NCBI GenBank assembly: GCA_902791865.1
Contig: CADAXK010000001.1
Location: 128,205 to 192,204, forward strand
Length of the DNA: 64,000 nucleotides
Source of the DNA: an uncultured Bacteroidia bacterium
GTDB taxonomy: Bacteria > Bacteroidota > Bacteroidia > Bacteroidales > ML635J-15
Reading direction: 5' to 3'
A program made the translations under genes and the position numbers. How positions within the stretch are numbered: position 1 is the stretch's first letter; each line of letters starts with the position of its first letter. The notes beneath the pieces were generated by a model. It worked only from the letters and a program-made list of their open reading frames with translations. It searched no databases and was not told the DNA's origin. Below are positions 1 to 64,000 of this stretch, in pieces.

Positions 1-742
1 TAAATGCAGAAATTATATCGTAATGTTGCTCGCCAGACTTGTCGTATATTGCCATGTTCTCCTGCAGACGACTGACAACCAATTCGTTTGTAATGACAAT
101 TTCCGAATCGCCACTACTGCAAACCAAATCCAGAATATTGTACAACTTTCGACCGTCTCCTCCCGAAAAGCGATACAAGGCATCGCGTTCCTCAACCTTG
201 ATATTCAATTTCGAAAGTTCCACATCTGTCGTTATTGCCTTGTCAATCAGCTTGTCCAAATCATGTTCATCCAAATGCTTCAGCACATATACCTGACAGC
301 GCGACAGCAATGGCGAAATGACCTCGAAAGAAGGATTTTCGGTAGTTGCACCAATTAGCGTTATTGTCCCATCCTCAACCGCACCAAGCAAAGAATCCTG
401 CTGCGACTTGTTGAACCTATGAATTTCATCAATGAAAAGAATCGGATTGCCCTTCGAGAATAGATTTACCTTTTTTGCCTGCTCAATAACTTCGCGCACT
501 TCCTTTACGCCACTGCTTACTGCGCTTAATGTTATAAAGTTACGCTCTGTTATTTGAGAAATTACGGTAACAAGAGTAGTCTTTCCAACCCCCGGAGGTC
601 CCCACAATATCATTGAAGGAATCCTACCTGCTTCTATTGACTTGCGCAAAGGAGCATTCTTTCCAACAAGATGCTCTTGTCCGGCATAGTCATCGAAACT
701 ACGCGGACGCATACGTTCGGCCAAAGGTTTGGATGTCAACAT
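1..742 (-). CDS. rarA: Replication-associated recombination protein A (RarA/MgsA AAA+ ATPase), N-terminal part; the C-terminus runs off the window edge
   Basis: Absent from the ORF track because it is edge-truncated. Own minus-strand translation from the ATG at 742-740 gives MLTSKPLAERMRPRSFDDYAGQEHLVGKNAPLRKSIEAGRIPSMILWGPPGVGKTTLV...ILFIDEIHRFNKSQQDSLLGAVEDGTITLIGATTENPSFEV...YDKSGEQHYDIISAF. It has Walker A GPPGVGKTT, Walker B FIDEIH and a typical RarA N-terminus. Confidence 0.85.
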   Translation of the reverse strand, partial: MLTSKPLAERMRPRSFDDYAGQEHLVGKNAPLRKSIEAGRIPSMILWGPPGVGKTTLVTVISQITERNFITLSAVSSGVKEVREVIEQAKKVNLFSKGNPILFIDEIHRFNKSQQDSLLGAVEDGTITLIGATTENPSFEVISPLLSRCQVYVLKHLDEHDLDKLIDKAITTDVELSKLNIKVEERDALYRFSGGDGRKLYNILDLVCSSGDSEIVITNELVVSRLQENMAIYDKSGEQHYDIISAF

Positions 743-747
743 TTACT

Positions 748-1896
748 CTACCTGTAATTAGGATCTGACTCGAAAATGTGCTTCATTATTGCCTTGTCGG
801 TATCGGTAAAATCGACATGTCTTCGAGCCATTACACGTTCCATAACCTCGAATGCTGTTTCCAACTTATATTCCGTGAAACCAGATGCACCACCCCATGA
901 GAACGATGGCACAAAGTTACGAGGAAATCCAGCGCCAAATATGTTTGCCGAGACACCCACGACAGTACCAGTATTGAACATAGTGTTTATACCGCATTTA
1001 GAATGGTCGCCAAAAATAAGCCCGCAAAACTGCAATCCAGTTTTATCAAACTTCTGGGTATCGTAATTCCACAACTTAACTTCAGCATAATTGTTCTTCA
1101 AATTTGAATTATTGGAATCTGCACCGAAATTACACCATTCTCCCACAACAGAATTGCCGAGGAATCCATCGTGCGCCTTGTTGGAATAACCGAAGAAAAC
1201 AACATTGCTCAGTTCTCCGCCAACCTTGCACCATGGACCAACAGTAGTATCGCCGTACATCTTTGCGCCCATCTTAAGCACAGCATGTTCGCACAAGGCA
1301 AACGGACCACGGATATTGGCACCTTCCATAACCTCCGAATTTGCACCTATATATATAGGTCCATCGTTGGTATTCAGCGTTGCACATTCAATACTACAAC
1401 CTTCCTCTACAAACAAAGGATACTTTCCGAACGAAATGTTTGTTGAACTTATTGGTTTTGACATGCGCCCAGCGGTCAACAGTTCAAAATCCTTGCTTAT
1501 TTCCATTCCGTTGAGCGAAAAAATATCGGTCAATGCCTTCAGCACAAACACTTTGCCAGAATATTCCACTTCTACGGATGAGGATTCGCATTGCCCAGCA
1601 CTTGCCAGTACAAAACCATCCTTTACCAATCGTCCTGATTCCAACGACTTAATTGCCTTAGCAATATTATAATCAGGAATCAACACAGAAGGTATTACTA
1701 TGCAATCAGCGTCTTCAACTTTCTGATACTTAGTCTGCAAGTACGATTCCGTTTCAACATAAACCTTTTCGCCGAGATACTTTTCCCACTTCTCGCGTAA
1801 AGTGAGTATTCCTACTCTGAAATCTGCTATCGACCTCGTCAGCGACAATGGCCTGAACCTGCCATGAAAACCCCTATCGGATAAAACGAACTTCAT
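748..1896 (-). CDS. GlmU-like putative sugar nucleotidyltransferase/acyltransferase with left-handed beta-helix (hexapeptide) repeats
   Basis: 382-aa ORF. The C-terminal half is rich in hexapeptide-type repeats (IGANSEVMEGANIRGP, GDTTVGPWCKVGGELSNVVF, GNSVVGEWCNFGADSNNSN). It sits directly downstream of murF on the same strand. Confidence 0.6.
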   Translation of the reverse strand: MKFVLSDRGFHGRFRPLSLTRSIADFRVGILTLREKWEKYLGEKVYVETESYLQTKYQKVEDADCIVIPSVLIPDYNIAKAIKSLESGRLVKDGFVLASAGQCESSSVEVEYSGKVFVLKALTDIFSLNGMEISKDFELLTAGRMSKPISSTNISFGKYPLFVEEGCSIECATLNTNDGPIYIGANSEVMEGANIRGPFALCEHAVLKMGAKMYGDTTVGPWCKVGGELSNVVFFGYSNKAHDGFLGNSVVGEWCNFGADSNNSNLKNNYAEVKLWNYDTQKFDKTGLQFCGLIFGDHSKCGINTMFNTGTVVGVSANIFGAGFPRNFVPSFSWGGASGFTEYKLETAFEVMERVMARRHVDFTDTDKAIMKHIFESDPNYR

Positions 1897-1897
1897 T

Positions 1898-3193
1898 CTA
1901 CAAATAATCTATAACCTTTTCCAAACGAATGCCACGCGAACCTTTTACCAAAAACATCTTGCTCTTTTCGGGATGAGTCACAAAATACTTGTTCAAGTCC
2001 TCAACTGTCTCGAAGAACATATATGGATATTCATCTGCGAACTTGGCAAAATTCTTACCTATAAAATAAGCACTTACATAACCGCTTTCGCGCACATATT
2101 CAAGAACGGCACGATGCTCAGCCTCACTCTCTTTTCCTAGTTCGAGCATATCGCCGAGAATCAACGCCTTATAATCATCATTTATCGAGTTATAGCTATC
2201 AATTGCAGCTCTCATGCTTGTCGGGTTAGCATTGTAAAGGTCCAGAATTAATGTATTGCGCGATGTCTTTGTCATCTGCGAACGGTTATTCTTCGGGAAA
2301 TAGTCGGAGATAGCACCATCAATAGCTGTCGGATGAATATCGAAATACGCACCAACTGTTACTGCAGCAAGTATATTCTCGAAATTGTATGCACCAATAA
2401 GATTTGACTTAGAAAAACCTGATACAGAATCAGTTTCCCAATTTACCGTTGTCTGATATGCATACTCCGAATATACGCCACGGCAGAAACAATCCTTTCC
2501 TTTGCCATACTTAACAACCTTAAGTTTGTCATGTCCCGACAAAACTTTCTTCAACAAATCATTATCATCATTTATGAAAACGGTTCCATCGTGAGCATCA
2601 AGGTAGTCGTACAGTTCGCCCTTAGTCTTCATCACACCCTCAATAGAACCAAAACCTTCGAGATGTGCCTTGCCCACATTGGTGATAATGCCATAGTTAG
2701 GTTCTGCAATCTTGCACAATGCTGCGATTTCTCCAGGATGGTTTGCTCCCATCTCAACTACGCCCATATCAACGGTTCTGTTCATCGATAGCAATGTCAG
2801 CGGGACACCTATATGATTATTCTTGTTTCCGCTTGTGTATGAAATTCTAAACTTTTTTGCAAGGACAGCCGAAACCAATTCCTTTGTCGTAGTCTTTCCA
2901 TTAGTTCCCGTAATTGCCAGTATCGGAATATTAAGTTTACGCCTATGATAATTTGCAAGCTGCTGCAAAGTCTCAAGCGTATCTTTCACTACGAAAACAT
3001 TTTCTCTTCCTTGATATTTCTTATCGGAAACTACAGCGGCAGAACATCCTGCCTCAAATGCAGCGTCGACAAATTGATTCCCATCAAAATTATCCCCCTT
3101 TATTGCAAAAAAGACAGATCCCTTCGTTATCGCCCTGCTATCGGTTGACACTAACCGATTTTTCTCAAATGCCTTGTAAATCTCTTCAATCAT
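1898..3193 (-). CDS. murF: UDP-N-acetylmuramoyl-tripeptide--D-alanyl-D-alanine ligase
   Basis: 431 aa with a Mur ligase P-loop (ITGTNGKTTTKE). The N-terminus (STDSRAITKGSVFFAIKGDNFDGNQFV) and overall length are typical of MurF. Confidence 0.85.
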   Translation of the reverse strand: MIEEIYKAFEKNRLVSTDSRAITKGSVFFAIKGDNFDGNQFVDAAFEAGCSAAVVSDKKYQGRENVFVVKDTLETLQQLANYHRRKLNIPILAITGTNGKTTTKELVSAVLAKKFRISYTSGNKNNHIGVPLTLLSMNRTVDMGVVEMGANHPGEIAALCKIAEPNYGIITNVGKAHLEGFGSIEGVMKTKGELYDYLDAHDGTVFINDDNDLLKKVLSGHDKLKVVKYGKGKDCFCRGVYSEYAYQTTVNWETDSVSGFSKSNLIGAYNFENILAAVTVGAYFDIHPTAIDGAISDYFPKNNRSQMTKTSRNTLILDLYNANPTSMRAAIDSYNSINDDYKALILGDMLELGKESEAEHRAVLEYVRESGYVSAYFIGKNFAKFADEYPYMFFETVEDLNKYFVTHPEKSKMFLVKGSRGIRLEKVIDYL

Positions 3194-3256
3194 AAAGTTC
3201 TAAAATTAAATAGCCTCTCCCGACGGAGAGGCTATATATGTCATATCAAATTTTAT

Positions 3257-5239
3257 TTACTTACCTTGGGTTGGTGCTCCAATCCTAATCATTGCGCACC
3301 TGAAACCAATATCGCAACGCGACTTGTTTTCATCCAAGAAACGCCTTGTTCCAGGAACCATCCAATAAGCTCTATCCTTCCAAGAACCGCCCTTAAATAC
3401 TCTTGACCTATCAGTAATAAGAGACGTCATCTTTTCACCCTTGTTCAACTTAGGATTCGAAGGATTGAAGTCTGCCTGTCCCCATTCAGCTGTACCATCA
3501 GAACCCCACTTACCAGCTTCGTACATTCCTGTAGTCTGGTTTGCGAAAATCAAATCAGGATAAACAACACTTCCGTCAGCAAGCATAATCTTTCCATTTC
3601 CTAAAATCTTAGAACCATCAGGCATTATGACCTCACCTTCCGGAGTTCTTTCATGACCAGTCGGCAAAACATAAGTTCTGTCTTCCATATTGATTCTGAC
3701 ACCATTTGGAAGTAATATTTCATTACCGCCAATAAGTGTTGCGCCTGGGAACATTTCACCAATATATTCAGCAAGTGTATCAAGATTTTGCTCGGTCAAC
3801 ATTGTGGAATCCATGAATTCTTGGTATTCCTTTACTGTCGACTGCTTTCTGTAACGTTCGTCCTTAATCCAGTATTCAGCAGGATCACCATTTGCTACCA
3901 AAGATTCCAAATCGCCATCAAGATAGTTTCTGTTATCAGCGGTGGTATAATTTTCCCTATTGAAGCAAGACTCATCGCGAACCGGTTTCTTTAAGATTTT
4001 TCCAGTATAATCGAAATAGTTTTCTGCTTCAGGAGTAAGTTCCATATCACCTGACCTTGGGTCAACTATAATCTGATAGTCTTCGAAAACATTGCCTCTG
4101 AAAGGACGGAACTCGTCCATATCTTCGAATGTGAGATCACGGTAAACATCCATAACCCATTCGTTTACATTACCAGCCATACAATATAGACCGTAGTCGT
4201 TTGGCCAGTAGCTTCTTACTGGAGCAGTAATATCAGCCTTATCGTTAAGAGCACCAGCAACACCCATAGCATCACCACGGCCTCTCATCGAGTTAGCCAT
4301 CATACGTCCACGTTCGTCACCTCTAGAATCGTTACGGATATAATGACCATTCCATGGATACAAACGTCTTTCGTAAATTCTTTCCTTATACTGGTTTCCT
4401 ACAATTGCAAGAGCTGCAAATTCCCATTCGGCTTCGGTTGGGAGCCTGTATCGAGGCAGGAATATACCATCTTCGATATTAACCCAACGTCTATCATCGC
4501 CTGTATTTGCATTACCACCCTTTCTACCAGCCTTGAGGACTGACGGGTCAACATATAGGTTCTCTACCTTACCATCACGACCGCTCTTACCAGTTTCATC
4601 AACAGGAAGATCAAGGTTATCAGCGTAGTACATATAGGAATCCAAATTAAAATGCTTAGCCTGATCCTGCGGAGCAAGATATTTGTCGATTATACCTTCT
4701 CGCATAAGGATAAGTTCATTTACGCGGTCGGTTCTCCATTCGCAGTACTTGGATGCTTGATTCCAAGAAACATTTACAACTGGATAGTCCTCATATGCCG
4801 GATGACGCAAATACAATTCAACCAAAGGTTCGTTGTAAGCCAAACGGCTTCTCCACCCTGCTGTATCTGGCAAAGCTTGAGTATAGAGGAAACGGTAATC
4901 TGAAGCATATACATGCGACAGCCAATAGAGATACTCGCGATAATCAAGGTTTGTTACTTCGACTTCATCCATATAGAACGATGATACGGTAACACGGCGT
5001 GGGATATTGTTCCAGTCGCGCATAACATCTTGTTCTACACGTCCCATAGCGAATGTACCACCCTCGATGAAAACCAAGCCAGGACCTGTTTCCTGCTCGT
5101 ATCCGGGATGATTCTGGAATCCGCCGAAATTGGGGTCATTGTAGTTCCAACCTGTTGTGTTGGAAACATCCTTCTTACAAGAAGCAACCATGATTGCCGC
5201 TGCAAGAATTACCATGAAAATTAAACCATTCCTTTTCAT
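3257..5239 (-). CDS. gldJ: Gliding motility / T9SS-associated lipoprotein GldJ (FGE-sulfatase / SUMF1-like fold)
   Basis: Lipoprotein signal (AAIMVASC). The N-terminal block TGWNYNDPNFGGFQ...ETGPGLVFIEGGTFAMGRVEQDVMRDWNNIPRRVTVSSFYMDEVEVTN, the internal YRLPTEAEWEFAA and the C-terminal VFKGGSWKDRAYW...IGFRCAM follow the GldJ pattern as I recall it from Flavobacterium johnsoniae. Synteny with murF and porU also fits. Confidence 0.8.
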   Translation of the reverse strand: MKRNGLIFMVILAAAIMVASCKKDVSNTTGWNYNDPNFGGFQNHPGYEQETGPGLVFIEGGTFAMGRVEQDVMRDWNNIPRRVTVSSFYMDEVEVTNLDYREYLYWLSHVYASDYRFLYTQALPDTAGWRSRLAYNEPLVELYLRHPAYEDYPVVNVSWNQASKYCEWRTDRVNELILMREGIIDKYLAPQDQAKHFNLDSYMYYADNLDLPVDETGKSGRDGKVENLYVDPSVLKAGRKGGNANTGDDRRWVNIEDGIFLPRYRLPTEAEWEFAALAIVGNQYKERIYERRLYPWNGHYIRNDSRGDERGRMMANSMRGRGDAMGVAGALNDKADITAPVRSYWPNDYGLYCMAGNVNEWVMDVYRDLTFEDMDEFRPFRGNVFEDYQIIVDPRSGDMELTPEAENYFDYTGKILKKPVRDESCFNRENYTTADNRNYLDGDLESLVANGDPAEYWIKDERYRKQSTVKEYQEFMDSTMLTEQNLDTLAEYIGEMFPGATLIGGNEILLPNGVRINMEDRTYVLPTGHERTPEGEVIMPDGSKILGNGKIMLADGSVVYPDLIFANQTTGMYEAGKWGSDGTAEWGQADFNPSNPKLNKGEKMTSLITDRSRVFKGGSWKDRAYWMVPGTRRFLDENKSRCDIGFRCAMIRIGAPTQGK

Positions 5240-5261
5240 AAAACATAAATTTATATTAGTA

Positions 5262-6257
5262 CTAGAATGATGGACAACTTATTGTCGATATTTTCTTTGC
5301 CTTTTCGTGGCATCCGAATGTATAAGCCACCGAAACTTCATGAGCACCATATGTAGAATTGCTCAACTTTGAAATTGTAAGGTCGTAGCTATATGAGAAT
5401 CTGAACTTATTGTATTTATAACCGACCATCATAACCAAAGCATCGTACTGGAATTCAAAGGTTTGTCTAAACCAGAAACCAGCAAGAATACCCATTCTCG
5501 ACACATACATACCCCAATAGAACTGCTGGAAGAAAGCGCCCTGCTGCTGGAACAGAATCTGCGGAGCAATCAAGAGGTCGCCTCTTTTGAACTTAGTACT
5601 ATTAATAGGTATCTCTGCACCAAAATGAGCAGTGTATTTTCTCGGAAGCACAGCATCGCTACCTCTCAAGAAAGACTCTGAAGGTTCTGTAAGATGATGC
5701 ACGGCAACACCGAAGAAAACCATTTCAGTAAAGCCCAAAATACCAGCAGAGAAATCGACATAATTTCGCTTGGTATTAATAATATCCGGATTCTCAAGCG
5801 ATGCGTAAATAGGACCATAAAGCGGATGTATCATATTGGGGAATACGAAATCCCAATCTATCCTCTTCATTGCAAAAGACGCTTGAAATCCTGCCGCCAA
5901 AGAGAATTTCTTTGAAACTTGCAATGTATATGAATACATCGCATTGATTGACGCCGTATTAATTCGACCATCACCACTTCCCTGCACATCGTCCATAAGG
6001 TAAATTCCAACGCCACCTCTCAGTGCGTGCCAATATTGGTCGTATGCTATATTATAGGTAACATAAGTTGACCCAAATGCTGGCCACTGGTTCCTATAAG
6101 ACAAGGAAAGTCGCGGACATCTCTCAGATCCTGCAAAAGCTGGATTCAAATACAATGGATTAGCATAGAACTGCGAACTATGCGGGTCCTGTGCTCTCAC
6201 CACGCCATAACTCCCTATTATCAAGAGAGTTATCAATATCAAGAATCGTCTTACCAT
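5262..6257 (-). CDS. PorP/SprF-family type IX secretion system membrane protein
   Basis: Signal peptide followed by the family hallmark AQDPHSSQFYANPLYLNPAFAG, with a beta-barrel-like C-terminus. The start is set to the internal ATG at 6257 (MVRRFLILITLL...) rather than the track start at 6320. Confidence 0.75.
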   Translation of the reverse strand: MVRRFLILITLLIIGSYGVVRAQDPHSSQFYANPLYLNPAFAGSERCPRLSLSYRNQWPAFGSTYVTYNIAYDQYWHALRGGVGIYLMDDVQGSGDGRINTASINAMYSYTLQVSKKFSLAAGFQASFAMKRIDWDFVFPNMIHPLYGPIYASLENPDIINTKRNYVDFSAGILGFTEMVFFGVAVHHLTEPSESFLRGSDAVLPRKYTAHFGAEIPINSTKFKRGDLLIAPQILFQQQGAFFQQFYWGMYVSRMGILAGFWFRQTFEFQYDALVMMVGYKYNKFRFSYSYDLTISKLSNSTYGAHEVSVAYTFGCHEKAKKISTISCPSF

Positions 6258-6330
6258 AATATTTTTACCATCAATTATTAGTAAATGATAAATATTTTTT
6301 TCTCCGTAATTTAAATTCACAATATTACAT

Positions 6331-6338
6331 TATTTTTG
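6331..6338 (+). promoter_or_regulatory. Bacteroidota -7 promoter box (TATTTTTG) upstream of porU
   Basis: Exact match to TAnnTTTG, 48 nt upstream of the ATG at 6386. Confidence 0.5.
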
Positions 6339-6385
6339 TCGTTTGAAGAAATATTTGAAGATTTTTTTTTATTTTTTTTTAACAG

Positions 6386-9300
6386 ATGAAGAAAATAATT
6401 TGTACAATATTAATAATCAACCTGTTGCACATAGCGTCTGCACAAACATTTTTTATTAAAGATTCTCTGTTTTCAATAGGCACTACAGAATTCTACACTC
6501 CAGACAGCATCAAAATAAAAGCCATACTTTTAAAAAACGGCGACAATCGCGACTCTGACTTCTTTCCCATATACAAAAAGACACTTGTTGCCAACGATGG
6601 CTCATATATAACTGAAGTATCGCTGAAGAATGTTTCATATAGCCAGGTCGACTATAATATATATAAAGGTATATACAGAATATCGGAAATTGGAAACGAA
6701 CCTGAAATAAAAGCTACAGCTGTAAAATTCAGAAAACAACAACTAATAGAATTCGAAATGATGCCGCTGAGAAAAAACCCAGCAACCGGAGCCATTGAAA
6801 TTGCCGACCATTTCGAGTGCGAGATAAAAACAAAACAAGTCAAGTCTAGGGATTCTGGACGCCAATATGCAAGCACATCAAAAATGGCTTCTGGAAAATG
6901 GTACAAAATAAAAGTATCGGAATCAGGAATATACAAAATCACATACGCTCAATTAAAGGAAATGGGATTCAGCAATTTCTCGTCAATAGGCATTTTCGGA
7001 TATGGAGGCATGGAATCGAAGACTATCCGCGACAATAATCCTCAGATATTTGCCGACAAGTACATAGACGACATGCCAGAACGAAGCATACTAAAAGTAG
7101 ACGCCAACGGAAATGGAACTTTCGACAATGGCGACTATCTCCTATTCTACGCCGACGGTCCACATAATATAAGGTACAACACAAATGGATCTTTCACGCA
7201 TGAAATTCACAACTATTCCGATTACTCATACTATTTTGTTTCGGACAAAGGCACATGGAAAACAGCAACAAACATTGCATCGGAAAGTTCAGCAAACTTA
7301 ACAGTGAACACATACGACAAATATTCATTCCTTGAAAAAGATTCAATCTCAATCGCAAAGTCTGGACGCAACTTATTCTGGAGAAGTCTGGGATATTACA
7401 CAACAATGAACGAATCAATAACAGAAATTAACGCCACATCGGACACAGCGACCACATACATGCACTTTGCTGCAAATTCATCAACAATCAGCTACTTCGA
7501 CATCAGCATAAATGGAACATCCGTCGGCAGAGCCAATATTCCTGCATCAACTGCAAACGGAAATGAAATATATTTTTCTGCCAAATTCGTTCCTAGGGGC
7601 AACTCAACAAACTTTGTTATTACATACAACAAAAGTTCCTCAACATCAATAGGATGGATTGACTACATTGCAATAAGCCTTCGCAAAAAGCTAAATATAG
7701 CAAACGGATTCGTTGACTTTAGAGACACTAAATCGGTTGGCTCTGGAAACATAGCAGAATTCTCTGTAGCACAAGCAAGTAGCAACACTATTGTATGGGA
7801 CATAAGCGACAGAATCAACGCAAAGTCAATCTCTGGTTCATTCGCATCGGGCACATACAAGTTCAAGGCGAAAACCGACACCTTGCACGAATATGTAGCA
7901 TTCACCCCATCATACTCATTCCCCTCTCCCATATACTCAAATGCAACTGACGTTGGTACGGTGGAGAACCAAAACCTACACGGATTGCAGAATGCAGACT
8001 TAATAATAATAACTCATCCTAACTTCCTTGCACAAGCAAACGAAATCCAAAGAATACACCAGACTGCCGAAAACATGTCGTCGATAATAGTCACTCCACA
8101 AAAAATATACAATGAATTCTCATCTGGCACGCCAGACATCTGCGCAATGAGAAACTTCATTAAGATGTTCTATGATAGATCTTCTGCGACAAACATGCCC
8201 AAGAACGTACTTTTGATTGGAGACGGAAGCTATGACAACAAAACATCCGATGGAAGTGTTTCTAACCTCATACTGACATACCAAACCCAGAACTCATTAA
8301 CAAACACAATGACAATTACTTGTGACGACTTCTTCGTATGCCTCGACGAAGGAGAAGGCGAAGTACAGTCGACTGACAAAATGGATATGGGAATAGGACG
8401 TATGCCAGTGAATACCACAGAAGAAGCTAACAATGCTGTTGACAAACTACGTAGCTACTATTCGCAAAACAGTTTTGGAAACTGGAAAAACAGAGTTACA
8501 ATTATAGCCGATGATGCTGAAAACAACGAAACTGTACATCAGGTAAATGCTGAAAATATGATTGCTGCTCAACTTGAATTCAGCGCTGAATACCTTAACA
8601 TTGAAAAAATATATCTTGATGACTACGAACAAGTGTACACATCTACAGGAAACTCCTATCCCGATGTCAACAAGGCAATCGTCGACAACATAAACAATGG
8701 AACCTTGCTTCTTACATGGGTTGGACATGGAAATCCTAAAACATGGGCTCACGAAAACATATTTTCATTAAACACAATCAGAACATTACAAAACAAGAAC
8801 AAGTATCCGTTTTTCGTAACTGCAACCTGCGACTTCACACCATTTGACGACCACACAATAGAAACCGGAGGTGAACTACTGTTTAACGTCTCAAATTCCG
8901 GAGCAATCGGACTATTAACAACAGTAAGACAGGTTTATTCAACAAAAAACGAAAGACTTGTTAAGAATTTCTACAAGTACCTGTTTGAAAGTCACCTTGA
9001 AGAAAACGCTGGTTCGCAGCCCAAGACTATTGGAGAATGTGTTATGCTCGGAAAGAACGAAACAGGAGACTTTAACATGAGGTCATTCGTAGTAATTGGC
9101 GACCCAGCAATAACATTGTCGCAACCAAGATATACGGCAAAGACAACGATGGTCAACGGAATACCAGCCTCTGAATTCACAGACACTATAGGTGCAACAG
9201 GTCTAGTATCATTAGAAGGAGCTGTATATGACGAAAATGGAAATATTGCAAACAATTTCAACGGAGTTGTATATACTTCGGTTTACGACAAGCGCAACAC

Positions 9301-10210
9301 ATATACAACCAAGAGCAACGATGGATACGAACCTCTCACATACACAGCCCAAAGAAACATAATATTCAACGGTCAATCTTCTGTTAAAGATGGAAAATTC
9401 AAGTTCAGTTTCATTGTTCCTGTCGACATTGCATACTATTTCGACAAAGGTAAAGTAAGTTATTACGCAAACAACCTGACAGATAAGGAAGCATGCGGAT
9501 ACGACAAGTCAATAATAATAGGCGGAACCGACCCAAACGGCATACACGACACCGAAGGTCCTATCATTGAGCTATACATGAATGATGAAAATTTCATTGA
9601 TGGCGGTATTGTAAATGAAAATCCAATGCTCATCGCCAAAATTAGCGACGAGTCTGGAATTAACACCGTTGGCAATGGTATAGGGCACGACATTACACTG
9701 ACAACAGACGGAAATACAACAGAAAAGACTGTACTCAATAGTTTCTACGAATCAGAAATGGACAACTACAAGTCGGGCTCAATAAACTACCCCAATTCAG
9801 AACTAGAGATTGGCACACACACAATGACAGTGAAGGCATGGGATGTAATGAACAACAGTAGCGAGAAATCAATCGACTTCATAGTAACAACCTCATCGGA
9901 AATGTTGATTGACAAGCTGTTCAACTATCCAAACCCATTCTCGACTCACACATCATTCTATTTTGGACACAACCAACCTTACGAAACTCTTGACGTGATT
10001 ATCAGCATTTTCACCGTTTCAGGAAAACTTGTAAAGACGCTCGAAGCAACTATGACATGCGACGGCTACATAAGTGAACCTATTGAGTGGAACGGCCGCG
10101 ACCAATACGATGACAAACTAGGAAAAGGCGTATATATATACAAGGTTAAAGTCAGAAATTCGGCTGGAACAACAATAGAAAAGTTCGAGAAACTTGTAAT
10201 ACTGAATTAA
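6386..10210 (+). CDS. porU: Type IX secretion system sortase PorU (gingipain-like C25 peptidase domain)
   Basis: 1274 aa with a signal peptide. The C25-like core contains LIITHPNF...LLIGDGSYDN...TWVGHGNP...FVTATCDF. The C-terminus has a CTD-like beta-sandwich (FNYPNPFSTHTSFYF...GVYIYKVKV). Size and position next to gldJ match the porU arrangement in Flavobacterium. Confidence 0.75.
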   Translation: MKKIICTILIINLLHIASAQTFFIKDSLFSIGTTEFYTPDSIKIKAILLKNGDNRDSDFFPIYKKTLVANDGSYITEVSLKNVSYSQVDYNIYKGIYRISEIGNEPEIKATAVKFRKQQLIEFEMMPLRKNPATGAIEIADHFECEIKTKQVKSRDSGRQYASTSKMASGKWYKIKVSESGIYKITYAQLKEMGFSNFSSIGIFGYGGMESKTIRDNNPQIFADKYIDDMPERSILKVDANGNGTFDNGDYLLFYADGPHNIRYNTNGSFTHEIHNYSDYSYYFVSDKGTWKTATNIASESSANLTVNTYDKYSFLEKDSISIAKSGRNLFWRSLGYYTTMNESITEINATSDTATTYMHFAANSSTISYFDISINGTSVGRANIPASTANGNEIYFSAKFVPRGNSTNFVITYNKSSSTSIGWIDYIAISLRKKLNIANGFVDFRDTKSVGSGNIAEFSVAQASSNTIVWDISDRINAKSISGSFASGTYKFKAKTDTLHEYVAFTPSYSFPSPIYSNATDVGTVENQNLHGLQNADLIIITHPNFLAQANEIQRIHQTAENMSSIIVTPQKIYNEFSSGTPDICAMRNFIKMFYDRSSATNMPKNVLLIGDGSYDNKTSDGSVSNLILTYQTQNSLTNTMTITCDDFFVCLDEGEGEVQSTDKMDMGIGRMPVNTTEEANNAVDKLRSYYSQNSFGNWKNRVTIIADDAENNETVHQVNAENMIAAQLEFSAEYLNIEKIYLDDYEQVYTSTGNSYPDVNKAIVDNINNGTLLLTWVGHGNPKTWAHENIFSLNTIRTLQNKNKYPFFVTATCDFTPFDDHTIETGGELLFNVSNSGAIGLLTTVRQVYSTKNERLVKNFYKYLFESHLEENAGSQPKTIGECVMLGKNETGDFNMRSFVVIGDPAITLSQPRYTAKTTMVNGIPASEFTDTIGATGLVSLEGAVYDENGNIANNFNGVVYTSVYDKRNTYTTKSNDGYEPLTYTAQRNIIFNGQSSVKDGKFKFSFIVPVDIAYYFDKGKVSYYANNLTDKEACGYDKSIIIGGTDPNGIHDTEGPIIELYMNDENFIDGGIVNENPMLIAKISDESGINTVGNGIGHDITLTTDGNTTEKTVLNSFYESEMDNYKSGSINYPNSELEIGTHTMTVKAWDVMNNSSEKSIDFIVTTSSEMLIDKLFNYPNPFSTHTSFYFGHNQPYETLDVIISIFTVSGKLVKTLEATMTCDGYISEPIEWNGRDQYDDKLGKGVYIYKVKVRNSAGTTIEKFEKLVILN

Positions 10211-10217
10211 CGAGAAG

Positions 10218-10261
10218 TTTCTGGTTTCTAGTTTCTGGTTTCTAGGGATCTGGTTGGTTAG
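10218..10261. repeat. Degenerate 7-bp tandem array (TTTCTRG x4 plus two decayed units)
   Basis: The sequence reads tttctgg tttctag tttctgg tttctag ggatctgg ttggttag. It lies between the convergent porU and ttcA-like genes. Confidence 0.8.
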
Positions 10262-10267
10262 CTTTCC

Positions 10268-11050
10268 TTACCTATTTTTCACATTCAATCCGCTAACTAT
10301 TGGATTGACATCATCTTCGACTGGCAGATACTCGACAAAGATCTTTTGCATCGACTTGAAAATGTTGTGACGCGCATCAGGGAAACGCTTCTCTATGTCT
10401 GCGATTATATCACCAGCCTGACGGCGCTTTGTCTTGTCCTCGAACGGACATTTCGCCCTTTCGGTTGGAAACCCCATGAGGTTCGCAAACTGCCGTATTT
10501 CACTGTTAGTCAACAATATTAACGGACGAATAAGTTCTACGCGACCATCAAACATCTGCAACTTTGCCGGCATTGAGCTTATGCTGTTATGATAGCACAT
10601 ATTTATCAGCAAGGTCTCTACGGCATCATCGAGATGATGTCCGAGAGCCAACTTATTGCAATTGTGTTCGCCTGTTAGCTCGAACAACCGCTTACGCCTA
10701 TGCCACGAACAAAGGAAACACTTCGATTTATTTGGATCTTTTTCAAAATCAACATTAATTTTTTCGTGAACAAACTCCACATCATTTTTGGAACAATAAT
10801 CCGCAATAAAAGCTGTGTCTGCTTCATACGGAACATTCTCGACATCAATGTGTACGGCAACCAAATCGTATTTTTCCTTACCGAACCTGCGCCTCGTTGC
10901 CAAAGTTGCCAGTAACGACATGGAATCCTTACCGCCACTCACACCAACCATAATACGGTCTCCATCAGAAATCAGTCCGTACTTGTTAACTGCCTGACCT
11001 ATCTTGGAATATATATGCTTTATTTTTCGTTTATCTGAGATTTCCGACAT
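10268..11050 (-). CDS. ttcA: PP-loop ATPase, TtcA-like tRNA 2-thiocytidine biosynthesis protein
   Basis: Has the PP-loop SGGKDS, Cys pairs (CFLCSW, KCPFE) and HHLDD. The start is set to the ATG at 11050 (MSEISDKRK), which removes the overlap with the upstream porin gene. Confidence 0.7.
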   Translation of the reverse strand: MSEISDKRKIKHIYSKIGQAVNKYGLISDGDRIMVGVSGGKDSMSLLATLATRRRFGKEKYDLVAVHIDVENVPYEADTAFIADYCSKNDVEFVHEKINVDFEKDPNKSKCFLCSWHRRKRLFELTGEHNCNKLALGHHLDDAVETLLINMCYHNSISSMPAKLQMFDGRVELIRPLILLTNSEIRQFANLMGFPTERAKCPFEDKTKRRQAGDIIADIEKRFPDARHNIFKSMQKIFVEYLPVEDDVNPIVSGLNVKNR

Positions 11051-11051
11051 G

Positions 11052-12062
11052 TTAGTTAACCCTAAATTCAACATTCAAATAAATGTACGATTTGATGGGA
11101 TTTGTGTTGACACGAGGCAACCAACCCTGATAATTGAGCGAAAGCCTTACAAAATCGACCACTTTCCAGTCGCAACCAGCCACAAGTGCCATACCGTCAT
11201 CAACCACCGTCCATGCAGGCACATATCCGGTAGAGCGAGACGACGTAAGGTAGTCGTACCGAGCAAATAAATTCAATTTGTCCTTTATTATACCATAAAT
11301 AATATACGCGCTCGCTCCGTGCTGAACAATCTTTCGAGGAGAAAACTTTGCATTATACTCGGCTCCTATTCGCAGTTGAGGGATTATTGTTGCGCCAGCA
11401 AATCCTCCGACAGTATAGAGGTCATCACCTTGAAAAGAATATGTAGAATGGGCTTTCAACTGCAATTCCTTGATTGGCGAATAGTTAAGCGATAGCGAAT
11501 AGTAATATTTACCATACGAAACGCTATCGTCCTTGATTGTTCCTGTCATCATACCGAACTCAAGCGACAGATTGTCCAAAAAATCGTATTTCCCATTGAA
11601 ACCCAAGTCGATAGATGGCAAAAACCTATATTCATCAAGGTATGATTTGAAAATATAACGTGCCCCCCAGAATTTCTGTTGCGTCATGTGTTGCATATTG
11701 TCAACCAAACCAGTGTTGAGCAAAAATTTTCCCTTTTTCCATGAAATATACATGGCACGCAAATACACATTCACAGTGTTGTAGTTTTGTCCCAACGGAA
11801 GATTTGGGCTGACATCCAAGCGGATAATCGAAGAAAATCCCTTTGGCACATAGAACTGGTAGCCGAAAGTAGCTCGCTTTATTTCAAAGTTGGGTTCATG
11901 TGTATCACCGCCTATCCCTTGATGAAAGTTCGAGAACAGCATGATTTCGGGAACGGCCTTATACTTTGATGTATCAGAAAGTGCAGGTTGGCTAGCATTG
12001 GCACATTCGACCGAAAGCACCGCTATAGAAATAAATATCAAGTATTTGAAAAAATGTTTCAT
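11052..12062 (-). CDS. Putative outer-membrane beta-barrel (porin-like) protein
   Basis: Signal peptide MKHFFKYLIFISIAVLSVECANA, alternating beta-strand pattern and C-terminal aromatic residues. The start at 12062 is supported by a -7 box at 12080-12087; the track start at 12251 lies upstream of that promoter. Confidence 0.5.
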   Translation of the reverse strand: MKHFFKYLIFISIAVLSVECANASQPALSDTSKYKAVPEIMLFSNFHQGIGGDTHEPNFEIKRATFGYQFYVPKGFSSIIRLDVSPNLPLGQNYNTVNVYLRAMYISWKKGKFLLNTGLVDNMQHMTQQKFWGARYIFKSYLDEYRFLPSIDLGFNGKYDFLDNLSLEFGMMTGTIKDDSVSYGKYYYSLSLNYSPIKELQLKAHSTYSFQGDDLYTVGGFAGATIIPQLRIGAEYNAKFSPRKIVQHGASAYIIYGIIKDKLNLFARYDYLTSSRSTGYVPAWTVVDDGMALVAGCDWKVVDFVRLSLNYQGWLPRVNTNPIKSYIYLNVEFRVN

Positions 12063-12079
12063 CAAAAAATAATTGGTTG

Positions 12080-12087
12080 CAAATTTA
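12080..12087 (-). promoter_or_regulatory. -7 promoter box (TAAATTTG on the minus strand) for the porin-like gene
   Basis: Exact TAnnTTTG match, 18 nt upstream of the ATG at 12062. Confidence 0.5.
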
Positions 12088-12129
12088 ATATTTTTTACCT
12101 TTTTATTTACCACAAATCCAAAACTTATG

Positions 12130-12137
12130 TATTTTTG
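12130..12137 (+). promoter_or_regulatory. -7 promoter box (TATTTTTG) for the 12162 gene
   Basis: Exact TAnnTTTG match, 25 nt upstream of the ATG at 12162. It is divergent from the porin promoter. Confidence 0.5.
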
Positions 12138-12161
12138 CATCGCACATAAAATACTACTAAA

Positions 12162-12776
12162 ATGAGATGCATAATATCCATAATAATTGCCCTGCTTATA
12201 TGCGTGGCAACCCTTGCACAGACAAAGTTCAGTCTGCTTGATGGAACACAATACAATGCCAAGGAATATACATTCTTCAATGACAATGGAAGTTCCATGG
12301 AGATAAAAATAGAAAAGAAAAACGGCAAAATCAAAAACAAATTCATCGACATCAATGAAATTTGGTCAATTGGCGATAGCATTCTATATGTTCCAACTCA
12401 AGAAGGCGAATATTCTGTTGAAGACATGCGTTCAGTTGTTTTGGGCAAACAAACTGCAAAAAGCGAATTCAATGCATGGTGGGCTTGTGCTGGCGGATTT
12501 GCCGTTGGAGCTGGATCAATGCTGTATTTCTACGGTCGTTTACGCCGTCCAATGATAGGTCTAGCCGTTCCTATAGCTTATGCAACAGGCATATCTTTCA
12601 CTCGCCCGACAAAAAGAGGAATCATAAAACGCCATCCAGAATACCGCGACAATGAATATTTCGTATACGGATACCAAAACAAAGGCAACAGGAAAATATT
12701 CACCAACACTATTATCGGCACATTAAGCGGTCTGCTTGTCGGTGGTTTGGTTTCGATGGCAATACCAGCAAAATAA
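12162..12776 (+). CDS. Hypothetical protein with a signal peptide and C-terminal transmembrane segments
   Basis: 204-aa ORF behind its own -7 box, with an N-terminal signal (IIIALLICVATLAQ) and hydrophobic C-terminal stretches. I recognise no family. Confidence 0.45.
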   Translation: MRCIISIIIALLICVATLAQTKFSLLDGTQYNAKEYTFFNDNGSSMEIKIEKKNGKIKNKFIDINEIWSIGDSILYVPTQEGEYSVEDMRSVVLGKQTAKSEFNAWWACAGGFAVGAGSMLYFYGRLRRPMIGLAVPIAYATGISFTRPTKRGIIKRHPEYRDNEYFVYGYQNKGNRKIFTNTIIGTLSGLLVGGLVSMAIPAK

Positions 12777-14161
12777 TGAGGCACATAATTGCATTTAGCA
12801 TTTTCCTTCTTTTTACCGCAACTACCATAAATGCGCAAAAAATTTTAGGCACTTGGCATGGCGACCTAAATGTAGGCAATGGTGTAACTCTTGCCATTGC
12901 TCTGAACATCAATGGACTAACAGCCGACAGCATAACAATGGACTCGCCAGAGCAAGCAGCATTCGGCATAAATGTTGACAAGGCTGATTTTTCAAGCGAA
13001 AACTTTGTCATAGAAATCACCAGTTTAGATGCGAAACTCGAAGGCAAACCAAATACAGACTGCGACACATTGAACTGCACATTCACACAGCGCGGACACT
13101 CCTTTCCGCTAACCTTGATACGAGGAGAATACAAGCCCAAGCCTAAGAAACAAGAACCGAAAGATTTTCCGTACATAGTTGAAGAAGTTGAAATATTCAA
13201 TCCAGAGACAAATGTAAAATTATCGGGAACGCTTACCGCACCTTACGACTACAAGTGCGACAAGATAGCAATTTTGGTTTCGGGGTCGGGACTACAAAAC
13301 AGAGACGAGGAAATCCTTGGACACAAACCATTCCTTGTCCTCTCCGACTATCTCACACGCAATGGAATAGCTGTCATCCGCTACGACGACAGAGGTTTTG
13401 GAAAATCGACCGGCGATGTCGATAATGCCACAACATACGATCTTTCGCTGGATGCCGAATCGGTTGTAAAATTCATAAGGAGCGACAAGCGACTGAAAGA
13501 CATGAAGATTGGAATTATTGGTCATAGCGAAGGCGGAATTATAGCACCAATGGTAGCCGCAAGGAACAGCGATGTAGATTTTGTTGTGATGCTTGCTGGT
13601 CCAGCAATAGAAATGTCAAACCTCTTGGCTAGGCAGAACTACGATGTAATAAAATCATCCGGTCAAAGCGAGGAAATTGCAAAACAATATTCGAAACTCG
13701 CACTTAAAGCATACAAGATTGTAAAAAACAAAAAGTTAAGTACCGACGACAAGAAAACTAAAGTCGGTGAGACTATCAAGAAAATGAATTCGCTTGTATC
13801 TGAAGACACTTCCGATGAAAATGCCATTCAGGAGAGCATCGATGTATTGTTTTCTCCATGGATGTACTATTCGTTGAACAGCAATCCGCAGGACGATTTA
13901 TGCAAAGTCAAGGTTCCCCTGCTCGCACTCAATGGCGACAAGGATGTGCAGGTTTACAGCAAAGACAATCTTGCAGGCGTTGAAAAAGCTATGAAGAAAG
14001 CCAAGAATCCCAATTACAAAATATTGGAACTAAAAGGATTGAACCACCTTTTCCAGAAATGCATTTTCGGCAGTCCTAACTTCTACGGCAAAAACGAGGA
14101 AACATTCAACGAGGATGCAATGAAAGTGATTGCTGATTGGATAAACCAAATCGGCAAATAA
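12776..14161 (+). CDS. Secreted alpha/beta-fold hydrolase
   Basis: 461 aa with a signal peptide. The nucleophile elbow is GHSEGG, and the later LNGDKD and LNHLF motifs are typical of the catalytic Asp and His regions. Confidence 0.7.
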   Translation: MRHIIAFSIFLLFTATTINAQKILGTWHGDLNVGNGVTLAIALNINGLTADSITMDSPEQAAFGINVDKADFSSENFVIEITSLDAKLEGKPNTDCDTLNCTFTQRGHSFPLTLIRGEYKPKPKKQEPKDFPYIVEEVEIFNPETNVKLSGTLTAPYDYKCDKIAILVSGSGLQNRDEEILGHKPFLVLSDYLTRNGIAVIRYDDRGFGKSTGDVDNATTYDLSLDAESVVKFIRSDKRLKDMKIGIIGHSEGGIIAPMVAARNSDVDFVVMLAGPAIEMSNLLARQNYDVIKSSGQSEEIAKQYSKLALKAYKIVKNKKLSTDDKKTKVGETIKKMNSLVSEDTSDENAIQESIDVLFSPWMYYSLNSNPQDDLCKVKVPLLALNGDKDVQVYSKDNLAGVEKAMKKAKNPNYKILELKGLNHLFQKCIFGSPNFYGKNEETFNEDAMKVIADWINQIGK

Positions 14162-14168
14162 TCAAAGT

Positions 14169-14648
14169 CTATTCATTACCACTTACTTCACAACTGTCTT
14201 TCAGTGTAATGCATAAATGTGAAAGTGCGAAAATGATGGCAAAGCATACAAGCAAATAATGCCGCAACAGTAAGCCATCAATCAGGAAAATGCATGATGG
14301 AATTATGGCAAGAGCAATGCGTTTCCAATTGCTCTGCCTATAGAAATATAGCGCATAAACGAACCAATATGCAACAAGAAGTATTATGTTGGCTATTGCA
14401 TAAATGGAAAAATGCGTATCGGATACGAAACCAAATTCAGCAATGCCGATGTTGAAAGCCATAAGGAACATAGAACCGTACCGCCCTACTTGCTCCAGAA
14501 TGTACATCGAACGACAACATCTGCATTTTACTTCCTGACCTTTGAACTTTATGGTGTACAAAATGTTGGGGATCAACATTAATACCACTATAACTAGTCC
14601 AAAGAAGTTTATCCAGTTCAAACCATCGATTATGCAATATTTTTCCAT
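14169..14648 (-). CDS. Hypothetical integral membrane protein
   Basis: 159 aa with about 5 hydrophobic helices. It is tightly packed (2-nt gap) downstream of the YfcC-type transporter gene. Confidence 0.45.
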   Translation of the reverse strand: MEKYCIIDGLNWINFFGLVIVVLMLIPNILYTIKFKGQEVKCRCCRSMYILEQVGRYGSMFLMAFNIGIAEFGFVSDTHFSIYAIANIILLVAYWFVYALYFYRQSNWKRIALAIIPSCIFLIDGLLLRHYLLVCFAIIFALSHLCITLKDSCEVSGNE

Positions 14649-14649
14649 G

Positions 14650-16248
14650 CTAAAATCCGTTGAGCGTCATATAGAGTGTTGGCAGGCAAAGCAGGAATCC
14701 AAGAATGACAAGCACAATCATAAATTTCCAGATGAACTTGAACCAGAGGTTGTAAGGAATCTTTGCCATTCCCAATGCCCCAATCAGTACGCCCGATGTC
14801 GGTGTAATCATGTTGGTAAAGCCATCCCCAAACTGGAAGGCGAGAACAGTTGTCTGTCGCGAAATCTCCACAAGGTCGGAGAATGGCGCCATAATTGGCA
14901 TCGTGAGTGCAGCCTTTGCTGAACCCGATGGGATGATTATGTTCAGAAAAGTTTGTATTCCGTACATTATCGACAGCGAAGCTTCCTTGCCCGTGTCCTG
15001 CATTCCGTTCGACAAACTGTTCATTATGGTGTCGATGATGTTGCCGTTGGTAAGTATTGCTATTATGCCACCAGCAAGGCCAACCACAAAAGCAGCCGAG
15101 AAAATGTCCTTTGCTCCATCGATGAACATTTTCACAATATCGTTTGCTGACTTATTCATTGCAATTCCTGCCGCTATGCCCATAGCAAGGAAAAGTCCGC
15201 CAATTTCCTCAACATACCAGCCGTAGCCCATCACGCCGACAATAAGATACAAAACCGTAAACAACAATAGGTTTATAATGTAAAAATGTACCGATTTGCG
15301 CAATATAAAGAACGAGGAGAGTACGAAAAGCCCAGAAACAATCGGTATTGCGGCAAATTCAAATTCGGCATTTCCAACCTTCAAATGGGACATTGGATAA
15401 AATACCGAGAACAGAATAACTGCCACGGACACAACAATGTAACTTGCCCAAGCCGATTTTGGAGTGTTATAAACAATATCATCCGAATGACTGCTGTTAT
15501 TTTTGCGCCAGTACTCATCTATGGAATAAGTAAGACTCTTCTGCGGATTTTTCTTTATGCGTGATGCATACCATAGTATAAACGAGAAGCCAACAGCATT
15601 AATTACAAGCCAACACACAAACCTGTATTCCCAGCCGCTGAACAGGGGCAAATCCGACATTCCCTGTGCAATACCTATTGTAAATGGATTGAAAATTGCT
15701 CCAGCAAACCCCAAATGAGCAGCAACATACACAAGACATAGGCCCGTTATCGAATCGTAACCCATTGATATTGCTAGCGGAACAAATATAATGACGAAGG
15801 CTATAGTTTCCTCGCTCATGCCGAATATTGCACCGAATGCGCTGAACAAGGTCATTATCAACACCATTATGATGTTGTTTACACCTATTTTCTGAAGAAA
15901 TTTCCGTTTCTCCAACCTTTTGCTGAAGCGTAAAAATGAGTTTATTCCTGCCGCCAAAGCCCTACTTTCGTTCAAAATCCAAAAACTTCCGCCGACAAGC
16001 AATATGAAAGCTATTATGCCTGCCTGTTTCTTGAAACCATCGAAAATAGAAGTGAAAACTTGCCATGTCTGCGGACTTGCATCAACTTCGTGGTATGAAT
16101 TTTCGACAATTACAGTTGTGCTTCCGCCATCGGGCAAAGGCTTTTGCGTCCGCTCAAATTGTCCTGCCGGCACTATCCATGTAAGGATTGCCGCTATGAC
16201 AATAATTGAAAATACAATGACGTATGTATGTGGAACTTTCTTGAACAT
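14650..16248 (-). CDS. YfcC-family (C4-dicarboxylate anaerobic carrier-like) membrane transporter
   Basis: 532 aa and polytopic. The N-terminus MFKKVPHTYVIVFSIIVIAAILTWIVPAGQFER and overall layout are typical of YfcC/ArcD-like transporters. Confidence 0.7.
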   Translation of the reverse strand: MFKKVPHTYVIVFSIIVIAAILTWIVPAGQFERTQKPLPDGGSTTVIVENSYHEVDASPQTWQVFTSIFDGFKKQAGIIAFILLVGGSFWILNESRALAAGINSFLRFSKRLEKRKFLQKIGVNNIIMVLIMTLFSAFGAIFGMSEETIAFVIIFVPLAISMGYDSITGLCLVYVAAHLGFAGAIFNPFTIGIAQGMSDLPLFSGWEYRFVCWLVINAVGFSFILWYASRIKKNPQKSLTYSIDEYWRKNNSSHSDDIVYNTPKSAWASYIVVSVAVILFSVFYPMSHLKVGNAEFEFAAIPIVSGLFVLSSFFILRKSVHFYIINLLLFTVLYLIVGVMGYGWYVEEIGGLFLAMGIAAGIAMNKSANDIVKMFIDGAKDIFSAAFVVGLAGGIIAILTNGNIIDTIMNSLSNGMQDTGKEASLSIMYGIQTFLNIIIPSGSAKAALTMPIMAPFSDLVEISRQTTVLAFQFGDGFTNMITPTSGVLIGALGMAKIPYNLWFKFIWKFMIVLVILGFLLCLPTLYMTLNGF

Positions 16249-16310
16249 TGTTTGCTAAATTTGTGTGCAAAGATAAGGTTTTACACGAACTTATACGATT
16301 GTTGCAAAAC

Positions 16311-16340
16311 AAAAAAAATCCCCGCACCTAAGGTACGAGG
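16311..16340 (-). terminator. Rho-independent terminator downstream of the DUF3078 gene
   Basis: On the minus strand: CCTCGTACC-TTA-GGTGCGGGG (9 bp including G-U pairs) followed by ATTTTTTTT. Confidence 0.6.
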
Positions 16341-16370
16341 ACATTTTATTTTTGAACCAAGATATTGCGA

Positions 16371-17345
16371 CTAGAACTTATATGTAAAGCCCAATCCCAA
16401 TAATTCCTTGAACTGCAATCTCTTTCCAACGCCTTCGCAAACACCGTCGCCATCGCGGTCAACAGGAACATCTACATCGTCATCGTATGCAAGCGTAATG
16501 CTCAAGTTAGCCGAGAACCAGTCGCTAATCTTCAATGTCAGCAAGTTCTCCCAGTTCATATCTACATTCTGCGCCTTTACAATGTAGTTGGAGAATAAGT
16601 CGAGCTTCGTGGTATAAGTGAACACCTTCAGGAAATCAATCTTGAACTGAGCCTTTACATATCCACCGAATTCAGGACGGAACTTCTTGCCCGGGGTCAA
16701 CATCACACCATTGTCATCGAATGTCGCGCCTTCAACACCGTATGCTCCTTGTGCTGAAAGTGCCGAATCGAGAACAAATGTCATCCTGCCCGACAACGGT
16801 GCTATAAGCAATGAGAACGACATGTTGGGATGATTTTCGAAGGTCGGCTTGAAGTCCATACCAAGAGCTATGTTCAAGTATGCCGGCGACATCCATGATG
16901 AAATTCTCGTTGAATCGGTAATCGACTTGTAACCATCGGCAAACTGAGTCTTGAAGCCAACCAAAGCCGAATAGTACCAGTACTTAAACGCATAACGTCC
17001 GTATTTCGATGCCAAGTCAATCTTATCATCTGTCTTGTAGAACAAAATGCCAGTCTTCTTTGTTCCCTGACGCATCATACCATAACCCAAATCAAGTGTA
17101 TTATCCCATGTGGTCTTGTCCTTTGCGTAATTGGCAAATGCATTGAAAAATACATTTCCCGAAATGGATGGGTCACCACCACCAGCCCAGTTCTTGAACG
17201 AAACCTGCGAGAAATTCAACGCTGCGGCTCCACCAAGTTTCCAGTTCTCATTCTTTTTCTTTGCCGAAGAGTCGGCTGCTTCCTGTGCGAATACTATTGT
17301 TCCGCTCAACAACACTGACAAAAATACAATTAAATACTTTTTCAT
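16371..17345 (-). CDS. DUF3078-like outer-membrane beta-barrel protein
   Basis: Signal peptide followed by WKLGGAAALNFSQVSFKNWAGGGDPSISGNVFFNAFANY, which matches my memory of DUF3078 proteins. Confidence 0.65.
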   Translation of the reverse strand: MKKYLIVFLSVLLSGTIVFAQEAADSSAKKKNENWKLGGAAALNFSQVSFKNWAGGGDPSISGNVFFNAFANYAKDKTTWDNTLDLGYGMMRQGTKKTGILFYKTDDKIDLASKYGRYAFKYWYYSALVGFKTQFADGYKSITDSTRISSWMSPAYLNIALGMDFKPTFENHPNMSFSLLIAPLSGRMTFVLDSALSAQGAYGVEGATFDDNGVMLTPGKKFRPEFGGYVKAQFKIDFLKVFTYTTKLDLFSNYIVKAQNVDMNWENLLTLKISDWFSANLSITLAYDDDVDVPVDRDGDGVCEGVGKRLQFKELLGLGFTYKF

Positions 17346-17347
17346 AA

Positions 17348-18301
17348 TTATTTATTTATTTCGTTATTTCCTTTCAAATGAACATCAACCTGCGGGAACG
17401 GGAACTCGATTCCTTCCTCGTTGAATGTCGAATATACCTTATTGTAAAAGTCGAAGAACACTCCCCAGTAGTCTTGAGAATTCACCCATGCCCTTACCAC
17501 AATGTTGACAGAAGAATCGCCAAGTCCAGTAATCGACACGAAAACGGCTGGATCTTTCAACACCCGTTCATCGGCATCGAGAATGCGCATAATAACATCT
17601 TTCGCCACATTGAAATCTGTTCCATACGATACGCCCACTTCCCAATCAACCCTGCGCGTAGGCTGCTTGGAGTAATTTGTAAGCGTGTTTGTAGCCAGCA
17701 CACTGTTAGGCACTATTGTGGTCTTGTTGTCAACAGTAGTAATTATCGTATTGAATATCTGAATCTCCTTAACAAACCCCGAAACTCCTTGAGCTTCGAC
17801 ATAGTCATCAACCTTGTACGGCTTGAATATCAATATCATGACACCGCTGGCAAAATTAGATAGCGTTCCCTGCAAAGCCATACCAATGGCTATACCTGCG
17901 GCACCCAAAACAGCGATGAAGGAGGTCATCTGAATTCCGACCATGCCCATAACGCTAATGATAATCATTATCTTAAGGGCAATGTTTACAAGACTCGACA
18001 CGAAAGAAATAAGTCCAGGATCGGCATTCTTGCGAGCCATCATTTTCCGCAATGCCTTAACAATCAACTTAGAGACCCAGAATCCTATGAAGAGGAAAGC
18101 CAAGGCTCCCATAAGCGATACACAGAACGACAAGCCACTGGTAGTTAGCCAGTTAATAGCAGAATCGAACCACGAAATACTTTGGCTCACAATCTCTTGG
18201 GGACTTTTGGGATCAATCGAAACCAATTTTTCGCCCACTTCCTTTACAGTATCTGAAATTGTGGTGTCGGCTTGCGACAACAATATGTCTGTTTGTATCA
18301 T
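17348..18301 (-). CDS. Mechanosensitive ion channel (MscS family)
   Basis: Three TM helices followed by the MscS beta-domain ([42 protein letters not shown]). The start at 18301 is chosen because the -7 box at 18326-18333 overlaps the track start at 18328. Confidence 0.8.
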
Positions 18302-18325
18302 TTGATAAATATAGAAAAAACGGCG

Positions 18326-18333
18326 CAAAGGTA
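18326..18333 (-). promoter_or_regulatory. -7 promoter box (TACCTTTG on the minus strand) for the MscS gene
   Basis: Exact TAnnTTTG match, 25 nt upstream of the ATG at 18301. Confidence 0.5.
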
Positions 18334-18339
18334 AAACTA

Positions 18340-18374
18340 ATTTACGATTTGAGATTTACGATTTGGGATTTATT
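18340..18374. repeat. Degenerate 7-bp tandem array (ATTTNNG x5)
   Basis: The sequence reads atttacg atttgag atttacg atttggg atttatt. It lies immediately upstream of the MscS promoter box. Confidence 0.8.
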
Positions 18375-18451
18375 TTAGTTTTTTTCTTACACCTCAATAT
18401 TTTTCTGCTAACTAACATTTTTATTTAGGATTTTCGTATTACAAATATTCT

Positions 18452-18459
18452 TATCTTTG
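18452..18459 (+). promoter_or_regulatory. -7 promoter box (TATCTTTG) for fba
   Basis: Exact TAnnTTTG match. The track start at 18459 (GTG) lies inside this box, so the ATG at 18513 is used instead. Confidence 0.5.
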
Positions 18460-18512
18460 TGGAAAATTTAAATGCAAAATATAAACGATTAAAAAACAAT
18501 AAAATTTTCATT

Positions 18513-19514
18513 ATGGTAAGTTATAAGGAATTAGGACTTGTCAACACCGTTGAGATGTTCAAGAAAGCAGTCGCTGGCGGATATGCAATCCCAGCATTCA
18601 ACTTTAACAACATGGAACAGATGCAGGCCATCATTCAGGCATGTGCAGAAACAAAATCTCCAGTTATACTTCAAGTTTCGAGCGGAGCACGCAAGTACGC
18701 CAACCAGACAATCTTGAGATACATGGCAGAAGGCGCTGTACAGTACGCAAAGGAACTCGGGTGGGAACACCCGCAGATTTGCCTCCACCTCGACCACGGC
18801 GATACTTTCGAACTATGCAAGAGCTGCGTAGACATGGGATTCTCGTCAGTTATGATCGATGCATCGTCGCTTCCTTTCGAGGAAAACATAAAGCTCACAA
18901 AGCAGGTTGTTGAATATGCTCACAAGTACGATGTTACTGTAGAAGCTGAACTTGGCGTTTTGGCTGGCGTTGAAGACGAGGTTTCGGCAGAAGAATCACA
19001 CTACACAAAGCCAGAAGAAGTTATCGAATTTGCAACACGTAGCGGATGCGACTCGTTGGCAATCTCAATAGGGACTTCGCATGGTGCATACAAGTTCAAA
19101 CCGGAACAGTGCAAGGTAGACCCGGCAACAGGTCGTCTTGTTCCTCCGCCTCTGGCATTCGACGTACTTCACGAAATCGAAAAGAAGCTTCCTGGATTCC
19201 CGATTGTTCTCCACGGATCATCATCGGTACCTCAGGAAGAAGTTGACACAATCAACAAGTACGGAGGTGCTTTGAAGGCTGCTGTAGGTATTCCAGAGGA
19301 ACAGCTTCGCGAAGCAGCTAAGTCGGCAGTTTGCAAGATCAACATCGACTCCGACAGCCGTCTTGCAATGACAGCAGCAATCCGCAAGGTATTCGCTGAA
19401 AAGCCAGCTGAATTCGACCCGAGAAAGTACTTAGGCCCAGCTCGCGACAGCATGAAGAAACTTTACATGCACAAGATTATCAACGTTCTTGGTAGCGCAG
19501 GCAAGGCTGAATAA
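18513..19514 (+). CDS. fba: Class II fructose-1,6-bisphosphate aldolase
   Basis: MVSYKELGLVNT...GYAIPAFNFNNMEQ...LHLDHG...GTSHGAYKF...LHGSS are hallmark class II FBA blocks. Confidence 0.9.
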   Translation: MVSYKELGLVNTVEMFKKAVAGGYAIPAFNFNNMEQMQAIIQACAETKSPVILQVSSGARKYANQTILRYMAEGAVQYAKELGWEHPQICLHLDHGDTFELCKSCVDMGFSSVMIDASSLPFEENIKLTKQVVEYAHKYDVTVEAELGVLAGVEDEVSAEESHYTKPEEVIEFATRSGCDSLAISIGTSHGAYKFKPEQCKVDPATGRLVPPPLAFDVLHEIEKKLPGFPIVLHGSSSVPQEEVDTINKYGGALKAAVGIPEEQLREAAKSAVCKINIDSDSRLAMTAAIRKVFAEKPAEFDPRKYLGPARDSMKKLYMHKIINVLGSAGKAE

Positions 19515-19530
19515 TAGAATTAGCATAAAC

Positions 19531-19561
19531 AAAAAAGCCGTGGCAATGCTACGGCTTTTTT
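19531..19561 (+). terminator. Rho-independent terminator after fba
   Basis: AGCCGT-9 nt loop-ACGGCT followed by TTTTTT, preceded by an A-run. Confidence 0.7.
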
Positions 19562-19907
19562 CGTTATTATTGGGTCAGCCGACATATCAAGTGGAGTTAA
19601 ATGATAAGAATTTCTTACATAAAGGAATTTGATTATCTACTTTTTTAGCATTCCGCTCCAGCCGCGGAGGCTTTTACTTTTTTGTTGGCAAAAAAGTAAA
19701 CAAAAAACCATGTCCGCTGAGTCTGCTTCGCTAAAAATCTGCTACTCTACGCTAAAAGTCAGAAACTTGTCTACGTTTCACTACGACTTCAAACAGTCTG
19801 ACTTTTTACGCTTCGTTCCACCGATTTTCTTAACGCTCACCAGCCAAGGCGGCAATCAAGGTGTTGCTTACTTCGTACCGCAAACCAAAGGTTGCTAGCG
19901 CAATGGA

Positions 19908-19946
19908 TAAAAAAACGAAATCCGTCTTCGTAAGATTCCGTTTTTT
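19908..19946. terminator. Bidirectional terminator-like hairpin
   Basis: A-run, then ACGAAATC...GATTCCGT (7 of 8 bp), then TTTTTT. It lies just downstream of the minus-strand 19976 gene and at the end of the structured intergenic region. Confidence 0.5.
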
Positions 19947-19975
19947 AACATACAGTAATATATTTCTTTCAAATC

Positions 19976-20788
19976 TTATCTATAGTTAATCATATAAACA
20001 TTGGTAGCTCCGTCCCTCTCGCGGCGCTCAATTATGCGACTAATATTTCCCGACCTGTCATATTCAAGCGACGCACTTGATATCTCCTCATTGTCGCTAT
20101 CGAAAACAGCCGTCTTCACCACCTTGTCGTTCTCATAAATGAAAATCTTTTTCTCCGCTACTCCTACTATATGCTTGCGAGTTATTTCTGACAAAATATC
20201 GTAATCGCCGACAATCTTTTCATGTGTCTGCACCCTTCTGAAAACCAATTCCTTCTGGTCGGTAGCAATCGTAGAAATCGAACCACTGCTAATAACTTTG
20301 CCAAGCGAATCGACTTCCGAAACGACTATGCTGTCGGATGTATGTTCAATGCGATAATGGTTTGTCACCGAAGATCCTATGTATGAAATTTGGCTTACTA
20401 GCAGATTTTTATCATTGTATTCATACAAAGTTCCACCAATCATCGTAGAATCTGCGGTAAAATTCACCTCCTCAAAAGGCAGATTGCGCGAATTATACTT
20501 TACAATTGTATACGAAGTCGGTCGATTTCCTCCGTTGAAATATATAATCTTTGATGGTTGACCATTTGAATTATAGAATGTTTCCGAAAAAAGCACCTTG
20601 GTTCGCGAAATGACATTATCCTTTACCGTAACCTTCCATGTCACCGATGAGTGGAAAGCATTTTTCTTTATGTTTTGTGAATAATTTTCGCATGAAACCG
20701 CATCTGATGCAGTAACAGGAATCCACACCTGACCACAACATAAAAATGAAATCAAAATCAAGCACAATGTAATGGCTAGCGATTTCAT
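19976..20788 (-). CDS. Hypothetical secreted protein or lipoprotein
   Basis: 270 aa with the signal MKSLAITLCLILISFLCCGQ. I recognise no family. Confidence 0.5.
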   Translation of the reverse strand: MKSLAITLCLILISFLCCGQVWIPVTASDAVSCENYSQNIKKNAFHSSVTWKVTVKDNVISRTKVLFSETFYNSNGQPSKIIYFNGGNRPTSYTIVKYNSRNLPFEEVNFTADSTMIGGTLYEYNDKNLLVSQISYIGSSVTNHYRIEHTSDSIVVSEVDSLGKVISSGSISTIATDQKELVFRRVQTHEKIVGDYDILSEITRKHIVGVAEKKIFIYENDKVVKTAVFDSDNEEISSASLEYDRSGNISRIIERRERDGATNVYMINYR

Positions 20789-20794
20789 GCAATG

Positions 20795-21745
20795 TTACTT
20801 CTTGAACAATGAATCAACAAATTCGCGCTTGTCGAACATCTGAAGATCGTCAATACCTTCTCCGACACCTATATATTTAATTGGAATCTTGAACTGGTCG
20901 GAAATACCGATAACGACACCGCCCTTTGCTGTTCCATCGAGCTTAGTGACTGCCATCGAGTTTATTTCGGTAGCCTTCATGAATTGCTTTGCCTGTTCGT
21001 AGGCATTCTGACCAGTAGAGCCATCAAGAACAAGCAGAATTTCGTGCGGTGCATCAGGAACAAGTTTCTGCATCACGCGCTTAATCTTCGACAGCTCGTT
21101 CATAAGGTTTATCTTATTGTGCAAACGGCCTGCAGTATCAATCAGCACAACATCTGCACCCGACTTCTTTGCCGATGCCAAAGTGTCGTATGCCACCGAT
21201 GCGGGGTCGGAACCCATATCCTGACGGATCATGTGTACACCTACCCTATCGGCCCACACCTGAAGCTGGTCGATTGCAGCGGCACGGAAAGTATCGGCAG
21301 CTCCGATATATACCTTTTTGCCCGCCTTCTTGAAATTGTTTGCAAGTTTCCCGATTGTCGTAGTCTTTCCTACACCATTCACACCTACAACCATAATAAC
21401 ATAGGGAGAACCATCAGGCGTGGTAAAATCGGGATTCTTCATGTCGGGACCATCTTCGAGCAACGATGCAATCGTAGAACGCAGAAGCTCGTTCAGTTCG
21501 TCGGTTCCGACATACTTTTCAGTCTTAACCCTTTCCTGTATCATGTCGATTATCTTTACTGTAGTATCGACACCCACATCAGAAGAGATTAAGATTTCTT
21601 CTAGTTCGTCAAGCACATCGTCATCAACCTTCGATTTGCTGAATATAAGACGACTAATTTTAGAAAACAAACCAGTACGGGTTTTTTCCAATCCGCTGTC
21701 CAATTTTTCTTTCTTTTCTTTTCCGAACAAACCGAAGAATGCCAT
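20795..21745 (-). CDS. ftsY: Signal recognition particle receptor FtsY
   Basis: SRP GTPase motifs are present: GVNGVGKTTTIGKLA, DTAGRL and TKLDGTAKGG. Confidence 0.9.
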   Translation of the reverse strand: MAFFGLFGKEKKEKLDSGLEKTRTGLFSKISRLIFSKSKVDDDVLDELEEILISSDVGVDTTVKIIDMIQERVKTEKYVGTDELNELLRSTIASLLEDGPDMKNPDFTTPDGSPYVIMVVGVNGVGKTTTIGKLANNFKKAGKKVYIGAADTFRAAAIDQLQVWADRVGVHMIRQDMGSDPASVAYDTLASAKKSGADVVLIDTAGRLHNKINLMNELSKIKRVMQKLVPDAPHEILLVLDGSTGQNAYEQAKQFMKATEINSMAVTKLDGTAKGGVVIGISDQFKIPIKYIGVGEGIDDLQMFDKREFVDSLFKK

Positions 21746-21771
21746 AACGAAACTATTTACTTAAATAAAAC

Positions 21772-21809
21772 AACAAAAAGCACCTGTCATAATTATGAGC
21801 GGCAGGTGC
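21772..21809 (-). terminator. Hairpin plus U-run after the DUF4295 gene (possible partial terminator before ftsY)
   Basis: On the minus strand: GCACCTG-16 nt-CAGGTGC followed by TTTTTGTTGTTTT. Confidence 0.4.
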
Positions 21810-21832
21810 TATAATGTTGATAGATTAAACTT

Positions 21833-21985
21833 CTATTTCTTAAAGAAATCCTTTGACAAATCCTTGTCCAGGATAGCCGACTTGAACTGGTATGCGCCAG
21901 TTTCAGGATTCTTAACCATCTTTATGCACTTAACGAAGACCTGTCCGCCTTCTTTCTTAAGTGTTGCAACAACTTTCTTTGCCAT
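21833..21985 (-). CDS. Small conserved protein (DUF4295-like), 50 aa
   Basis: Below the 60-aa cutoff of the ORF track. Own translation gives MAKKVVATLKKEGGQVFVKCIKMVKNPETGAYQFKSAILDKDLSKDFFKK. The rpmB-rpmG-DUF4295-ftsY order is the usual Bacteroidota arrangement. Confidence 0.7.
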   Translation of the reverse strand: MAKKVVATLKKEGGQVFVKCIKMVKNPETGAYQFKSAILDKDLSKDFFKK

Positions 21986-21993
21986 AACCTAAA

Positions 21994-22182
21994 CTATTTA
22001 ATTTCTCTGTGAATTGTAACCTTCTTCAAAATCGGGTTGTATTTCTTCATCTCCAGTCTATCAGGAGTATTTTTTCTGTTCTTGGTAGTTATGTACCTTG
22101 AAGTACCAGGAAGTCCTGACTCCTTATGCTCTGTACATTCAAGTATTACCTGTACGCGATTTCCTTTACTTTTCTTTGCCAT
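21994..22182 (-). CDS. rpmG: 50S ribosomal protein L33
   Basis: 62 aa, [20 protein letters not shown]...[21 protein letters not shown]. Confidence 0.95.
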
Positions 22183-22203
22183 TTTTAATCCTCCCGACTA
22201 AAA

Positions 22204-22440
22204 CTATTTAACATAACCTTTCTTTTCGGCATCCTTGAGAGCAGCCTTAAGACCTTTCTTTGCGATAGTTCTCATTGCCGATGTTGTGAGTCTCATTTCA
22301 ACCCACTTGCCTGATTCTTCGTCAAAGATTCTCTTTGTCTTCAAGTTAATATCGAAAATCCTTTTCGTTCTGCGCCTCGAGTGAGATACATTGTTTCCCA
22401 CCATTGCCGTTTTTCCTGTAATTTGACAAACTCGTGCCAT
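22204..22440 (-). CDS. rpmB: 50S ribosomal protein L28
   Basis: 78 aa, MARVCQITGKTAMVGNNVSHSRRRTKR. Confidence 0.95.
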   Translation of the reverse strand: MARVCQITGKTAMVGNNVSHSRRRTKRIFDINLKTKRIFDEESGKWVEMRLTTSAMRTIAKKGLKAALKDAEKKGYVK

Positions 22441-22686
22441 AACTCTTTTATATTATTTCTCTTTAAAATTTCGGACTGCAAAAGTCGCACTTTTTTGACA
22501 TTCTAACAAATTTTTTCTAAAGTTTTTAAATATTTTTATCAACAAAAAGAACAACACACTGACAATCAACATTATAACTCCATTACACACATATATATTT
22601 AACGATTAGCAAAAAATTTGGCACGATTTTTCTTGGCACATTAAGTTAATTAAAGTTATTTTGCATCATTAAAAACATAAACGAAA

Positions 22687-24975
22687 ATGGAAAAAACTAT
22701 TTCGACCATTGCATTGGTACTTGTAGTATTACTCGGATTTGCACAGAACAAATCCAAACAAATGTCCTTGCCTCCCAGCTTTACGCACAAGACAAGCAAC
22801 GAGGGAATCGACCACATCAAGGTATACCCTCCGTCAGCTGAGATGATTGCAACCGAAGATGCAGAGGATGAGAAAAACGGCACATTTTTGAAAATCGCAA
22901 GACTGATGCCCGTAAACACAACAATAAAAAATTCTGGTAACTGGGAAACTCTTGACAACGGTCAACTCATTTGGAGACTCCGTTTCTCAAGTGAAGGTGC
23001 AAAGGCATCGGCTTTGTATTTCGACAAGTTCGACATTCCTGCAGGAGCTGCGGTATATGTTTACACAAGTGATAGAAAAATTGTTGACGGACCATATTTC
23101 CGTAGCGACAATCCAGATGGAGACGAATATATGATCGGCAACATAATAGGCAATGACATTACCATAGAGTATGTAGCTCCAATGACCAAATCGATAGATG
23201 GTTCTGTTTCATACGACAACACCATACCTATTATAAATATAGGTGAATACGGCTATGTTTATCGCGACGAAGGTGCTTTTGCAAGGGGAACCCGCGCAGG
23301 TACGGGCTTTGGCTCTTCCGAAAGTTGCGAGGTCAACGTCAACTGTTCGGTAGGTGCCGACTGGAGAATACAGCAGCGCGGTGTGGCAAGAATATATGTT
23401 GTCGAGGGATGGAGTGGTGGATACTGTACGGGTACGCTCATCAACAATACAAGCAACGATGGAACTCCATATTTTCTCACGGCAAACCACTGCGGACCAA
23501 ATGCCACAGCATCAAACTTCAACCAGTGGAAGTTCCGCTTCAACTACGAAGCATCGGGTTGCTCAAATCCTGCATCTGAGTCTTCAATCAACTACACCGA
23601 CTATGTAGGTTGCACTAAGGTTGCCGAAGGTGCAAAAAATGGTGGTTCGGACTTCTTCCTGCTTAAACTGAAAAACTTCACCAAGCAGAATGCTATAGAA
23701 ATAGGCGCAATATACAACGGGTGGGACAGAAGCACGACGGTTCCTTCTGGTGGCGGTGCCGGAATACACCATCCATCGGGCGACATTAAGAAAATATCAT
23801 TCTTTACATCGTCACCATCTACGGCGACTTACAATGGCGGCGACGATATGACAGGCGCTTCAAACGCACATTGGAAAGTGGTATGGCACAACAACAACAG
23901 CGACAAGACTGGCGTTACGGAAGGTGGCTCGTCAGGTTCTCCGATATTCAATTCCGATGGTAGGGTCTTCGGTACATTGAGCGGCGGTGCTTCATCGTGC
24001 TCGGCTTCTTCGTTCTCCAGATACGACTTGTACGGAAAAATGTCGTTCCACTGGGACAACTCAGCAAACGGAAGCACCAATGCATACAAGTTGAAACCAT
24101 GGCTCGACCCGACAAACAGCGGTGCAACAACATGCGACTACTACGACCCTGCAAATCCAGGCGGAGTCACACCTCCATCACCTTCAAATATCTTTACTTA
24201 CGACTTTGAATCTTGCTCCGCATGGGCTGTCGATGCCTTCTCTCCATGCACAACATGGGATGGAGACGGCAACGCAACATACGGAATAGATGGCGTTAGC
24301 TTTACAAATTCTGGCTACACAGGTTCGTATATTGCCTTCCAGAACGGCACCGCTAACGGATTTACCGCCCACGGAGGAACAAAGTTTGGATGCTGCATGG
24401 CCGCAACAACTCCTCCAAATAACGACTGGTTCATAATTCCTCAAATAAACATAACAAACGGAATGAAATTCTCGTTCTGGGCACGTTCGGCAAATGACAC
24501 TTACGGACTAGAACAATTCCGCGTAGCAATATCATCAGACGATGAAAATTATACTTTCATTGATGGTAACACAACATCAACAAGCACCTCGGCTCCTGTA
24601 CAATGGACTCAGTTCACATACGATCTTTCACAATATGCAGGACAGACAATGTACCTTGCAATTATTTGCGTATCAAGCGATGTATTTGCATTCTTCATCG
24701 ATGACATTGCTGTTGGCACAAATGCTGGCACTGAAACATTTGATGCTGACAATATTAACATATTCCCGAACCCTGCAAAGGACAATGTAACAGTAAGCCT
24801 ACCAGAAGACAACGCAAGAATCGACATTGTAAATGTCCTTGGACAAATCGTAAAGACCGTTAACACAACATCTGCAAACGAAACAATTTCGCTCGAAGGA
24901 ATGGAAAGAGGCATGTATTTCTTCAGCATCAAGTTACAAGACAAGACGATAACAAAGAAAGTTATTGTTGAATAA
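22687..24975 (+). CDS. Secreted S1-family (trypsin / lysyl-endopeptidase-like) serine peptidase with a MAM / choice-of-anchor-J-like domain and a T9SS C-terminal sorting domain
   Basis: Signal peptide. The catalytic His context is FLTANHC and the catalytic Ser context is TEGGSSGSPIF. The C-terminal INIFPNPAKDNVTVSL...GMYFFSIKL...KKVIVE is a type-A T9SS CTD. Confidence 0.7.
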   Translation: MEKTISTIALVLVVLLGFAQNKSKQMSLPPSFTHKTSNEGIDHIKVYPPSAEMIATEDAEDEKNGTFLKIARLMPVNTTIKNSGNWETLDNGQLIWRLRFSSEGAKASALYFDKFDIPAGAAVYVYTSDRKIVDGPYFRSDNPDGDEYMIGNIIGNDITIEYVAPMTKSIDGSVSYDNTIPIINIGEYGYVYRDEGAFARGTRAGTGFGSSESCEVNVNCSVGADWRIQQRGVARIYVVEGWSGGYCTGTLINNTSNDGTPYFLTANHCGPNATASNFNQWKFRFNYEASGCSNPASESSINYTDYVGCTKVAEGAKNGGSDFFLLKLKNFTKQNAIEIGAIYNGWDRSTTVPSGGGAGIHHPSGDIKKISFFTSSPSTATYNGGDDMTGASNAHWKVVWHNNNSDKTGVTEGGSSGSPIFNSDGRVFGTLSGGASSCSASSFSRYDLYGKMSFHWDNSANGSTNAYKLKPWLDPTNSGATTCDYYDPANPGGVTPPSPSNIFTYDFESCSAWAVDAFSPCTTWDGDGNATYGIDGVSFTNSGYTGSYIAFQNGTANGFTAHGGTKFGCCMAATTPPNNDWFIIPQINITNGMKFSFWARSANDTYGLEQFRVAISSDDENYTFIDGNTTSTSTSAPVQWTQFTYDLSQYAGQTMYLAIICVSSDVFAFFIDDIAVGTNAGTETFDADNINIFPNPAKDNVTVSLPEDNARIDIVNVLGQIVKTVNTTSANETISLEGMERGMYFFSIKLQDKTITKKVIVE

Positions 24976-24994
24976 CAAATACTATGACTAAAAA

Positions 24995-25028
24995 AATCCT
25001 CGTATCGGTTTCGATGCGAGGATTTTTT
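24995..25028 (+). terminator. Rho-independent terminator after the S1-like peptidase gene
   Basis: AATCCTCG-T-ATCG-GTTT-CGAT-G-CGAGGATT followed by TTTTAT. Confidence 0.7.
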
Positions 25029-25105
25029 ATCATTATTAATTGTCCTTTATTCATTATCAATTATCCATTATCAATTGTTCATTGTCAATTATCCATTGTT
25101 AACTA
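25029..25105. repeat. Degenerate 7-bp tandem array (TYMATTR x about 11)
   Basis: The sequence reads atcatta ttaattg tccttta ttcatta tcaatta tccatta tcaattg ttcattg tcaatta tccattg ttaacta. It abuts the -7 box of the DUF2851 gene. Confidence 0.85.
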
Positions 25106-25111
25106 TATTTG
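25104..25111 (+). promoter_or_regulatory. -7 promoter box (TATATTTG) for the DUF2851 gene
   Basis: Exact TAnnTTTG match, 18 nt upstream of the ATG at 25129. Confidence 0.5.
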
Positions 25112-25128
25112 CACAAAACAACATTGCC

Positions 25129-26427
25129 ATGCACGAGGATTTTCTACATTTCATATACAAGAACCACCTTTGGATTGAAGGCACCGAACAGCTCACCGAC
25201 AATACACCTTTCGAGATAATCGACATAGGTCAGCATAACCACGATTCTGGTCCCGATTTTTTCAACGCTAAAATCAAAATTGACGGAATAATATGGGTTG
25301 GCAATGTGGAAATCCACGTCAATGCATCCGACTGGCACAAGCATCACCACGATGGCGACCACGCCTACGACAATGTCATACTGCACATCGTCTATAACTA
25401 CGACTGCGAAATAACACTGCAGAACGGACGCAGCTTGCCGACTTGGGAAATTTCGTTTCCGCAGACCATATTCAACCGTTATTCCGACTTCAAGCTAAAC
25501 GAAAAGCCAATTGCCTGCGCCGACTACATTGACCTCGTGGATGACATACATATTGCCATGTGGATGGAAAAGATGGCTGTCGAAAGGCTCGAATACAAGT
25601 CGGAACACATAAGCGAAATTTTACAACACACCAACGGCAACTGGAACGAAACGCTATACATTGTCATCGCAAGAAATTTCGGATTCGGCACAAATGCATT
25701 ACCATTCGAGATGCTTGCAATGCAAACGCCACTCAACGTAATGCTTCACAATGCTGACAATCTGTTTGCTCTCGAGGCAATAACATTCGGTCAGGCAGGA
25801 ATACTAAATGGTCAACCCAAAGACGAATACACTCGAAAACTTGCCGACGAATACTCTTTCCAGAAAGCGAAATACAACTTGTCGCCAATTGCCGAATCGC
25901 TGTGGAAACGCTCTAAGATGCATCCGACAAATTTCCCAGAAACTCGCCTTGCTCAGTTTGCCGCTCTAATGCAGAATTTCCAAATCCTCATCGATGACAT
26001 ACTGAACGGCAAGTTCAATCCAAATTTTTTCGACAAACTAAAAACTTCCGAGTACTGGGAAACTCACTTTTCGCTTGGAGAAACCTCATCGAAACACAAA
26101 GCTACTAAACTTGGTCTGCAAGCAATAGACACAATCATGATTAACACCGTGATACCATTTTCGTACATCTACGGCAAGACCACAAACCCCAATTTCGACA
26201 GCGAAAAAATCATTGACATGCTACACGCTACCAAAGCCGAAAGCAACAGGGAAACAAGAGCATTCACCGACATAAACAAAATAAAGTGCGAATCTGCCTT
26301 CGACTCACAGGCTCTGCTTAACCTCAAAAAGAACTACTGCGACCATAAACGCTGCCTGAATTGCAATATCGGATTCCAGATAATGAAAAAGGTTTCGAGT
26401 TTAACTATGGCAGAATCTCGTTTCTAG
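25129..26427 (+). CDS. DUF2851-family protein
   Basis: MHEDFLHFIYKNHLW...GPDFFNAKIKIDGIIWVGNVEIHVNASDWHKHHHDGDHAYDNVILHIV matches my memory of DUF2851. The start is moved from the track start at 25075, which lies in the repeat/promoter region. Confidence 0.7.
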   Translation: MHEDFLHFIYKNHLWIEGTEQLTDNTPFEIIDIGQHNHDSGPDFFNAKIKIDGIIWVGNVEIHVNASDWHKHHHDGDHAYDNVILHIVYNYDCEITLQNGRSLPTWEISFPQTIFNRYSDFKLNEKPIACADYIDLVDDIHIAMWMEKMAVERLEYKSEHISEILQHTNGNWNETLYIVIARNFGFGTNALPFEMLAMQTPLNVMLHNADNLFALEAITFGQAGILNGQPKDEYTRKLADEYSFQKAKYNLSPIAESLWKRSKMHPTNFPETRLAQFAALMQNFQILIDDILNGKFNPNFFDKLKTSEYWETHFSLGETSSKHKATKLGLQAIDTIMINTVIPFSYIYGKTTNPNFDSEKIIDMLHATKAESNRETRAFTDINKIKCESAFDSQALLNLKKNYCDHKRCLNCNIGFQIMKKVSSLTMAESRF

Positions 26428-26459
26428 CCGTTTGATTTTGTTCAAAAAAAAAACATGTT

Positions 26460-26566
26460 GTCTGGATTTGCTATCCAGACAGCGTGAATATAAGGATTTA
26501 TAATCCGCTTATGTCTGCGCATTACAAATGCTGATACTCGCATGTGTCGGATTACAAATCCGACAC
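26460..26566 (+). other. Array of four related small stem-loops (GGAT..ATCC / GCAT..ATGC with ATTACAAAT loops)
   Basis: h1 is 26460-26480, GTCTGGAT-ttgct-ATCCAGAC. h2 is 26494-26506, GGATT-tat-AATCC. h3 is 26519-26531, GCAT-tacaa-ATGC. h4 is 26544-26566, GTGTCGGAT-tacaa-ATCCGACAC. A T-run follows at 26580-26586. Confidence 0.45.
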
Positions 26567-26618
26567 AACAAAGGGATGTCTTTTTTGCAAATCAAATATT
26601 TTCTATTACTTTTGCATC

Positions 26619-26704
26619 GGCGCGATGAATTAATCAAGCCGTCACCTAGACCCTCCCTTGTGGAGGGTTTAGCCCTTTTATATGGTGGTGCGAAGCATTT
26701 TTTT
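26619..26704 (+). ncRNA. Candidate small RNA, family A copy 1 (unclassified)
   Basis: The -7 box TACTTTTG lies at 26607-26614. An 11-bp hairpin CTAGACCCTCC-cttgt-GGAGGGTTTAG is present, and the T7 run is at 26698-26704. No ORF is present. The paralog at 27477-27565 carries a compensatory C:G to A:T change in the stem. The ends are estimates. Confidence 0.5.
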
Positions 26705-26740
26705 GCTTGCAATTTTAATATTTCCACTATTTTTGTGACA

Positions 26741-26794
26741 CAAATAACTTGCTGAGGTCACTGACGTCGGCTGCTCTCTTAGGAGGGCGTTTTT
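26741..26794 (+). ncRNA. Candidate small RNA, unit B (unclassified)
   Basis: The -7 box TATTTTTG lies at 26728-26735. The terminator is GCTCTC-ttag-GAGGGC followed by GTTTTT. No ORF is present. Confidence 0.4.
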
Positions 26795-26861
26795 ATAGAA
26801 TATGATTTATGAAATGGATTCTTTTTGTTATGCCACTTGCGATGAAAATTGAAAAGGAGAA

Positions 26862-27044
26862 ATGCAATGCTCAATTATGAACCGCCTGATATTTTACATA
26901 GTTGCAGATACGATAATTGCCATTTTGGCAGCTTGCCTTTTCAACGATTCCATTATAACAGACATTATCTTGATTATATTTATTTTAGGAGAAGTCGGCA
27001 TTGAGTTACTTTTGTGGTTAATCCGAAAAATTCTCGGATTCTGA
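26862..27044 (+). CDS. Possible small hydrophobic (two-TM) protein, 60 aa
   Basis: The ORF reads MQCSIMNRLIFYIVADTIIAILAACLFNDSIITDIILIIFILGEVGIELLLWLIRKILGF and is preceded by AAAAGGAGAAATG. I see no recognisable -7 box and recognise no family. It could be a chance ORF in AT-rich DNA. Confidence 0.25.
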   Translation: MQCSIMNRLIFYIVADTIIAILAACLFNDSIITDIILIIFILGEVGIELLLWLIRKILGF

Positions 27045-27066
27045 AAAAATTCCATAACTTCGCAGT

Positions 27067-27146
27067 TGTAAATCTGATTACAGAATGTGGAGGCGTTGTG
27101 CGTTTGTGCGCCGTGGCTTCCCTTCTGTTTTCAGATTTTCTTTTTT
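27067..27146 (+). ncRNA. Candidate small RNA, unit E (long hairpin plus U tail)
   Basis: A near-consensus -7 box TAACTTCG lies at 27055-27062. An extended hairpin is closed by AATCTGA (27071-27077) and TCAGATT (27131-27137), with inner CAGAA/TTCTG and GGCG/CGCC pairs. TTCTTTTTT follows. Confidence 0.4.
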
Positions 27147-27195
27147 AATTACAAATCATACATGAAATTCATAAATTTTCACTACTTTTGCCCTG

Positions 27196-27276
27196 CTTTC
27201 CGTTAAGGATTGTCGATGGTGGCGCGATAACTTCAAGCAGTGCCGGGTCGGTGGGGTAACGTCCACCGTTTTTTTT
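27196..27276 (+). ncRNA. Candidate small RNA, family D copy 1 (unclassified)
   Basis: The -7 box TACTTTTG lies at 27183-27190. The stem is CTGCTT...AAGCAG, and the terminator is CGGTGG-ggtaacgt-CCACCG plus T8. A near-identical copy lies 170 bp downstream. Confidence 0.5.
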
Positions 27277-27332
27277 GTCATTCTTGCACACGTCTGATAG
27301 TTTGCGGGCGGCTATACAAGAATGACTTTTTT
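27277..27332 (+). terminator. Strong hairpin plus T-run directly after D1 (second terminator or separate structured element, unit F)
   Basis: GTCATTCTTG-30 nt loop-CAAGAATGAC (10 bp perfect) followed by TTTTTT. It has no -7 box of its own. Confidence 0.45.
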
Positions 27333-27365
27333 GTCAATCAATTTTTTTTCACTACTTTTGCCCTG

Positions 27366-27444
27366 CTTTCCATTAAGGATTGTCGATGGCGGCGCGATAA
27401 CTTCAAGCAGTGCCGGGATGGTGGGGTAACGCCCACTTTTTTTT
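27366..27444 (+). ncRNA. Candidate small RNA, family D copy 2
   Basis: The -7 box TACTTTTG lies at 27353-27360. The body matches D1 with a few substitutions. The terminator stem is re-registered as GTGGG-gtaacg-CCCAC plus T8. Confidence 0.5.
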
Positions 27445-27476
27445 GTCATTCAAATAATTATTAATACTTTTGCATC

Positions 27477-27565
27477 GGCGCGTTGAGTAATAACAAGCCG
27501 TCACCTAGACCATCCCTTGTGGATGGTTTAGGCCTTTTATATGGTGGTGCACAAAACATTTTTTT
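27477..27565 (+). ncRNA. Candidate small RNA, family A copy 2
   Basis: The -7 box TACTTTTG lies at 27465-27472. The hairpin is CTAGACCATCC-cttgt-GGATGGTTTAG and the T7 run is at 27559-27565. Confidence 0.5.
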
Positions 27566-27600
27566 GCTTGCAATTATAACATTTTCACTACTTTTGCAGT

Positions 27601-27643
27601 GCGGGGGGTGTACCACCAATGTGGAGCCTCCCGTTCCTTTTTT
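27601..27643 (+). ncRNA. Candidate short RNA, unit C (hairpin plus U-run)
   Basis: The -7 box TACTTTTG lies at 27589-27596. The hairpin is CGGGGGG...CCAC-caat-GTGG...CCTCCCG, followed by TTCCTTTTTT. Confidence 0.35.
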
Positions 27644-27696
27644 ATGATACAAGAACGCCTTTTTTGTAATTCAAATATATCCATTATTTTTGCGGT

Positions 27697-27765
27697 GCGT
27701 GCCTGCGGATAACAACAGAAACCCCTGCACGTTCCTTTAAGCAGACTTGTGTCTGCTTATTTTTT
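27697..27765 (+). ncRNA. Candidate small RNA, unit G
   Basis: The -7 box TATTTTTG lies at 27685-27692. The 5' stem is CGTGC...GCACG, and the terminator is AAGCAGAC-ttgt-GTCTGCTT followed by ATTTTTT. Confidence 0.45.
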
Positions 27766-27820
27766 ATGATATTTCATCTGGCATTATTTTTTTTCATCGT
27801 TGGACTTAACATGGGAATTT

Positions 27821-27869
27821 TCAAATCATCGAATCATCGAATTTTCAAATCTTTCAAATCCTCAAATTA
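27821..27869. repeat. Degenerate 8-bp tandem array (TCRAATYN x6)
   Basis: The sequence reads tcaaatca tcgaatca tcgaattt tcaaatctt tcaaatcc tcaaatta. It lies upstream of the C69 peptidase promoter. Confidence 0.8.
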
Positions 27870-27895
27870 TTTTCTTTTGGTATTGGAATAAATAT

Positions 27896-27903
27896 TAAAT
27901 TTG
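27896..27903 (+). promoter_or_regulatory. -7 promoter box (TAAATTTG) for the C69 dipeptidase gene
   Basis: Exact TAnnTTTG match, 24 nt upstream of the ATG at 27927. Confidence 0.5.
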
Positions 27904-27926
27904 CGGTCAAACAAATAAAAATAGAT

Positions 27927-29642
27927 ATGAGAAAATTATTCGCACTATTGACTATCGCGCTTATGTTCAGCGCAAGTGCAAGTTTCGCTTGCACGAACTT
28001 CATTGTTACCAAGGGCGCATCAAACGACGGTTCCGCTTTCCTCAGCTACGCCGCCGACAGCCACGTTCTCTACGGTGAACTCTACTACCGTCCTGCTGCC
28101 GACTACCAGCCAGGCACAATGATGAAAATATACAACTGGGATTCTGGACAATACCTCGGCGACATTCCGCAGGTTCTCCATACCTATAATGTTGTTGGAA
28201 ATGTAAACGAACACCAGCTTGCAATCGGCGAAACAACCTACGGCGGACGCGAGGAACTCTGGGAAGGTGACGGCATTATCGACTACGGAAGCCTTATTTA
28301 CCTTGCTCTGCAGCGCGCAAAGACCGCCCGTGAAGCCATAAAGGTCATGACCGAACTCATGAGCAAGTACGGATATGTAAGCGAAGGCGAATCCTTCTCA
28401 ATCGTTGACAAGGACGAAGCTTGGATTCTCGAAGTTATCGGCAAGGGCAAAGGTCAGAAAGGCGCTGTTTGGGTTGCAAGAATGATTCCCGACGGATATG
28501 TTTCAGCTCACGCTAATCAGGCAAGAATCACCACTTTCCCGCAGGCAACCAAGAAGAGCAAGGATGTCGTTACTTTCAAGAACATCGACAAACTCCTCAC
28601 CGACAAGAACATCACCTGCGTTTACTCCGACGATGTTATCACTTTTGCTCGCGAAAAGGGTTACTTCAAGGGCAACGATGCCGATTTCAGCTTCTCCGAC
28701 ACATACGCACCAGTTGATTTCAGCGGCGCTCGCTTCTGCGAAATCCGCGTTTGGGCTTTCTTCAACGATGTTGCTGAAGGAATGGACAAGTACTGGGAAT
28801 ATGCAAAGGGGACCAAGATTGAATACGATGCAAACGGCTACGCAACCAACAGAATGCCTTTGTGGGTAAAGCCAGCTAAGCCTGTAACTCTCGAAACCGT
28901 AATGCACAACATGGGCAACCACCTCGAAGGTACCGAACTCGATATGAGCAAGGGAATGGGCGCAGGTCCTTTCAACTGTCCTTATCGCTGGAGACCAATG
29001 ACTTGGGAATACAACGGAAAGAACTACATCCACGAAAGAGCAACTGGAACACAGCAGACTGGTTTCTCGTTTGTAGCTCAGTTGCGTGGCAATTTGCCGG
29101 ATGTTCTCGGTGCAATCAACTGGTTTGGCGTTGACGACTGCGCAACAACGGTTTATGTTCCTATGTACGCATCAATCACCGAAATTCCATACGCTTACCG
29201 CGAAGGCAACGGCTCGATGATGAAATTCAAACCGGATGCTGCATTCTGGATTTTCAACCTCGTATCAAACTTCGCATACACACGCTACTGCGACATCTAT
29301 CCCGAAATCGAGACCGTCAGAAGAGACTTGCACAGAAGCTTCAAGGACGAAACCGCAAAGATTGAAGGCGACCTCCGCGAAGAAGCTGAAAACAATCCGC
29401 AGAATGTTGCAAAGAAACTTACCGAGTACTCAGCTAAGGCATCTGAAAATACAATGGTAACTTGGCAAAACCTCTTTGCTAGCTTGTTTACCAAATACGT
29501 TGACGGTAACATTAAGACAGAACGCGAAGTACCAGAAGGATACAAGTACTATGCACCGGAAGTTAAGCAGCCAAAATATGGCAACGACTGGTACAAGCAC
29601 ATTGTCGAGGACGACACAAAACACCTATTGGAAGCAAAATAA
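27927..29642 (+). CDS. C69-family dipeptidase (secreted)
   Basis: The signal peptide ends in SFA|CTNFIVTKGAS, which is the N-terminal nucleophile Cys context of C69 peptidases. Length is 571 aa. Confidence 0.8.
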   Translation: MRKLFALLTIALMFSASASFACTNFIVTKGASNDGSAFLSYAADSHVLYGELYYRPAADYQPGTMMKIYNWDSGQYLGDIPQVLHTYNVVGNVNEHQLAIGETTYGGREELWEGDGIIDYGSLIYLALQRAKTAREAIKVMTELMSKYGYVSEGESFSIVDKDEAWILEVIGKGKGQKGAVWVARMIPDGYVSAHANQARITTFPQATKKSKDVVTFKNIDKLLTDKNITCVYSDDVITFAREKGYFKGNDADFSFSDTYAPVDFSGARFCEIRVWAFFNDVAEGMDKYWEYAKGTKIEYDANGYATNRMPLWVKPAKPVTLETVMHNMGNHLEGTELDMSKGMGAGPFNCPYRWRPMTWEYNGKNYIHERATGTQQTGFSFVAQLRGNLPDVLGAINWFGVDDCATTVYVPMYASITEIPYAYREGNGSMMKFKPDAAFWIFNLVSNFAYTRYCDIYPEIETVRRDLHRSFKDETAKIEGDLREEAENNPQNVAKKLTEYSAKASENTMVTWQNLFASLFTKYVDGNIKTEREVPEGYKYYAPEVKQPKYGNDWYKHIVEDDTKHLLEAK

Positions 29643-29678
29643 ACATTAACATAAACAACTAAAAAACAAATTAATAAA

Positions 29679-30899
29679 ATGAAGACTTCAAAAGATTACA
29701 TCGAACTGGAAGCAAAGTACGGAGCACACAACTATCATCCGCTACCAGTAGTTTTTGCAAAGGCTAAAGGCGCAAAGGTTTGGGACGTTGAAGGAAAGGA
29801 ATATTATGATTTTCTTTCTGCATATTCAGCAGTAAACCAAGGTCACTGCCACCCGAAAATCGTTAAGGCTTTGACCGATCAGGCACAAAAGCTCACATTG
29901 AGTTCAAGAGCATTCTACAACGACTGCCTTGGCGAATGGGAAGAATATGTAACCAAGTATTTCGGATACGACAAGGTTCTCCCAATGAACTCGGGTGCAG
30001 AAGCAGACGAAACAGCTCTTAAGCTTGCTCGCCGCTGGGGTACTGTCGTTAAGGGTATTCCAAACGATGAAACTTTAATCGTATGCTGCGAAGGCAACTT
30101 CCACGGACGTACAATCACCATCATCACCATGTCGAACGACCCGGATTCATACGCAAACTACGGTCCTTTGACTCCTGGTTTCATCCGCATACCTTACAAC
30201 GATCCTGCTGCTTTGGAAAAGGTACTCGCAGAAAAGGGCGACAAGGTTGCTGGTTTCCTTCTTGAACCAATTCAGGGCGAAGCTGGTGTATATGTACCAG
30301 ACGAAGGCTACCTCAAGAAATGCTACGACATCTGCAAGAAGTACAACGTATTGTTCATGGCAGACGAAGTACAGTGCGGTATCGCTCGTACAGGTAAGAT
30401 GCTTGCTTGCGACCACGAAGGCGTTCGTCCCGACATCCTTATCCTCGGTAAGGCTCTCGGCGGTGGCGTATTCCCGATTTCGGCAGCATTGGCAGACGAT
30501 GAAATCATGTTGACAATAAAGCCGGGTGAACACGGTTCAACATTCGGTGGCAACCCATTGGCAACCCGCGTAAGTATCGCAGCTTTGGAAGTTATCAAGG
30601 AAGAAAAGTTGACTGAAAGAGCTGAATACCTCGGCAAGATTTTCCGCGAAGAAATCATGAAGATTAAATCTCCGATGATTGAAAAGGTTCGTGGTAAAGG
30701 TTTGTTGAACGCAGTTATCATTAAGCCTATGAACGGCAAGGAAGCATGGGATGTTTGCTTGAAGATGGCTGAAAACGGCGTTCTTGCAAAGCCGACACAC
30801 CAGCACATCATCCGCTTCGCTCCTCCTCTGGTTATCAGCGAAGAAGAATTGCGTGATGCTATCGAAAAGATCAAGAAGTCGATACTTTCGTTCTGCTAA
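29679..30899 (+). CDS. rocD: Ornithine--oxo-acid aminotransferase
   Basis: [12 protein letters not shown]...[16 protein letters not shown]...[12 protein letters not shown]...LGKALGGG are class III aminotransferase motifs with rocD-type signatures. Confidence 0.85.
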
Positions 30900-30922
30900 G
30901 ATTTTTTTCCGGATTATATAAA

Positions 30923-30951
30923 AGGTCGTTTCTTCGGGAACGGCCTTTTTT
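30923..30951 (+). terminator. Rho-independent terminator after rocD
   Basis: AGGTCGTT-tcttcggg-AACGGCCT followed by TTTTTT. Confidence 0.7.
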
Positions 30952-30960
30952 GTCATGCAG

Positions 30961-31000
30961 TCAAATCTTTGAATTATTGAATCATTAAATCATTGAATTA
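30961..31000. repeat. Degenerate 8-bp tandem array (TYRAATYW x5)
   Basis: The sequence reads tcaaatct ttgaatta ttgaatca ttaaatca ttgaatta. It lies directly upstream of the -7 box at 31005. Confidence 0.8.
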
Positions 31001-31004
31001 TTCT

Positions 31005-31012
31005 TATATTTG
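31005..31012 (+). promoter_or_regulatory. -7 promoter box (TATATTTG) for the glycosyltransferase gene
   Basis: Exact TAnnTTTG match. It overlaps the track start at 31010, so a downstream GTG start is preferred. Confidence 0.5.
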
Positions 31013-31030
31013 CACACAAAATCATACATA

Positions 31031-32119
31031 GTGACGAAGCGACTTCTACTCATAGTGCATCACCGACCAAACCGCTCGCCCGGACAACGTTTCCGAATCG
31101 AGCAGTTTTTGCCCCACCTCGAAAAAGCTGGCTACGAAGTCACATTCTCCAACATCATCAGCGAAAAGGACGACAAGACCTTCTACTCTCACGGACACTA
31201 TTTTAGAAAACTTTTGTTCGTGATAAAGAGTTTTTTCCACAGGATGAAGGATGTCCGCAGAGCAAAGAATTTCGACCTTGTGTTCGTTTATCGCGAAGCA
31301 TACATGTTAGGCACGACTATCTTCGAGCGCAAGATTGCAAAGAGCGGAGTACCAATGATTTTCGACTTCGATGATTCCATCTGGCTAAACGACACCAGCG
31401 AAGGCAATCAAAACCTCGCATGGCTGAAACGCACAGAAAAGACAAACGAAATATGCCAATATGCTACGCTCGTCAGCGTTGGAAACCAATATCTTGCCGA
31501 TTATGCAAAGCAATTTAACGACAACATTTTCATACTGCCAACAGTAATAAACACCAACTACCATAAGCCAAGCGAAAAAAAGCCACATAAGGGCATTTGC
31601 ATAGGCTGGACAGGCACACAACCTACACTAAAGCACTACGAAACCGCCTATCCAGTGCTCAAACGCATCAAGGAAAAATATGGCGACAAAGTGTATTTCA
31701 AGGTAATAATGAACTCGAAAACCTGGCAAAGCGAAATTCCCGACACCAAAATCGTGCAATGGTCGGCAGAAAATGAAATCGAGGAGCTTTGCGAGTTCGA
31801 CATCGGCATAATGCCCCTACCCGATGACAAATGGAGCCGCGGAAAGTGCGGATTCAAGGGATTGCAATGCATGGCGCTCGAACTTCCTGTGGTAATGTCG
31901 CCTGTTGGTGTAAACAAAGAAATTATCGATGACGGCAAAAATGGTTTTCTCGCCAGCACCGATGACGAGTGGATGGAAAAATTGTCAGCACTGATTGATT
32001 CCGAGGAACTACGCCGCGAAATGGGCAAGAATGCCAGACAAACTGTCGAGGAACGCTTTTCGGTAACTGCCTGGGCAGACAAGGTTGTTGAAACTTTCGA
32101 CGGGTTGATAAAAAAGTGA
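31031..32119 (+). CDS. Glycosyltransferase, GT4 / group 1 family
   Basis: The C-terminal GT-B block is CEFDIGIMPLPDDKWSRGKCGFKGLQCMALELPVVMSPVGVNKEIIDDGKNGFLA (an E-x7-E-type region). A GTG start at 31031 is proposed; there is no in-frame ATG for about 80 codons. Confidence 0.65.
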   Translation: MTKRLLLIVHHRPNRSPGQRFRIEQFLPHLEKAGYEVTFSNIISEKDDKTFYSHGHYFRKLLFVIKSFFHRMKDVRRAKNFDLVFVYREAYMLGTTIFERKIAKSGVPMIFDFDDSIWLNDTSEGNQNLAWLKRTEKTNEICQYATLVSVGNQYLADYAKQFNDNIFILPTVINTNYHKPSEKKPHKGICIGWTGTQPTLKHYETAYPVLKRIKEKYGDKVYFKVIMNSKTWQSEIPDTKIVQWSAENEIEELCEFDIGIMPLPDDKWSRGKCGFKGLQCMALELPVVMSPVGVNKEIIDDGKNGFLASTDDEWMEKLSALIDSEELRREMGKNARQTVEERFSVTAWADKVVETFDGLIKK

Positions 32120-32199
32120 AGCTGACAGAATCATTAGGAAATCTATTCTCGCCAGACTTAAAATAAACCAAACCAAGAAATCTTTTTTACACAATAGAC

Positions 32200-32234
32200 A
32201 TTACGAAAAATTTCGTAACGAAATTTTTCGTAAT
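32200..32234. repeat. Perfect 16-bp inverted repeat with a 3-nt spacer
   Basis: ATTACGAAAAATTTCG-TAA-CGAAATTTTTCGTAAT. It lies about 50 bp upstream of the S41 peptidase -7 box. Confidence 0.9.
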
Positions 32235-32282
32235 AAAAACAAATTTAACAACAAAACAACATTTTCCATCGTTAATAATTCT

Positions 32283-32290
32283 TAACTTTG
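32283..32290 (+). promoter_or_regulatory. -7 promoter box (TAACTTTG) for the S41 peptidase gene
   Basis: Exact TAnnTTTG match, 18 nt upstream of the ATG at 32308. Confidence 0.5.
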
Positions 32291-32307
32291 CAAAAAATGC
32301 ATATACG

Positions 32308-33909
32308 ATGAAAAAGATATTCGCGATATTAGCAAGCATAATATTAATAGGTACTACCCTATTTGCACAGACAGAACCAGTAAAGCAAGCAAAGAAATTC
32401 GAACGACTGCTCAACTACATTGATGCCATGTACGTTGACACCGCCGACATCGCCAAAATCACCGAAACGGCAATCGTAAAGATGTTGCAGGAGCTCGATC
32501 CGCATTCTGCCTACATAAGTGCCGACGATGTTGCCAAGTCGAAGGAACAGCTCGATGGAAGTTTCGACGGCATTGGCGTACAGTTTCGCCTGATACAAGA
32601 CACAATTGTAATTCAAGATGTTATTTCAGGTGGACCGTCAGAGAAAGTAGGTCTGAAATCGGGTGACCGCATAGTGAAAGTTGACGATGAAATTGTTGCA
32701 GGAATAAAAATCGACAATTCGGGCGTAGCAAAGCGTCTGCGTGGTAAAAAGGGAACGAAAGTAACCGTTGGCATCATGCGTCCTGGCGAAAAAGACCTTT
32801 TATACTTCGAGATTATCCGCGACAAAATTCCTATTCATAGCGTTGATGCGTTCTACACTGTTGGCGATGTTGGATATGTGAAACTCAACAAGTTCGCCCG
32901 CACAACCGAAGCCGAAATGGACTCCGCCTTCCAATATTTCACACAAAAGAAGGTTAAGCACATAATCCTCGACCTAAGCGACAACACAGGAGGCTACCTC
33001 GACCAAGCCGTAACACTTTGCAGTCGATTCATTGAGCCAAACAAGTCGATAGTTTACACCAAAGGCGAAAAGATGCCTCGCTACGACTACAACTCAAAGG
33101 AAATGTCCGCCGACAAGATTAACCGCAACGGAAAACTTGTTGTAATTATCAACGAGAATTCGGCATCGGCAAGCGAAATCACATCGGGCGCAATACAGGA
33201 CTGGGACAGAGGCGTTATCGTAGGTCGCCGCTCATTCGGCAAAGGTCTGGTACAAAGGGAAATGAACTTAACAGATGGTTCCATCGTCCGCCTGACAATT
33301 GCTCGCTACTACACCCCATCGGGACGTTGCATACAGAAGCCTTACAGCAGTTACGAGGAATACAACAAAGACTTGCTGAATCGCTACAACCACGGAGAAT
33401 ACTACCACAAGGACAGTATAAAATTCAACGACAGCCTGAAATATAACACATTGAAATACAAGCGCACGGTTTATGGAGGCGGTGGCGTAATGCCCGACGA
33501 CTTTGTTCCGCTTGACACCACCTTGCGTTCCGACTATCACCTTGCCCTACAGCGCAAAAACATTTTCTTCCCGACAATTTCAGAATACATCGACAAGCAT
33601 AAGGACGAACTGAAAAAGAAGTACAAGGATGAAGAGACTTTTGCCAAGACTTTCAATGTTCCGGATGAATTTATGAATACGCTACAGCAAAAAGCAAAGG
33701 ATTCGGGCATTAAGCTTGATTCGCTCAAGAAGGCTACACCCGAGCAGGAACTTTACTTAAAGAACCACATCAAATCATCGATGGCTAGCGATGTCTGGGG
33801 AAATCCAGCCTTCTGGCGAGTATTCAACGAAAAGGATCCAACTGTAAAGCGAGCCTTTGAAATAATAAACGACGACAAACTGTACAATTCGTTGCTGAAA
33901 AAGAAATAG
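32308..33909 (+). CDS. S41-family C-terminal processing (tail-specific) peptidase
   Basis: Signal peptide and a PDZ region (GGPSEKVGLKSGDRIVKVD). The catalytic Ser context is NENSASASEI and the Lys context is GRRSFGKGLVQ. Confidence 0.85.
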   Translation: MKKIFAILASIILIGTTLFAQTEPVKQAKKFERLLNYIDAMYVDTADIAKITETAIVKMLQELDPHSAYISADDVAKSKEQLDGSFDGIGVQFRLIQDTIVIQDVISGGPSEKVGLKSGDRIVKVDDEIVAGIKIDNSGVAKRLRGKKGTKVTVGIMRPGEKDLLYFEIIRDKIPIHSVDAFYTVGDVGYVKLNKFARTTEAEMDSAFQYFTQKKVKHIILDLSDNTGGYLDQAVTLCSRFIEPNKSIVYTKGEKMPRYDYNSKEMSADKINRNGKLVVIINENSASASEITSGAIQDWDRGVIVGRRSFGKGLVQREMNLTDGSIVRLTIARYYTPSGRCIQKPYSSYEEYNKDLLNRYNHGEYYHKDSIKFNDSLKYNTLKYKRTVYGGGGVMPDDFVPLDTTLRSDYHLALQRKNIFFPTISEYIDKHKDELKKKYKDEETFAKTFNVPDEFMNTLQQKAKDSGIKLDSLKKATPEQELYLKNHIKSSMASDVWGNPAFWRVFNEKDPTVKRAFEIINDDKLYNSLLKKK

Positions 33910-33944
33910 AAGAAAATTCGATGATTTGATGATTAACAACGTTA

Positions 33945-34000
33945 TCAATTATTAATTGTCAATTATACATTATTAATTGTTAATTGTCAATTGTCCATTG
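33945..34000. repeat. Degenerate 7-bp tandem array (TYMATTR x8)
   Basis: The sequence reads tcaatta ttaattg tcaatta tacatta ttaattg ttaattg tcaattg tccattg. It is the same unit family as 25029-25105, and it overlaps the last codons and stop of the GNAT gene. Confidence 0.85.
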
Positions 34001-34484
34001 CCAGCTCATACATCACGCATGTGCAATGGCATCCCTTTCCACAAACGGGACACGAGTATCCTTTTTCCAAACTATCGGCATACCAGTAGTCGGGAATTTC
34101 GCGAACGGGAAGAAAACCATTCCTGCGGAAAACCACATCGGAATTAACAATGCCATCGTGCTTCCATAGTGGCGACATTATTTTTTTCGCACCAATGCCT
34201 TTCAAATATTCCACCGACTTGGCTATCAAAGCCGTACCTATCCCCTGCCCCGAATAATCATTACTTACAGCCACCGTCCTGACATACGCATCACCATTCT
34301 GACCAATATACGACAGGCAAAAACCTACACATTTCTGCCAATCAGCATCCTCCGCCACAATAACATTACAAGCAGACAAGTCGTCAACAGTAATATATTT
34401 CTCACCAAGTTGCACATCGGCAAGGGCAAGAATTTCATTAATATCAACTGATTGCAAGTCTCGAATTTTTATCATGGTATACAT
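33987..34484 (-). CDS. GNAT-family N-acetyltransferase
   Basis: 165 aa with the acetyl-CoA binding motif VSNDYSGQGIGTALIAKSV. Confidence 0.7.
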   Translation of the reverse strand: MYTMIKIRDLQSVDINEILALADVQLGEKYITVDDLSACNVIVAEDADWQKCVGFCLSYIGQNGDAYVRTVAVSNDYSGQGIGTALIAKSVEYLKGIGAKKIMSPLWKHDGIVNSDVVFRRNGFLPVREIPDYWYADSLEKGYSCPVCGKGCHCTCVMYELAMDN

Positions 34485-34556
34485 TATTTATGCAAACTTA
34501 TAAAATTACTTTTGAAAAAAGCACAAACAAATACAATAGATTTCATTTTTTTACAA

Positions 34557-34564
34557 TACCTTTG
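34557..34564 (+). promoter_or_regulatory. -7 promoter box (TACCTTTG) for the C10 peptidase gene
   Basis: Exact TAnnTTTG match, 43 nt upstream of the ATG at 34607. Confidence 0.5.
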
Positions 34565-34606
34565 TAACTCGTGTTTTTATTCATATCATAAAAAACTACA
34601 GTAATA

Positions 34607-36565
34607 ATGAGGAAATTTACATTTATTGCAATTTTAATTTCTTTGTCAATCACTGCGATGGCGAAGCATGTCGATTTGGAAACAGCAAAATCGGTAGCAG
34701 CAACATTTTGGATGAAAAACGTACAGAAAGGCAACATCCAAAAATCTGGAATCGAATTTCGTGACATCACGGAGCAAACAGAATTCGCAAACATATACAT
34801 TTTGAACACCAATGGTGGCTTTGTTATTGTTTCGGCTGATGACGTGGCAAAGCCAATACTCGGTTACTCTCAGCAAGGTGTTTTCAACCCCGAAAATATT
34901 CCAACGAACGCAAAAAGCTGGCTTCGCAATTATTGCTACGAAATACAATATGCAATTGACAACAACATTGAGACCAGCGAAGAAAACCGCGAAGCATGGA
35001 ACAACTTGCGCAATGGTGCAGGACTTACGCCCAGAAGCACAAGAACAGTATCGCAGTTGCTAACAACCTATTGGAATCAACGCCCTTACTACAACGCTTT
35101 GTGTCCATACGATGAAGAAGAAGGTGAACTTTCCGTCACCGGTTGTGTAGCAACGGCCATGGCACAGCTTATGAAATACTGGAACTGGCCATTACATGGC
35201 ACAGGTTCTCACTCATACACATCCGAAGATCACCCAGAATACGGAACAATGTCAGCCGACTTTGAAAACACTACATACGACTGGGACAACATGCCGAACT
35301 ATCTATCGGAAGAAAGTTCAAGCACAGAAATAAACGCAGTTGCCACTCTTATGTACCATTGCGGCGTATCTGTAGAAATGATGTATAGTGCAATGGGCAG
35401 CGGTGCATATACAATTACATACGACGGGCAATTGGACTTCTGCACAGAAAACGCACTGCGCGACTTCTTCGGATACAGCAACGACCTGCATGGCGAATAT
35501 AGGTCATTTGAATACGAAGACGAAAATGGAGAGACACAAACATTCGTAGCATATACAGATTCGGAATGGTTAGCTATGCTAAAGGAAGACTTAGACGCAT
35601 TACGTCCTGTACTTTACACTGGAGCAAGCGACGATGGAGCTCACGCTTTTATCTTCGACGGATACGACGAGAACGACCTTTTCCATGTTAATTGGGGTTG
35701 GGCAGGCCACGCTGACGGCTTTTTCTCAATGGATGCTCTAGAACCAAATCCTGGAGGAATCGGTGGCGGCGGCTACCAGTTCAACATGGAACAAACAGCT
35801 ATTTTCGGCGTAATGCCTGCATACACAAACCTATCGGCAACACCAGGAAACATTACAGTAAACGTCGATGGCGACACCATACAATTTAACATTTATGCCA
35901 GCAATAGTCCAGAAAACTGCAACATAACATGCGACCAATCGTGGCTTACACTTTCGAGCTACACAGCTCCAGGTTCAGGAGAAACGACAACAATCACGCT
36001 AACTATTGACCAGAATACATCAGGGGAGACAAGAAACGCAACAATCACAATTACACAAGGTAGTTTTACTACAACTATTTCGGTAACACAGAATGATGTA
36101 CAATACACAATAACAGTACTTTCAGAAAACACAGACCAAGGAGAGGTTTACGGCGGTGGAACATTCGACGAAGGAACTGTTATTCAGATCTCGGCAGATG
36201 CTCACGATGGCTACGAATTCTCGTGGTGGGACGATGGCAACACCGACAATCCACGCAATATAACCGTCACTGAAAATGCAACATACATAGCTTCGTTTGC
36301 TCCAGCAACCGGCATCGAAGAAAATATTGTTCCCGAAATATCAATCTTCCCCAACCCCACAAATGATATTCTGAACATCACATCATCGGAAACAATTTCG
36401 GAAATAGAGATTGTAAATGTGATGGGTCAGATTGTATTGCAAATGGATGTGAATAGTGATAATGCCGTATGCAATGTTTCCAATTTGTCTAACGGAATGT
36501 ATTTCATAAGAATCTACGGAAACGAAAACGGCAACATCTATACAAAAAAACTGACAAAGGAATAA
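34607..36565 (+). CDS. C10-family (streptopain-like) cysteine peptidase with a T9SS C-terminal sorting domain
   Basis: It has an N-terminal Spi-like propeptide. The catalytic Cys context is WNQRPYYNALCPYD...TGCVATAMAQLMKYWNWP and the His region is GAHAFIFDGYD...VNWGW. The C-terminal CTD is ISIFPNPTNDILNI...GMYFIRIY. Confidence 0.8.
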   Translation: MRKFTFIAILISLSITAMAKHVDLETAKSVAATFWMKNVQKGNIQKSGIEFRDITEQTEFANIYILNTNGGFVIVSADDVAKPILGYSQQGVFNPENIPTNAKSWLRNYCYEIQYAIDNNIETSEENREAWNNLRNGAGLTPRSTRTVSQLLTTYWNQRPYYNALCPYDEEEGELSVTGCVATAMAQLMKYWNWPLHGTGSHSYTSEDHPEYGTMSADFENTTYDWDNMPNYLSEESSSTEINAVATLMYHCGVSVEMMYSAMGSGAYTITYDGQLDFCTENALRDFFGYSNDLHGEYRSFEYEDENGETQTFVAYTDSEWLAMLKEDLDALRPVLYTGASDDGAHAFIFDGYDENDLFHVNWGWAGHADGFFSMDALEPNPGGIGGGGYQFNMEQTAIFGVMPAYTNLSATPGNITVNVDGDTIQFNIYASNSPENCNITCDQSWLTLSSYTAPGSGETTTITLTIDQNTSGETRNATITITQGSFTTTISVTQNDVQYTITVLSENTDQGEVYGGGTFDEGTVIQISADAHDGYEFSWWDDGNTDNPRNITVTENATYIASFAPATGIEENIVPEISIFPNPTNDILNITSSETISEIEIVNVMGQIVLQMDVNSDNAVCNVSNLSNGMYFIRIYGNENGNIYTKKLTKE

Positions 36566-36586
36566 CACTTAACTTTTAAAGCAAAG

Positions 36587-36612
36587 AGGCGACCTCAGGG
36601 TTGCCTTTTTTG
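36587..36612 (+). terminator. Rho-independent terminator after the C10 peptidase gene
   Basis: AGGCGACC-tcag-GGTTGCCT followed by TTTTTT. Confidence 0.7.
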
Positions 36613-36649
36613 TTTATTATTCTTTGCTACAAGAATCGGATAATTTATT

Positions 36650-36657
36650 TAATTTTG
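36650..36657 (+). promoter_or_regulatory. -7 promoter box (TAATTTTG) for cysS
   Basis: Exact TAnnTTTG match, 22 nt upstream of the ATG at 36679. Confidence 0.5.
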
Positions 36658-36678
36658 CGGAATTAAAATTTTACAGTC

Positions 36679-38169
36679 ATGGAAGGAAAACTTTACTTAT
36701 ATAACACACTTTCGCGCACGAAAGTGGAATTCAAGCCGATAAAACCGCCATTCGTAGGAATGTATGTATGCGGACCTACAGTTTACGGCGATGCACATTT
36801 GGGTCACGCACGTCCGGCAATAACCTTCGACCTTTTGTTCCGCACACTCACGGCTCTGGGCTACAAGGTTCGCTATGTCCGCAACATCACCGATGTTGGC
36901 CACCTCGAACACGACGCCGATGAAGGCGAGGACAAGATTGCAAAGAAGGCTCGTCTCGAACAGCTTGAACCAATGGAAGTTGCACAATACTACACAAACC
37001 GCTACCATCATGCAATGGAAAAGTTGAACGTGCTTCCGCCAAGCATCGAACCACACGCATCGGGACATATCCCCGAACAAATCAAGTTCGTTGAGAAAAT
37101 TCTTGACGCTGGCTACGCATACATCAGCGAAGGTTCTGTTTATTTCGATGTAGAAAAGTACAACCAGAAATTCCACTACGGAAAACTCTCAGGACGTAAC
37201 ATTGAGGAACTCCTTGAAACCACCCGCGAACTCGACGGTCAGACCGAAAAGCGCCGCAGCATCGACTTTGCTCTATGGAAAAAGGCCGCACCGGAACACA
37301 TTATGCGTTGGGAATCGCCTTGGAGCGACGGTTTCCCCGGCTGGCACATGGAATGCTCGGCTATGGCTACCAAATACTTGGGCGAAGAATTCGATATCCA
37401 TGGCGGCGGAATGGACCTGATGTTCCCGCACCACGAATGCGAAATCGCACAATCGACAGCAGCACTCGGACACGAATCTGTTCACTACTGGGTTCACAAC
37501 AACATGATTACCATCAACGGACAGAAGATGGGCAAGTCGTTGGGCAACTTCATCACGCTCGATGAATTTTTCAACGGCACATCGCACAAGAACGCCGAAG
37601 GCAAAGAGCTGATAGAGAAGGCTTACTCGCCAATGACAATCAGATTCTTCATCTTACAAGCACACTACCGCGGCACACTCGACTTCTCGAACGAAGCACT
37701 TCAGTCGGCCGAAAAGGGACTTGCAAGACTTATGGAAGCATACGCACGCCTCGGAAAACTTACCGCATCCGACACGACAACGGTAGATGTCAAGGACTTG
37801 CGCAAGAAATGCGAAGAAGCCATCCTCGACGACCTCAACACTCCGATAGTGATTTCGCACCTGTTCGAAGCAGCTAAGGCAATAAACACCGTAGCCGACG
37901 GCAAAGGCACAATCTCGAAGGAAGACCTTGAAGAATTACGCAGCACATACAAGCTATTCGTTGAGGACATTCTCGGTCTGCAGGTAGCAGACAATGGCGA
38001 CAATGGAAAATTAGACTCCTACAAGAAAGCCGTTGACCTCCTCCTGAACATCCGCCTCGAAGCCAAGCAGAACAAGGACTGGGCTACCAGCGACAAGATT
38101 CGCAACGAGCTCACCGCCTTGGGCTTCAATATAAAGGACAAGAAGGACGGATTCGAATGGGATTTGTAA
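36679..38169 (+). CDS. cysS: Cysteine--tRNA ligase
   Basis: Class I aaRS motifs are present: HLGHAR (the HIGH motif) and KMGKSLGN (the KMSKS motif). GWHMEC is the zinc site of CysRS. Confidence 0.95.
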
Positions 38170-38170
38170 G

Positions 38171-38258
38171 AGGCTAGAAAGCCAAAAGGCTAGAAGGCTA
38201 ACAGTCTCGCAGACCCACAAGCTAAAAGCCCAAAAGCAACACCCTGCAAGCCTACAAC
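38171..38258. repeat. Degenerate 8-bp tandem array (about 11 units, ARGCYMRA-like)
   Basis: The sequence reads aggctaga aagccaaa aggctaga aggctaac agtctcgc agacccac aagctaaa agcccaaa agcaacac cctgcaag cctacaac. It starts 2 nt after the cysS stop codon. Confidence 0.75.
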
Positions 38259-38277
38259 AATAAAAGAATGGGAATAT

Positions 38278-39084
38278 ATGGAAATAATAGTTAAGGATGC
38301 ACAGATACGGACAATGAAAAAGTCTGGGGTGGATTATATTAGCGTGACTGACATTGCTAAACAGAAAAACGCGATAGACCCCAACGGAGTAATTGCAAAC
38401 TGGATGCGCAACAGAAACACAATAGAATTTCTAGGAATTTGGGAAATGCTCTATAATCCAAATTTTAAACCCCTCGAATTCGAAGGGTTTAGAAAAGAAG
38501 CAGGCCTTAATGCATTTACGATGTCCCCATCTCGTTGGATCAATGCAACAAACGCCATCGGAATCATATCACAATCAGGAAGATATGGAGGGACTTACGC
38601 ACAAACAGACATTGCTTTTGAATTTGCATCGTGGATTTCTGTTGAATTCAGACTATATTTAGTCAAAGAGTTCCAAAGGTTGAAAGTTGAGGAGCAGAAA
38701 ATGCTCGGTTGGTCAGCAAAGCGCGAATTATCAAAAATAAATTACCATATACACACTAATGCAATCAAAAGCAATCTGATTCCAGAAGAAATTACGACAG
38801 CCCAGGCAAGTATCATATACGCAGAAGAAGCAGATGTTCTCAATGTGGCAATGTTCGGCATGACTGCCAAGCAATGGCGCGAAACCAACCCCGATTTGAA
38901 AGGGAACATTCGCGACTACGCCACAATCAACGAACTTATATGCCTTTCGAATATGGAGAATATTAACGCAGTATTAATCAACGATGGCGTATCACAACGA
39001 GAACGGCTTTTGAAACTTAACCGTATTGCCATACAACAGATGCGTGTTTTAGAGAATGTCAACAACAAGAACCTTTTAGATTAA
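38278..39084 (+). CDS. KilA-N domain-containing protein
   Basis: GVDYISVTDIAKQKN...ANWMRNRNTIEFLGIWEMLYNPNFKPLEFEGF...YAQTDIAFEFASWISVEFRLYLVKEFQRLK matches my memory of the Bacteroides KilA-N family. Confidence 0.65.
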   Translation: MEIIVKDAQIRTMKKSGVDYISVTDIAKQKNAIDPNGVIANWMRNRNTIEFLGIWEMLYNPNFKPLEFEGFRKEAGLNAFTMSPSRWINATNAIGIISQSGRYGGTYAQTDIAFEFASWISVEFRLYLVKEFQRLKVEEQKMLGWSAKRELSKINYHIHTNAIKSNLIPEEITTAQASIIYAEEADVLNVAMFGMTAKQWRETNPDLKGNIRDYATINELICLSNMENINAVLINDGVSQRERLLKLNRIAIQQMRVLENVNNKNLLD

Positions 39085-39342
39085 AATTATCTCTCATACA
39101 AATACCATTTGTGGTCGCTATTTGCGAGTTCAAACACAAACAATAAACTCCTAAGATACCTTGGGGACACCTTAATTAAACAAATGAAGATTTTAAATAT
39201 TTTACAGACGCAAAATTTGTGTCTTAATAGAAACGCCGAAGCCATAGAAACGGACGCAGCCATTTAACATTTTGACTATCAAAACACAAAAAAAGTTTTC
39301 AAAAAACGACAAAAGCGTATTTTATTTTTGGAAAAAATGCAA

Positions 39343-39350
39343 TACCTTTG
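39343..39350 (+). promoter_or_regulatory. -7 promoter box (TACCTTTG) for the coiled-coil/zapA pair
   Basis: Exact TAnnTTTG match, 24 nt upstream of the ATG at 39374. Confidence 0.5.
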
Positions 39351-39373
39351 CAAATTGAAAATTTTGGTCAAAA

Positions 39374-39673
39374 ATGGGAGAAACTGAATATAGAGTACAG
39401 TTGTCGAATATAAGTACAAATGTAGATCGAATTGTATCGCTCTGCAATTCTCTCATTGAAAAGAACGCCAAATTGACAAAAGAGAACGAGAACTTGAATA
39501 ATGAACTTAACATAAAGAAAGAGAGACTAATAGAAATAGAAAAAAGATACAATGACCTGAAGCTGGCCCAAGCCTTTAGCAGTCCGATAGCCGGTGGCGA
39601 CAAGGAAGCCAAGCAGAAGATCAACAAAATAATACGGGAAATAGAAAACTGCATTACTCTTTTAAAAAAGTAG
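39374..39673 (+). CDS. Small coiled-coil protein (possibly a ZapB-like cell-division factor)
   Basis: 99 aa with a heptad-rich sequence, located directly upstream of zapA. The functional call is inference only. Confidence 0.5.
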   Translation: MGETEYRVQLSNISTNVDRIVSLCNSLIEKNAKLTKENENLNNELNIKKERLIEIEKRYNDLKLAQAFSSPIAGGDKEAKQKINKIIREIENCITLLKK

Positions 39674-39683
39674 TTAGAAAACA

Positions 39684-40040
39684 ATGGAATACAACGAAAA
39701 TTTAACGACAACAACCATAACCCTGAACATTGACAGCAGGAGCTACAAACTCAACATTTCCAAGGATGACAAAAGGAAAGAGGAGCTACTAAGGAAATCG
39801 GCAGATGTTATGAACTCGTTAATTGAACACAAAAGGAAAACTACTGCGGGAATCCTTACCGATGACCGCGACATCGTTGTGCTTGCACTATTGAACTTTG
39901 TATATAAAACTTTAAGCAACGAAATCAATGCCTCCAAGAAAAACGAACAATTGGAGGACTCTATAATAGAGCTGAAAAACTTGAATTTTAAGCTGGAAGA
40001 AATTATCGAATCATTCAACAAACTTAACTACAAAGAGTAA
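39684..40040 (+). CDS. zapA: Cell division protein ZapA
   Basis: 118 aa. The pattern ITLNIDSRSYKLNISKDDKRKEELLRKSADVMNSLIE...DRDIVVLALLNFVYK followed by a coiled-coil tail is the ZapA layout. Confidence 0.65.
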   Translation: MEYNENLTTTTITLNIDSRSYKLNISKDDKRKEELLRKSADVMNSLIEHKRKTTAGILTDDRDIVVLALLNFVYKTLSNEINASKKNEQLEDSIIELKNLNFKLEEIIESFNKLNYKE

Positions 40041-40076
40041 ACGTTCTTTTAAATATATTCGTGGTTTTAAATATTG

Positions 40077-40272
40077 CCCGTATAAGTCTTTAAGAGGCTG
40101 AAAAACTTAACAATTTAAACACAATTGGAGCATCTCTCTGATTATGTACGACAGGCCTTATGGCTCTTAGGAGCCAGTTGCTTCGCAACCGTTGGAAGCC
40201 GGAAATAGTTTGGAGGCTCCGCCCATTCATATCAAGGGGTTTTTTCACGGTTAAAGACTTTGCGGGTTTTTT
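40077..40272 (+). ncRNA. ssrS: Candidate 6S RNA
   Basis: About 190 nt, lying between zapA and rny. A long interrupted closing stem pairs CCCG/CGGG, AAGTCTTTAA (40084-40093) with TTAAAGACTT (40251-40260), and TGAAAAA (40099-40105) with TTTTTCA (40241-40247). There is an A-rich unpaired 5' central strand, an internal GGAGC/GCTCC pairing, an apical hairpin GGCTC-ttag-GAGCC (40162-40175) and a 3'-side hairpin GTTGC-ttc-GCAAC. A T6 run lies at 40267-40272. In E. coli ssrS also follows zapA. The ends are accurate to about 10 nt. Confidence 0.55.
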
Positions 40273-40294
40273 GTTTTATTTTAAATATATATAT

Positions 40295-41839
40295 ATGAGC
40301 ACATTAACTATTGGAATCATCATCGGAGTCGTAGCATTTGCGGGCGGCACAGCACTATCGTTTTTCCTTTGGGATCACATTCTTGTGAAGAAAAAGAACA
40401 AGATTGTAAGCGAAGCCAAGACTGAAGCAGAAGTCATAAAGAAGGAAAAGGAACTCGCCGCAAAGGAAAAATTCCTGCAACTAAAAGCCGAAAACGACAG
40501 AAACTTCAACGAAAAGAACCAGAAAATTGCCGCTGCCGAAAACAGAATCAAGCAGAAGGAAGCCAGCATAACTGCCAAAATGGAGGAAATGCAACGCGCA
40601 AAGAAAGAAAACGATACCCTCCGAGAAAACCTGAACAAGCAGATTGAACTTGCTGAAAAGAAGGCAGAAGAACTTGACAAGACACACAAGGCACAGGTAG
40701 AAAAACTGGAAAGCCTTTCGGGAATATCATCAGAACAAGCAAAGAAGGAACTCATCGAATCGATGCAGGAAAATGCTAAGGCAGAAGCGATTACTCTCAT
40801 AAACGACATTATTGACGAAGCCAAGATGACCGCTAACAAGGAAGCAAAACGCATCATCCTCGAAACCATACAGCGTGTCGCTACCGAAACTGCAATCGAG
40901 AACGCTGTTACCGTATTCCACATCGAAAGCGACGAACTGAAAGGCCGTATCATTGGTCGTGAAGGCCGTAACATCAGGGCTTTGGAAGCTGCAACTGGCG
41001 TTGAAATCGTTGTTGATGATACACCAGAAGCAATTCTGCTTTCGGCATTCGACCCTGTAAGACGCGAAATTGCAAGACTTTCTCTGCACCAGCTTGTTAC
41101 CGATGGTAGAATCCACCCAGCACGTATCGAAGAAGTTGTAAACAAGACCACTAAGCAGATTGAAGAAGAAATCATTGAGGTTGGTAAGCGTACTTCTATT
41201 GACCTTGGCGTTCACAACTTGCATCCGGAACTTATCCGCCTAATCGGTAAGATGAAATACCGCTCATCGTACGGACAGAACCTGCTGCAGCACTCGCGCG
41301 AAGTTGCTAACCTCTGCGCTATCATGGCAGCAGAACTCGGACTTAACACCAAGTTGGCAAAGCGCGCCGGTCTGCTCCACGATATTGGCAAGGTTTCGGA
41401 CGAAGAACCTGAACTTCCACACGCAATCTACGGCATGAAATTAGCCGAAAAGTACAAGGAAAAGCCAGAGGTTTGCAATGCAATCGGTGCTCACCACGAT
41501 GAAACCGAAATGACAAGCCTCATCGCTCCTATAGTACAGATTTGCGATGCTATTTCGGGTGCACGTCCTGGTGCTCGCCGCGAAATAGTAGAATCGTACA
41601 TCAAGCGTCTGAAAGACCTCGAAAACCTTGCCCTCTCCTACCCGAGCGTTGTCAAGACATACGCAATTCAGGCAGGACGCGAACTTAGGGTTATCGTTGG
41701 TAGCGAAAAGATTACAGATGCAGAATCAGAACAACTCAGCCTCGAAATCGCAAGGCGCGTTCAGGACGAAATGACATATCCTGGACAAGTTAAGATTACT
41801 GTCATCAGGGAAACAAGGTCGGTAAACTATGCAAAGTAA
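40295..41839 (+). CDS. rny: Ribonuclease Y
   Basis: An N-terminal TM helix ([18 protein letters not shown]), a K/E-rich coiled coil, a KH domain ([15 protein letters not shown]) and an HD domain (LLHDIGK...GAHHDE). The track start at 40160 would read through the 6S candidate and is rejected. Confidence 0.9.
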
Positions 41840-42821
41840 AGGTATTCTACACGATTCAAAGGTGCTGGTAACCGGCGGTGCCGGATTTATCGGCTCCAAC
41901 ATTGTTGAGCGTCTGCTGGCACAAAACAACACAATCGTCTGCCTCGACAATTTCTCTACAGGCAAGCGCGAAAATGTTGAACCATTCATGAGCAACAGCA
42001 ACTTTACGCTCATTGAAGGCGACATCCGCGACCTAGAAACTTGTCGCAAAGCATGCGAAGGAATTGAAATCGTTCTCCACGAAGCTGCTCTTGGCTCGGT
42101 GCCACGCAGCATCAACGACCCGATAACAACCAACGCGGTAAACATCGGCGGATTCCTAAACATGATTGTAGCAGCAAGAGATGCCAAGGTAAAACGCTTC
42201 GTATATGCAGCAAGCTCATCAACCTACGGCGATTCAAAGACATTGCCTAAAATCGAGGAAAACATTGGCAAACCACTGTCGCCATACGCAATAACAAAGT
42301 ATGTAGATGAACTTTACGCAAGCATTTTCGGCAAACTTTACGGCATGAGCACAATTGGCTTACGATATTTCAATGTATTCGGTCAGAGACAAGACCCCGA
42401 AAGTGCGTACGCTGCAGTTTTCCCGAAGTTCATTAAGGCTCTCATAAACCACAAGTCGCCAGTAATCTATGGAGATGGCGAACAGTCGAGAGACTTCACA
42501 TACATTGACAATGTAATCCAAGCCAACGAACTGGCAGCAACAACGACAAATCCTGAAGCCGAAAATACGGTTTTCAATGTTGCTTTCGGAGAAAGCAATT
42601 CGCTCAACGACCTTACTGCCGAAATCGTAGAAAGCCTATCGGCATTTGACCCCGAAATTGCAAAGGTCAAAATTGAGCATGGAGCAGTAAGACTTGGCGA
42701 CATCCGCGATTCGCTTGCATCTATCGAAAAAGCCAAACGAATTCTGGGGTACAATCCGCACTACGATGTCCACGAAGGACTGAAACATGCAATAAAATGG
42801 TATTACGAATATCTGAAATAA
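41829..42821 (+). CDS. NAD-dependent sugar-nucleotide epimerase/dehydratase (extended SDR, WbpP/TviC-like)
   Basis: Rossmann motif [10 protein letters not shown] and catalytic YAITKY (YxxxK). It overlaps the end of rny by 11 nt. Confidence 0.75.
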
Positions 42822-42823
42822 CA

Positions 42824-42851
42824 AAAAAGCCCCGAATCGGGGCTTTTTTGT
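42824..42851. terminator. Bidirectional rho-independent terminator
   Basis: AAAAAA-GCCCCG-aat-CGGGGC-TTTTTT, between the convergent epimerase and DUF4197 genes. Confidence 0.8.
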
Positions 42852-42864
42852 TGCTATTGCATGA

Positions 42865-43740
42865 TTAATTTTTCTTTATCACAGTCTTACCTCCGCTTGA
42901 ACTTCCTGTCGAAGTTGTACCCGCTTTGCCTGAAGAGGAACTTGAACCGGTCTTGCCTACCGTTGTAGTAGATGAGCTTGATCCTGTTTTGGTTGCAGTA
43001 CTACCAGAACTTGAGGAACTGCCTGACGATGTTTTTGAACTACCGAAAACAGTTCTTAGCAGACTTGATGTCTGAGCCGATGTCTTAGTGCGAATTTCCT
43101 TCTCCTCCTTAGCCATAATCTTGAAAATTCCAGCAACCGCCTTCTCGGTAACATACTGCGTAAGGTCGGTACTAACCTGCGAACCACCCGTAAGCGCCAT
43201 AACAGCATTGTACTTTGTTGCTAGCGGTGTCCAGTATGATGCCAACTTTATCTTTTCGTTCGACTTTGCAACAACAGACGAAACCTTTGATGTTATGGCA
43301 GAGGTTGTTGTCTTCTTCATGTACTCGGTTGCTGCATCCTCGTTACCGAGAATTATGCCTAGAGCATCATTTATAGTCATCTGCGTAATTGCAGTCTTGA
43401 AAATCTCCTTTACACCAGTTGCAGCATCCTCGGCAGAACGGTTCAACTTTTCGGTAAACTGGTCAACTTGATTGGAAAATCCAACTTGTCTCAACTTATC
43501 TTCAACCTTTTTCAACGACTGTGGAAATGGAATCTTTACTTCCGTATTCCTGAAAAAACCATCAGTCACGCCAAGTTTTGCCAGCGAATTGTCGGCACTA
43601 ACCTGCAAAAGTTCCTTTACTGCCTTGCCCAATTCGGTCTGCGACATCGAACCAAGCGTAGAATTGCCAGTAGTTGAAAGCAACATGTCGCATCCGCAGA
43701 AACATGCCGCCAACATTAATATCACAACTATTCTTTTCAT
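42865..43740 (-). CDS. DUF4197-like lipoprotein with a Ser/Gly/Thr-rich C-terminal tail
   Basis: Lipoprotein signal (LMLAACFCGC). The body (GKAVKELLQVSADNSLAKLGVTDGFFRNTEVKIPFP...) matches my memory of DUF4197. The last 60 or so aa are a low-complexity S/G/T/K tract. Confidence 0.65.
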   Translation of the reverse strand: MKRIVVILMLAACFCGCDMLLSTTGNSTLGSMSQTELGKAVKELLQVSADNSLAKLGVTDGFFRNTEVKIPFPQSLKKVEDKLRQVGFSNQVDQFTEKLNRSAEDAATGVKEIFKTAITQMTINDALGIILGNEDAATEYMKKTTTSAITSKVSSVVAKSNEKIKLASYWTPLATKYNAVMALTGGSQVSTDLTQYVTEKAVAGIFKIMAKEEKEIRTKTSAQTSSLLRTVFGSSKTSSGSSSSSGSTATKTGSSSSTTTVGKTGSSSSSGKAGTTSTGSSSGGKTVIKKN

Positions 43741-43774
43741 ACTATAACAATTTAATTTTCAATATTTTAACAAA

Positions 43775-45226
43775 TCAATCTTCTTTTACAACCGATTTTG
43801 CTGCGCGGAAATGCTTCCAAACAAAAAATCCCACGCAAGCCGCAACAGTAACAACTCCACCCAATGAGTACGAAATTGCCTTTCCTAACCCAAAACCTTC
43901 CTTTTCGGCAATGAAAATAAAGGTAGAACAAACCATTGTCATAAACAAGGCTGGAACCAATGTTATCCAATAGAATTTCTTCTTTATTGCCAAATAAACC
44001 GTTATTGCCCACAAGGTGAACACCGACAAAACCTGATTTGCCCAGGCAAAGTAACGCCAGATTACATCGAATCCCTGTGGCGATGCAAGACTATAAATCA
44101 ATATTCCAGCCGTCACGGCAAACATCGGAACGGCAATAATGAGCCTATTGCGTATTGGTTTCTGGTCGGAATGCATGAAATCAGCAATTATCAGTCGTGC
44201 CGAACGCAAAGCGGTATCACCAGATGTTACAGCAGCACTTATTACACCAAGAATTGTAATTATAGCAATCACAGGTGTAAACCAAGTTTCAGCAATAAGT
44301 CCGACCATTGCTGGACCGCTCTTTCCATCGGTAACGATTCCGCTTTCGGGCGAGAAGAAATAAGCCGCAGCAGCAGCCCATATAAGTGCTACAATACCTT
44401 CTGTAATCATTGCTCCGTAGAAAATCGGTCGTCCCTGCTTCTCGTTTACCATACAGCGGGCCATAAGCGGCGACTGCGTAGCATGGAATCCCGAAATTGC
44501 ACCGCAAGCGATGGAGATGAACATCATTGGGAAAATCGGATTTGTTTCGGCAGCTGGGTGACGATTCTCAAGTCCGTCCCACAATTCGGGAATTGCAGGC
44601 TGATAGCAAATGAACGCCACCACAATAGCCACGGCCATTCCTAGCAACAGAATGCCGAAAATCGGATATATGCGTCCGATGACCTTGTCGATTGGTAACA
44701 ATGTAGCAATCAGGTAGTAGAACAAAATTATCCCTACCCAGATGTAGATGTTCCAATTTGGTGTAAAGTGCGTATTGAGCAGAGTTGCAGGCGTATTTAC
44801 AAAGACAACACCAACTAGAATCATCAGTATCACCATGAAACCGCGCATAAACTGCTTAACACCGTTGCCTAAATAGTCGCCGTGTATTTCGGGCAGACTG
44901 CAACCTTTGTTGCGCAACGAAATCATTCCTGCAAAGAAATCGTGTACCGCACCAGCGAAGATGCTACCGAGCACAATCCACAGAAATGAAGCTGTTCCGA
45001 ACTTTGCGCCCATGATTGCACCGCAGATTGGTCCAACACCAGCAATGTTAAGGAACTGAATCATAAAGATTCTCCACGGCTTCATCGGAATGTAGTCGAC
45101 ACCGTCGGCCATACTTACGGCTGGCGTTACGCGGTTCTTGTCGATGCCGAAAATTCGCTCAGCAAGCTTTCCATAAAGGAAATAACCGACAATCAGCACC
45201 GCAATGGCTATAAAAAAGGTAATCAT
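43775..45226 (-). CDS. cstA: Carbon starvation protein CstA (peptide/pyruvate transporter family)
   Basis: 483 aa and polytopic. The N-terminus MITFFIAIAVLIVGYFLYGKLAERIFG and the FLNIAGVGPI motif are typical of CstA. Confidence 0.8.
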   Translation of the reverse strand: MITFFIAIAVLIVGYFLYGKLAERIFGIDKNRVTPAVSMADGVDYIPMKPWRIFMIQFLNIAGVGPICGAIMGAKFGTASFLWIVLGSIFAGAVHDFFAGMISLRNKGCSLPEIHGDYLGNGVKQFMRGFMVILMILVGVVFVNTPATLLNTHFTPNWNIYIWVGIILFYYLIATLLPIDKVIGRIYPIFGILLLGMAVAIVVAFICYQPAIPELWDGLENRHPAAETNPIFPMMFISIACGAISGFHATQSPLMARCMVNEKQGRPIFYGAMITEGIVALIWAAAAAYFFSPESGIVTDGKSGPAMVGLIAETWFTPVIAIITILGVISAAVTSGDTALRSARLIIADFMHSDQKPIRNRLIIAVPMFAVTAGILIYSLASPQGFDVIWRYFAWANQVLSVFTLWAITVYLAIKKKFYWITLVPALFMTMVCSTFIFIAEKEGFGLGKAISYSLGGVVTVAACVGFFVWKHFRAAKSVVKED

Positions 45227-45231
45227 ACTAT

Positions 45232-45993
45232 TTATTTTTTACGGAAATTCACAGTTGAGTTTGCCTGAGCAGCCGGCATCACAATCATATCGTTGATGCA
45301 AACATGAGCAGGACGGGTTACGATGTAGAGGATAAAGTCGGCAATGTCCTCGGCATATAGCGGAGTAAGTCCGTCGTAGGTATGGTCGGCGCGTTCCTTG
45401 TCGCCATGGAAGCGGACGGTGGAAAATTCGGTGTTAACCATTCCGGGCGAAACCTGCGAAACCTTCACGCCATACGGAAGCATATCGATGCGCATACCTT
45501 TTGTCAGTGCGTCAACTGCGTGCTTTGTAGCGCAATACACGTTTCCGTTTGCATAAACTTCCTTGCCGGCAATGGAATCAATGTTAATGATATGTCCCGA
45601 CTTGCGTTCAATCATCATCGGTGAAACCTTGCGTGTAAGGTAAAGCAAACCTTTCACGTTGGTATCAATCATCTTTTCCCAGTCCTCGATGTCGCCGCTC
45701 TGAATCGGGTCGAGACCAGATGCAAGACCCGCGTTGTTAACCAAAACATCGATGTTTTTCCACTCTGCTGGCAACGAATCTATTGCCTCGCACACTTGTT
45801 TGTTGTCGCGAACATCGAAATTGAGCGTATAAACTTTAGAATCGGTTGTATTTTCGAGTTCCTTCTTCAGTTCCTGAAGGCGCTCGTTTCTACGACCAGT
45901 GATTATTACATCATATCCGTTTTTAGCTAATATTTCGGCAGTTGCCTTGCCAATTCCAGCAGTTGCGCCAGATACCAATGCTATCTTTTTCAT
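45232..45993 (-). CDS. Short-chain dehydrogenase/reductase (YdfG-like NADP-dependent)
   Basis: SGATAGIGKA (TGxxxGxG), NNAG and YCATKH (YxxxK). Confidence 0.85.
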   Translation of the reverse strand: MKKIALVSGATAGIGKATAEILAKNGYDVIITGRRNERLQELKKELENTTDSKVYTLNFDVRDNKQVCEAIDSLPAEWKNIDVLVNNAGLASGLDPIQSGDIEDWEKMIDTNVKGLLYLTRKVSPMMIERKSGHIINIDSIAGKEVYANGNVYCATKHAVDALTKGMRIDMLPYGVKVSQVSPGMVNTEFSTVRFHGDKERADHTYDGLTPLYAEDIADFILYIVTRPAHVCINDMIVMPAAQANSTVNFRKK

Positions 45994-46081
45994 TGCAAAA
46001 TCGTTTTTAGAAATTGAGATGTAAAGATAGATAAAATTTTTGTCGGTACTACCACTTTTAACTGCTAACTTTTAATTTATT

Positions 46082-46136
46082 AGTCGTTGCGTGCAACGAC
46101 TCTACTTTTATTCCGTTTGTCGTTGCTCGCAACGAC
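46082..46136. repeat. Two tandem GTTGC..GCAAC palindromic hairpins (REP-like)
   Basis: The first is AGTCGTTGC-gt-GCAACGACT at 46082-46101 and the second is GTCGTTGC-tc-GCAACGAC at 46119-46136. Each is followed by CTCTAC, and both lie just downstream of the 46141 gene stop on the minus strand. A related copy lies at 61621-61648. Confidence 0.8.
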
Positions 46137-46140
46137 TCTA

Positions 46141-47556
46141 CTACATCTCCTCCACCTCAAATATCTCAAACCTGCTCTTTTCCTTCCAGTACTTTTCTAT
46201 TGCCAGACGGCGAATCTCACTCCAATAGACATCCGATTCCAAACCATGCTTCTGTATCAACGCCATAACATCGGAGGCAATTTCGCGCTTTACTTCATCT
46301 TTTACCTTGAAAAGCAACTTGCGTCCATTATAAGAAACCATCGCAGAAGGAGAAACTTCTCCATCAGCAGAAATTGTTATTGCTCCATATCCCAAGGTTG
46401 TCCCCGCCCCTATTTGCAAGCCATCGTTAAGACAACTTATAGGTGGCTCGGAACCAGCATTCGACACAATTGCAACCTCATCGAGTCCAACATGCAAGTA
46501 TTCAAGTATGCGAAGCCCCATTTTTGCTCCGATTATTGAATAAATGCCCAAATGTGAGTGCATTTCGGATGTCAGCAATACCAATTTATATTCGGTGTAA
46601 CCGTATTTTGATAAAATTTGCTCCGCCAATGGTGCCACATCCGCCGAAAGCAGAGATCCACTTCGTGGCATTTCAGTAATAATCACACCTTTTTCAGTTT
46701 CAACAGCATTCAATACCCGCGTGGCAATAACATCGAAATAGGCATCCTGCTTTGGCCGCAAAACCGAAAAGTTCTGTCCGCCAGCCGATTCCTCAAACAA
46801 TTCGGGGTAAAGTATGTAAAATGGTAACAAATCGTCACAAAACCTAACCGAGGAAAACTTTTGCCCCTCGTAAAAACTTGCAAAAGTCAGTGCATACGGA
46901 GTTGCAATCTCGGGCAAAAGCGATAGAAAATCATCGGGATACAGCACATTCCCAGCATCAAACACTTTAAGTTTCAGTCCAGAAGCCACAACCTTGTCAA
47001 ATGCCGACTTGTCAAGATTGTAGTTGAAGCCGCAAGGAAAATGTTTATCATTAGTGCGCGATGTCCATACAACGTATGTAAGTTTCGACACAATCTCGGG
47101 ATGCTTTTCCACAAGGTCGGCAAGGTTGGTAAGCGGTCCCATAGCGACATATATCACAGGCTTGCGACTATTGGCTATCGCATCGTAAAGGGCATTGGTC
47201 CTAATTTGGTGTCCTGTGCGAAGCAGATTTTTCCAAAACCCCATCGCATCGGCACAATCCTTCTTGTACGACTTGGGATTCTGACCTTTACCAAGCATTA
47301 TGCCTTCGTGGTGGAACTCAGCCAACAGCGAAGAAAGACATTTTGCAGAATTTTCGGCATCAAGCACACCACCAACCGACTGCACAGCATTTATATTGAA
47401 GTCGCGCGATGCCATGAAATATGTCAAGGCACGAAAATCGTCCATACCGCAGTCTGTGTCAATCACTACATTGTACTTTGCACGCTGATGCGCCGATGCA
47501 TCAGGCGTTACAAAGAACAACAGCAATATGAGACAAACAAGACTATATTTTTGCAT
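46141..47556 (-). CDS. Secreted nucleoside-hydrolase-like protein fused to a C-terminal FmdE-like domain
   Basis: Signal peptide, then the IU-nucleoside hydrolase signature VVIDTDCGMDDFRAL. The C-terminal 150 or so aa (HSHLGIYSIIGAKMGLRILEYL...VAIVSNAGSEPPISCLNDGLQIGAGTTLGYGAITI) resemble the FmdE family. Confidence 0.55.
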   Translation of the reverse strand: MQKYSLVCLILLLFFVTPDASAHQRAKYNVVIDTDCGMDDFRALTYFMASRDFNINAVQSVGGVLDAENSAKCLSSLLAEFHHEGIMLGKGQNPKSYKKDCADAMGFWKNLLRTGHQIRTNALYDAIANSRKPVIYVAMGPLTNLADLVEKHPEIVSKLTYVVWTSRTNDKHFPCGFNYNLDKSAFDKVVASGLKLKVFDAGNVLYPDDFLSLLPEIATPYALTFASFYEGQKFSSVRFCDDLLPFYILYPELFEESAGGQNFSVLRPKQDAYFDVIATRVLNAVETEKGVIITEMPRSGSLLSADVAPLAEQILSKYGYTEYKLVLLTSEMHSHLGIYSIIGAKMGLRILEYLHVGLDEVAIVSNAGSEPPISCLNDGLQIGAGTTLGYGAITISADGEVSPSAMVSYNGRKLLFKVKDEVKREIASDVMALIQKHGLESDVYWSEIRRLAIEKYWKEKSRFEIFEVEEM

Positions 47557-47604
47557 TAACCACGACCTCTCATATAAATCTTAAGAAAGCGTTTTCATGG
47601 GGAG

Positions 47605-47671
47605 ATTCCGCACAATTGAACAATATTACGATCCCCGTTCCGTATCGCGTTATTGTTCTAATTTGCGGAAT
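47605..47671 (-). other. Long imperfect hairpin between ybeY and the nucleoside-hydrolase-like gene
   Basis: ATTCCGCAcAATTgAACAATA pairs with TATTGTTctAATTTGCGGAAT (about 19 bp) around a 25-nt loop that contains its own CGAT/ATCG stem. I see no -7 box between the two genes. Confidence 0.5.
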
Positions 47672-47719
47672 GACTGCTTCTTTTAGATTCTTTTGATAAC
47701 AAAATGATGGCAAAAATTA

Positions 47720-48169
47720 TTATTGCTTAGTATCTTTCAGCCACTTGCAATTAGCAAATCCAGGCATTGCCAAGCATTTGTCCTCCATAGCCCGCATTTC
47801 GGTCTGAGCATCTGGTGTCTTGTCATCGTAGCCAAGCATGTGCAAGACAGCATGTATTATCACCCTAAAAATTTCTGTATCTTCGGTTCCGTATGCCTTG
47901 CCATTCTCCGCAACTCTGTCAACACTAATGTACACTTCTCCCGAAATCTTGTTTCCCTCGCTATTGTCAAAGGTAATCACATCGGTATAGTAGTCATGCT
48001 TCAGAAATTCATTGTTCATCTTCAGCAAATGCTCGTCGGAACAAAAAACGTATGCTATCTTACCTACGGATTTCTTGTGAGATTCAATAACATCCTTAAT
48101 CCACTTCTTGAGAGCTATATACTTTACTCTCGGCTTCTCTACATCTTCACAAAAAAATTCAATTGCCAT
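47720..48169 (-). CDS. ybeY: rRNA maturation RNase YbeY
   Basis: 149 aa with the metal-binding motif HAVLHMLGYDD (HxxxHxxGxxH-like). Confidence 0.85.
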   Translation of the reverse strand: MAIEFFCEDVEKPRVKYIALKKWIKDVIESHKKSVGKIAYVFCSDEHLLKMNNEFLKHDYYTDVITFDNSEGNKISGEVYISVDRVAENGKAYGTEDTEIFRVIIHAVLHMLGYDDKTPDAQTEMRAMEDKCLAMPGFANCKWLKDTKQ

Positions 48170-48171
48170 AA

Positions 48172-51100
48172 TCAGTTATCCTTTAAATTTTTTAAATATT
48201 CCTTGTACTTGTTTTTATAATAATCCTTTAACTTCAAATTGGAGACCTGCAACAGTTCGTTGAACCTTATTTCACTCTCTTTTTCCTCGAAAGCCTTGTC
48301 GGGATTACTGAGCTTGTATTCCTTTGCTTCTGTCGACTTGCGTTTCTGCTCAGTTTCACGTTCATTCTGGCTGTTTTCGGCCTGAAGCAAACGCGTAATT
48401 ATCTGCTCCTGACGGTTTACCGTCTGCTGTGTAATATTGCGGTTGACCAGATCCTTTATGTTCTGTTCTATCATCTTGTTTGCTTCCTTCAAATACTTTG
48501 CTGCATCGGGACTAAGTTCGCCGTTCATCATGTCGTTCATCATCTTCTGCATCATTTCCTGCTGCATGAGCATCTTTGCCAACTGCTCGCCACTCTGCCC
48601 TTGCTGACCATTCTTCTTCATCTGGTCGAGCATCTGTTGCATTTGCTGTTTCAACTGCTGCTGCATGTCGCGCATCTGCCCCATCTGCTTCTGCTGCGAC
48701 TGTCCCTGACCTTTGTTCTTGCACTTGTTGCAACTAGAACTTGAATTGGAATTGTTTTGCATCTGCATCTGTTGCTGCTGCATCTGGTCGAGAACCTCCG
48801 AAAGCAAAAGTGCAAGGTTGTTTGCCGATGTAAGCACCTTCTGCTGAGAAGTCTGCGCCTGATATTTCTGCGAATTACCCAGATGATCCATAACAGATGC
48901 GAGTTCCTTGCGAATATTCATCACTTCGGGCGAAACCATTGACGAAAGTCCTGGTACGCGCGCTGCCAACGCATTCAACGAATCCCTTATTACCGAGAAA
49001 TTGTCGGTAAGGTTCTTCTGGCGCACAACATATTCCTTGAACTGCGGCGACTTGTACGAAAGTGGTTTCATGCCCGACAAGACATCCTCCTGGTCAAACG
49101 AGAAAGTCAGCACATTCTCGAGCAACTGCTTTACATCATCCATGTTCTCACCGTTTTCCTCCATCTCCATCTGAGCCATCATCGAATCCATTTTCTGCGA
49201 AAGCTCCTGCATCTTCTGCGAACTGTTTTTCTGCTTGTCCGAAGCCTTGTTGTTCTTGTTATCATTCAAGTCCTCATTAGCCTTCTGCATTTCGTTCGAA
49301 ATGTCATTCATCTCATTCTTGAAATCCTGCAAAGGCATAGGTTCCTTCAGGTCGGAATTTTTCTCCAAAGTTTTTTCGTACTCTTCCTTTAGCTTGTCGA
49401 ATTGCTCATTCAGTTCGCTTTGCTCCTTCTTGAGTTCTTCCTGCGACTTACTCTTATCCTTTGTTTCCTCGGCAAGTTTCTTTTCCTTGTCGGCAAGGTT
49501 TTCCATCTGGTCGGCAATGCTCTTTACGCGCTCCTCGACTTCCGAACGCTTAAGCAATTCGAGGGTGTTGTCCATGTTCTGCTCCATCTCCTCTACCGAC
49601 ATCTTGAACTCCTCCGACTTTTTGAAAAATTCGTCCTTATTGAAATCCTCCATGAGTTTCTTCATCTCCTCAATCATCTGACGCATTTCATCAGTCATGA
49701 GATTTTCCAAAAGGCTGTTGATTTCGGCCTGCTTCTTCAATAAATCCTCGCTCTTTGAGAATTGTTCCTTGTACTGCTGAAGCTGGTTCTGCTCTTCCTT
49801 TATCTGCTCCATCAGGCTTTCGAGCTGGTCTTCCTTATCGAGAATGTCCTGCATAATCTGCGAACGGTCGTATGGCGAAAGATTCTCGTTGACGAGTTTA
49901 CGCTTCAGTTCATCAATGCTTTTCTTTATGTCCTCGCTGATTTTCTTGGCTTCATCAATCTTGTTTTCGGTTTCGGTGTTGGTCTCGTCGCTCATGTCCT
50001 GCAAGTCCTGAGCCGATGGAATATTGAACTCCATAACCTTCGACTTCGCCGTCTTAGGCCCGCTGTAACCATCATTGTCGGCAACCTCAAAATAATAGGT
50101 AAGCTTATTGCCTGTATGCTCGATAGTAGAAAAATCAACAGCATAGTAGAAATCCTGCGAATTTAGCCTCTGAGAGAACTGCACTGGCGACTTCTGAATT
50201 TCCGTTTCGCCATCAAAACAACGGAATGTCAGCCTCGTAAAGCCATAATCATCATCGATTGCACCCTTGAAATAAATAATTGCAGGATTAGCGCTGTCCT
50301 TGGCCTCGCTAACCACAATGGTCGGATACAAGTCGGGAACCACGCGAATACGATACTTTATGTCGACCATTTCGCTGAAATATTCGTTGGAGACAAAAAG
50401 CATATAGTCGCTTCCTGATGTTATTCGCTTCGAAACCGTGTATTCGTTTTTCTCCTTCGTCGTAGGCAATACGGTACTGTCGAGTACAATTACCAGAGAA
50501 TCAAGGTTTGCCGTACCGAAAGTCCACTTTACATTCGAGCCAATTGGCACTTCAATATCGCCAGAATTCTTAACCTCGATTGCCTCCAAGCCCGTGTATG
50601 CCATCGGAGTTATATTTATCTTAAAATCAAGGATTATCGGTGCTGGCATAACACTCACCTCATAGTCCTTCGACTCTACATCCTGAGCCGTAAAATAGAA
50701 CTTGAAGGAATTGTTCAATGTCTTGAAATCGTACTTGAAGGTTGAAGCCGACTGCTTTTCCATATAGAACGAATTGCCACCGAAATTTATCAACACATGC
50801 TCGGGAACATATTGACCTTCCACACGCAAATTCACGGTGAAATCATCGCCCTGCCTAACCTGCAAGGTGTCGTTTTCAAGTATGAACGAAAACGGCGCAG
50901 GCATCTCAAAATGCTCATCGTACTTCACTATTCGTTCCGTTCCCTCGGTGACAATCGCCGGCTTGAACGAAATTATCAGCACAAACACAAGTACAACCGG
51001 AGCCAAATACACAAGATACTTGACATTTTTCTTTATCTTGATTGCCGAAAGAAAAGGAATTGGCGAAAGTTTCTCAATTCTCTGCGAGATACTTGCATAA

Positions 51101-51486
51101 ATAAGGTCGCGAGTTTCCGGATTCTCATCAAGCAATGAATTTAGTTCCAATGTATTCTGCAACTTATCCGACACCTCGGGGAAATGCTTTCCCAAAATGC
51201 GGCTTGCTTCGGCATACGAAATACGCTTGCCGATTTTCATAAGCTTTAGCAACGGCCACAGAATCATTGTGACGAATACAATGGCATACAAAGTTATCGA
51301 ACTGATAAACAATGCCGTACGGAATGCAGAAGAAAACCTACCGTAATATTCCGCAATGATTACAATCAGATACCACAATCCCGAAATGGCAAGTGCAAGT
51401 ATAACACCCTTTACCATCTTGTTCAGATAGTACTTCCTGATAAACTTATCAAGTTTGGAAATCAATATGTTATATTTGTCTTCCAT
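48172..51486 (-). CDS. Large membrane-anchored coiled-coil protein (DUF4175-like) with a Gln/Met-rich C-terminal region
   Basis: 1104 aa with several N-terminal TM helices. Next comes a beta-rich middle region, then about 500 aa of E/K/Q/M-rich coiled coil including QQQQMQMQNNSNSSSSCNKCKNKGQGQSQQKQMGQM. The family name is from memory only. Confidence 0.5.
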   Translation of the reverse strand: MEDKYNILISKLDKFIRKYYLNKMVKGVILALAISGLWYLIVIIAEYYGRFSSAFRTALFISSITLYAIVFVTMILWPLLKLMKIGKRISYAEASRILGKHFPEVSDKLQNTLELNSLLDENPETRDLIYASISQRIEKLSPIPFLSAIKIKKNVKYLVYLAPVVLVFVLIISFKPAIVTEGTERIVKYDEHFEMPAPFSFILENDTLQVRQGDDFTVNLRVEGQYVPEHVLINFGGNSFYMEKQSASTFKYDFKTLNNSFKFYFTAQDVESKDYEVSVMPAPIILDFKINITPMAYTGLEAIEVKNSGDIEVPIGSNVKWTFGTANLDSLVIVLDSTVLPTTKEKNEYTVSKRITSGSDYMLFVSNEYFSEMVDIKYRIRVVPDLYPTIVVSEAKDSANPAIIYFKGAIDDDYGFTRLTFRCFDGETEIQKSPVQFSQRLNSQDFYYAVDFSTIEHTGNKLTYYFEVADNDGYSGPKTAKSKVMEFNIPSAQDLQDMSDETNTETENKIDEAKKISEDIKKSIDELKRKLVNENLSPYDRSQIMQDILDKEDQLESLMEQIKEEQNQLQQYKEQFSKSEDLLKKQAEINSLLENLMTDEMRQMIEEMKKLMEDFNKDEFFKKSEEFKMSVEEMEQNMDNTLELLKRSEVEERVKSIADQMENLADKEKKLAEETKDKSKSQEELKKEQSELNEQFDKLKEEYEKTLEKNSDLKEPMPLQDFKNEMNDISNEMQKANEDLNDNKNNKASDKQKNSSQKMQELSQKMDSMMAQMEMEENGENMDDVKQLLENVLTFSFDQEDVLSGMKPLSYKSPQFKEYVVRQKNLTDNFSVIRDSLNALAARVPGLSSMVSPEVMNIRKELASVMDHLGNSQKYQAQTSQQKVLTSANNLALLLSEVLDQMQQQQMQMQNNSNSSSSCNKCKNKGQGQSQQKQMGQMRDMQQQLKQQMQQMLDQMKKNGQQGQSGEQLAKMLMQQEMMQKMMNDMMNGELSPDAAKYLKEANKMIEQNIKDLVNRNITQQTVNRQEQIITRLLQAENSQNERETEQKRKSTEAKEYKLSNPDKAFEEKESEIRFNELLQVSNLKLKDYYKNKYKEYLKNLKDN

Positions 51487-51652
51487 TTCCGTTTAAAGAA
51501 ACGCAAATATAGTAAAAAAAATTATCCTAGATTGCGAAAAAATTTCACCACTTATATAAGTTGTTTAGTAATAATGAATAAGGAGCGGTATGCATTCCGC
51601 CGATGAATTGTGGAGACGCAAAATTTTGCGTTATTGTATGTTTACATTTATG

Positions 51653-51690
51653 ATAAAAATTGTAGCCTCACAATGAATTGCGAGGCTACA
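51653..51690 (-). terminator. Terminator after the giant gene
   Basis: On the minus strand: TGTAGCCTC-12 nt-GAGGCTACA followed by ATTTTTAT. Confidence 0.6.
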
Positions 51691-51728
51691 GATTATTATA
51701 TAATTCATGGTGATTCCGTAGGGAATCA

Positions 51729-54700
51729 TTAATTCTTCACCACCTGCCTATTTATCACAAAATCTGTTGTGCTTACCCTTACATTATAAGCAGCTGGCGG
51801 AAGATTGTAAAGATTCAATATTGTCTCATAGCTATTTTGTGGTGCATCTACCTTTTCGAACATAATCAGCTTGCCAAGCATATCATACACCTCAATGCGA
51901 GCAGGACGATTTTCGAAGTTGTCGAGGACAAGCGTAAGTTCGCCGTTAAACGGGTTCGGGTATGCCTGAACGTCTGGTTCACCGACTTCTGGTTCTTCGC
52001 ATGCTGCAACTATAATTTCCGAAACGGTACGCGAGCCATCATAGTCAACCTGAACTAAGCGGTAATAATTGTCACCACCATGGAAACCATAGTCTGTGTA
52101 TGAGTAGTCGAGCGGTTCAATCGAATTTCCTGCACCTGCTACGCGAGCTATCTCAGTGAAATTTATTGCATCGTCGGATTGCTCAATTACAAAGTAGTCG
52201 TTATTGCGCTCGGTAGCGGTTGTCCACTCAACAAGAACTGACTTTCCGTCACAAATTGCATTGAATGAAACAAGCTCTATTGGCAACAATGTTGACGGAG
52301 TCTTTGATCCAAGAGTCACATAATGGTTACTTGAACTCCTTGTTGCACGTATAGAAACATTTACGCTTATCTTTGTATTGCCGTTTTCTACAGTTCCTGG
52401 ACCGCCAATGTTTTTCCAGCAAGAGCCTAGCCACATTGCTCCGAAAATATCCTCGTCATCGTATGATGTAGCACCCGCGCCAAAATGGTCGGTAACTTCT
52501 GCTGACGAAACCATCAATGTGACATTATTCAATGCTACATTGGAAGAAACATTCCAGAACTCAATATTGCTCACGTGATCAAACTGAGGATCATTGCCAT
52601 CACAATTATCGTTTGCATTCCACCATCGTGGATAGTCAGACGGAAGGTCATTAGTACCAGCCACATTACGATAGCGTACTGTAGCCGAACCTCCGCTACG
52701 AGTTGCAGGAACAGCTATCGTTCCAAGGGTGTGTCCGTTACCAGTCGGGAATGTGAAGGCAGACGAACCAAACGCCTTAGTTACAGCACCATCGACATGG
52801 CTAAGAAGAGAAGCTTCGCTTGCCGTTGCTCCAGATACAAAATTCATATCACCTACGATAACACCCTTTGTGAATGCTGCTACGCCATTGACAGTTATAC
52901 CATGCGGAGCGAAAATCTTCTTACCATCGACAACCTGGGCAAATGTTACATTTCCAAATTCCATTGCACTACTCAAGGTTTGATCGTTAGCACCGTTCAA
53001 TTCTATTATACTAGTATTATCGGCTACGAAAGTTCCGTTATTGATTATTGAGCCTGCAAGTCTAAGTGTTACATTCTCCATTATATGCAATTCGGCACCT
53101 GGCGCTACCTCTATGTTATTCACGGTTGCATCGGAATTCATATATGCCTGCTGAACATCCTGCAAGCAAGTGCCAGAACCACCTATAGCTATATAATAGT
53201 TCTTTGCTTCGGATGGCAATTCAGACGCAATAGAATAAGTGCCGTTATTATACTCATACCAGTTTGATGCGATGTTCCAGTTTGATGTTCCGCCTCTCCA
53301 TACATAGTCGCATGTAGATGTGATTGATATGTCCGGATGGTTGACAGTAATCTGCACTCCTGCATTGGCAGTTGTTCCACAACCATTTGTTGCAGAGTAT
53401 CTTATATAATATCCATCCAAATCTTGCTGAATGTTGCTATTGGTAAATGGAGTATAAGTTCCGTTCTGCGAAGGACTTATTTCCCAACCTTCTGCTAAGA
53501 TACTTGAACCATTTGGAATTACTGTTGGTGCAGTAAGGTCAAGAGACTCTCCTACACAAATAGCATCAGGTGCAGATATTGCAGAAACTGCAGGCTTGTC
53601 GTTGACGGTTATCTGCACAGACGACATCGTTACACTTGAGCAGTTGTCGGAAACAATAACTCTGTAGTATATTGTTCCTGTTGATGTCGTAGGTGGCGTA
53701 AACGAGCTACTGTTGGAGCCTGTGTTATTCCAAGTTGAGCCGTTAGTGGAATACTGCCACTGGTAGTTGTACGAACCACTTCCACTAGATGGAGTTGTCG
53801 AAAGAGCGGTAGCTGTAGCGTTAAGGCAGTAGTCGTTGGCATTTGCGATTGCGGATGATACGAGATCGCCGTAGACGTTGTAGTCGACTCGGAGGAAGTC
53901 TGTAGTCGTGCAGCCGTCGCTTACCCTTACATAGTAGGTATGGCTGCCGGCAGTTCTGCTGCCGCCTGTATAGGTAGCTGAGGTTGCGCCGCTGATTGCG
54001 CTGCCTGCGTTGGCAGCCGTGTACCACTGGTAGGTGACTGGACTATTATTGTTGCTTGAGGTAACGCTGGCAGTAAGACTAGGCGTCTCGCTCTGGCAGT
54101 AGTTCGCTCGGCTGGCTGATGCTGTTGCAGTGATTGTGTTGTAGACGTTGTAATCGACCCTGATGAAGTCCGTAGTCGTGCAGCCGTCGCTTACCCTTAC
54201 ATAATAAGTATGACTGCCTGCTGTCCTGCTGCCGCCCGTATAGGTTGCCGAGGTTGCGCCGCTGATTGCGTTGCCTGCGTTGGCTGCCGTGTACCACTGG
54301 TAGGTGACTGGACTGTTGTTGTTGCTTGAGGTAACGCTGGCAGTAAGACTAGGCGTCTCGCTCTGGCAGTAGTTTGCTCGGCTGGCTGATGCTGTTGCAG
54401 TGATGGTGTTGTAGACGTTGTAGTCGACACGTATAAAATCTGTAGTCGTGCAGCCGTCGCTTACCCTTACATAATAGGTATGACTGCCTGCTGTCCTGCT
54501 GCCGCCCGTATAGGTTGCCGAGGTTGCGCCGCTGATTGCGCTGCCTGCGTTGGCCGCAGTGTACCACTGGTATGTAACTGGACTGTTGTTGTTGCTCGAG
54601 GTAACGCTGGCTGTAAGACTAGGCGTCTCGCTCTGGCAGTAGTTTGCTCGGCTGGCTGATGCTGTTGCCGTGATGCTGTTGTAGACGTTGTAGTCGACAC

Positions 54701-57700
54701 GGAGGAAGTCTGTAGTCGTGCAACCGTCGCTTACCCTTACATAATAAGTATGACTGCCGGCAGTTCTGCTGCCGCCCGTATAGGTTGCCGAGGTTGCGCC
54801 GCTGATTGCGCTGCCTGCGTTGGCAGCCGTGTACCACTGGTAGGTGACTGGACTGCTGTTGTTGCTTGAGGTAACGCTGGCTGTAAGACTAGGCGTCTCG
54901 CTCTGGCAGTAGTTTGCACGGCTGGCTGATGCTGTTGCAGTGATGCTGTTGTAAACGTTGTAGTCGACACGGAGGAAGTCCGTAGTCGTGCAGCCGTCGC
55001 TTACCCTTACATAATAGGTATGGCTACCGGCAGTTCTGCTGCCGCCCGTATAGGTTGCCGAGGTTGCGCCGCTGATTGCGCTGCCTGCGTTAGCTGCCGT
55101 GTACCACTGGTAGGTGACTGGACTGTTGTTGTTGCTCGAGGTAACGCTGGCTGTAAGGCTCGGCGTCTCGCTCTGGCAGTAGTTTGCTCGGCTGGCTGAT
55201 GCTGTTGCAGTGATGGTGTTGTAGACGTTGTAGTCGACACGGAGGAAGTCTGTAGTCGTGCAACCGTCGCTTACCCTTACATAATAGGTATGGCTACCGG
55301 CAGTTCTGCTGCCGCCCGTATAGGTTGCTGAGGTTGCTCCGCTGATTGCGCTGCCCGCGTTGGCCGCAGTGTACCACTGGTAGGTGACTGGACTGTTGTT
55401 GTTGCTCGAGGTAACGCTGGCTGTAAGACTAGGCGTCTCGCTCTGGCAGTAGTTCGCTCGGCTGGCTGATGCTGTGGCCGTGATTGTGTTGTAGACGTTG
55501 ACCAGCACGCTGCTGCTTGCCGAGCAGCTACTACCGCTCCAAACTGTCACCCGATATGTTGTATTAGCTGTAACAGTAGGTGTTACAACAGCAGATGAAC
55601 CAGAACCACTGGGAGTCCAAGTATAAGTAGTACCTCCAGAAGGCGCTGTCAGTGTAACCTGGGAACCATTGCAAACAATAGATGCTGATGCTGTAACATT
55701 AGCGATTGACGACAAAGAAACATAAACTTCATATTCAGAAGTTGAGGTTCCATAATAATTATCGACAATCAAATAGTATGTAGTTCCGGCTGAAAGAGAA
55801 ACTGATACATCATCAAATACAGCATCATCCCAATGTGTTATTTCTGTTCCTTCATTATCACAAGATGACAACAAAAAGAAGTCGGCATCACCATCATTTG
55901 TTGTACCATAAAACGAATAGGTACCCGTTACTGCTGGCGTAAAGGAATAAACCTTTTCTTCTCCAACTTCGTCATATGTCCAATCTCTTACATTAGGATA
56001 ACTATCCCAGGCGCCAATTCTTCCCAACGTACCCGAATATGTCTGTCCACATGTCATTACAGTAACATCCGAACATGGATTCGGGCAAACATCATATATT
56101 GCATACAGGTAAATATTTGAACCGACTGTTATTTCATCACCTGGCAGATAACTGGAGCCACCGCCATTTGCTCTTGTCGCCCATCTCATAAAACATTTGT
56201 TCGAACATGCAACAGGAGGACGCACGTTTACCGTTGCAGGATTGCAACTCCACATTGGCACATCTTGTACTTCGTAATCGCTTTCTCCATTACAATTAAT
56301 TCCGTAATCGTAATATATATGGTAATATCTCCAAGTTGCATCGCGTTCAACAGTATTTTCACATCCATTTTCATTTTGGGCAGTGAAAGAAAAGCCATCT
56401 CCATCATTATAATCTCCAGTACCATAATGATAAGTCAAACATTCAACCATAGGATATTCATTACAATCATGGTCCAATGACATGCTTATCGTTGGTGGGG
56501 CATTATTTCTAGATGCCACAAGAATGTCGTCGCAAGCAAAATCGTCGCTACCGTACAATGTAATTGTAATGCTTCCTTGTGCCGTCAAGGTAAAGTCACA
56601 ATACCTTTGCACCCATTCACCTTGACTTCCCAATAATTGTTCTCCAGATGTCGGGCTACCGCTGACTGTTGTACCACTAACAGAAAGAGTACACTTGCCC
56701 CCCGATGATACATCCATGAACCAAGCCGAAAGCCTATAATCGCCTGCTGGGACATCTGTAATAGTCTTTACATAGAAATCTCCTGTTCCATCGGCCTGGA
56801 ACATGTAACCTCGCGTAACATCATCGGCAAATGTGTGATCCGATTTATTCATTACCCATCCATTACTCGAAGCATCGTGATATGTATTTTTATTTATAGC
56901 ATATACCTTAGTATAGCTTGTCGTACAATTGCTATTACCATGATGACGGCAATCACCGAAGTCCTGCGAGCTAGTATATTGATAATGGTTAACATAATTA
57001 CATCGTGTATAGTCACCTGCGTGTGTCCATGTAGCAGGAATTATGCCTCCACCCGAAGTATAGTTATGATCTGGATCCGCCAGTTTGTGAGGACCAGCAT
57101 ACCTCTCATCCTGCACATCGTTTCCACCGAAGTCATCGTAATAGACAATGATACCGCAAGAGGAGGAAGCCCCACCTTCAAATGTAAAGCATATATCATC
57201 AAGTCCCACTCCGTAACCATAATGGTCAGTAAATTTGAATCCAATCTGATAATTAGCAGCAAATCCTGTTAGAGTTACAGATTGCTCCGTCCACGAAGAA
57301 TGAGCACTGGTCGTACTGAACAATTCTGTCCATGTCCCACCGTTGACGCGATAACAAACAGCAATTTCATCTATGTCCCCGGCCCAACTTCTATTGACAT
57401 ACGAAAATGTTAAAGAAGCCGATGACACATTGCTCAAATCCATTTCAGGACTAACCAGATATGTTACATTACCTGATGTGCTATGAGTAATCCTAGCATT
57501 GTAGGATCCCGTGTTAGCACCAGTACTTGTGTTAGAATCTCCAATTCCTACCGACCAATAAGCACTACCACTACCCTCGCTAGTCCAACCAACGGGCATA
57601 GAACCAGACTCAAAATCGACACAGAAATCATCGGGAACAGAAACGGCAGGAACGATACAGAATTTAATTTGATTCTTTACGTTCATGATAGTTCCCGTAT

Positions 57701-60161
57701 AAGATGTTGCACTTTCTGGGTCATAGTTTGTGCCATCGCTATAAATCCTAATTGTCTGGTTTGTTCCATCAAAAACTAGTGAATTCACTGAAGATACATA
57801 TGAACCAGTATTGTCATCAACAATGAGAGCAACATTTTGTCTTCCATCGTATGAGAAAGGATTGTCAAGCGCAATAGTTGTCCATGCGTCAGCATCGAAA
57901 GTCACGCTACCGCTAAAAACAAGGTCACTGGCAGATACATTAATCCAGTCGTTTGTACCAGTAAATGACTCTTTGTTGGTGGCTACCATATACACATTCA
58001 AATTACGGGTCATAGCCGCTTTTGCATAGAATGAAACAGAAACAATATCTCCTGCCTCATTTCCAATTTCATCATCTGTATATATTTGCTGAGTTAATGA
58101 ATAATTATAGAAAATATAGGTTGGCAAATAATTGTGAACAGCAGTTCCGCTTCCTATCTGCACTTCCGCGCAATCACCGCCGCTGCTATTTGCCTCAAAG
58201 TTAGCCACGAGTGTATGGTTTGCAGATATGCTGCTTATTGTGTAACTTGCACTAGTAGAAACCTGAGAGCCACCTTCTGTCCAATTGACAAAATGATAGC
58301 CACTATTGGGTGTAGCCGTTACAGTTGGCGATGTACCACAGTTGAAAGTACCACCTCCACTAACAGTACCACCAGCACTCGGATTTGCTGAGACGCTGAC
58401 CGTATGAGTATTCTGCGTGTAACGAGCCTCCAGGGTTCGGTTACTGGAAACGGTAAAGGTGTAGCTGGCATTAGTGCTTACCCTGCTGCCGTTCTCATAC
58501 CATCCGTCAAAGGTATAGCAAGTATTAGTAGTTGCCGTTACAGTTGTTGAAGTCCCGCAGTTTTTGGTACCACCGCCACTAACAGAACCTCCAGCACTAG
58601 GATTTGCTGAGACACTGACCGTATGGGTATTCTGCGTGTAACGAGCCTCCAGGGTTCGGTTTCCAGAAACGGTAAAGGTGTAGCTGGCACTAGTGCTTAC
58701 CCTGCTGCCGTTCTCATACCATCCGCTGAAAGTATAGCATGTATTGGTAGTAGCCGAAACAGTACAGCTAGCACCACTACTAAAAGTGCCTCCTCCCGAG
58801 ACGGTACCGCCTGCCGAAGGATTGGCAGAAACACTGACAGTATAATTGGTAGGAGCTACAGAAACAGTCGATATACATACATCATCGATGCCGCAGGTGT
58901 ACCAGGTGCTGGTTTTGTACCAACGGAAGGCGATGCGCTTGCCAGTAGTCGCACCAACGGCAAGGTCTATATCAATATGACCAGGATTAGTACTAGGATT
59001 AGAAACAGTTCCTATCACCTGATACGAATTTGCATCAGTGCCATTGATAACACCATAGGTAAGAGTACCATATGCTGCACTTTCAAAATTGTATCTGAAA
59101 GAAAGATGGGAAACCGCTTTGCCCGCAGGGACAGCGGGCATGATGGCGTAGCTGTATTCGCTAGCGCTTCCGCTGGAATAAAAGCAAATATAATTGCTTG
59201 AGTTGGGGGCTCCAGGAGTAGTGTTACTTGAAGTAGTCACATGGGGCATGTTGGCAGGTGATGTTTCTGTATTGCCATATACCGTGCCAGCATATATGCG
59301 GTTCCATCCCGATGGAAGCACACCGCCAGTGCTATAGCTTCCTGAGCCACTTGTGCTATTGAAGTCCTCGCAGACAGTGGGAGGAGTGTAGGTAAACTTA
59401 ACATTTGCCCGATATCTATCTAAAGTACCAGTTCTTTCCGTTCCCGGGTCGGTTGAACTATCCACATTGTTTCTCCACATTGAATTTTGTACTTCAGTAT
59501 ACCTACACTGTCTAGCACATCCTCCACCAGTTGTACATCCTTTTCCAAATACCATTACAAGTATGGCTTTCCCTGCTTCATGATTAAACCCAGATGAAAA
59601 ATTTAATGTTTTCCATCCTGTAGTAGTTATTGTTTCAGTAGTACTACTATAAACTAATTGTGCTCCTGATTTAAATGTTGAAAATGTAGTTGTGCTGGAC
59701 AAAGTATAACTTGCATCTACATCTTTTATCCATATATTCCACTCTGCAACACTAGTACTAGAATTAATATTAGTAATATCATATGCTATACTCGTCAGTA
59801 TTATATCGTTATTTAATTCAGCGGCATCACTAGGTGTATATAAATATACATCATATTGCCATCCATACCAGCCAGGCAATGGAGTATAATAAGTTGACGT
59901 ACCAGAACCTATTGTAAATGCATTTTGCCCAAATGCCTTTCCTCCCAACAGCAAACAAAAAACAAACAACAATACTGCTGTTGTAAGCCCTACGAACTTT
60001 GTTTTTATGTTTTCGCTCTGGAATGTCGATTTTTTAATAATGAATGGTATAAAATTATCATCATTCTTTGTCATCATGCCATAGGTTTTGCAACCCATAG
60101 GAACATCCAAATGTGCTATATAATGGTACTTCTCGCCATATTTTACTGATAATGACCTCAT
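51729..60161 (-). CDS. Giant (2810 aa) T9SS-secreted multi-domain surface protein (adhesin-like)
   Basis: One continuous ORF. A hydrophobic signal-like segment (LTTAVLLFVFCLLLGGKAFGQ) lies about 60 aa from the first ATG. It contains 3 x 73-aa InlB-B-like repeats (TVSVSANPSAGG...GY.F..W), MAM / choice-of-anchor-J-like modules and a pre-peptidase-C-like module. It also has 6 near-identical plus 2 divergent 90-aa Ig-like repeats. The type-A T9SS CTD is YPNPFNGELTLVLD...YNVRVST. A -7 box lies at 60199-60206. Confidence 0.8.
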   Translation of the reverse strand: MRSLSVKYGEKYHYIAHLDVPMGCKTYGMMTKNDDNFIPFIIKKSTFQSENIKTKFVGLTTAVLLFVFCLLLGGKAFGQNAFTIGSGTSTYYTPLPGWYGWQYDVYLYTPSDAAELNNDIILTSIAYDITNINSSTSVAEWNIWIKDVDASYTLSSTTTFSTFKSGAQLVYSSTTETITTTGWKTLNFSSGFNHEAGKAILVMVFGKGCTTGGGCARQCRYTEVQNSMWRNNVDSSTDPGTERTGTLDRYRANVKFTYTPPTVCEDFNSTSGSGSYSTGGVLPSGWNRIYAGTVYGNTETSPANMPHVTTSSNTTPGAPNSSNYICFYSSGSASEYSYAIMPAVPAGKAVSHLSFRYNFESAAYGTLTYGVINGTDANSYQVIGTVSNPSTNPGHIDIDLAVGATTGKRIAFRWYKTSTWYTCGIDDVCISTVSVAPTNYTVSVSANPSAGGTVSGGGTFSSGASCTVSATTNTCYTFSGWYENGSRVSTSASYTFTVSGNRTLEARYTQNTHTVSVSANPSAGGSVSGGGTKNCGTSTTVTATTNTCYTFDGWYENGSRVSTNASYTFTVSSNRTLEARYTQNTHTVSVSANPSAGGTVSGGGTFNCGTSPTVTATPNSGYHFVNWTEGGSQVSTSASYTISSISANHTLVANFEANSSGGDCAEVQIGSGTAVHNYLPTYIFYNYSLTQQIYTDDEIGNEAGDIVSVSFYAKAAMTRNLNVYMVATNKESFTGTNDWINVSASDLVFSGSVTFDADAWTTIALDNPFSYDGRQNVALIVDDNTGSYVSSVNSLVFDGTNQTIRIYSDGTNYDPESATSYTGTIMNVKNQIKFCIVPAVSVPDDFCVDFESGSMPVGWTSEGSGSAYWSVGIGDSNTSTGANTGSYNARITHSTSGNVTYLVSPEMDLSNVSSASLTFSYVNRSWAGDIDEIAVCYRVNGGTWTELFSTTSAHSSWTEQSVTLTGFAANYQIGFKFTDHYGYGVGLDDICFTFEGGASSSCGIIVYYDDFGGNDVQDERYAGPHKLADPDHNYTSGGGIIPATWTHAGDYTRCNYVNHYQYTSSQDFGDCRHHGNSNCTTSYTKVYAINKNTYHDASSNGWVMNKSDHTFADDVTRGYMFQADGTGDFYVKTITDVPAGDYRLSAWFMDVSSGGKCTLSVSGTTVSGSPTSGEQLLGSQGEWVQRYCDFTLTAQGSITITLYGSDDFACDDILVASRNNAPPTISMSLDHDCNEYPMVECLTYHYGTGDYNDGDGFSFTAQNENGCENTVERDATWRYYHIYYDYGINCNGESDYEVQDVPMWSCNPATVNVRPPVACSNKCFMRWATRANGGGSSYLPGDEITVGSNIYLYAIYDVCPNPCSDVTVMTCGQTYSGTLGRIGAWDSYPNVRDWTYDEVGEEKVYSFTPAVTGTYSFYGTTNDGDADFFLLSSCDNEGTEITHWDDAVFDDVSVSLSAGTTYYLIVDNYYGTSTSEYEVYVSLSSIANVTASASIVCNGSQVTLTAPSGGTTYTWTPSGSGSSAVVTPTVTANTTYRVTVWSGSSCSASSSVLVNVYNTITATASASRANYCQSETPSLTASVTSSNNNSPVTYQWYTAANAGSAISGATSATYTGGSRTAGSHTYYVRVSDGCTTTDFLRVDYNVYNTITATASASRANYCQSETPSLTASVTSSNNNSPVTYQWYTAANAGSAISGATSATYTGGSRTAGSHTYYVRVSDGCTTTDFLRVDYNVYNSITATASASRANYCQSETPSLTASVTSSNNSSPVTYQWYTAANAGSAISGATSATYTGGSRTAGSHTYYVRVSDGCTTTDFLRVDYNVYNSITATASASRANYCQSETPSLTASVTSSNNNSPVTYQWYTAANAGSAISGATSATYTGGSRTAGSHTYYVRVSDGCTTTDFIRVDYNVYNTITATASASRANYCQSETPSLTASVTSSNNNSPVTYQWYTAANAGNAISGATSATYTGGSRTAGSHTYYVRVSDGCTTTDFIRVDYNVYNTITATASASRANYCQSETPSLTASVTSSNNNSPVTYQWYTAANAGSAISGATSATYTGGSRTAGSHTYYVRVSDGCTTTDFLRVDYNVYGDLVSSAIANANDYCLNATATALSTTPSSGSGSYNYQWQYSTNGSTWNNTGSNSSSFTPPTTSTGTIYYRVIVSDNCSSVTMSSVQITVNDKPAVSAISAPDAICVGESLDLTAPTVIPNGSSILAEGWEISPSQNGTYTPFTNSNIQQDLDGYYIRYSATNGCGTTANAGVQITVNHPDISITSTCDYVWRGGTSNWNIASNWYEYNNGTYSIASELPSEAKNYYIAIGGSGTCLQDVQQAYMNSDATVNNIEVAPGAELHIMENVTLRLAGSIINNGTFVADNTSIIELNGANDQTLSSAMEFGNVTFAQVVDGKKIFAPHGITVNGVAAFTKGVIVGDMNFVSGATASEASLLSHVDGAVTKAFGSSAFTFPTGNGHTLGTIAVPATRSGGSATVRYRNVAGTNDLPSDYPRWWNANDNCDGNDPQFDHVSNIEFWNVSSNVALNNVTLMVSSAEVTDHFGAGATSYDDEDIFGAMWLGSCWKNIGGPGTVENGNTKISVNVSIRATRSSSNHYVTLGSKTPSTLLPIELVSFNAICDGKSVLVEWTTATERNNDYFVIEQSDDAINFTEIARVAGAGNSIEPLDYSYTDYGFHGGDNYYRLVQVDYDGSRTVSEIIVAACEEPEVGEPDVQAYPNPFNGELTLVLDNFENRPARIEVYDMLGKLIMFEKVDAPQNSYETILNLYNLPPAAYNVRVSTTDFVINRQVVKN
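53871..55490. repeat. Six tandem 270-bp repeats (90-aa Ig-like units) inside the giant gene
   Basis: The unit boundary motif gta[ga]acgttgta[ga]tcgac recurs at 53871, 54141, 54411, 54681, 54951, 55221 and 55491, an exact 270-bp period. Confidence 0.95.
58180..58842. repeat. Three tandem 219-bp repeats (73-aa InlB-B-like units) inside the giant gene
   Basis: The phase markers gacc/gaca-gta occur at 58398, 58617 and 58836. The first two units are nearly identical at the DNA level and the third is more divergent. Confidence 0.85.
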
Positions 60162-60198
60162 AATACAAACCTTAATTTTAATAAATTAAAACTTGCTA

Positions 60199-60206
60199 CA
60201 AATATA
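60199..60206 (-). promoter_or_regulatory. -7 promoter box (TATATTTG on the minus strand) for the giant gene
   Basis: Exact TAnnTTTG match. The ATG at 60161 is the first ATG downstream of the predicted transcription start. Confidence 0.5.
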
Positions 60207-60370
60207 AAAATAATACCAAAAGCAAAATAGGCCGCACAGAATATATTATATAAACATATTTAATTATTAGACGAAATAACATACTACCACAACAAAACAG
60301 CACAAATAAACCAAAAGCCAAATCATTAGACTATATATACATATTTGTACATAGATGTATCTGTTAACAC

Positions 60371-60399
60371 AAAAAAAACGTCCGAGCATAGCCCGAACG
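60371..60399 (-). terminator. Rho-independent terminator after the 60427 lipoprotein gene
   Basis: On the minus strand: CGTTCGGGC-tat-GCTCGGACG (9 bp including G-U pairs) followed by TTTTTTTT. Confidence 0.65.
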
Positions 60400-60426
60400 C
60401 TTACATATAATCTGGTTATAATTATC

Positions 60427-61605
60427 CTATCGACATACTGCCCGCACAAGAAGTCCCCTAGCACGAGAGCTAACATTCACGTATGAATTTTCGGGACTGA
60501 CAATAAGGCTGTACGCCATATATGGTTCGTTGGCTGTATAGAGCGTACTTGTCCAATAATAACATGTACTGGCATCATACACAATTTCCATATCGCGATA
60601 ACCATTTGCAGGCAGGAAAATGCTGTTTCCATTAGGTCCTGTAAACTTGTATCCTGCTACTCCGCCCTGCGTTACAGCCGCACGAGTGCAATTGTCAAAT
60701 AGTTCATCCATCTCATTGCGCGTTGGTGTACGCCAACCTGCGCCCCAGTTTGATGTTGCTGCATCGTCAACAGACTCGAGTGTGGTCAAATTGTCAACAT
60801 GACCGTTGATACCATAATATGACACATTGCAATATTTGGTCAATTCAACATAAGAACCGTTGCAATACTTATAATTAGTCCAAAAATAACTATACTTGGA
60901 AGCAGTTTCGCCCCAAGCAACTGGTTCTCCGTGACCTTCCGGGACTGTTGCTCCGACATTGCAGGTAGCCCACTTGGTGCCGCTCGGCAAACCAAGGTCA
61001 ATATATGCATGTCCGTTCAACTGTCCTTCGCCCTGCGTGCCTCCATTTGATGACCATTGCGCATACAAAGTCATGCTTTCGTAAATTACTATATCCTGCT
61101 CATCGTAGTAATGCAAGCCAGAGCCATCGGCAATTGTATTCCATTTTACAAAAGTGTAGCCTTCGCGTGTGAAAGCATTGGCTGTCAACTCCTGTCTTAC
61201 TCCGCTTTGGAAGGTCTGAGGTTGCATAGTGCCTGTTCCTCCATTGGCATCAAATGTAACGACAAATGTATTTCCTGTTGTATCACTTGGATGCAAAATG
61301 CTATCGGCAGTCCACTGAGCATATAGCGTCATATCGTTGCTAACACTTATTTCCTGACCATCCATGTACCTTACACCAGTTCCATCTGGTATGGTATTCC
61401 ACTCCGCAAAGCCATAACCTTCACGAGTAAATTTGTTAAGTGTAAGCGCTTTATTTACACTTCCTGTAAATGTCTGCGGATCCATTACTCCAGTTCCGCC
61501 ATTAGCATCGAAAGTTATAGTATAGGTATCACCAAAATCACATCCACTTAATGCCAGCATTCCCGCTACGGAAACGATAGCAAAAAGAATTAAAAATTTT
61601 CTCAT
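60427..61605 (-). CDS. Lipoprotein with two Listeria-Bacteroides (InlB-B type) repeats and a C-terminal DUF1566/FISUMP-like domain
   Basis: The lipobox is LALSGC. There are two repeats of the form TFDANGGTG...FTREGY.F..WNT..DG.G..Y......I.....TLYAQW. The C-terminal part (GTKWATCNVGA...GWRTPTRNEMDELF...YYWTSTL...GLLVRAV) resembles the Fibrobacter-paralogous / DUF1566 class. The start is set to the ATG at 61605. Confidence 0.6.
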   Translation of the reverse strand: MRKFLILFAIVSVAGMLALSGCDFGDTYTITFDANGGTGVMDPQTFTGSVNKALTLNKFTREGYGFAEWNTIPDGTGVRYMDGQEISVSNDMTLYAQWTADSILHPSDTTGNTFVVTFDANGGTGTMQPQTFQSGVRQELTANAFTREGYTFVKWNTIADGSGLHYYDEQDIVIYESMTLYAQWSSNGGTQGEGQLNGHAYIDLGLPSGTKWATCNVGATVPEGHGEPVAWGETASKYSYFWTNYKYCNGSYVELTKYCNVSYYGINGHVDNLTTLESVDDAATSNWGAGWRTPTRNEMDELFDNCTRAAVTQGGVAGYKFTGPNGNSIFLPANGYRDMEIVYDASTCYYWTSTLYTANEPYMAYSLIVSPENSYVNVSSRARGLLVRAVCR

Positions 61606-61620
61606 ATTATTCAAATTATT

Positions 61621-61648
61621 GTAGAGATGTTGCACGCAACATCTCTAC
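61621..61648. repeat. Perfect 12-bp-stem palindrome of the GTTGC..GCAAC family
   Basis: GTAGAGATGTTG-cacg-CAACATCTCTAC. It shares the GTTGCnnGCAAC core and the CTCTAC flank with the copies at 46082-46136, with covarying stem positions (TC/GA versus AT/AT). Confidence 0.8.
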
Positions 61649-61679
61649 ATATTATTATCAATTAATTGTACATTATTAA

Positions 61680-63845
61680 TTAGCGTCTTATGTCCATTTC
61701 CTTTATCAGGTTCTGAGCATCGGCATACTTGTCGATGATGAACAAAGCATACCTTACATCCAAGCAGATGCACCTCTGCAAGTTTTCCTCGAAGTCGATG
61801 TCGCCCGACATAGCCTCGCTGTTGCCGTCGAATGCAAGACCGATAAGTTCACCGTTGCCGTTGATAACTGGGCTGCCCGAATTACCGCCGGTAATATCGT
61901 TGTTGGTAATGAAGCAAGTTGGAACATCACCATTTTTGTTTACATAATTGCCAAAATTCTTATCCTTGTAAAGCTGTTTCAACTTTTCGGGGACAATAAA
62001 TTCGTAGCTGTTAGGATTTTCCTTTTCCATTACGCCCTTCAAGGTTGTGTAGTAATCGTAGAAAACACCATCACGCGGTTCGTAGCTCTTTACATTTCCG
62101 TATGTCATTCTTATAGTCGAGTTTGCATCGGGAGCAAAATTCTTGTCCTTGTTCATGGCAAGTATTCCTTCGATGAATATACGGTTATTCTTTCCCAAAT
62201 CAGCAGAAAGGTCGTTGTACTCGTAGGCAACTTTTCTATATACGTCAATTATGTCGTCACCGATCTTTAATATAGGATCATTTGTGAATGCAGATTCGGT
62301 CGGCTTGTCGAGAAATGCATTGAACTTGGCTTCGGTTGTGAAAATTGACTTGTTTAAAGCATCGTCAACATATTTTTCAACATTGCCTTTGTACTTGGTC
62401 TGTATTGTCTTAAAAAATTCAGGGAAATACTTCGGATCCATTTCATTGTAAACCTTGCGATACAATGCCTTCATAAGCGCACGTTCTGTTTCCGGATCAT
62501 AATCCTTGTAGAAAGCTGCTGCCGGTTCTCTCAAATCGCTTGCGGCAGATGTTATTTCTCCAATCTGCTTTGTAGCAAAGGCAGAAGCCAACGACTTGCA
62601 ACGGAATGCGAAGTAAGGAAGTTCGGAACCTTGAAGTCCCTCATTATTATACATTACTGCCTCGGCCTGACTTCTTCTCGACTGGTAAATCTTCTGAAGA
62701 GCATTCAAAGCATCGCGATACTTCGATTCGCCCTTTGCATCAGCCCACTTGCACAAATCAGATTCGATGTTCTTCTTGATTTCCATAGTATTGAGGTGTG
62801 CCAATGCCTTGTTCTGCTCGTTTGAATACTTCCAATAATTTGAACATGAAGCATATTTCGAAGCGTACTGAATCTTCACCTTCGGGTCGGCATTCATTTT
62901 TTCACGCAATACATTTACCTTCACGTCCCTGATTTCGTAACGCAACTTGTTTGTAACCTGCATAACTTCCTCAAGTCCGAACGATGTGACATAGCGGTTT
63001 GTTGTTCCTGGGAATCCCATAATCATTGCGAAATCGCCATCCTCTACCCCTTTTGCACTAACAGGCAAAAAATGTTTCGGTTTAAGCGGAACATTCTTCT
63101 TGGAATATGCTGCTGGCGAACCATCGGGTGCTGTATAAATCCTGAACATCGAGAAGTCGGCTGTGTGACGAGGCCACATCCAGTTGTCGGTATCGCCACC
63201 AAACTTACCCATAGATGATGGAGGAGCACCAACAAGACGAACATCCTGATATATAACATATACCAACAAGAAATACTGGTTTCCACCAAACATATCCTTT
63301 ACCTGGGCCTTGTAATTGGTTCCTTCTACAGCCTTGTCAATTATAGTCTTGGATACATTCTTGATAGCAAGGCTACGGTCACGTTCGGTCATGTCCTTTG
63401 TAAACGACTTTTCAACTTCTGCTGTAACATCCTCTATCCTAACGAGTATCGATGCGGTAATACCAGGATTCGAAAGTTCCTCTGACTTCGAATAAGCCCA
63501 GAAACCATCCTTCAAATAGTCGTGATCTACTGTAGAATGGGTCTGAATCATTGAATATCCGCAGTGGTGGTTGGTGAACATAAGGCCTTCGCCCGAAACG
63601 ATTTCGCCCGTGCAGAAATGCCAGAAAGGAGAACCTTCCCTACCCAAACCTACAACTGCATCCTTAATACAGCCCTTGTTTACACTATATATATCTTCAG
63701 GAGTTAACTTAAATCCCTGCTTCTTCATATCATCGTAGTTCTTGCCGATCATCGACAATAGCCACATACCTTCGTCTGCCCTTGCTGTCATTCCAAAAAC
63801 AAGAACAAACACAAATAAAATTGCTGTAATTTTCTTCATAAACAT
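61680..63845 (-). CDS. S46-family dipeptidyl-peptidase (DPP7/DPP11 type)
   Basis: The signal peptide ends in ARADEGMWLL, the family N-terminus. The catalytic His context is TNHHCG and the catalytic Ser context is TGGNSGSPVING. The start could instead be the ATG at 63839. Confidence 0.85.
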   Translation of the reverse strand: MFMKKITAILFVFVLVFGMTARADEGMWLLSMIGKNYDDMKKQGFKLTPEDIYSVNKGCIKDAVVGLGREGSPFWHFCTGEIVSGEGLMFTNHHCGYSMIQTHSTVDHDYLKDGFWAYSKSEELSNPGITASILVRIEDVTAEVEKSFTKDMTERDRSLAIKNVSKTIIDKAVEGTNYKAQVKDMFGGNQYFLLVYVIYQDVRLVGAPPSSMGKFGGDTDNWMWPRHTADFSMFRIYTAPDGSPAAYSKKNVPLKPKHFLPVSAKGVEDGDFAMIMGFPGTTNRYVTSFGLEEVMQVTNKLRYEIRDVKVNVLREKMNADPKVKIQYASKYASCSNYWKYSNEQNKALAHLNTMEIKKNIESDLCKWADAKGESKYRDALNALQKIYQSRRSQAEAVMYNNEGLQGSELPYFAFRCKSLASAFATKQIGEITSAASDLREPAAAFYKDYDPETERALMKALYRKVYNEMDPKYFPEFFKTIQTKYKGNVEKYVDDALNKSIFTTEAKFNAFLDKPTESAFTNDPILKIGDDIIDVYRKVAYEYNDLSADLGKNNRIFIEGILAMNKDKNFAPDANSTIRMTYGNVKSYEPRDGVFYDYYTTLKGVMEKENPNSYEFIVPEKLKQLYKDKNFGNYVNKNGDVPTCFITNNDITGGNSGSPVINGNGELIGLAFDGNSEAMSGDIDFEENLQRCICLDVRYALFIIDKYADAQNLIKEMDIRR

Positions 63846-63868
63846 ATTATATTTAACTTTTTGACATT

Positions 63869-64000
63869 TTACTTCTTATAATTTTCCAAACCTTCGTTCA
63901 GGAAAGCAATAAATTCCTCAGCATTAGTATTGTACGACATCGGCTTTGTAAGCACCTTTCCTTCGGGACTTACAACCACATAGAATGGCTGTGTATTGCA
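63869..64000 (-). CDS. C-terminal end of a thioredoxin-fold (DsbD/TlpA-like) protein; the N-terminus is outside the window
   Basis: Edge-truncated. Own translation gives ...NTQPFYVVVSPEGKVLTKPMSYNTNAEEFIAFLNEGLENYKK*, which resembles the C-termini of Bacteroidota thioredoxin-family proteins. This is a weak call from only 43 aa. Confidence 0.4.
   Translation of the reverse strand, partial: CNTQPFYVVVSPEGKVLTKPMSYNTNAEEFIAFLNEGLENYKK

Follow-up and report, generated by a model that had tools for sequence, protein, structure and literature searches.

The window, a stretch of 64,000 nucleotides, contains on a rumen Bacteroidales chromosome an island of about 1.5 kb between the genes for a DUF2851 protein and a C69 dipeptidase. 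The features of the island and of its right border are listed here; the RNAs are predicted.

26428–27926: island between the DUF2851 and C69 genes.
26455–26520, no strand assigned: conserved left-edge hairpin element, TGTCTGGAT..ATCCAGACA then AGGATTTATAATCC.
26584–26704, + strand: unit A1; −33 TTTG at 26584, −7 box 26607–26614, RNA about 26619–26704.
26702–26795, + strand: unit B; −33 at 26702, −7 box 26728–26735, RNA of about 55 nt, terminator 26772–26794.
26809–26880, + strand: ORF1 remnant; a deletion of about 237 bp leaves 23 codons of a gene for a Septknot/DUF6150-type small secreted protein.
26877–27044, + strand: ORF2, intact, 55 aa with two hydrophobic helices.
27045–27146, + strand: unit C, probable 3′ UTR of ORF2; AUAACUUC in its 5′ part, long terminator hairpin 27070–27138 and T-run.
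27183–27276, + strand: unit D1; −7 box 27183–27190, RNA about 27196–27276.
27277–27332, + strand: unit E, promoterless; 10-bp long-range hairpin and T-run, fold z = −4.8.
27330–27444, + strand: unit D2; −33 at 27330, −7 box 27353–27360, RNA about 27366–27444.
27442–27563, + strand: unit A2; −33 at 27442, −7 box 27465–27472, RNA about 27477–27563.
27563–27643, + strand: unit F; −33 at 27563, −7 box 27589–27596, RNA of about 42 nt, essentially a single hairpin and T-run.
27663–27765, + strand: unit G; −33 at 27663, −7 box 27685–27692, RNA of about 68 nt, terminator 27738–27759.
27896–27903, + strand: −7 box of the promoter that belongs to the C69 dipeptidase gene itself, outside the island proper, in a region conserved in island-less relatives.

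Nine TAnnTTTG boxes lie on the + strand of the island, compared with 1.6 expected from its dinucleotide composition (one of 5000 simulations reaches nine), a statistic in which the unit copies are related by duplication and hence are not independent events. The remainder of the window has 0.5 such boxes per kb per strand. The seven exact boxes of the original prediction, at 26607, 26728, 27183, 27353, 27465, 27589 and 27685, were verified, as was its near match at 27055 (TAACTTCG); two further boxes, at 27007 within ORF2 and at 27896 in the C69 promoter, were absent from it. Six boxes have a correctly spaced −33 TTTG, and these composite sites (TTTG-N17–23-TAnnTTTG), again found in copies related by duplication, compare with 0.18 expected (0 of 5000 simulations). 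Terminator-like hairpins number 10 versus 2.3 expected, and terminator and fold analysis located a hairpin and T-run after every box; the density of boxes and terminators is as unusual as had been proposed. The RNA genes are so tightly packed that the T-run of each terminator supplies the −33 TTTG of the next promoter. Sequence comparison also bears out the shared promoter cassettes and the duplicated bodies, A1 and A2 being 86% identical and D1 and D2 93% identical. Copy number and unit order vary among close relatives, as would be expected if the island grew by duplication via shared terminator/promoter cassettes.

Of 13 related MAG loci, 12 lack the island; in these the DUF2851 and C69 genes are adjacent or have another gene between them. 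Four island variants are known, in the window and in the loci L013, L025 and L083, and they differ in unit content and copy number. The left-edge hairpin element, which can alternatively be read as a minus-strand terminator-like site following an A-run, recurs in L013 (from 8703) and twice in L025 (from 241 and 558). Over 750 nt of noncoding sequence the right half of the island is 99–100% identical to L013, versus about 95% in the flanking coding sequence. The island has no short tandem repeats and the window no CRISPR array, and BLAST searches of the island and unit sequences against GenBank phages and PLSDB plasmids returned nothing or chance matches only.

The description of this interval as gene-free was wrong, for it contains ORF2 and the deletion remnant of ORF1. 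Intact ORF1 (102 aa) is present in L013, in L025 (two copies) and in L083; it matches phrog_6462 (E 1e-28) and has precomputed PF19647 hits, and it recurs as an antisense moron within the phage tail modules of L026, L082 and L084. The length and frame of ORF2 are constant in all four variants, and when the copies in the window, L013 and L025 are compared in pairs, third codon positions account for 10–12 of the 17–27 differences in each of the three comparisons. This coding-type substitution pattern marks ORF2 as a conserved gene for a predicted membrane protein. ORF2 gave no family match and has no relative among the viral contigs.

The nine independent units originally proposed reduce to about six or seven. 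Unit C (fold z = −6.8) starts right after the ORF2 stop, and its claimed promoter is a one-mismatch box; because it lacks a real promoter and occupies this position, it is most simply, and probably, the 3′ UTR and terminator of the ORF2 operon. It is kept in L025 with a shortened apex. Unit B (fold z = −3.6), which has a single-stranded 5′ end with AUAACUU, may either serve the ORF1-ORF2 operon as a leader or attenuator or be a small RNA in its own right; in L013 and L025 its position ahead of ORF1 is taken by another promoter-plus-terminator leader, unit H. The operon would then consist of the B leader, the Septknot gene remnant, the gene for the 55-aa membrane protein and the C terminator. 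Units D and E together form a 170-bp repeat unit, and L013 has two E and three D copies; E may represent an additional terminator, or else what is left of another unit. Unit F has a paralogue, F′, in L013, with the outer stem retained (G·U to A-U) and the inner stem replaced. Unit G (fold z = −3.9) is identical in L013 and has a 5′ stem-loop with GCGGAUAACAACAG in the loop. Units B, F and G are, by their anatomy, candidate small RNA genes, and a search for relatives of B, E, F and G elsewhere found none. AUAACUU recurs in B, C and D, with four + strand copies in 0.7 kb versus 17 on both strands of the 64 kb. The locus as a whole would comprise a single operon for small proteins plus six or seven small RNA genes, each transcribed on its own.

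Units A and D are well supported, from sequence comparison, as unannotated small RNA genes; the original claim to this effect thus stands for A and D and falls for C and E. One hairpin, GGC-GCG-loop-CAA-GCC, is common to A1, A2, D1 and D2, and the pattern GGCGCG-N5–13-CAAGC occurs in the whole window only in A1 (26619), D1 (27221), D2 (27391) and A2 (27477). In A1 the hairpin (GGCGCG-ATGAATTAAT-CAAGCC, 26619–26640) is followed by a second one of 11–12 bp (26646–26672) and a U-rich tail; in A2 the two hairpins lie at 27477–27499 (GGCGCG-TTGAGTAATAA-CAAGCC) and 27504–27532. Compensatory pairs are present in both A hairpins in an alignment of five A copies. D1 has a small 5′ hairpin, the family hairpin core GGCGCGATAACTTCAAGC (27221–27238) and a terminator at 27249–27268 with T8, and in D2 the core and terminator occupy 27391–27408 and 27420–27437. 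The D core is invariant in nine D copies over five contexts, amid variable flanks. The closest relatives of the island copies are both found in the slot after a MuF gene. For the D type this is L024, a phage-like contig with a D unit after a MuF-like gene, about 88% identical to D1 and 92% to D2. For the A type it is the viral contig L154, whose RNA in the MuF-toxin slot is 84% identical to A1 and 87% identical to A2, each over 92 nt, and whose hairpin is identical to that of A2. Such identities would fit recent exchange.

These units represent an RNA family that is present in more than 100 other loci, with a Bacteroidota promoter, a terminator, and stems that change in sequence but are still paired. 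The hallmark hairpin has a 3-bp helix (GGC/GCC), a near-invariant inner loop (GCG/CAA), a second helix of 2–3 bp and a variable apical loop. Stated more generally, the family is defined by N3-GCG-(5–13 nt)-CAA-N3′, in which N3 pairs with N3′. The island A and D units have this arrangement, except that a G-A mismatch (GGC...GCA) replaces the outermost of the three N3/N3′ pairs in the D units; each unit has its own TAnnTTTG box a short distance upstream, with a terminator hairpin at the other end. A consensus-like box lies upstream of 76 of 79 phage members. Viral contigs were searched with the short 17-mer of the D core, long exact A and D patterns having given nothing, and 50 contained it, about 40 of them with the order promoter, P1 stem, core, P1′, terminator; the core sequence is identical in at least 40 phage units.

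Several measures indicate that the stems are maintained. The P1 arms pair with −10.6 kcal/mol in cognate combinations versus −6.6 ± 0.5 when permuted (0 of 20,000 permutations). In the model-fitted alignment 88.5% of cells are paired, versus 72.9% after shuffling and 23–41% after sliding, and both sides change in 12 of 15 pairs. P2 occurs in 11 paired combinations: GGC/GCC, GGC/GCU, GGC/GUU, GAC/GUC, GAC/GUU, AAC/GUU, AGC/GCU, AGU/GCU, GCC/GGC, GCU/GGC and UUC/GAA. All of these variants, which come from the toxin-anchored locus list (a permissive regular-expression census gave mostly false sites and was discarded), retain three N3/N3′ pairs. The RNA is, as judged from these alignments, a new structured family with covariation.

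The island copies depart in part from the phage pattern. The A units begin directly at the hairpin, an architecture shared with the phage members L151, L154, L155 and L158. The 5′ part of D differs from covariance model R1 in having an extra small hairpin, with UGUCGA as in subtype 2, and an outer P1 helix with a purine-rich 5-nt bulge (CGAAAAG type) is not found in the island units. The match of model R1 to the island D units is confined to the 17-nt core and scores 22 bits, equal to chance hits in coding sequence; since this score is at chance level, the assignment of the D units to the family rests on context and on L024.

No known RNA family had been recognized in the original prediction, and the Rfam search explains none of the units: Rfam 15 at gathering thresholds gave no hit in the whole window, and at E values up to 10 only chance-level hits in the island and the canonical phage units. 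In 11 phage loci the only Rfam match was RT-3, located in a neighboring diversity-generating retroelement rather than in the RNA unit. A full-text literature search returned no paper with the core sequence and none linking Hankyphage to noncoding RNA. ARAGORN found no tRNA or tmRNA gene in the window, and the sole likeness to a CRISPR repeat was a chance hit to CRISPR-DR24 (18 bits versus 35), located in one phage unit on the strand opposite to the RNA. Mimicry of a tRNA anticodon or T-loop found no support: UUCAAG resembles a T-loop but its flanks form no T-stem. Nor was there support for a kink-turn, for a MuA binding site or strong gyrase site, for a site of the loxP kind, or for mimicry of a CRISPR repeat.

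In all of 79 IMG/VR loci, which were retrieved through the protein domain at 29–100% identity to the query, the RNA unit is convergent to, and abuts, a gene for a CdiA_C-like domain. In most cases this domain forms the variable C terminus of Mu F, a head protein of hankyphage-like phages. The MuF-like proteins beside the RNA all share a C-terminal domain that matches Pfam CdiA_C at a borderline level (E 4e-6, 27.3 bits versus a cutoff of 26.6), and the same MuF-like protein has an N-terminal Phage_Mu_F match at E 3.6e-15. The pairing of RNA and domain is also seen in GenBank MT835523, and two chromosomal stand-alone domain genes of 160–177 aa (L168 and L171) are likewise paired with the RNA. 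The type of RNA varies with the identity of the toxin to the query, the D-like loop accompanying most toxins at 45–100%, the A architecture those at 33–43% and a third type those at about 30%. In Bacteroides phage p00 the MuF protein has a Gln_amidase (glutamine-deamidase) toxin domain instead; the RNA is absent, and the slot after MuF is occupied by a 77-aa ORF with its own promoter. In many phages the 3′ end of the RNA overlaps the 3′ end of the toxin gene, so that the terminator covers the last MuF codons, and the conserved hairpin falls outside the overlap. The predicted model of the CdiA_C-like domain has a pLDDT of 95.9. A PDB fold search with this model gave no significant match (best E 0.09) and a PDB sequence profile search with the domain gave nothing; the domain is weakly assigned as a toxin.

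Neither a CdiA_C-like domain nor a MuF gene is encoded in the 64-kb window or in the syntenic loci, and the A and D copies of the island are therefore orphans within these 64 kb, the part of the host genome covered, although a cognate toxin may lie elsewhere in it. The original prediction missed this status of A and D, as copies of an RNA whose other occurrences are strictly coupled to a toxin-like domain, and it missed the phage origin and narrow-lineage specificity of the island. In published work, small immunity ORFs come after Bacteroidales MuF toxins, and poly-immunity loci are mentioned as well (PMC11699363). The RNA occupies the slot in which the immunity gene of other MuF polymorphic toxins is located, and from this position and the strict coupling to the domain we propose an antitoxin or immunity role for the RNA. 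The chances seem to us evenly balanced that the island is a phage-derived small-RNA locus whose A and D members are orphan RNA antitoxin or immunity genes.

According to this proposal, the convergent small RNA would bind and neutralize the domain, in the manner of type III antitoxin RNAs. A1, D1, D2 and A2 encode variants of one structured RNA, and the D and A types would match different toxin clades. The island is a narrow-lineage accessory locus of phage origin, inserted between two housekeeping genes, and its toxin-less copies would be orphan immunity genes that protect the cell from the toxin of incoming phages. The sequence data show the anatomy of the units, their covarying structure, the strict genomic coupling and the phage origin; transcription, toxicity of the domain and its neutralization by the RNA are inferred. 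More tentatively, polymorphic toxin systems might here have their first immunity factor made of RNA: hankyphage-like phages would fuse a CdiA_C-like toxin to the ejected MuF head protein and shield the lysogen with the convergent RNA, and rumen Bacteroidales would have captured its alleles (D, A1 and A2) beside other phage morons in a chromosomal poly-immunity array, as a defense against toxin delivered by incoming phages. The orphan-immunity model covers A and D only; B, E, F and G fall outside it. Coupling alone fits an inhibitor, a cofactor, a substrate or a cis-antisense regulator alike.

An unlikely alternative is that the units encode trans-acting base-pairing sRNAs, carried as phage moron cargo that reprograms host expression, with the loop (AUAACUU and variants) as the seed and the MuF slot incidental. 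Their anatomy is that of Bacteroides sRNAs (a sigma-ABfr-type promoter, 45–90 nt, an intrinsic terminator), the loop is presented on a stable scaffold, AUAACUU recurs among the units as described above, and Bacteroides has multicopy sRNA families, one of which is also found in a phage (PMC11697453). On the other hand, the near-invariant sites are the inner-loop GCG/CAA and the scaffold and not just the loop, which is replaceable. Coupling to one domain in every one of the IMG/VR loci, and again in the stand-alone chromosomal pairs, would be unexpected for a free-standing regulator. A complementary target was sought in the window, in phage p00 and in the examined phage loci, and none was found: the loop complement in the window matches only the units themselves, 10-mer loop complements occur at chance level (including one within the C69 gene), the best loop duplex with phage p00 equals that of shuffled seeds, and pairing of the units with the ORF2, C69 and DUF2851 mRNAs gives z about 0. 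The pairing of E with the C69 5′ region (z = −3.1) was the single exception among 26 tests.

Less likely again is a role for the RNA as a partner of the domain and not its inhibitor, that is, as a cofactor, a guide, part of a packaged RNP or a cis-antisense regulator, the chromosomal copies being decoys or leftovers. The strict coupling would be explained equally well, RNA type and protein diverge in step, the terminator overlaps the last MuF codons in many phages, and the domain has no recognizable toxin fold. However, the hairpin lies beyond the overlap, and the orphan copies have nothing to overlap. Moreover, the domain occupies the position of an interchangeable toxin, as do the Gln deamidase of p00 and the published Bacteroidales MuF toxins (PMC11699363), and multi-allelic orphan arrays would be unusual for cofactors.

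It is improbable that the island is decaying phage-moron debris at a recombination hot spot, in which promoters and terminators persist by inertia and the units are now functionless. Decay would be consistent with the deletion of ORF1 in the window, with unit content that differs between all variants, with the lack of the island in most relatives, and with a promoterless E and an F that is little beyond a terminator. It is at odds with the near-identity to L013 of 750 nt of noncoding DNA between genes that diverge by about 5%, with a D core that stays invariant while its flanks vary, with the compensatory changes that maintain hairpin pairing among island variants, and with the coding pattern of substitutions in ORF2. 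Very improbable is the last alternative, that the units are cis-regulatory leaders or insulators of C69, toward which all are oriented, or type I antitoxins with ORF2, which is small and hydrophobic and has small RNA units on its flanks, as the toxin, for C69 retains its own promoter region in island-less relatives, a terminator closes every unit, unit duplexes with the ORF1-ORF2 mRNA equal shuffled controls (z −1.2 to +0.2), and phages carry A and D without ORF2.

To our knowledge, every immunity factor described so far for a polymorphic toxin is a protein. If, as the orphan-immunity model proposes, the RNA neutralizes the MuF-borne domain, polymorphic-toxin immunity would no longer be protein-only, and type III-like RNA antitoxins would be linked to phage virion proteins. 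The model would also account for a widespread unannotated RNA gene of hankyphage-like phages, one of which has been described as ubiquitous in the human gut worldwide. Through the coupling, a single small domain and an RNA of about 80 nt form a pair that lends itself to direct testing. The island would provide a natural example of orphan RNA "immunity" alleles, and it contributes a new covarying structured RNA for Bacteroidota. Even without immunity, there would remain a new RNA family with a strict protein partner and a rare dense array of sRNA genes.

Among known systems, the MuF polymorphic toxin immunity genes of temperate phages (Jamet et al. 2017, PMC5576092; Bxa/BAH/Bsi of Bacteroides stercoris, PMC11699363) resemble the RNA in two respects: the partner gene lies directly after the variable MuF C-terminal domain, and it switches with that domain, as between p00 and the RNA-bearing phages. 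As in orphan poly-immunity loci, toxin-less copies gather in chromosomal arrays. In these systems the partner is a small protein; here it is a small noncoding RNA whose gene lies on the opposite strand under a promoter of its own, and toxicity and protection are predicted. The type III toxin–antitoxin systems ToxIN, CptIN and TenpIN provide the model for an RNA that would neutralize a protein by direct binding; there too the genes are adjacent, the contexts phage-related, and stand-alone two-gene modules occur, as in L168 and L171. In contrast to type III systems, there is no toxin-processed tandem array of 34–36 nt repeats, in keeping with the lack of short tandem repeats in the island, and the RNA is single and convergent, with its own promoter and terminator, rather than upstream in the toxin operon. 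The protein is not ToxN/AbiEii-like, and in the RNA a covarying stem encloses a conserved hairpin.

The original prediction drew a comparison with the paralogous trans-acting sRNAs of Bacteroides, FopS and GibS (PMC11697453), which share with the units a canonical Bacteroidota promoter, a length of 65–90 nt, an intrinsic terminator, many paralogues and a phage copy. At the level of sequence the comparison fails: the FopS/GibS 5′ region (GUGUUUUUCAUAGUAUUAG... / R1 seed; northern probe target GUAUUAGAUUUAAGGUUAACAAA), with queries taken from the oligonucleotide table of PMC11697453, has no match in the window at up to three mismatches. Unlike the island, FopS genes are dispersed and confined to Bacteroidaceae, and the conserved part of FopS/GibS is a single-stranded 5′ seed. 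Tandem clusters of paralogous sRNAs are represented by LhrC1-4 of Listeria, OmrA/B, PrrF1/2 and Qrr. The island resembles these in its head-to-tail promoter-to-terminator sRNA genes, born by duplication in one intergenic region; LhrC-type clusters are made up of near-identical paralogues with one regulon, whereas the island has at least five unrelated bodies, a phage origin and a content that varies between relatives.

The c4 immunity RNAs of P1/P7 and the CI RNA of P4 act by pairing with transcripts of their own phage and arise by processing of longer RNAs. They too are small structured phage RNAs in which a conserved scaffold carries short variable loops that set specificity; unlike them, the island and phage RNAs yielded no complementary target. 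Finally, the units resemble phage morons, which are autonomous promoter-gene-terminator units on the opposite strand between structural genes, and this placement is that of the Septknot ORF1 in tail modules and of the RNA after MuF. The difference from typical morons is that the cargo is an RNA, and that its presence is tied to the neighboring protein domain.

The original observation on the interval between the DUF2851 and C69 dipeptidase genes is largely confirmed. Its reading as unannotated small RNA genes was right in kind for the A and D units, missed their origin and context, and was wrong in calling the island gene-free and in the number of units. ORF2 and the remnant of a second reading frame, ORF1, lie inside the island.

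Features of the island and its flanks (window coordinates)
25075-26427, DUF2851 gene, left flank of the island
26809-26880, + strand, ORF1 remnant of 23 codons, upstream of ORF2
26877-27044, + strand, ORF2, 55 aa, its product having two hydrophobic helices
27927-29642, C69 dipeptidase gene, right flank of the island

All seven TAnnTTTG boxes predicted on the + strand are found there, and the near match at 27055 is present too. With one more box at 27007 and that of the C69 promoter at 27896, the island totals nine on the + strand, where a first-order Markov model of its own composition leads one to expect 1.6 (nine or more arose in 1 of 5000 simulations); six boxes have a -33 TTTG at 17-23 nt, against 0.18 such composites expected, and ten terminator-like hairpins stand against 2.3 expected, all of these being real enrichments of copies that are kin by descent and not independent events. 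The minus strand of the island holds one box. Outside the island, the density in the rest of the window is 0.5 boxes per kb per strand, and only four other composite -33/-7 sites occur in the 64 kb, both strands counted. Each -33 TTTG is made up of the last bases of the T-run that closes the unit before it, which accounts for the very tight packing. The predicted transcripts fold as a 5′ element followed by a terminator. Duplication of two bodies is borne out by identities of 86% (A1/A2) and 93% (D1/D2), and comparison likewise upholds the relatedness of the promoter cassettes.

Repeats of other kinds occur in the window. AT-rich short tandem motifs of the TTATCAATTATTAATTG and TTTCAAATCATCGAATCAT types are found at 25027-25102, 33942-34000 and 27819-27870, in several of the intergenic stretches that precede genes. 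Two long tandem repeats, at 53871-55500 (270 bp x 6, 93% identity) and 58312-58843 (219 bp x 2.2), both fall within a 2810-aa minus-strand ORF (51729-60161) predicted to encode a giant repetitive protein.

The length and frame of ORF2 are unchanged across the four known island variants, namely those of the window, L013, L025 and L083, and its substitutions cluster at third codon positions in the three copies compared (window, L013 and L025). The perfect box TACTTTTG at 27007-27014, within ORF2, is not conserved in L013 or L025 and probably arose by chance. Intact ORF1 copies of 102 aa are found in L013 (8903-9211), in L025, which has two, and in L083. The protein belongs over its full length to phrog_6462 (E 1e-28), with a precomputed Pfam assignment to PF19647, “Septknot”; the Pfam scan run in this analysis gave no such match. 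In phage contigs the gene for the small secreted Septknot protein is solitary and lies between tail genes in the opposite orientation, as is characteristic of a moron. Septknot (PF19647/phrog_6462; also at locus L085, 5627-6321) recurs as a moron in phage tail modules and also occurs as tandem chromosomal paralogues.

The number of units, put at about nine, does not hold. Unit C starts straight after the ORF2 stop codon, with a mismatched box, and is best read as the 3′ UTR and terminator of an ORF2 operon. Unit E has no promoter, and unit B occupies the slot that in other variants holds a promoter-plus-attenuator leader ahead of ORF1. The layout of promoter, hairpin and terminator is seen in units B, E, F and G, apart from the missing promoter of E, but 0.9 Mb of phage loci held no relative of any of them. 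Predicted pairing between unit E (27277-27332) and the 5′ end of the C69 mRNA (27905-27990) exceeds that of shuffled controls (z = -3.1), but as 1 of 26 comparisons the excess may be chance. The heptamer ATAACTT, at 26744, 27054, 27227 and 27397, forms the apical loop of the D hairpin and also lies in single-stranded 5′ parts of B and C; these four + strand copies fall within 0.7 kb, compared with 17 on both strands of the 64 kb.

Sequence comparison and predicted structure place the D and A units in a widespread, previously undescribed RNA family. The invariant D core GCGCGATAACTTCAAGC matched 50 contigs in IMG/VR. About 40 of them share one gene plan, in which a TAnnTTTG box is followed by a 5′ arm, by the core with its complementary 3′ arm, and by a terminator; the others carry coding sequence for an MRDNFK peptide. 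The arms are very variable in sequence but keep their complementarity, cognate arms pairing at -10.6 kcal/mol compared with -6.6 +/- 0.5 for permuted partners (23 distinct members; 0 of 20000 permutations). In the alignment of the covariance model R1, 88.5% of cells are paired, compared with 72.9% when shuffled and 23-41% with a slid partner, and 12 of 15 pairs show both-sided changes; this alignment is biased towards structure, a bias from which the arm-permutation test is free.

The hallmark of the family is a hairpin with a 3-bp helix, P2 (GGC/GCC), an inner loop whose 5′ half carries GCG and whose 3′ half carries CAA, a second helix, P3, of 2-3 bp, and an apical loop. The pattern GGCGCG-N5-13-CAAGC occurs at exactly four sites in the window, which are A1, D1, D2 and A2. 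Among the A copies, compensatory substitutions are seen in P3 (A-U to U-A) and also in their second hairpin. Across the units anchored to the putative toxin domain discussed below, P2 takes eleven paired forms, from GGC/GCC via GAC/GUC, AAC/GUU and GCC/GGC to UUC/GAA, and GCG and CAA are nearly constant. The suggested Rfam search of window and island returned no matching family, which rules out any Rfam family; tRNA is also ruled out, as are FopS and GibS by sequence comparison.

The head-morphogenesis genes of the phage contigs (terminase, portal, Mu F-like) and the RNA gene are always on opposite strands; the RNA gene converges on the Mu F-like gene and abuts its stop codon. These contigs are related to Bacteroides phage p00, the “hankyphage”. 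The Mu F-like proteins beside the RNA all have a conserved C-terminal domain of ~150 aa, which matches Pfam CdiA_C (E 4e-6; 27.3 bits against a cut-off of 26.6). To avoid the bias of RNA-first discovery, IMG/VR was searched from the protein-domain side; this gave 166 relatives, of which 79 loci (29-100% identity) were kept, and all 79 have an RNA unit in the convergent slot, as does GenBank MT835523. RNA type follows the divergence of the putative toxins: at 45-100% identity to the query most of them are accompanied by the AUAACUU-loop RNA, at 33-43% by the A-type architecture, and at ~30% by a third type.

The island copies have close viral counterparts. The A2 hairpin is that of viral locus L154, to which A2 is 87% identical over 92 nt and whose contig also has a Septknot moron (L026). 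The D units match, at 88-92% identity, the unit that lies behind a MuF-like gene in the phage-like contig L024. Stand-alone genes for the CdiA_C-like domain occur in L168 (4001-4700; 177 aa) and L171 (4001-4600; 160 aa), with housekeeping genes on both sides, on chromosomal contigs of 193-309 kb; a convergent hairpin RNA gene directly follows the stop codon in each, making a two-gene module independent of MuF. In two other loci, the stretch from a reverse transcriptase gene to the RNA unit holds Rfam RT-3 matches of 128-154 bits (L027, 2528-2675; L049, 11712-11860), and the neighboring stretch in L056 yields a pseudo-ORF rich in Asn, as is typical of DGR template repeats. It therefore seems that RT-3 represents the hankyphage-type DGR RNA.

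The RNA is missing from phage p00 itself. The C-terminus of p00 MuF is a Gln_amidase papain-fold toxin domain, and the slot of the RNA is occupied by a short ORF, annotated only as a hypothetical misc_feature, which is a candidate immunity protein.

Occupant of the slot in p00 (L077, BK010646.1)
11608-11841, + strand, 77-aa ORF with its own TAnnTTTG promoter, convergent to MuF and overlapping the MuF stop codon at 11824

The source organism is an uncultured rumen Bacteroidales. Among 13 related MAG loci retrieved via DUF2851, the island is confined to the closest relative, L013; the other 12 have DUF2851 and C69 side by side or with a different gene in between. The C69 promoter region is kept even there. 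Over the right half of the island (27176-27925) identity between the window and L013 is 99-100%, compared with ~95% for adjoining coding sequence. With additional variants from a metagenome (L025) and a Logan assembly (L083), the four are unlike in content: L013 has three D and two E copies, A is present once or twice, and the differences include the extra units H, I, F′, J and K and a minus-strand unit. This last promoter-to-terminator unit, just before the C69 promoter in L025 (2330-2440) and L083 (1140-1215), has a TACTTTTG box and the terminator GCCCCTTCGGGGGC, so that units can occupy either strand. Every variant has at its left edge a conserved hairpin element, ATGTTGTCTGGATTTGC..ATCCAGACA..TGAATATTAGGATTTTTAATCC (window 26455-26520; L013 ~8703-8770), duplicated in L025 (241-330, 558-620), which may act as a terminator or be a repeat related to recombination.

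The simplest mechanism would be that the RNA acts as an antitoxin or immunity factor of the putative CdiA_C-like toxin domain. Its slot is where other MuF toxins hold their immunity gene, a different toxin domain is accompanied by a protein ORF in its place, the pair also occurs as stand-alone two-gene modules, and divergence of the RNA goes along with that of the protein. In the loci examined, apart from the island copies, the RNA was never found separated from the domain. A competing reading of the association makes the RNA a cofactor or cis-antisense partner of the domain. A confident model of the domain (pLDDT 95.9) has no significant match among PDB folds, and a profile search of PDB sequences was empty. 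Neither a MuF gene nor a CdiA_C-like domain is present in the window or syntenic loci, which makes the island A and D genes orphan copies. If the RNA confers immunity, the island may be a poly-immunity locus put together from phage cargo; the rival reading is that it is debris. A further rival makes the RNA a base-pairing regulator; searches of the window, of phage p00 and of the phage loci gave no target.

The coupling of RNA and protein is strict, apparently unreported before (we found no earlier report in Rfam, GenBank phage records or the searchable literature), and open to direct test. Type III antitoxins offer a mechanistic analogue of the proposed RNA action, but they have a tandem-repeat antitoxin array that the island units lack. 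The Mu F proteins beside the RNA and that of p00 appear to have the architecture of MuF polymorphic toxins, Mu F plus a variable C-terminal domain. In such toxins immunity genes come after the toxin (PMC5576092, PMC11699363), an arrangement shown in Bacteroidales for MuF toxins with ADP-ribosyltransferase, deaminase and alarmone-synthetase domains (PMC11699363). The nearest concept is the immunity gene of a MuF polymorphic toxin, with an RNA apparently in its stead.

Follow-up and report, generated by a model that had tools for sequence, protein, structure and literature searches.

A pair of putative small-RNA genes in a Bacteroidales island

What do two similar hairpin-bearing segments encode in a chromosomal gap without long genes, and what would keep their structure intact? 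The window (the whole 64,000-nt stretch of DNA that was analysed) comes from the 3.39-Mb, 27-contig genome of an uncultured rumen Bacteroidales bacterium (G000). The segments, named family A, are located in a 1.5-kb island that contains no credible long ORF and is flanked by a DUF2851 gene (25075-26427) on one side and a C69 dipeptidase gene (27927-29642) on the other. Copy A1 spans 26615-26682 and copy A2 spans 27473-27541 (~90% identity), and a BLAST search of the whole assembly recovered exactly these two copies (100% and 88%).

A first-pass annotation of this DNA had proposed that the two copies align together with the promoter that follows each of them. We found this to be so, as the alignment of 26575-26740 with 27433-27600 (169 columns, mean column identity 90%) runs from the upstream promoter through the RNA and the spacer to the next promoter. 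The ends then assigned to the copies (26704 and 27565) overshoot the RNA, taking in spacer sequence and the -33 box of the promoter that follows. The promoters 3' of A1 and 3' of A2 are near-identical, yet different RNAs lie behind each, which suggests that the cassettes are bounded by promoters.

Promoter, 5' hairpin and terminator

Each copy can be divided into a promoter, a 5' hairpin (P1) and a terminator:
26584-26614, plus strand: A1 promoter, read from the sequence, with TTTG at 26584-26587, a 19-nt spacer and a TAnnTTTG box at 26607-26614
26618-26641, plus strand: A1 P1, with a 4-bp outer stem, a 3-bp inner stem and a 6-nt loop (from folding and pair counts)
26646-26682, plus strand: A1 terminator, an 11-bp hairpin (26646-26672) followed by CCCUUUUAUA (from a terminator scan)
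27442-27472, plus strand: A2 promoter, with TTTG at 27442-27445, a 19-nt spacer and a TAnnTTTG box at 27465-27472
27476-27500, plus strand: A2 P1, a second allele with the inner stem GUU/AAC as against GAU/AUC and a 7-nt loop
27504-27541, plus strand: A2 terminator, a 12-bp hairpin (27504-27532) followed by CCUUUUAUA (from a terminator scan and folding)

The -7 box of both copies is TACTTTTG and lies 19 nt behind TTTG, in agreement with the housekeeping-type -33/-7 promoter of Bacteroidota. The consensus of this promoter (TTTG at -33, TAnnTTTG at -7) was reportedly established by Bayley and co-workers in 2000. The same TTTG/TAnnTTTG arrangement has been called canonical for Bacteroidota (PMC11697453). 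The A1 promoter is almost identical to those of the phage and prophage copies presented below.

Both hairpins named by the first-pass annotation were recovered by terminator scanning and folding (26646-26672 and 27504-27532). The region contains nine terminator-like sites, compared to 1.5 +/- 1.2 in shuffled sequences, and the folds of the two copies are modestly better than those of shuffles (z -2.5 and -2.2). In comparisons with the copies of G034, G028 and the metagenomes, homology ends directly behind the U-run, which likely places the 3' end of the RNA there. The 11-bp hairpin is thus best described as the predicted intrinsic terminator that closes a small, separately promoted gene. Compensatory change is what one would expect within a terminator, and taken alone it is no sign of a special structure. 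The functional candidate with conserved sequence is instead the predicted 5' hairpin P1. Its 2x2 internal loop, with GC opposite AA, is invariant, and a C-rich linker of 4 nt (UCAC) joins it to the terminator. Almost the whole predicted RNA is paired, and only the 6-7-nt loop and the 4-nt linker are free. Taken together, A1 and A2 are paralogous stand-alone genes for a compact predicted RNA of ~62-66 nt with inferred ends. Rfam gave 0 matches across the whole window at gathering thresholds, and in the island only sub-threshold matches at chance level (E up to 10).

Base pairing and strand

Using BLAST, exact-pattern scans and a covariance model, we collected homologues and obtained nine distinct family A sequences (four sister species, four metagenome contigs and one viral contig). 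In this set 98.8% of the cells pair, compensatory pairs occur in both helices, and two further positions alternate between G:U and A:U. The change from C:G to A:U that the first-pass annotation reported as the single compensatory difference between the two stems is indeed present and is seen again among the nine sequences. The 5' flank had been described as diverging freely. It actually occurs as two discrete alleles, GAUGAAUUAAUC and GUUGAGUAAUAAC, which differ by a second compensatory pair in P1 (A:U to U:A). Each is unchanged in other genomes and phages and recurs intact beside different terminator variants.

A phage relative (L033, 41.5 bits) and a relative from G014 extended the set to 11 sequences. 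Nine of the 18 pairs have changes on both sides and 97.5% of the cells pair, a result that was matched by 0 of 500 shuffles; the alignment was fitted to the model and therefore leans towards structure. The G:U pairs fit the plus strand only, as the opposite strand folds with mismatches at these positions. Of the idea that an RNA structure is under selection, the part that stands is an RNA-level element on the plus strand with a compensated stem, as seen in the 11 homologues and the shuffles. What had not been recognised is that this stem is simply a terminator.

A phage locus with a nuclease-like MuF tail

In an exact-pattern scan we detected a family A RNA on the IMG/VR contig IMGVR_UViG_3300031998_000510 (L017:10709-10777). 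It is convergent with a MuF gene that adjoins a Mu-type portal gene (PF06074, 3e-68), and the MuF stop codon sits inside the 5' arm of the terminator hairpin. The P1 allele of A2 is identical to the one on this contig. The MuF domain scores 24.3 bits against PF04233, below the gathering score of 29.6, and most homologues score above it. The tail of the protein matches PF18451 (CdiA_C) with an E value of 5.5e-4 and 20.5 bits, below the gathering score of 26.6, and several MuF homologues exceed this cut-off (27.6 to 40.1 bits). PF18451 is the family of the CdiA-CT tRNase of B. pseudomallei 1026b (PMC9990079). An AlphaFold model (pLDDT 88) was compared with the PDB by fold, and this same CdiA-CT toxin of B. 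pseudomallei, 4g6v_A, was the sole significant match (E 4.7e-4, with a TM of 0.59 over the target); a PDB sequence search with a MuF homologue found nothing. The pattern E...E...DxK is invariant or nearly so in the alignment. The C-terminal domain resembles the CdiA-CT tRNase toxin, and nuclease activity is predicted for it. MuF proteins with toxin tails are known and have protein immunity genes alongside (PMC5576092, PMC11699363), and MuF C-terminal domains have also been viewed as injected effectors or RNA binders that need no immunity (Iyer et al. 2017, PMC5512222).

A gene for a ~160-aa membrane protein without a Pfam match is found at L017 10169-10660 (plus strand) and at L007 ~1790-2300. 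It would be transcribed in the direction of the RNA, against the phage late operon, and is moron-like.

The phage locus also bears on the minus strand of the window, where the copies could be read as small protein genes (26509-26727 and 27461-27652), given that all copies have this frame open and that it yields similar peptides. The stop-to-stop length of these frames varies from 31 to 107 aa with no common start, several copies (A1 and the phage copy among them) lack an ATG, and the ORFs cross neighbouring promoters. On phages the coding frame at this site is another one, which belongs to MuF, and the nucleotide changes compensate pairing, including the plus-strand G:U pairs. We regard small minus-strand proteins as hardly credible, in line with the first-pass annotation, which had put the peptide likeness down to the duplication. 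A second minus-strand frame in the chromosomal copies ends in ...GLNPPQGRV and a stop, which on phages is the genuine end of the 363-aa MuF gene. The vestige in A1 is as follows:
26646-26690, minus strand: 3' vestige of a phage MuF gene, with the frame ...HHHIKGLNPPQGRV and then a stop (CTA at 26646-26648), from comparison with intact phage genes

The dead MuF coding tail in the chromosomal copies indicates that the cassette moved from phage to chromosome.

A conserved slot behind MuF genes

Seventeen viral loci with related MuF genes, from 14 distinct phages, were compared with 30 prophage loci found by searching 401 Bacteroidales genomes. A backward promoter-RNA-terminator unit over the MuF stop was present in every one of the 14 distinct phages and in the majority of the prophage loci; the loci are mutually related, so the unit and locus counts overstate independence. 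The gap of 100-140 nt 3' of MuF contains a backward TAnnTTTG box and a short folded RNA, with the terminator over the MuF stop codon. No ORF is found in this gap in most viral loci, and hence none for an immunity protein of the kind that MuF modules carry. When 42 units from this slot were folded, 36 folded better on the RNA strand, with 125 G:U pairs compared to 49, figures that are biased upward because the units were picked by folding the same strand.

The slot holds more than one class of RNA. One class has a P1 core (GCGCGAU, 3-7 nt, UCAAGC) in common with families A and B of the window, and another is ~100 nt long with its own covarying stem. The P1 of A1 carries the motif GGCGCGAU...AUCAAGCC, and the same motif is located behind MuF genes at 10 phage loci. 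In one locus, the backward slot next to a MuF gene with a CdiA_C tail is taken up by a tRNA-Tyr(GTA) gene (L054 2758-2832, minus strand), with a family-B-like RNA after it, and the slot of L060 contains a tRNA-like stretch that was not called by ARAGORN. We detected no RNA unit behind three tail-less MuF genes (L056, L067 and L083), nor behind the L073 MuF gene with a glutamine-deamidase tail. A unit was flagged by the script in L074, whose C-terminus is like that of L073; the Pfam scan did not include L074. The slot of the Bacteroides phage BKO1-TP4 contains a convergent ORF of 83 aa with its own promoter. This ORF, gp24 (L140 3223-3474, minus strand), encodes a hypothetical protein, has a TAnnTTTG promoter and shares 18 nt with the end of MuF. 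Where other phages have an RNA, BKO1-TP4 may thus have a gene for an immunity protein.

The copies might also be cis-acting phage debris, in which a terminator or insulator entered the chromosome along with an A/T-rich stretch that looks like a promoter, and whose transcript, if there is one, has no function. In favour of this reading, the stem has every feature of a classical terminator, A/T-rich spacers often contain words like TAnnTTTG, and the copies carry the dead MuF coding tail. P1, however, lies outside the terminator and its sequence is conserved across phages whose MuF identity goes down to 25-45%. It has a compensatory pair, its two alleles are intact in several species, and the units form an ordered array with 19-nt promoter spacing. 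Phage debris seems to us quite improbable in view of these features.

Exchange of RNA and tail

In two pairs of phage loci the RNA and the nuclease tail were exchanged together, as a segment that covers precisely these two. The first pair consists of two G028 alleles from two contigs of one MAG (L048 and L051), in which the promoter is 100% and the N-terminal part of MuF 92% identical, and the RNA and the last ~175 MuF codons are unrelated. In the second pair, L038 and L040 are 91% identical up to L038:1732, unrelated over 1733-2080, and 84-94% identical again from the start of the RNA at 2081. For L036 and L044, the class of the RNA follows the clade of the C-terminal domain, not that of the N-terminal domain. 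The RNA physically overlaps the tail, so linkage by itself would lead one to expect that the two are exchanged together and share a phylogeny, and neither observation proves a functional pair.

The second MuF allele of G028 (L051 99-1229, minus strand) has a C-terminal domain of ~175 aa without a Pfam match, beside an RNA of the unit-6 type. We consider this domain a candidate toxin-type tail.

Distribution and an orphan array

Family A was found by BLAST in four of the 38 other genomes of the genus. A covariance-model search of the 39 genomes of the genus gave only weak additions, among them a G014 match that shares the P1 motif and differs in the terminator. When 185,579 species genomes and the JGI metagenomes were scanned by pattern, only the same rumen lineage and its phages came up. 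G028 carries family A on a prophage. G003, G027 and G034 carry it at the same chromosomal locus as the window, and the array is located at one locus in four species.

Besides A1 and A2, the array in the window includes the following units:
27183-27444, plus strand: family B units B1 and B2 (boxes at 27183 and 27353), which share the core GGCGCGAUAACUUCAAGC with RNAs behind MuF in the viral loci L036 and L039
27560-27645, plus strand: promoter after A2 and unit 6, with 74% identity to the RNA unit that follows the second MuF allele in the G028 prophage (L051)

Five array units in G000 (A1, A2, B1, B2 and unit 6) thus have phage counterparts behind MuF. The P1 allele of A1 is that of the G028 prophage, and the viral scan found nothing for unit 6. 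A search with a single MuF protein query gave no homologue in G000, which is 100% complete, and the same query gave none in G003, G027 and G034. A1 and A2 are therefore orphans, as no MuF gene was found in G000. What the window adds is an apparent orphan array of small-RNA cassettes in a genome without a detected MuF gene. The orphan units keep promoter, P1 and terminator in the backward orientation with no late operon nearby, which speaks for that strand.

Three further elements were noticed in the island or its relatives. A 60-aa ORF with two hydrophobic helices (26862-27044, plus strand; MNRLIFYIVAD...) is kept at the same position in G027, G034 and G003 and has no Pfam match. A repeat ORF with VDSYPD-like heptad-to-decad units and a signal-like N-terminus (L004 ~500-810, L006 ~228-525) occurs in the islands of G027 and G003 but is missing from the window. 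Finally, an RNA unit of ~110 nt with several hairpins, running from promoter to terminator, is kept in three sister islands (L004 1237-1345, L005 1127-1240 and L006 905-1015); the window has no copy, and an exact-word scan of viral contigs gave no match to it.

Mimicry of tRNAs at the sequence level was examined and rejected, as only 7-8-mers coincide with the 43 host tRNAs, which is the chance level. For family B, the region 27192-27275 was compared with the host tRNA-Leu genes, and the colinear 8-mers TGGTGGCG and GTGCCGG-TCG are shared with tRNA-Leu(taa/caa), each at chance level, and a T-arm cannot form.

The persistence of the array at one chromosomal locus in four species would also suit a trans-acting regulatory sRNA, a phage moron that was later domesticated and base-pairs with host mRNAs like FopS and GibS of Bacteroides, with the MuF site merely a convenient one. 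The size (~65 nt), promoter type and terminator are as in the FopS sRNAs (PMC11697453), the RNAs are multicopy, and FopS-like words also occur on viral contigs. The RNA, however, is almost fully paired and has no single-stranded 5' seed as FopS does. Membership in FopS/GibS was rejected on the basis of the FopS 5' consensus, since the seed region (the complement of the published northern probe, PMC11697453 supplement) has 0 matches in the window at <=3 mismatches. Kinship on phages was rejected likewise: the seed word is found on 56 viral contigs, none of them beside a MuF homologue. A regulatory role would leave unexplained why backward RNA units lie exactly over the stop of nuclease-tailed MuF genes in diverse phages, and we consider it unlikely.

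Function of the RNAs

That the units have the anatomy described here and come from phages is, in our judgement, well supported. We think it probable, by a slight balance, that the account of A1 and A2 as phage-derived copies of a small-RNA gene holds as a whole; that the RNA is a partner of the MuF nuclease domain is, taken by itself, less likely than not. The family itself is, as far as its sequences indicate, an uncatalogued phage-borne small-RNA family of rumen Bacteroidales, and we found no published description of such RNAs behind MuF genes in the literature.

The cassette derives from Mu-like temperate phages of rumen Bacteroidales, where it is predicted to be transcribed against the late operon from the gap behind MuF, with its terminator overlapping the last codons of the CdiA-CT-like nuclease domain. 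The compensatory substitution keeps the terminator, or stabiliser, stem intact. In our proposal, the RNA may act as a partner of the nuclease domain, most likely as its neutraliser. It could bind to the protein in the manner of a type III antitoxin, or it could base-pair with the MuF transcript at its 3' end. Orphan copies would shield the cell from phages that bear the nuclease domain.

The steps of this proposal differ in strength. A functional tie between the RNA and the nuclease tail is plausible. Neutralisation of the MuF nuclease tail by the RNA is a tentative suggestion of rather low probability. Points that weigh against it are the absence of sequence mimicry of host tRNAs, the occurrence of family A in just four of the 38 other genomes of the genus, and the published view of MuF C-terminal domains as effectors or RNA binders for which no immunity is needed. 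It is possible, with a rather low probability, that MuF nucleases are checked by a cognate RNA instead of an immunity protein and that A1, A2, B1, B2 and unit 6 form an acquired repertoire of RNA immunity.

Should neutralisation of the MuF nuclease hold, polymorphic toxin systems would have their first RNA immunity factor, which would also explain why a large class of phage nuclease tails lacks an immunity gene. The orphan array, if this holds, would represent a new kind of defence island made of small RNAs only. Even on a modest reading, these RNAs appear to move from phages into chromosomal "sRNA islands" as promoter-to-terminator cassettes, in a group (the rumen Bacteroidales) with almost no RNA biology. 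A1 and A2 provide a clean natural pair of alleles for experiments.

Comparison with known systems

In type III toxin-antitoxin systems (ToxIN, CptIN), an RNA neutralises a nuclease-type protein, and these systems are phage-linked. ToxI is an array of tandem short repeats on the same strand as the toxin and upstream of it, and is processed by the toxin. The likeness to the units described here would be an RNA that neutralises a nuclease-type protein, and the link to phages. The arrangement differs, as the phage unit is single and convergent with its own promoter, and the chromosomal array consists of separately promoted units. The fold differs as well, being CdiA-CT-like and PD-(D/E)XK here and ToxN/AbiQ in type III.

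SR4/bsrG and RatA/txpA of Bacillus prophage regions are type I pairs in which the antitoxin RNA overlaps the 3' end of the toxin mRNA. The phage loci share with them a convergent small RNA with its own promoter over the 3' end of a prophage toxin gene. Here, however, the overlap measures only ~30 nt (the terminator) and leaves the conserved P1 beyond the coding region, no cis target exists for the chromosomal copies, and the partner is a head protein of 360-480 aa with a nuclease-like tail, not a small hydrophobic peptide toxin. RalA/RalR of the rac prophage (PMC4041452) shows that the toxin of such an RNA-antitoxin pair can be a nuclease.

The FopS family of Bacteroides thetaiotaomicron (PMC11697453) is similar in size (~65-70 nt), canonical Bacteroidota promoter, terminator hairpin, multiple copies and traces on phages, but the A copies have no sequence relation to it and no free 5' seed.

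The closest protein-level parallel is found in the MuF polymorphic toxin-immunity modules (Jamet et al. 2017, PMC5576092) and in Bxa of Bacteroides (PMC11699363). Like these, the phage relatives have a MuF N-terminal domain with an exchangeable C-terminal domain of toxin type, and next to it a small, separately expressed partner gene that is exchanged with the tail. The combination of N-terminal domain and tail is present on the phage relatives only, as the window has no toxin gene. The published partners are immunity proteins, whereas here the partner would be a non-coding RNA on the opposite strand. On that reading, the orphan RNA array of the window would be the RNA counterpart of orphan immunity-gene clusters.

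What the first reader, a model, noticed from the sequence alone, without database searches (positions are those of the whole stretch)
53871..55490. Six 270-bp tandem repeats whose copies differ almost only at synonymous sites
The period is exact, with boundaries at 53871, 54141, 54411, 54681, 54951, 55221 and 55491. By hand count, units 55221-55490 and 54951-55220 differ at 15 nucleotide positions, yet their 90-aa translations are identical. Units 53871-54140 and 54141-54410 differ at 20 positions (about 7 percent) but at only 2 residues (S/N and L/I). Across all six units only about four amino-acid positions vary. Recent duplication or gene conversion would give identical DNA, and neutral decay would give amino-acid change. 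Instead the protein sequence is frozen while the DNA has drifted. This implies strong purifying selection on every copy, and possibly selection for nucleotide divergence that suppresses recombinational loss. Each unit is an Ig-like module with two conserved Cys (NYCQSE ... SDGCTT). Divergent copies flank the array on both sides.
Basis: seen in the sequence. Interest (0 to 1): 0.65.

Follow-up and report, generated by a model that had tools for sequence, protein, structure and literature searches.

The report
Protein-identical Ig repeats with drifted DNA
Six 270-bp tandem repeats in a giant secreted surface protein of an uncultured rumen Bacteroidales bacterium encode almost identical Ig-like domains although their DNA differs by about 7%, which is what strong purifying selection on an old, slowly recombining repeat array produces, much as in polyubiquitin genes.

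Summary
There are six in-frame 270-bp units at 53871-55490 (minus strand). They show 14-25 nucleotide differences per pair, and only four amino-acid columns vary. Mean dS is 0.31, mean dN is 0.010, and dN/dS is 0-0.14.

The units are Ig_7 (PF19081) domains inside a 2810-aa type IX secretion cargo protein of a rumen Bacteroidales.

Other strains carry 1, 2, 3 and at least 8 units in their assemblies. The same synonymous variants recur in mosaic combinations, with at least 7 recombination events inside this array.

A more distant lineage keeps the unit at dN 0.025 while dS is about 0.9. The Ig_7 domains immediately beside it reach dN 0.11-0.12.

So strong purifying selection on an old array, with slow concerted evolution, is well supported.

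It has no support. The differences are not spaced more evenly than chance, adjacent units are not more different than distant ones, and recombination clearly occurs.

One thing is unexplained. The array is a GC3 island (0.64, against 0.34 in the rest of the gene), and the island persists across lineages.

Copy number and unit order in this window could not be checked with long reads.

The parts
51729..60161 (-). ORF of 2810 aa. It is a type IX secretion (T9SS) cargo or surface protein that contains the array.
   Evidence: ORF list and translation. Pfam hits: Ig_7 x7, Flg_new_2 x3, MAM and Por_Secre_tail. NCBIfam TIGR04183 scores 38.3 bits against a cutoff of 23. Syntenic orthologs are in L001 and L002.
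53871..55490 (-). Six tandem 270-bp units, each one 90-aa Ig_7 domain. In protein order they are U1 55221-55490, U2 54951-55220, U3 54681-54950, U4 54411-54680, U5 54141-54410 and U6 53871-54140.
   Evidence: TRF. Pairwise dN/dS. AlphaFold2 model with pLDDT 86.9, a beta-sandwich. Foldseek matches to Ig-like domains. GC3 is 0.60-0.67.
55491..55718 (-). Divergent Ig_7 copy on the N-terminal side of the array (aa 1482-1557).
   Evidence: 32% amino-acid identity to a unit, with synonymous sites saturated. It is hit by the local Ig_7-type HMM.
53601..53870 (-). Divergent Ig_7 copy immediately on the C-terminal side of the array (aa 2098-2187).
   Evidence: 27% identity to a unit. Against lineage G it has dN 0.122, while the unit has dN 0.025. 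A K319L-like PKD hit covers aa 2119-2186.
53337..53600 (-). Second divergent Ig_7 copy on the C-terminal side (aa 2188-2275).
   Evidence: 24% identity to a unit. The homologous module is the one expanded into a tandem array in another rumen MAG, L006.
58182..58838 (-). Three 219-bp Flg_new_2 (InlB B-repeat-like) repeats (aa 442-660). They serve as an internal control.
   Evidence: TRF and Pfam. dS is 0.7-2.0, dN is 0.15-0.39 and omega is about 0.2.
57186..57617 (-). MAM domain (aa 849-992).
   Evidence: Pfam PF00629, E = 4.2e-9. In ortholog L002 this region is a very divergent allele, with dS about 1 and dN about 0.35.
51732..51962 (-). T9SS type A C-terminal sorting domain (aa 2734-2810).
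   Evidence: PF18962 scores 38.4 bits (cutoff 27) and TIGR04183 scores 38.3 bits (cutoff 23).

Best explanation
**What it is.** The array is a real block of six Ig-like (Ig_7) domains. It sits in the middle of a giant surface protein of an uncultured rumen Bacteroidales. The protein is exported by the type IX secretion system and, by inference, anchored through its C-terminal sorting domain.

**How it evolves.**
- The units are old paralogs. Their synonymous divergence (dS 0.2-0.5 within this array, up to about 1 between lineages) is several times the divergence of the flanking single-copy sequence between strains.
- Almost every amino-acid change in a unit is removed by purifying selection (omega about 0.03).
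- Synonymous changes accumulate. Occasional short-tract gene conversion and unequal crossing-over shuffle them among units.
- The same processes change unit number between strains, and over long times they keep the units of one lineage alike. This is slow concerted evolution, as in polyubiquitin genes.

**What it probably does.** The domains most likely form a stalk of variable length made of identical modules. The stalk would carry the N-terminal MAM and InlB-like parts away from the cell. The unusually tight constraint suggests the unit surface itself is functional, in binding or self-association.

**Shown versus inferred.** Shown: the sequence pattern, the domain family, the fold model, the recombination signal and the cross-lineage conservation. 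Inferred: surface anchoring, the stalk role, and the reason for the constraint.
For: **Low omega at substantial dS.**
- dN/dS is 0-0.14 at dS 0.18-0.48.
- 38 synonymous against 5 nonsynonymous changes (P = 4.5e-19).

**The units are older than the strains.**
- flanks differ between strains by dS 0.01-0.16 only.

**The unit is conserved across lineages.**
- against lineage G the unit has dS 0.84-1.1 but dN 0.025. The adjacent upstream 160 aa have dN 0.11 and the adjacent downstream Ig_7 has dN 0.122.
- the Flg_new_2 repeats of the same gene have omega of about 0.2 (Fisher P = 4e-4 against the array).

**Recombination and copy-number change.**
- the same biallelic third-position variants recur in different combinations in 14 or more units from 5 assemblies. 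There are 69 four-gamete failures, with Rm >= 7 in this array and >= 15 over 11 units. The variance of pairwise differences (10.2) is below the mean (17.9), as expected for well-mixed sites.
- assemblies hold 1, 2, 3, 6 and at least 8 units.

**Slow concerted evolution.**
- units within lineage E differ at 3 of 120 nt and share a 3-codon loop insertion. Units within lineage G have dS 0.24-0.28 and share P9, I35 and T48. They are therefore more alike than units compared between lineages.

**Independent data.**
- unitigs from an independent run (X1) carry a further unit variant that differs at 12 sites. The 11 sites listed are all third codon positions.

**Domain identity.**
- Ig_7 membership, the T9SS sorting domain, the conserved Cys pair and the Ig-like model.

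**Generality.**
- related arrays in other rumen Bacteroidales show the same tendency (dS 0.24-0.63, omega 0.07-0.24).
Against: - The order and number of units in the window rest on one assembly.
- Run X1 has flanks identical to the window but lacks part of unit U4 and holds another variant. So either arrays change very fast or some assemblies are partly chimeric.
- Unit numbers of 1-3 come from short-read assemblies, which can collapse repeats. The scaffold with at least 8 units has a gap and two DNA-identical unit pairs that could be scaffold redundancy.
- W, A and B units are no closer within a genome than between genomes. Concerted evolution is visible only at greater depth.
- Simple deletion chimeras do not explain units of other strains. 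The best mosaics leave 5-15 mismatches.
- The GC3 island and the higher frequency of derived GC alleles show that synonymous sites in the array are not simply neutral. dS is therefore an imperfect clock.
- No experiment bears on the stalk or binding role.
Confidence: 0.65

Rival explanations
1. Natural codon scrambling. Selection favours synonymous differences between units because they shorten the tracts of DNA identity. That protects a long array of identical domains from RecA-mediated deletion.
For: - No pair of units within W, A or B differs by fewer than 14 nt.
- The longest exact repeat inside the window's array is only 80 nt.
- Synonymous diversity in the array exceeds that of the flanks.
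Against: - The positions of the synonymous differences are not more even than random placement on synonymous sites: P = 0.61 (maximum run), 0.65 (mean) and 0.44 (adjacent units).
- Adjacent units are not more different than distant ones.
- Recombination and copy-number change clearly occur.
- Identical unit pairs exist in scaffold L029.
- Short-read assemblies cannot represent identical neighbouring units. The lack of identical pairs is therefore partly an ascertainment effect.
Confidence: 0.1
2. Assembly artefact. The six-unit array, or its unit order, is a chimeric walk through variants from several co-existing strains, and the true gene has fewer or different units.
For: - The array is known from a single assembly.
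- The species-representative MAG is broken exactly at the array, and two scaffolds have gaps there.
- Run X1, with flanks identical to the window, does not cover 54573-54694 at 98% or better and carries a different 139-nt variant.
Against: - The longest internal exact repeat is 80 nt, shorter than usual reads and final k-mers. A single strain's array is therefore resolvable.
- All 36 X1 contigs laid at 98% or better match the window with no differences.
- The key phenomenon, differences at third positions only, is seen in five other assemblies, in Logan unitigs and in RNA-run contigs. It does not depend on this assembly.
Confidence: 0.15
3. Imported diversity. The deep divergence between units comes mainly from homologous recombination with more distant lineages. 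Cassettes are exchanged among rumen Bacteroidales, rather than paralogs ageing in place.
For: - The gene is a mosaic. The MAM region of ortholog B has dS about 1 against 0.01-0.13 elsewhere.
- Strain E has flanks at dS 0.08-0.16 but units at dS 0.56-0.9, with a replaced loop.
- Strain F holds two unit classes, with F5p and F6 at dS 0.5-0.9 from the rest.
- The sorting domain of lineage G is nearly identical to the window's while its middle part is saturated.
- The array has a GC3 unlike its flanks.
Against: - All units in all lineages have the same GC3 (0.58-0.67), and no donor was identified.
- This explanation accounts for the source of the variation, not for the frozen protein. Strong purifying selection is still needed, so it complements the best explanation rather than replacing it.
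Confidence: 0.3
4. GC-biased gene conversion, or selection for C-ending codons, acts inside the array. It shapes the synonymous sites, creating the GC3 island and part of the apparent synonymous 'drift'.
For: - GC3 is 0.64 in the array against 0.34 in the rest of the gene.
- The step is also present in lineage G at dS about 0.9 (0.60 against 0.28-0.38).
- The GC allele is the major one at 32 of 42 AT/GC polymorphic sites.
- With G3 as outgroup, derived AT-to-GC alleles are more frequent (mean 0.45) than derived GC-to-AT alleles (0.23), one-sided P = 0.013.
Against: - The outgroup is nearly saturated, so mispolarisation can mimic this signal.
- The units are not independent samples.
- In L020 and L006 the high GC3 also covers non-repeated C-terminal sequence.
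- Some ordinary genes of the window reach GC3 0.58.
Confidence: 0.15

Closest known systems
Polyubiquitin genes (tandem ubiquitin-coding repeats)
   Same: - The units are head-to-tail and in frame, and they encode identical or nearly identical protein while synonymous sites differ substantially.
- Unit number is polymorphic through unequal crossing-over.
- Homogenisation is slow, so units are more alike within a lineage than between distant lineages.
- The pattern was used to argue for strong purifying selection (Sharp and Li 1987; Nei et al. 2000; as reviewed in PMC10457151).
   Different: - This is a bacterial secreted structural protein that is not cleaved into monomers.
- The unit is an Ig-like domain with a probable disulfide.
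- Among close strains (W, A, B), units are not closer within a genome than between genomes.
- The array is a GC3 island.
Periscope Proteins (SasG, Rib, Sgo_0707 and others; PMC8201768)
   Same: - It is a cell-surface protein with a run of long globular-domain repeats that are nearly identical in protein.
- Repeat number differs between strains, which would change the reach of the distal domains.
   Different: - In that class, high DNA identity is held to drive the variation and to cause the protein repetition.
- Here DNA identity is only 91-95%, and the protein identity is maintained by selection rather than by recent duplication.
- The rod-like behaviour is untested.
- The organism is a Gram-negative Bacteroidales with T9SS export.
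Ig_7 (PF19081) arrays of Bacteroidota T9SS or gliding adhesins, for example Aureispira GhpA (PDB 9flw, 9fls, 9g8b)
   Same: - It belongs to the same Pfam family.
- The unit model superposes on GhpA Ig-like domains (TM 0.69, 24-29% identity).
- These are long multi-Ig secreted proteins of Bacteroidota.
   Different: - Typical Ig_7 arrays in the hits (P0059, P0062, P0088) have clearly diverged protein units. Here six units are 96-100% identical.
- This protein has a type A sorting domain rather than the gliding-type CHU_C or type B end.
- Its function is unknown.
Engineered codon scrambling of repetitive genes (from my own knowledge, not checked here)
   Same: Identical protein repeats are encoded by deliberately non-identical DNA, to avoid recombination and synthesis problems.
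   Different: No sign of design-like even spacing or maximised difference was found. The natural pattern fits drift plus purifying selection.

Membership tests
Pfam Ig_7 (PF19081, Ig-like domain CHU_C associated) | The sequence matches the family HMM above the gathering score. | tested here: met
   127.3 bits against a cutoff of 27.3, with 7 stretches.
Pfam Ig_7 (PF19081, Ig-like domain CHU_C associated) | Ig-like beta-sandwich fold with a conserved Cys pair. | tested here: met
   The AF2 model has pLDDT 86.9 and six strands. The top Foldseek hits are Ig-like domains. C15 and C77 are conserved in 45 family domains. The disulfide itself is not verified.
T9SS type A cargo | C-terminal sorting domain (TIGR04183 / PF18962) at the very C-terminus. 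| tested here: met
   aa 2734-2810 score 38.3 bits (cutoff 23) and 38.4 bits (cutoff 27).
T9SS type A cargo | Export through T9SS and attachment to the cell surface. | not testable with these tools
   Inferred from the sorting domain and from an N-terminal hydrophobic segment seen in the translation.
Periscope Proteins | Long tandem repeats of a globular domain that are highly identical in protein. | tested here: met
   Six 90-aa units are 96-100% identical.
Periscope Proteins | Repeat number varies between strains. | tested here: inconclusive
   Assemblies hold 1, 2, 3, 6 and at least 8 units. Short-read collapse and scaffold gaps cannot be excluded, and no long reads were available.
Periscope Proteins | Near-identical DNA repeats that drive intragenic recombination. 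| tested here: not met
   DNA identity between units is 91-95%, and the longest shared exact run is 80 nt.
Periscope Proteins | The repeats form an extended rod that projects a distal functional domain. | not tested
   Only a single unit was modelled.
Polyubiquitin-type evolution (purifying selection with slow concerted evolution) | Units are identical in protein but differ at synonymous sites. | tested here: met
   Mean dS is 0.31 and mean dN is 0.010.
Polyubiquitin-type evolution (purifying selection with slow concerted evolution) | Units within a genome are more alike than units compared between lineages. | tested here: inconclusive
   This holds for lineages E and G, which also share derived residues. 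It does not hold among the close strains W, A and B.

The most novel reading that the evidence does not exclude
The array's synonymous sites are under a force of their own that is tied to its tandem nature. That force could be GC-biased gene conversion or selection on codon choice, possibly including selection to keep units non-identical in DNA. It would maintain a GC3 island and deep synonymous diversity over times that saturate dS, while the protein stays fixed. If so, this would be a natural 'codon-scrambled' variable-length stalk. It would also show directly that protein-level identity of repeats is itself the selected trait, rather than a by-product of recent DNA duplication.
Probability: 0.12. 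Interest if true: 0.7.

Novelty: new member of a known kind. Interest (0 to 1): 0.4.

Why it matters
In bacterial surface proteins, runs of identical domains are usually explained by very recent DNA duplication. The protein identity is then seen as a side effect that selection tolerates or exploits (the Periscope Protein view). This array separates the two. The DNA of the units has diverged by 5-9% within the array and to near saturation between lineages. The protein hardly changes over the same span, while neighbouring domains of the same family change four to five times faster. That is direct evolutionary evidence that the identity of the modules is itself maintained by selection.

The array also offers a practical handle for strain typing of an uncultured rumen bacterium. 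It is a natural test case for how much DNA divergence a recombining array can carry.

Otherwise the mechanism is textbook. Purifying selection with slow concerted evolution has been known from polyubiquitin and histone genes for decades.

Tried and rejected
- **Unit-only protein search.** A search with one 90-aa unit returned nothing, probably a limit of the word index. A 901-aa query spanning the array worked instead.
- **Exact-protein lookup.** Looking up the window's own protein found no other contig.
- **Long-read runs.** Searches for Nanopore and PacBio runs found none.
- **Copy number from Logan contig depth in run X1.** This could not be resolved. Only 8 pieces are listed per call, and shared unitigs fit several places.
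- **Even-spacing (anti-recombination) test.** The result was negative.
- **Units of other strains as simple chimeras of the window's units.** The best mosaics, with 1-3 switches, still leave 5-15 mismatches. Simple deletion products are rejected.
- **Recent foreign origin of the array as the cause of the GC3 step.** This was weakened because lineage G shows the same step at dS of about 0.9.
- **Overlapping ORF on another frame or strand as the cause of constraint.** No ORF of 100 aa or more overlaps the array apart from the main one. In any case, the free variation of third positions argues against it.
- **Frame error.** In one search the first L006 array was read in the wrong frame. The right frame is shown, but dN/dS was not recomputed for it.


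Full report
**1. The observation**

Tandem Repeats Finder reports one array at 53871-55500 with period 270, 6.0 copies, 93% matches and no indels. It lies in frame inside a 2810-aa ORF on the minus strand, 51729..60161.

Six 90-aa units result, and they differ at only four amino-acid columns: T/S at position 2, N/S at 32, S/N at 47 and L/I at 83.

The first two units in protein order differ at 15 nt and 0 aa. The last two differ at 20 nt and 2 aa.

Nei-Gojobori estimates over the 15 pairs give dS 0.18-0.48 (mean 0.31), dN 0-0.025 (mean 0.010) and dN/dS 0-0.14.

There are 41 variable nucleotide columns, and 36 of them are degenerate third positions. Of 43 inferred changes, 38 are synonymous, against an expected 24% (P = 4.5e-19).

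**2. What the units and the gene are**

Pfam places the units in Ig_7 (PF19081, 'Ig-like domain CHU_C associated'), with seven stretches and 127 bits.

The same protein carries three Flg_new_2 (InlB B-repeat-like) repeats, a MAM domain and a C-terminal Por_Secre_tail. NCBIfam confirms a T9SS type A sorting domain.

An AlphaFold2 model of one unit was built on an alignment of 45 family domains taken from the protein hits. It has mean pLDDT 86.9 and is a six-strand beta-sandwich.

Foldseek's best PDB matches are Ig-like domains. They include MALT1 Ig C2 (3bfo) and the Ig-like modules of the Aureispira grappling-hook protein GhpA (9flw, 29% identity).

I could not test the disulfide itself.

Three divergent Ig_7 copies flank the array at 21-32% identity, with saturated synonymous sites.

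**3. Organism and relatives**

The stretch occurs in bovine, goat and sheep gut (rumen) metagenome runs.

The GTDB species representative is an uncultured 'Bacteroidales bacterium ruminal_MAG_341'. Its copy of the gene is broken into two contigs exactly at the array.

Syntenic orthologs were recovered from several assemblies:

| Label | Locus | Units in the assembly |
|---|---|---|
| A | L001 | 3 |
| B | L002 | 2 |
| C | L017 | at least 2 |
| D | L018 | 1 |
| F | L029 | at least 8, around a 100-N gap |
| G (more distant lineage) | L028 | at least 2-3, around a gap |

Rumen metatranscriptome runs give low, patchy contig coverage of the gene, including the array. This is weak evidence of expression.

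**4. How old the units are**

Between strains W (the window), A, B and E, the single-copy parts of the gene and the neighbouring 1104-aa gene differ by dS 0.01-0.16. Units differ by dS 0.2-0.5 within W, and by 0.56-0.9 between W and E.

The unit divergence is therefore several times older than the strains, or it has been imported from more distant lineages.

Only the outer edges of the arrays look orthologous. W1 and A1 share the alleles at unit columns 6, 12 and 15. W6, A3, C2 and D1 share the allele at column 252.

**5. Recombination**

The same biallelic third-position variants recur in different combinations within and between genomes, often as short linked blocks. Examples are columns 186/189/192, 105/108 and 243-249.

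- In W alone, 69 site pairs fail the four-gamete test, and at least 7 recombination events are needed. Over 11 units at least 15 are needed.
- Pairwise differences in W have variance 10.2 against a mean of 17.9, as expected when sites are well mixed.
- Units of other strains cannot be written as simple one-breakpoint chimeras of W's units.

In run X1, both flanks match the window without a single difference over 2 kb, and all 36 laid contigs are identical to the window at 98% or better. Even so, part of unit U4 is not covered. A 139-nt unitig at single-copy depth differs from it at 12 sites, and the 11 sites listed are all third codon positions at the same polymorphic columns.

The phenomenon is therefore visible in data independent of the window's assembly. 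Arrays can also differ even when the flanks do not.

**6. Strength of the constraint, with controls**

| Comparison | dS | dN | omega |
|---|---|---|---|
| Units within the array (mean) | 0.31 | 0.010 | about 0.03 |
| Flg_new_2 repeats of the same gene | 0.7-2.0 | 0.15-0.39 | about 0.2 |
| Rest of the gene, W versus A (by region) | 0.01-0.15 | 0-0.012 | 0-0.43 |
| Neighbouring 1104-aa gene | 0.05-0.16 | 0.001-0.003 | about 0.02 |

The Flg_new_2 contrast is significant (Fisher P = 4e-4), and so is the contrast with the rest of the gene (Fisher P = 0.02). The neighbouring gene shows that an omega of 0.03 is not extraordinary for this genome.

The most telling comparison is with lineage G:

| Region, W versus G | dS | dN |
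|---|---|---|
| Unit | 0.84-1.1 | 0.025 |
| 160 aa just upstream | 0.44 | 0.11 |
| Ig_7 domain just downstream | 0.82 | 0.122 |
| Parts further downstream | saturated | 0.45-1.0 |

The unit is thus four to five times more constrained than its immediate neighbours of the same fold, over a time that nearly saturates synonymous sites.

The one large protein change seen is in strain E. A loop (GATSATYTGG) is replaced by AGNGGTANPFTQG, with three extra codons.

**7. Concerted evolution**

- In E, the first-unit and last-unit fragments share that derived loop and differ at only 3 of 120 nt.
- In G, the units differ by dS 0.24-0.28 and share P9, I35 and T48.
- In F, two unit classes coexist, and two pairs are DNA-identical (F2 = F7, F3 = F4p). 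These pairs may be recent duplications or scaffold redundancy.

Units within a lineage are therefore homogenised, but slowly. This is the situation long debated for polyubiquitin genes.

**8.

If selection favoured nucleotide divergence to block recombination, the differences should break identity tracts more evenly than chance, and neighbouring units should be especially different.

I permuted the variable columns over the 89 degenerate third positions. The observed longest shared runs (80 nt maximum, 61 mean, 65 for adjacent units) sit in the middle of the null distributions (P = 0.61, 0.65 and 0.44). Mean differences by lag are 16.6, 19.0, 17.3, 21.0 and 16.0.

There is no positive evidence for this idea. 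The absence of identical pairs in W, A and B is partly an ascertainment effect, because short-read assemblies cannot represent identical neighbouring units.

**9. An unexplained feature: the GC3 island**

- Third-position GC is 0.60-0.67 across the array. It is 0.18-0.38 in the adjoining parts of the same gene and 0.47 in 32 other ORFs of the window.
- Codon choices in the array are strong. AGC makes up 63% of Ser codons (17% elsewhere), GGC 86% of Gly (30%) and AAC 95% of Asn (55%).
- The step also exists in lineage G (0.60 against 0.28-0.38), and every unit in every lineage has GC3 of 0.58-0.67.
- The GC allele is the major one at 32 of 42 AT/GC polymorphic sites.
- With G3 as outgroup, derived AT-to-GC alleles are at higher frequency than derived GC-to-AT alleles (0.45 against 0.23, P = 0.013).

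This would fit GC-biased gene conversion or codon selection inside the array. However, the outgroup is nearly saturated and the units are not independent. In two related loci, high GC3 also covers non-repeated sequence. I leave it open.

**10. Comparison with what is known**

- **Evolutionary behaviour.** It is that of polyubiquitin-type repeats: identical protein, drifting synonymous sites, unit-number polymorphism and slow homogenisation.
- **Architecture.** It resembles a Periscope Protein in having nearly identical globular repeats and apparent length variation. It fails that class's DNA feature, near-identical DNA repeats.
- **Family.** It is an Ig_7 array of a Bacteroidota T9SS cargo. 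Most such arrays among the hits have clearly diverged protein units, so the near-identity here is at the extreme of the family. Related arrays in other rumen Bacteroidales show a milder form of the same pattern, with omega 0.07-0.24 at dS 0.24-0.63.

**11. Verdict**

The core interpretation, purifying selection on every copy of an Ig-like module, is supported and extended. The anti-recombination speculation is not supported.

The mechanism is a known one seen in a new place. I rate it a new member of a known kind, of moderate interest. The GC3 island and the decoupling of protein identity from DNA identity are the points worth following.

The main weakness is that unit number and order in any one genome have not been confirmed by long reads.

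Noticed in passing
window 53871-55490, compared with the rest of ORF 51729-60161: There is a sharp GC3 island. Third-position GC is 0.60-0.67 in the array, 0.18-0.38 in adjoining parts of the same gene and 0.47 in other ORFs. Codon choice is very skewed: AGC, GGC, AAC, GAC and GTC are favoured. The step also exists in a lineage at dS of about 0.9, and derived AT-to-GC alleles are at higher frequency than the reverse.
   Followed up: partly
window 57186-58118 (aa 681-1000, MAM region), compared with L002: In ortholog B this region is a very divergent allele (dS about 1, dN about 0.35), while the rest of the gene differs by dS 0.01-0.13. The gene is therefore a recombinational mosaic with old allele classes.
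   Followed up: partly
L004 8469-8663 and L003 1-204 (ruminal_MAG_341): In this strain the unit has a replaced loop, AGNGGTANPFTQG instead of GATSATYTGG, with three extra codons. The change sits at the family's conserved 'GAT...Y' motif and is present in both contig-end unit fragments. The contigs break at the array.
   Followed up: partly
L029 1698-3816: This scaffold has at least 8 units around a 100-N gap. Two unit pairs are identical in DNA (F2 = F7, F3 = F4p), and two units (F5p, F6) belong to a divergent class resembling lineages E and G. It is unclear whether the identical pairs are real duplications or scaffold redundancy.
   Followed up: partly
L006 1-1409, and L007: In another rumen MAG, a different Ig_7 module has been expanded into a tandem array of at least 6 units of 261 bp. 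It is the homolog of the window's second downstream copy (aa 2188-2275). Different family members thus amplify different modules.
   Followed up: no
L005 4506-8804 and 9152-12019: The homologous gene in RUG13567 is split into two ORFs within a 246-bp repeat array of about 7 units. This could be a frameshift, a pseudogene or an assembly error in the repeats.
   Followed up: no
window 58182-58838: Three 219-bp Flg_new_2 repeats in the same gene have diverged normally (dN 0.15-0.39, omega about 0.2). Between W and B this region has omega 0.88 on few changes.
   Followed up: yes
window 55005-55156: One low-depth contig of RNA run X25 joins 55005 to 55156, skipping 150 nt inside the array. The skip is in frame but is not a unit length. 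It is probably a contig from a different unit arrangement, or an assembly artefact.
   Followed up: no
window 48172-51486 (-): The downstream neighbour is a 1104-aa protein with only a DUF4175 match, GC3 of 0.58 and very strong constraint between strains (omega about 0.02). It is syntenic in all orthologous loci.
   Followed up: no
window 60427-61635 (-): The upstream neighbour is a 402-aa protein with Listeria-Bacteroides repeats (Flg_new) and an Lcl C-terminal-like domain. It may be a second surface protein of the same locus.
   Followed up: no
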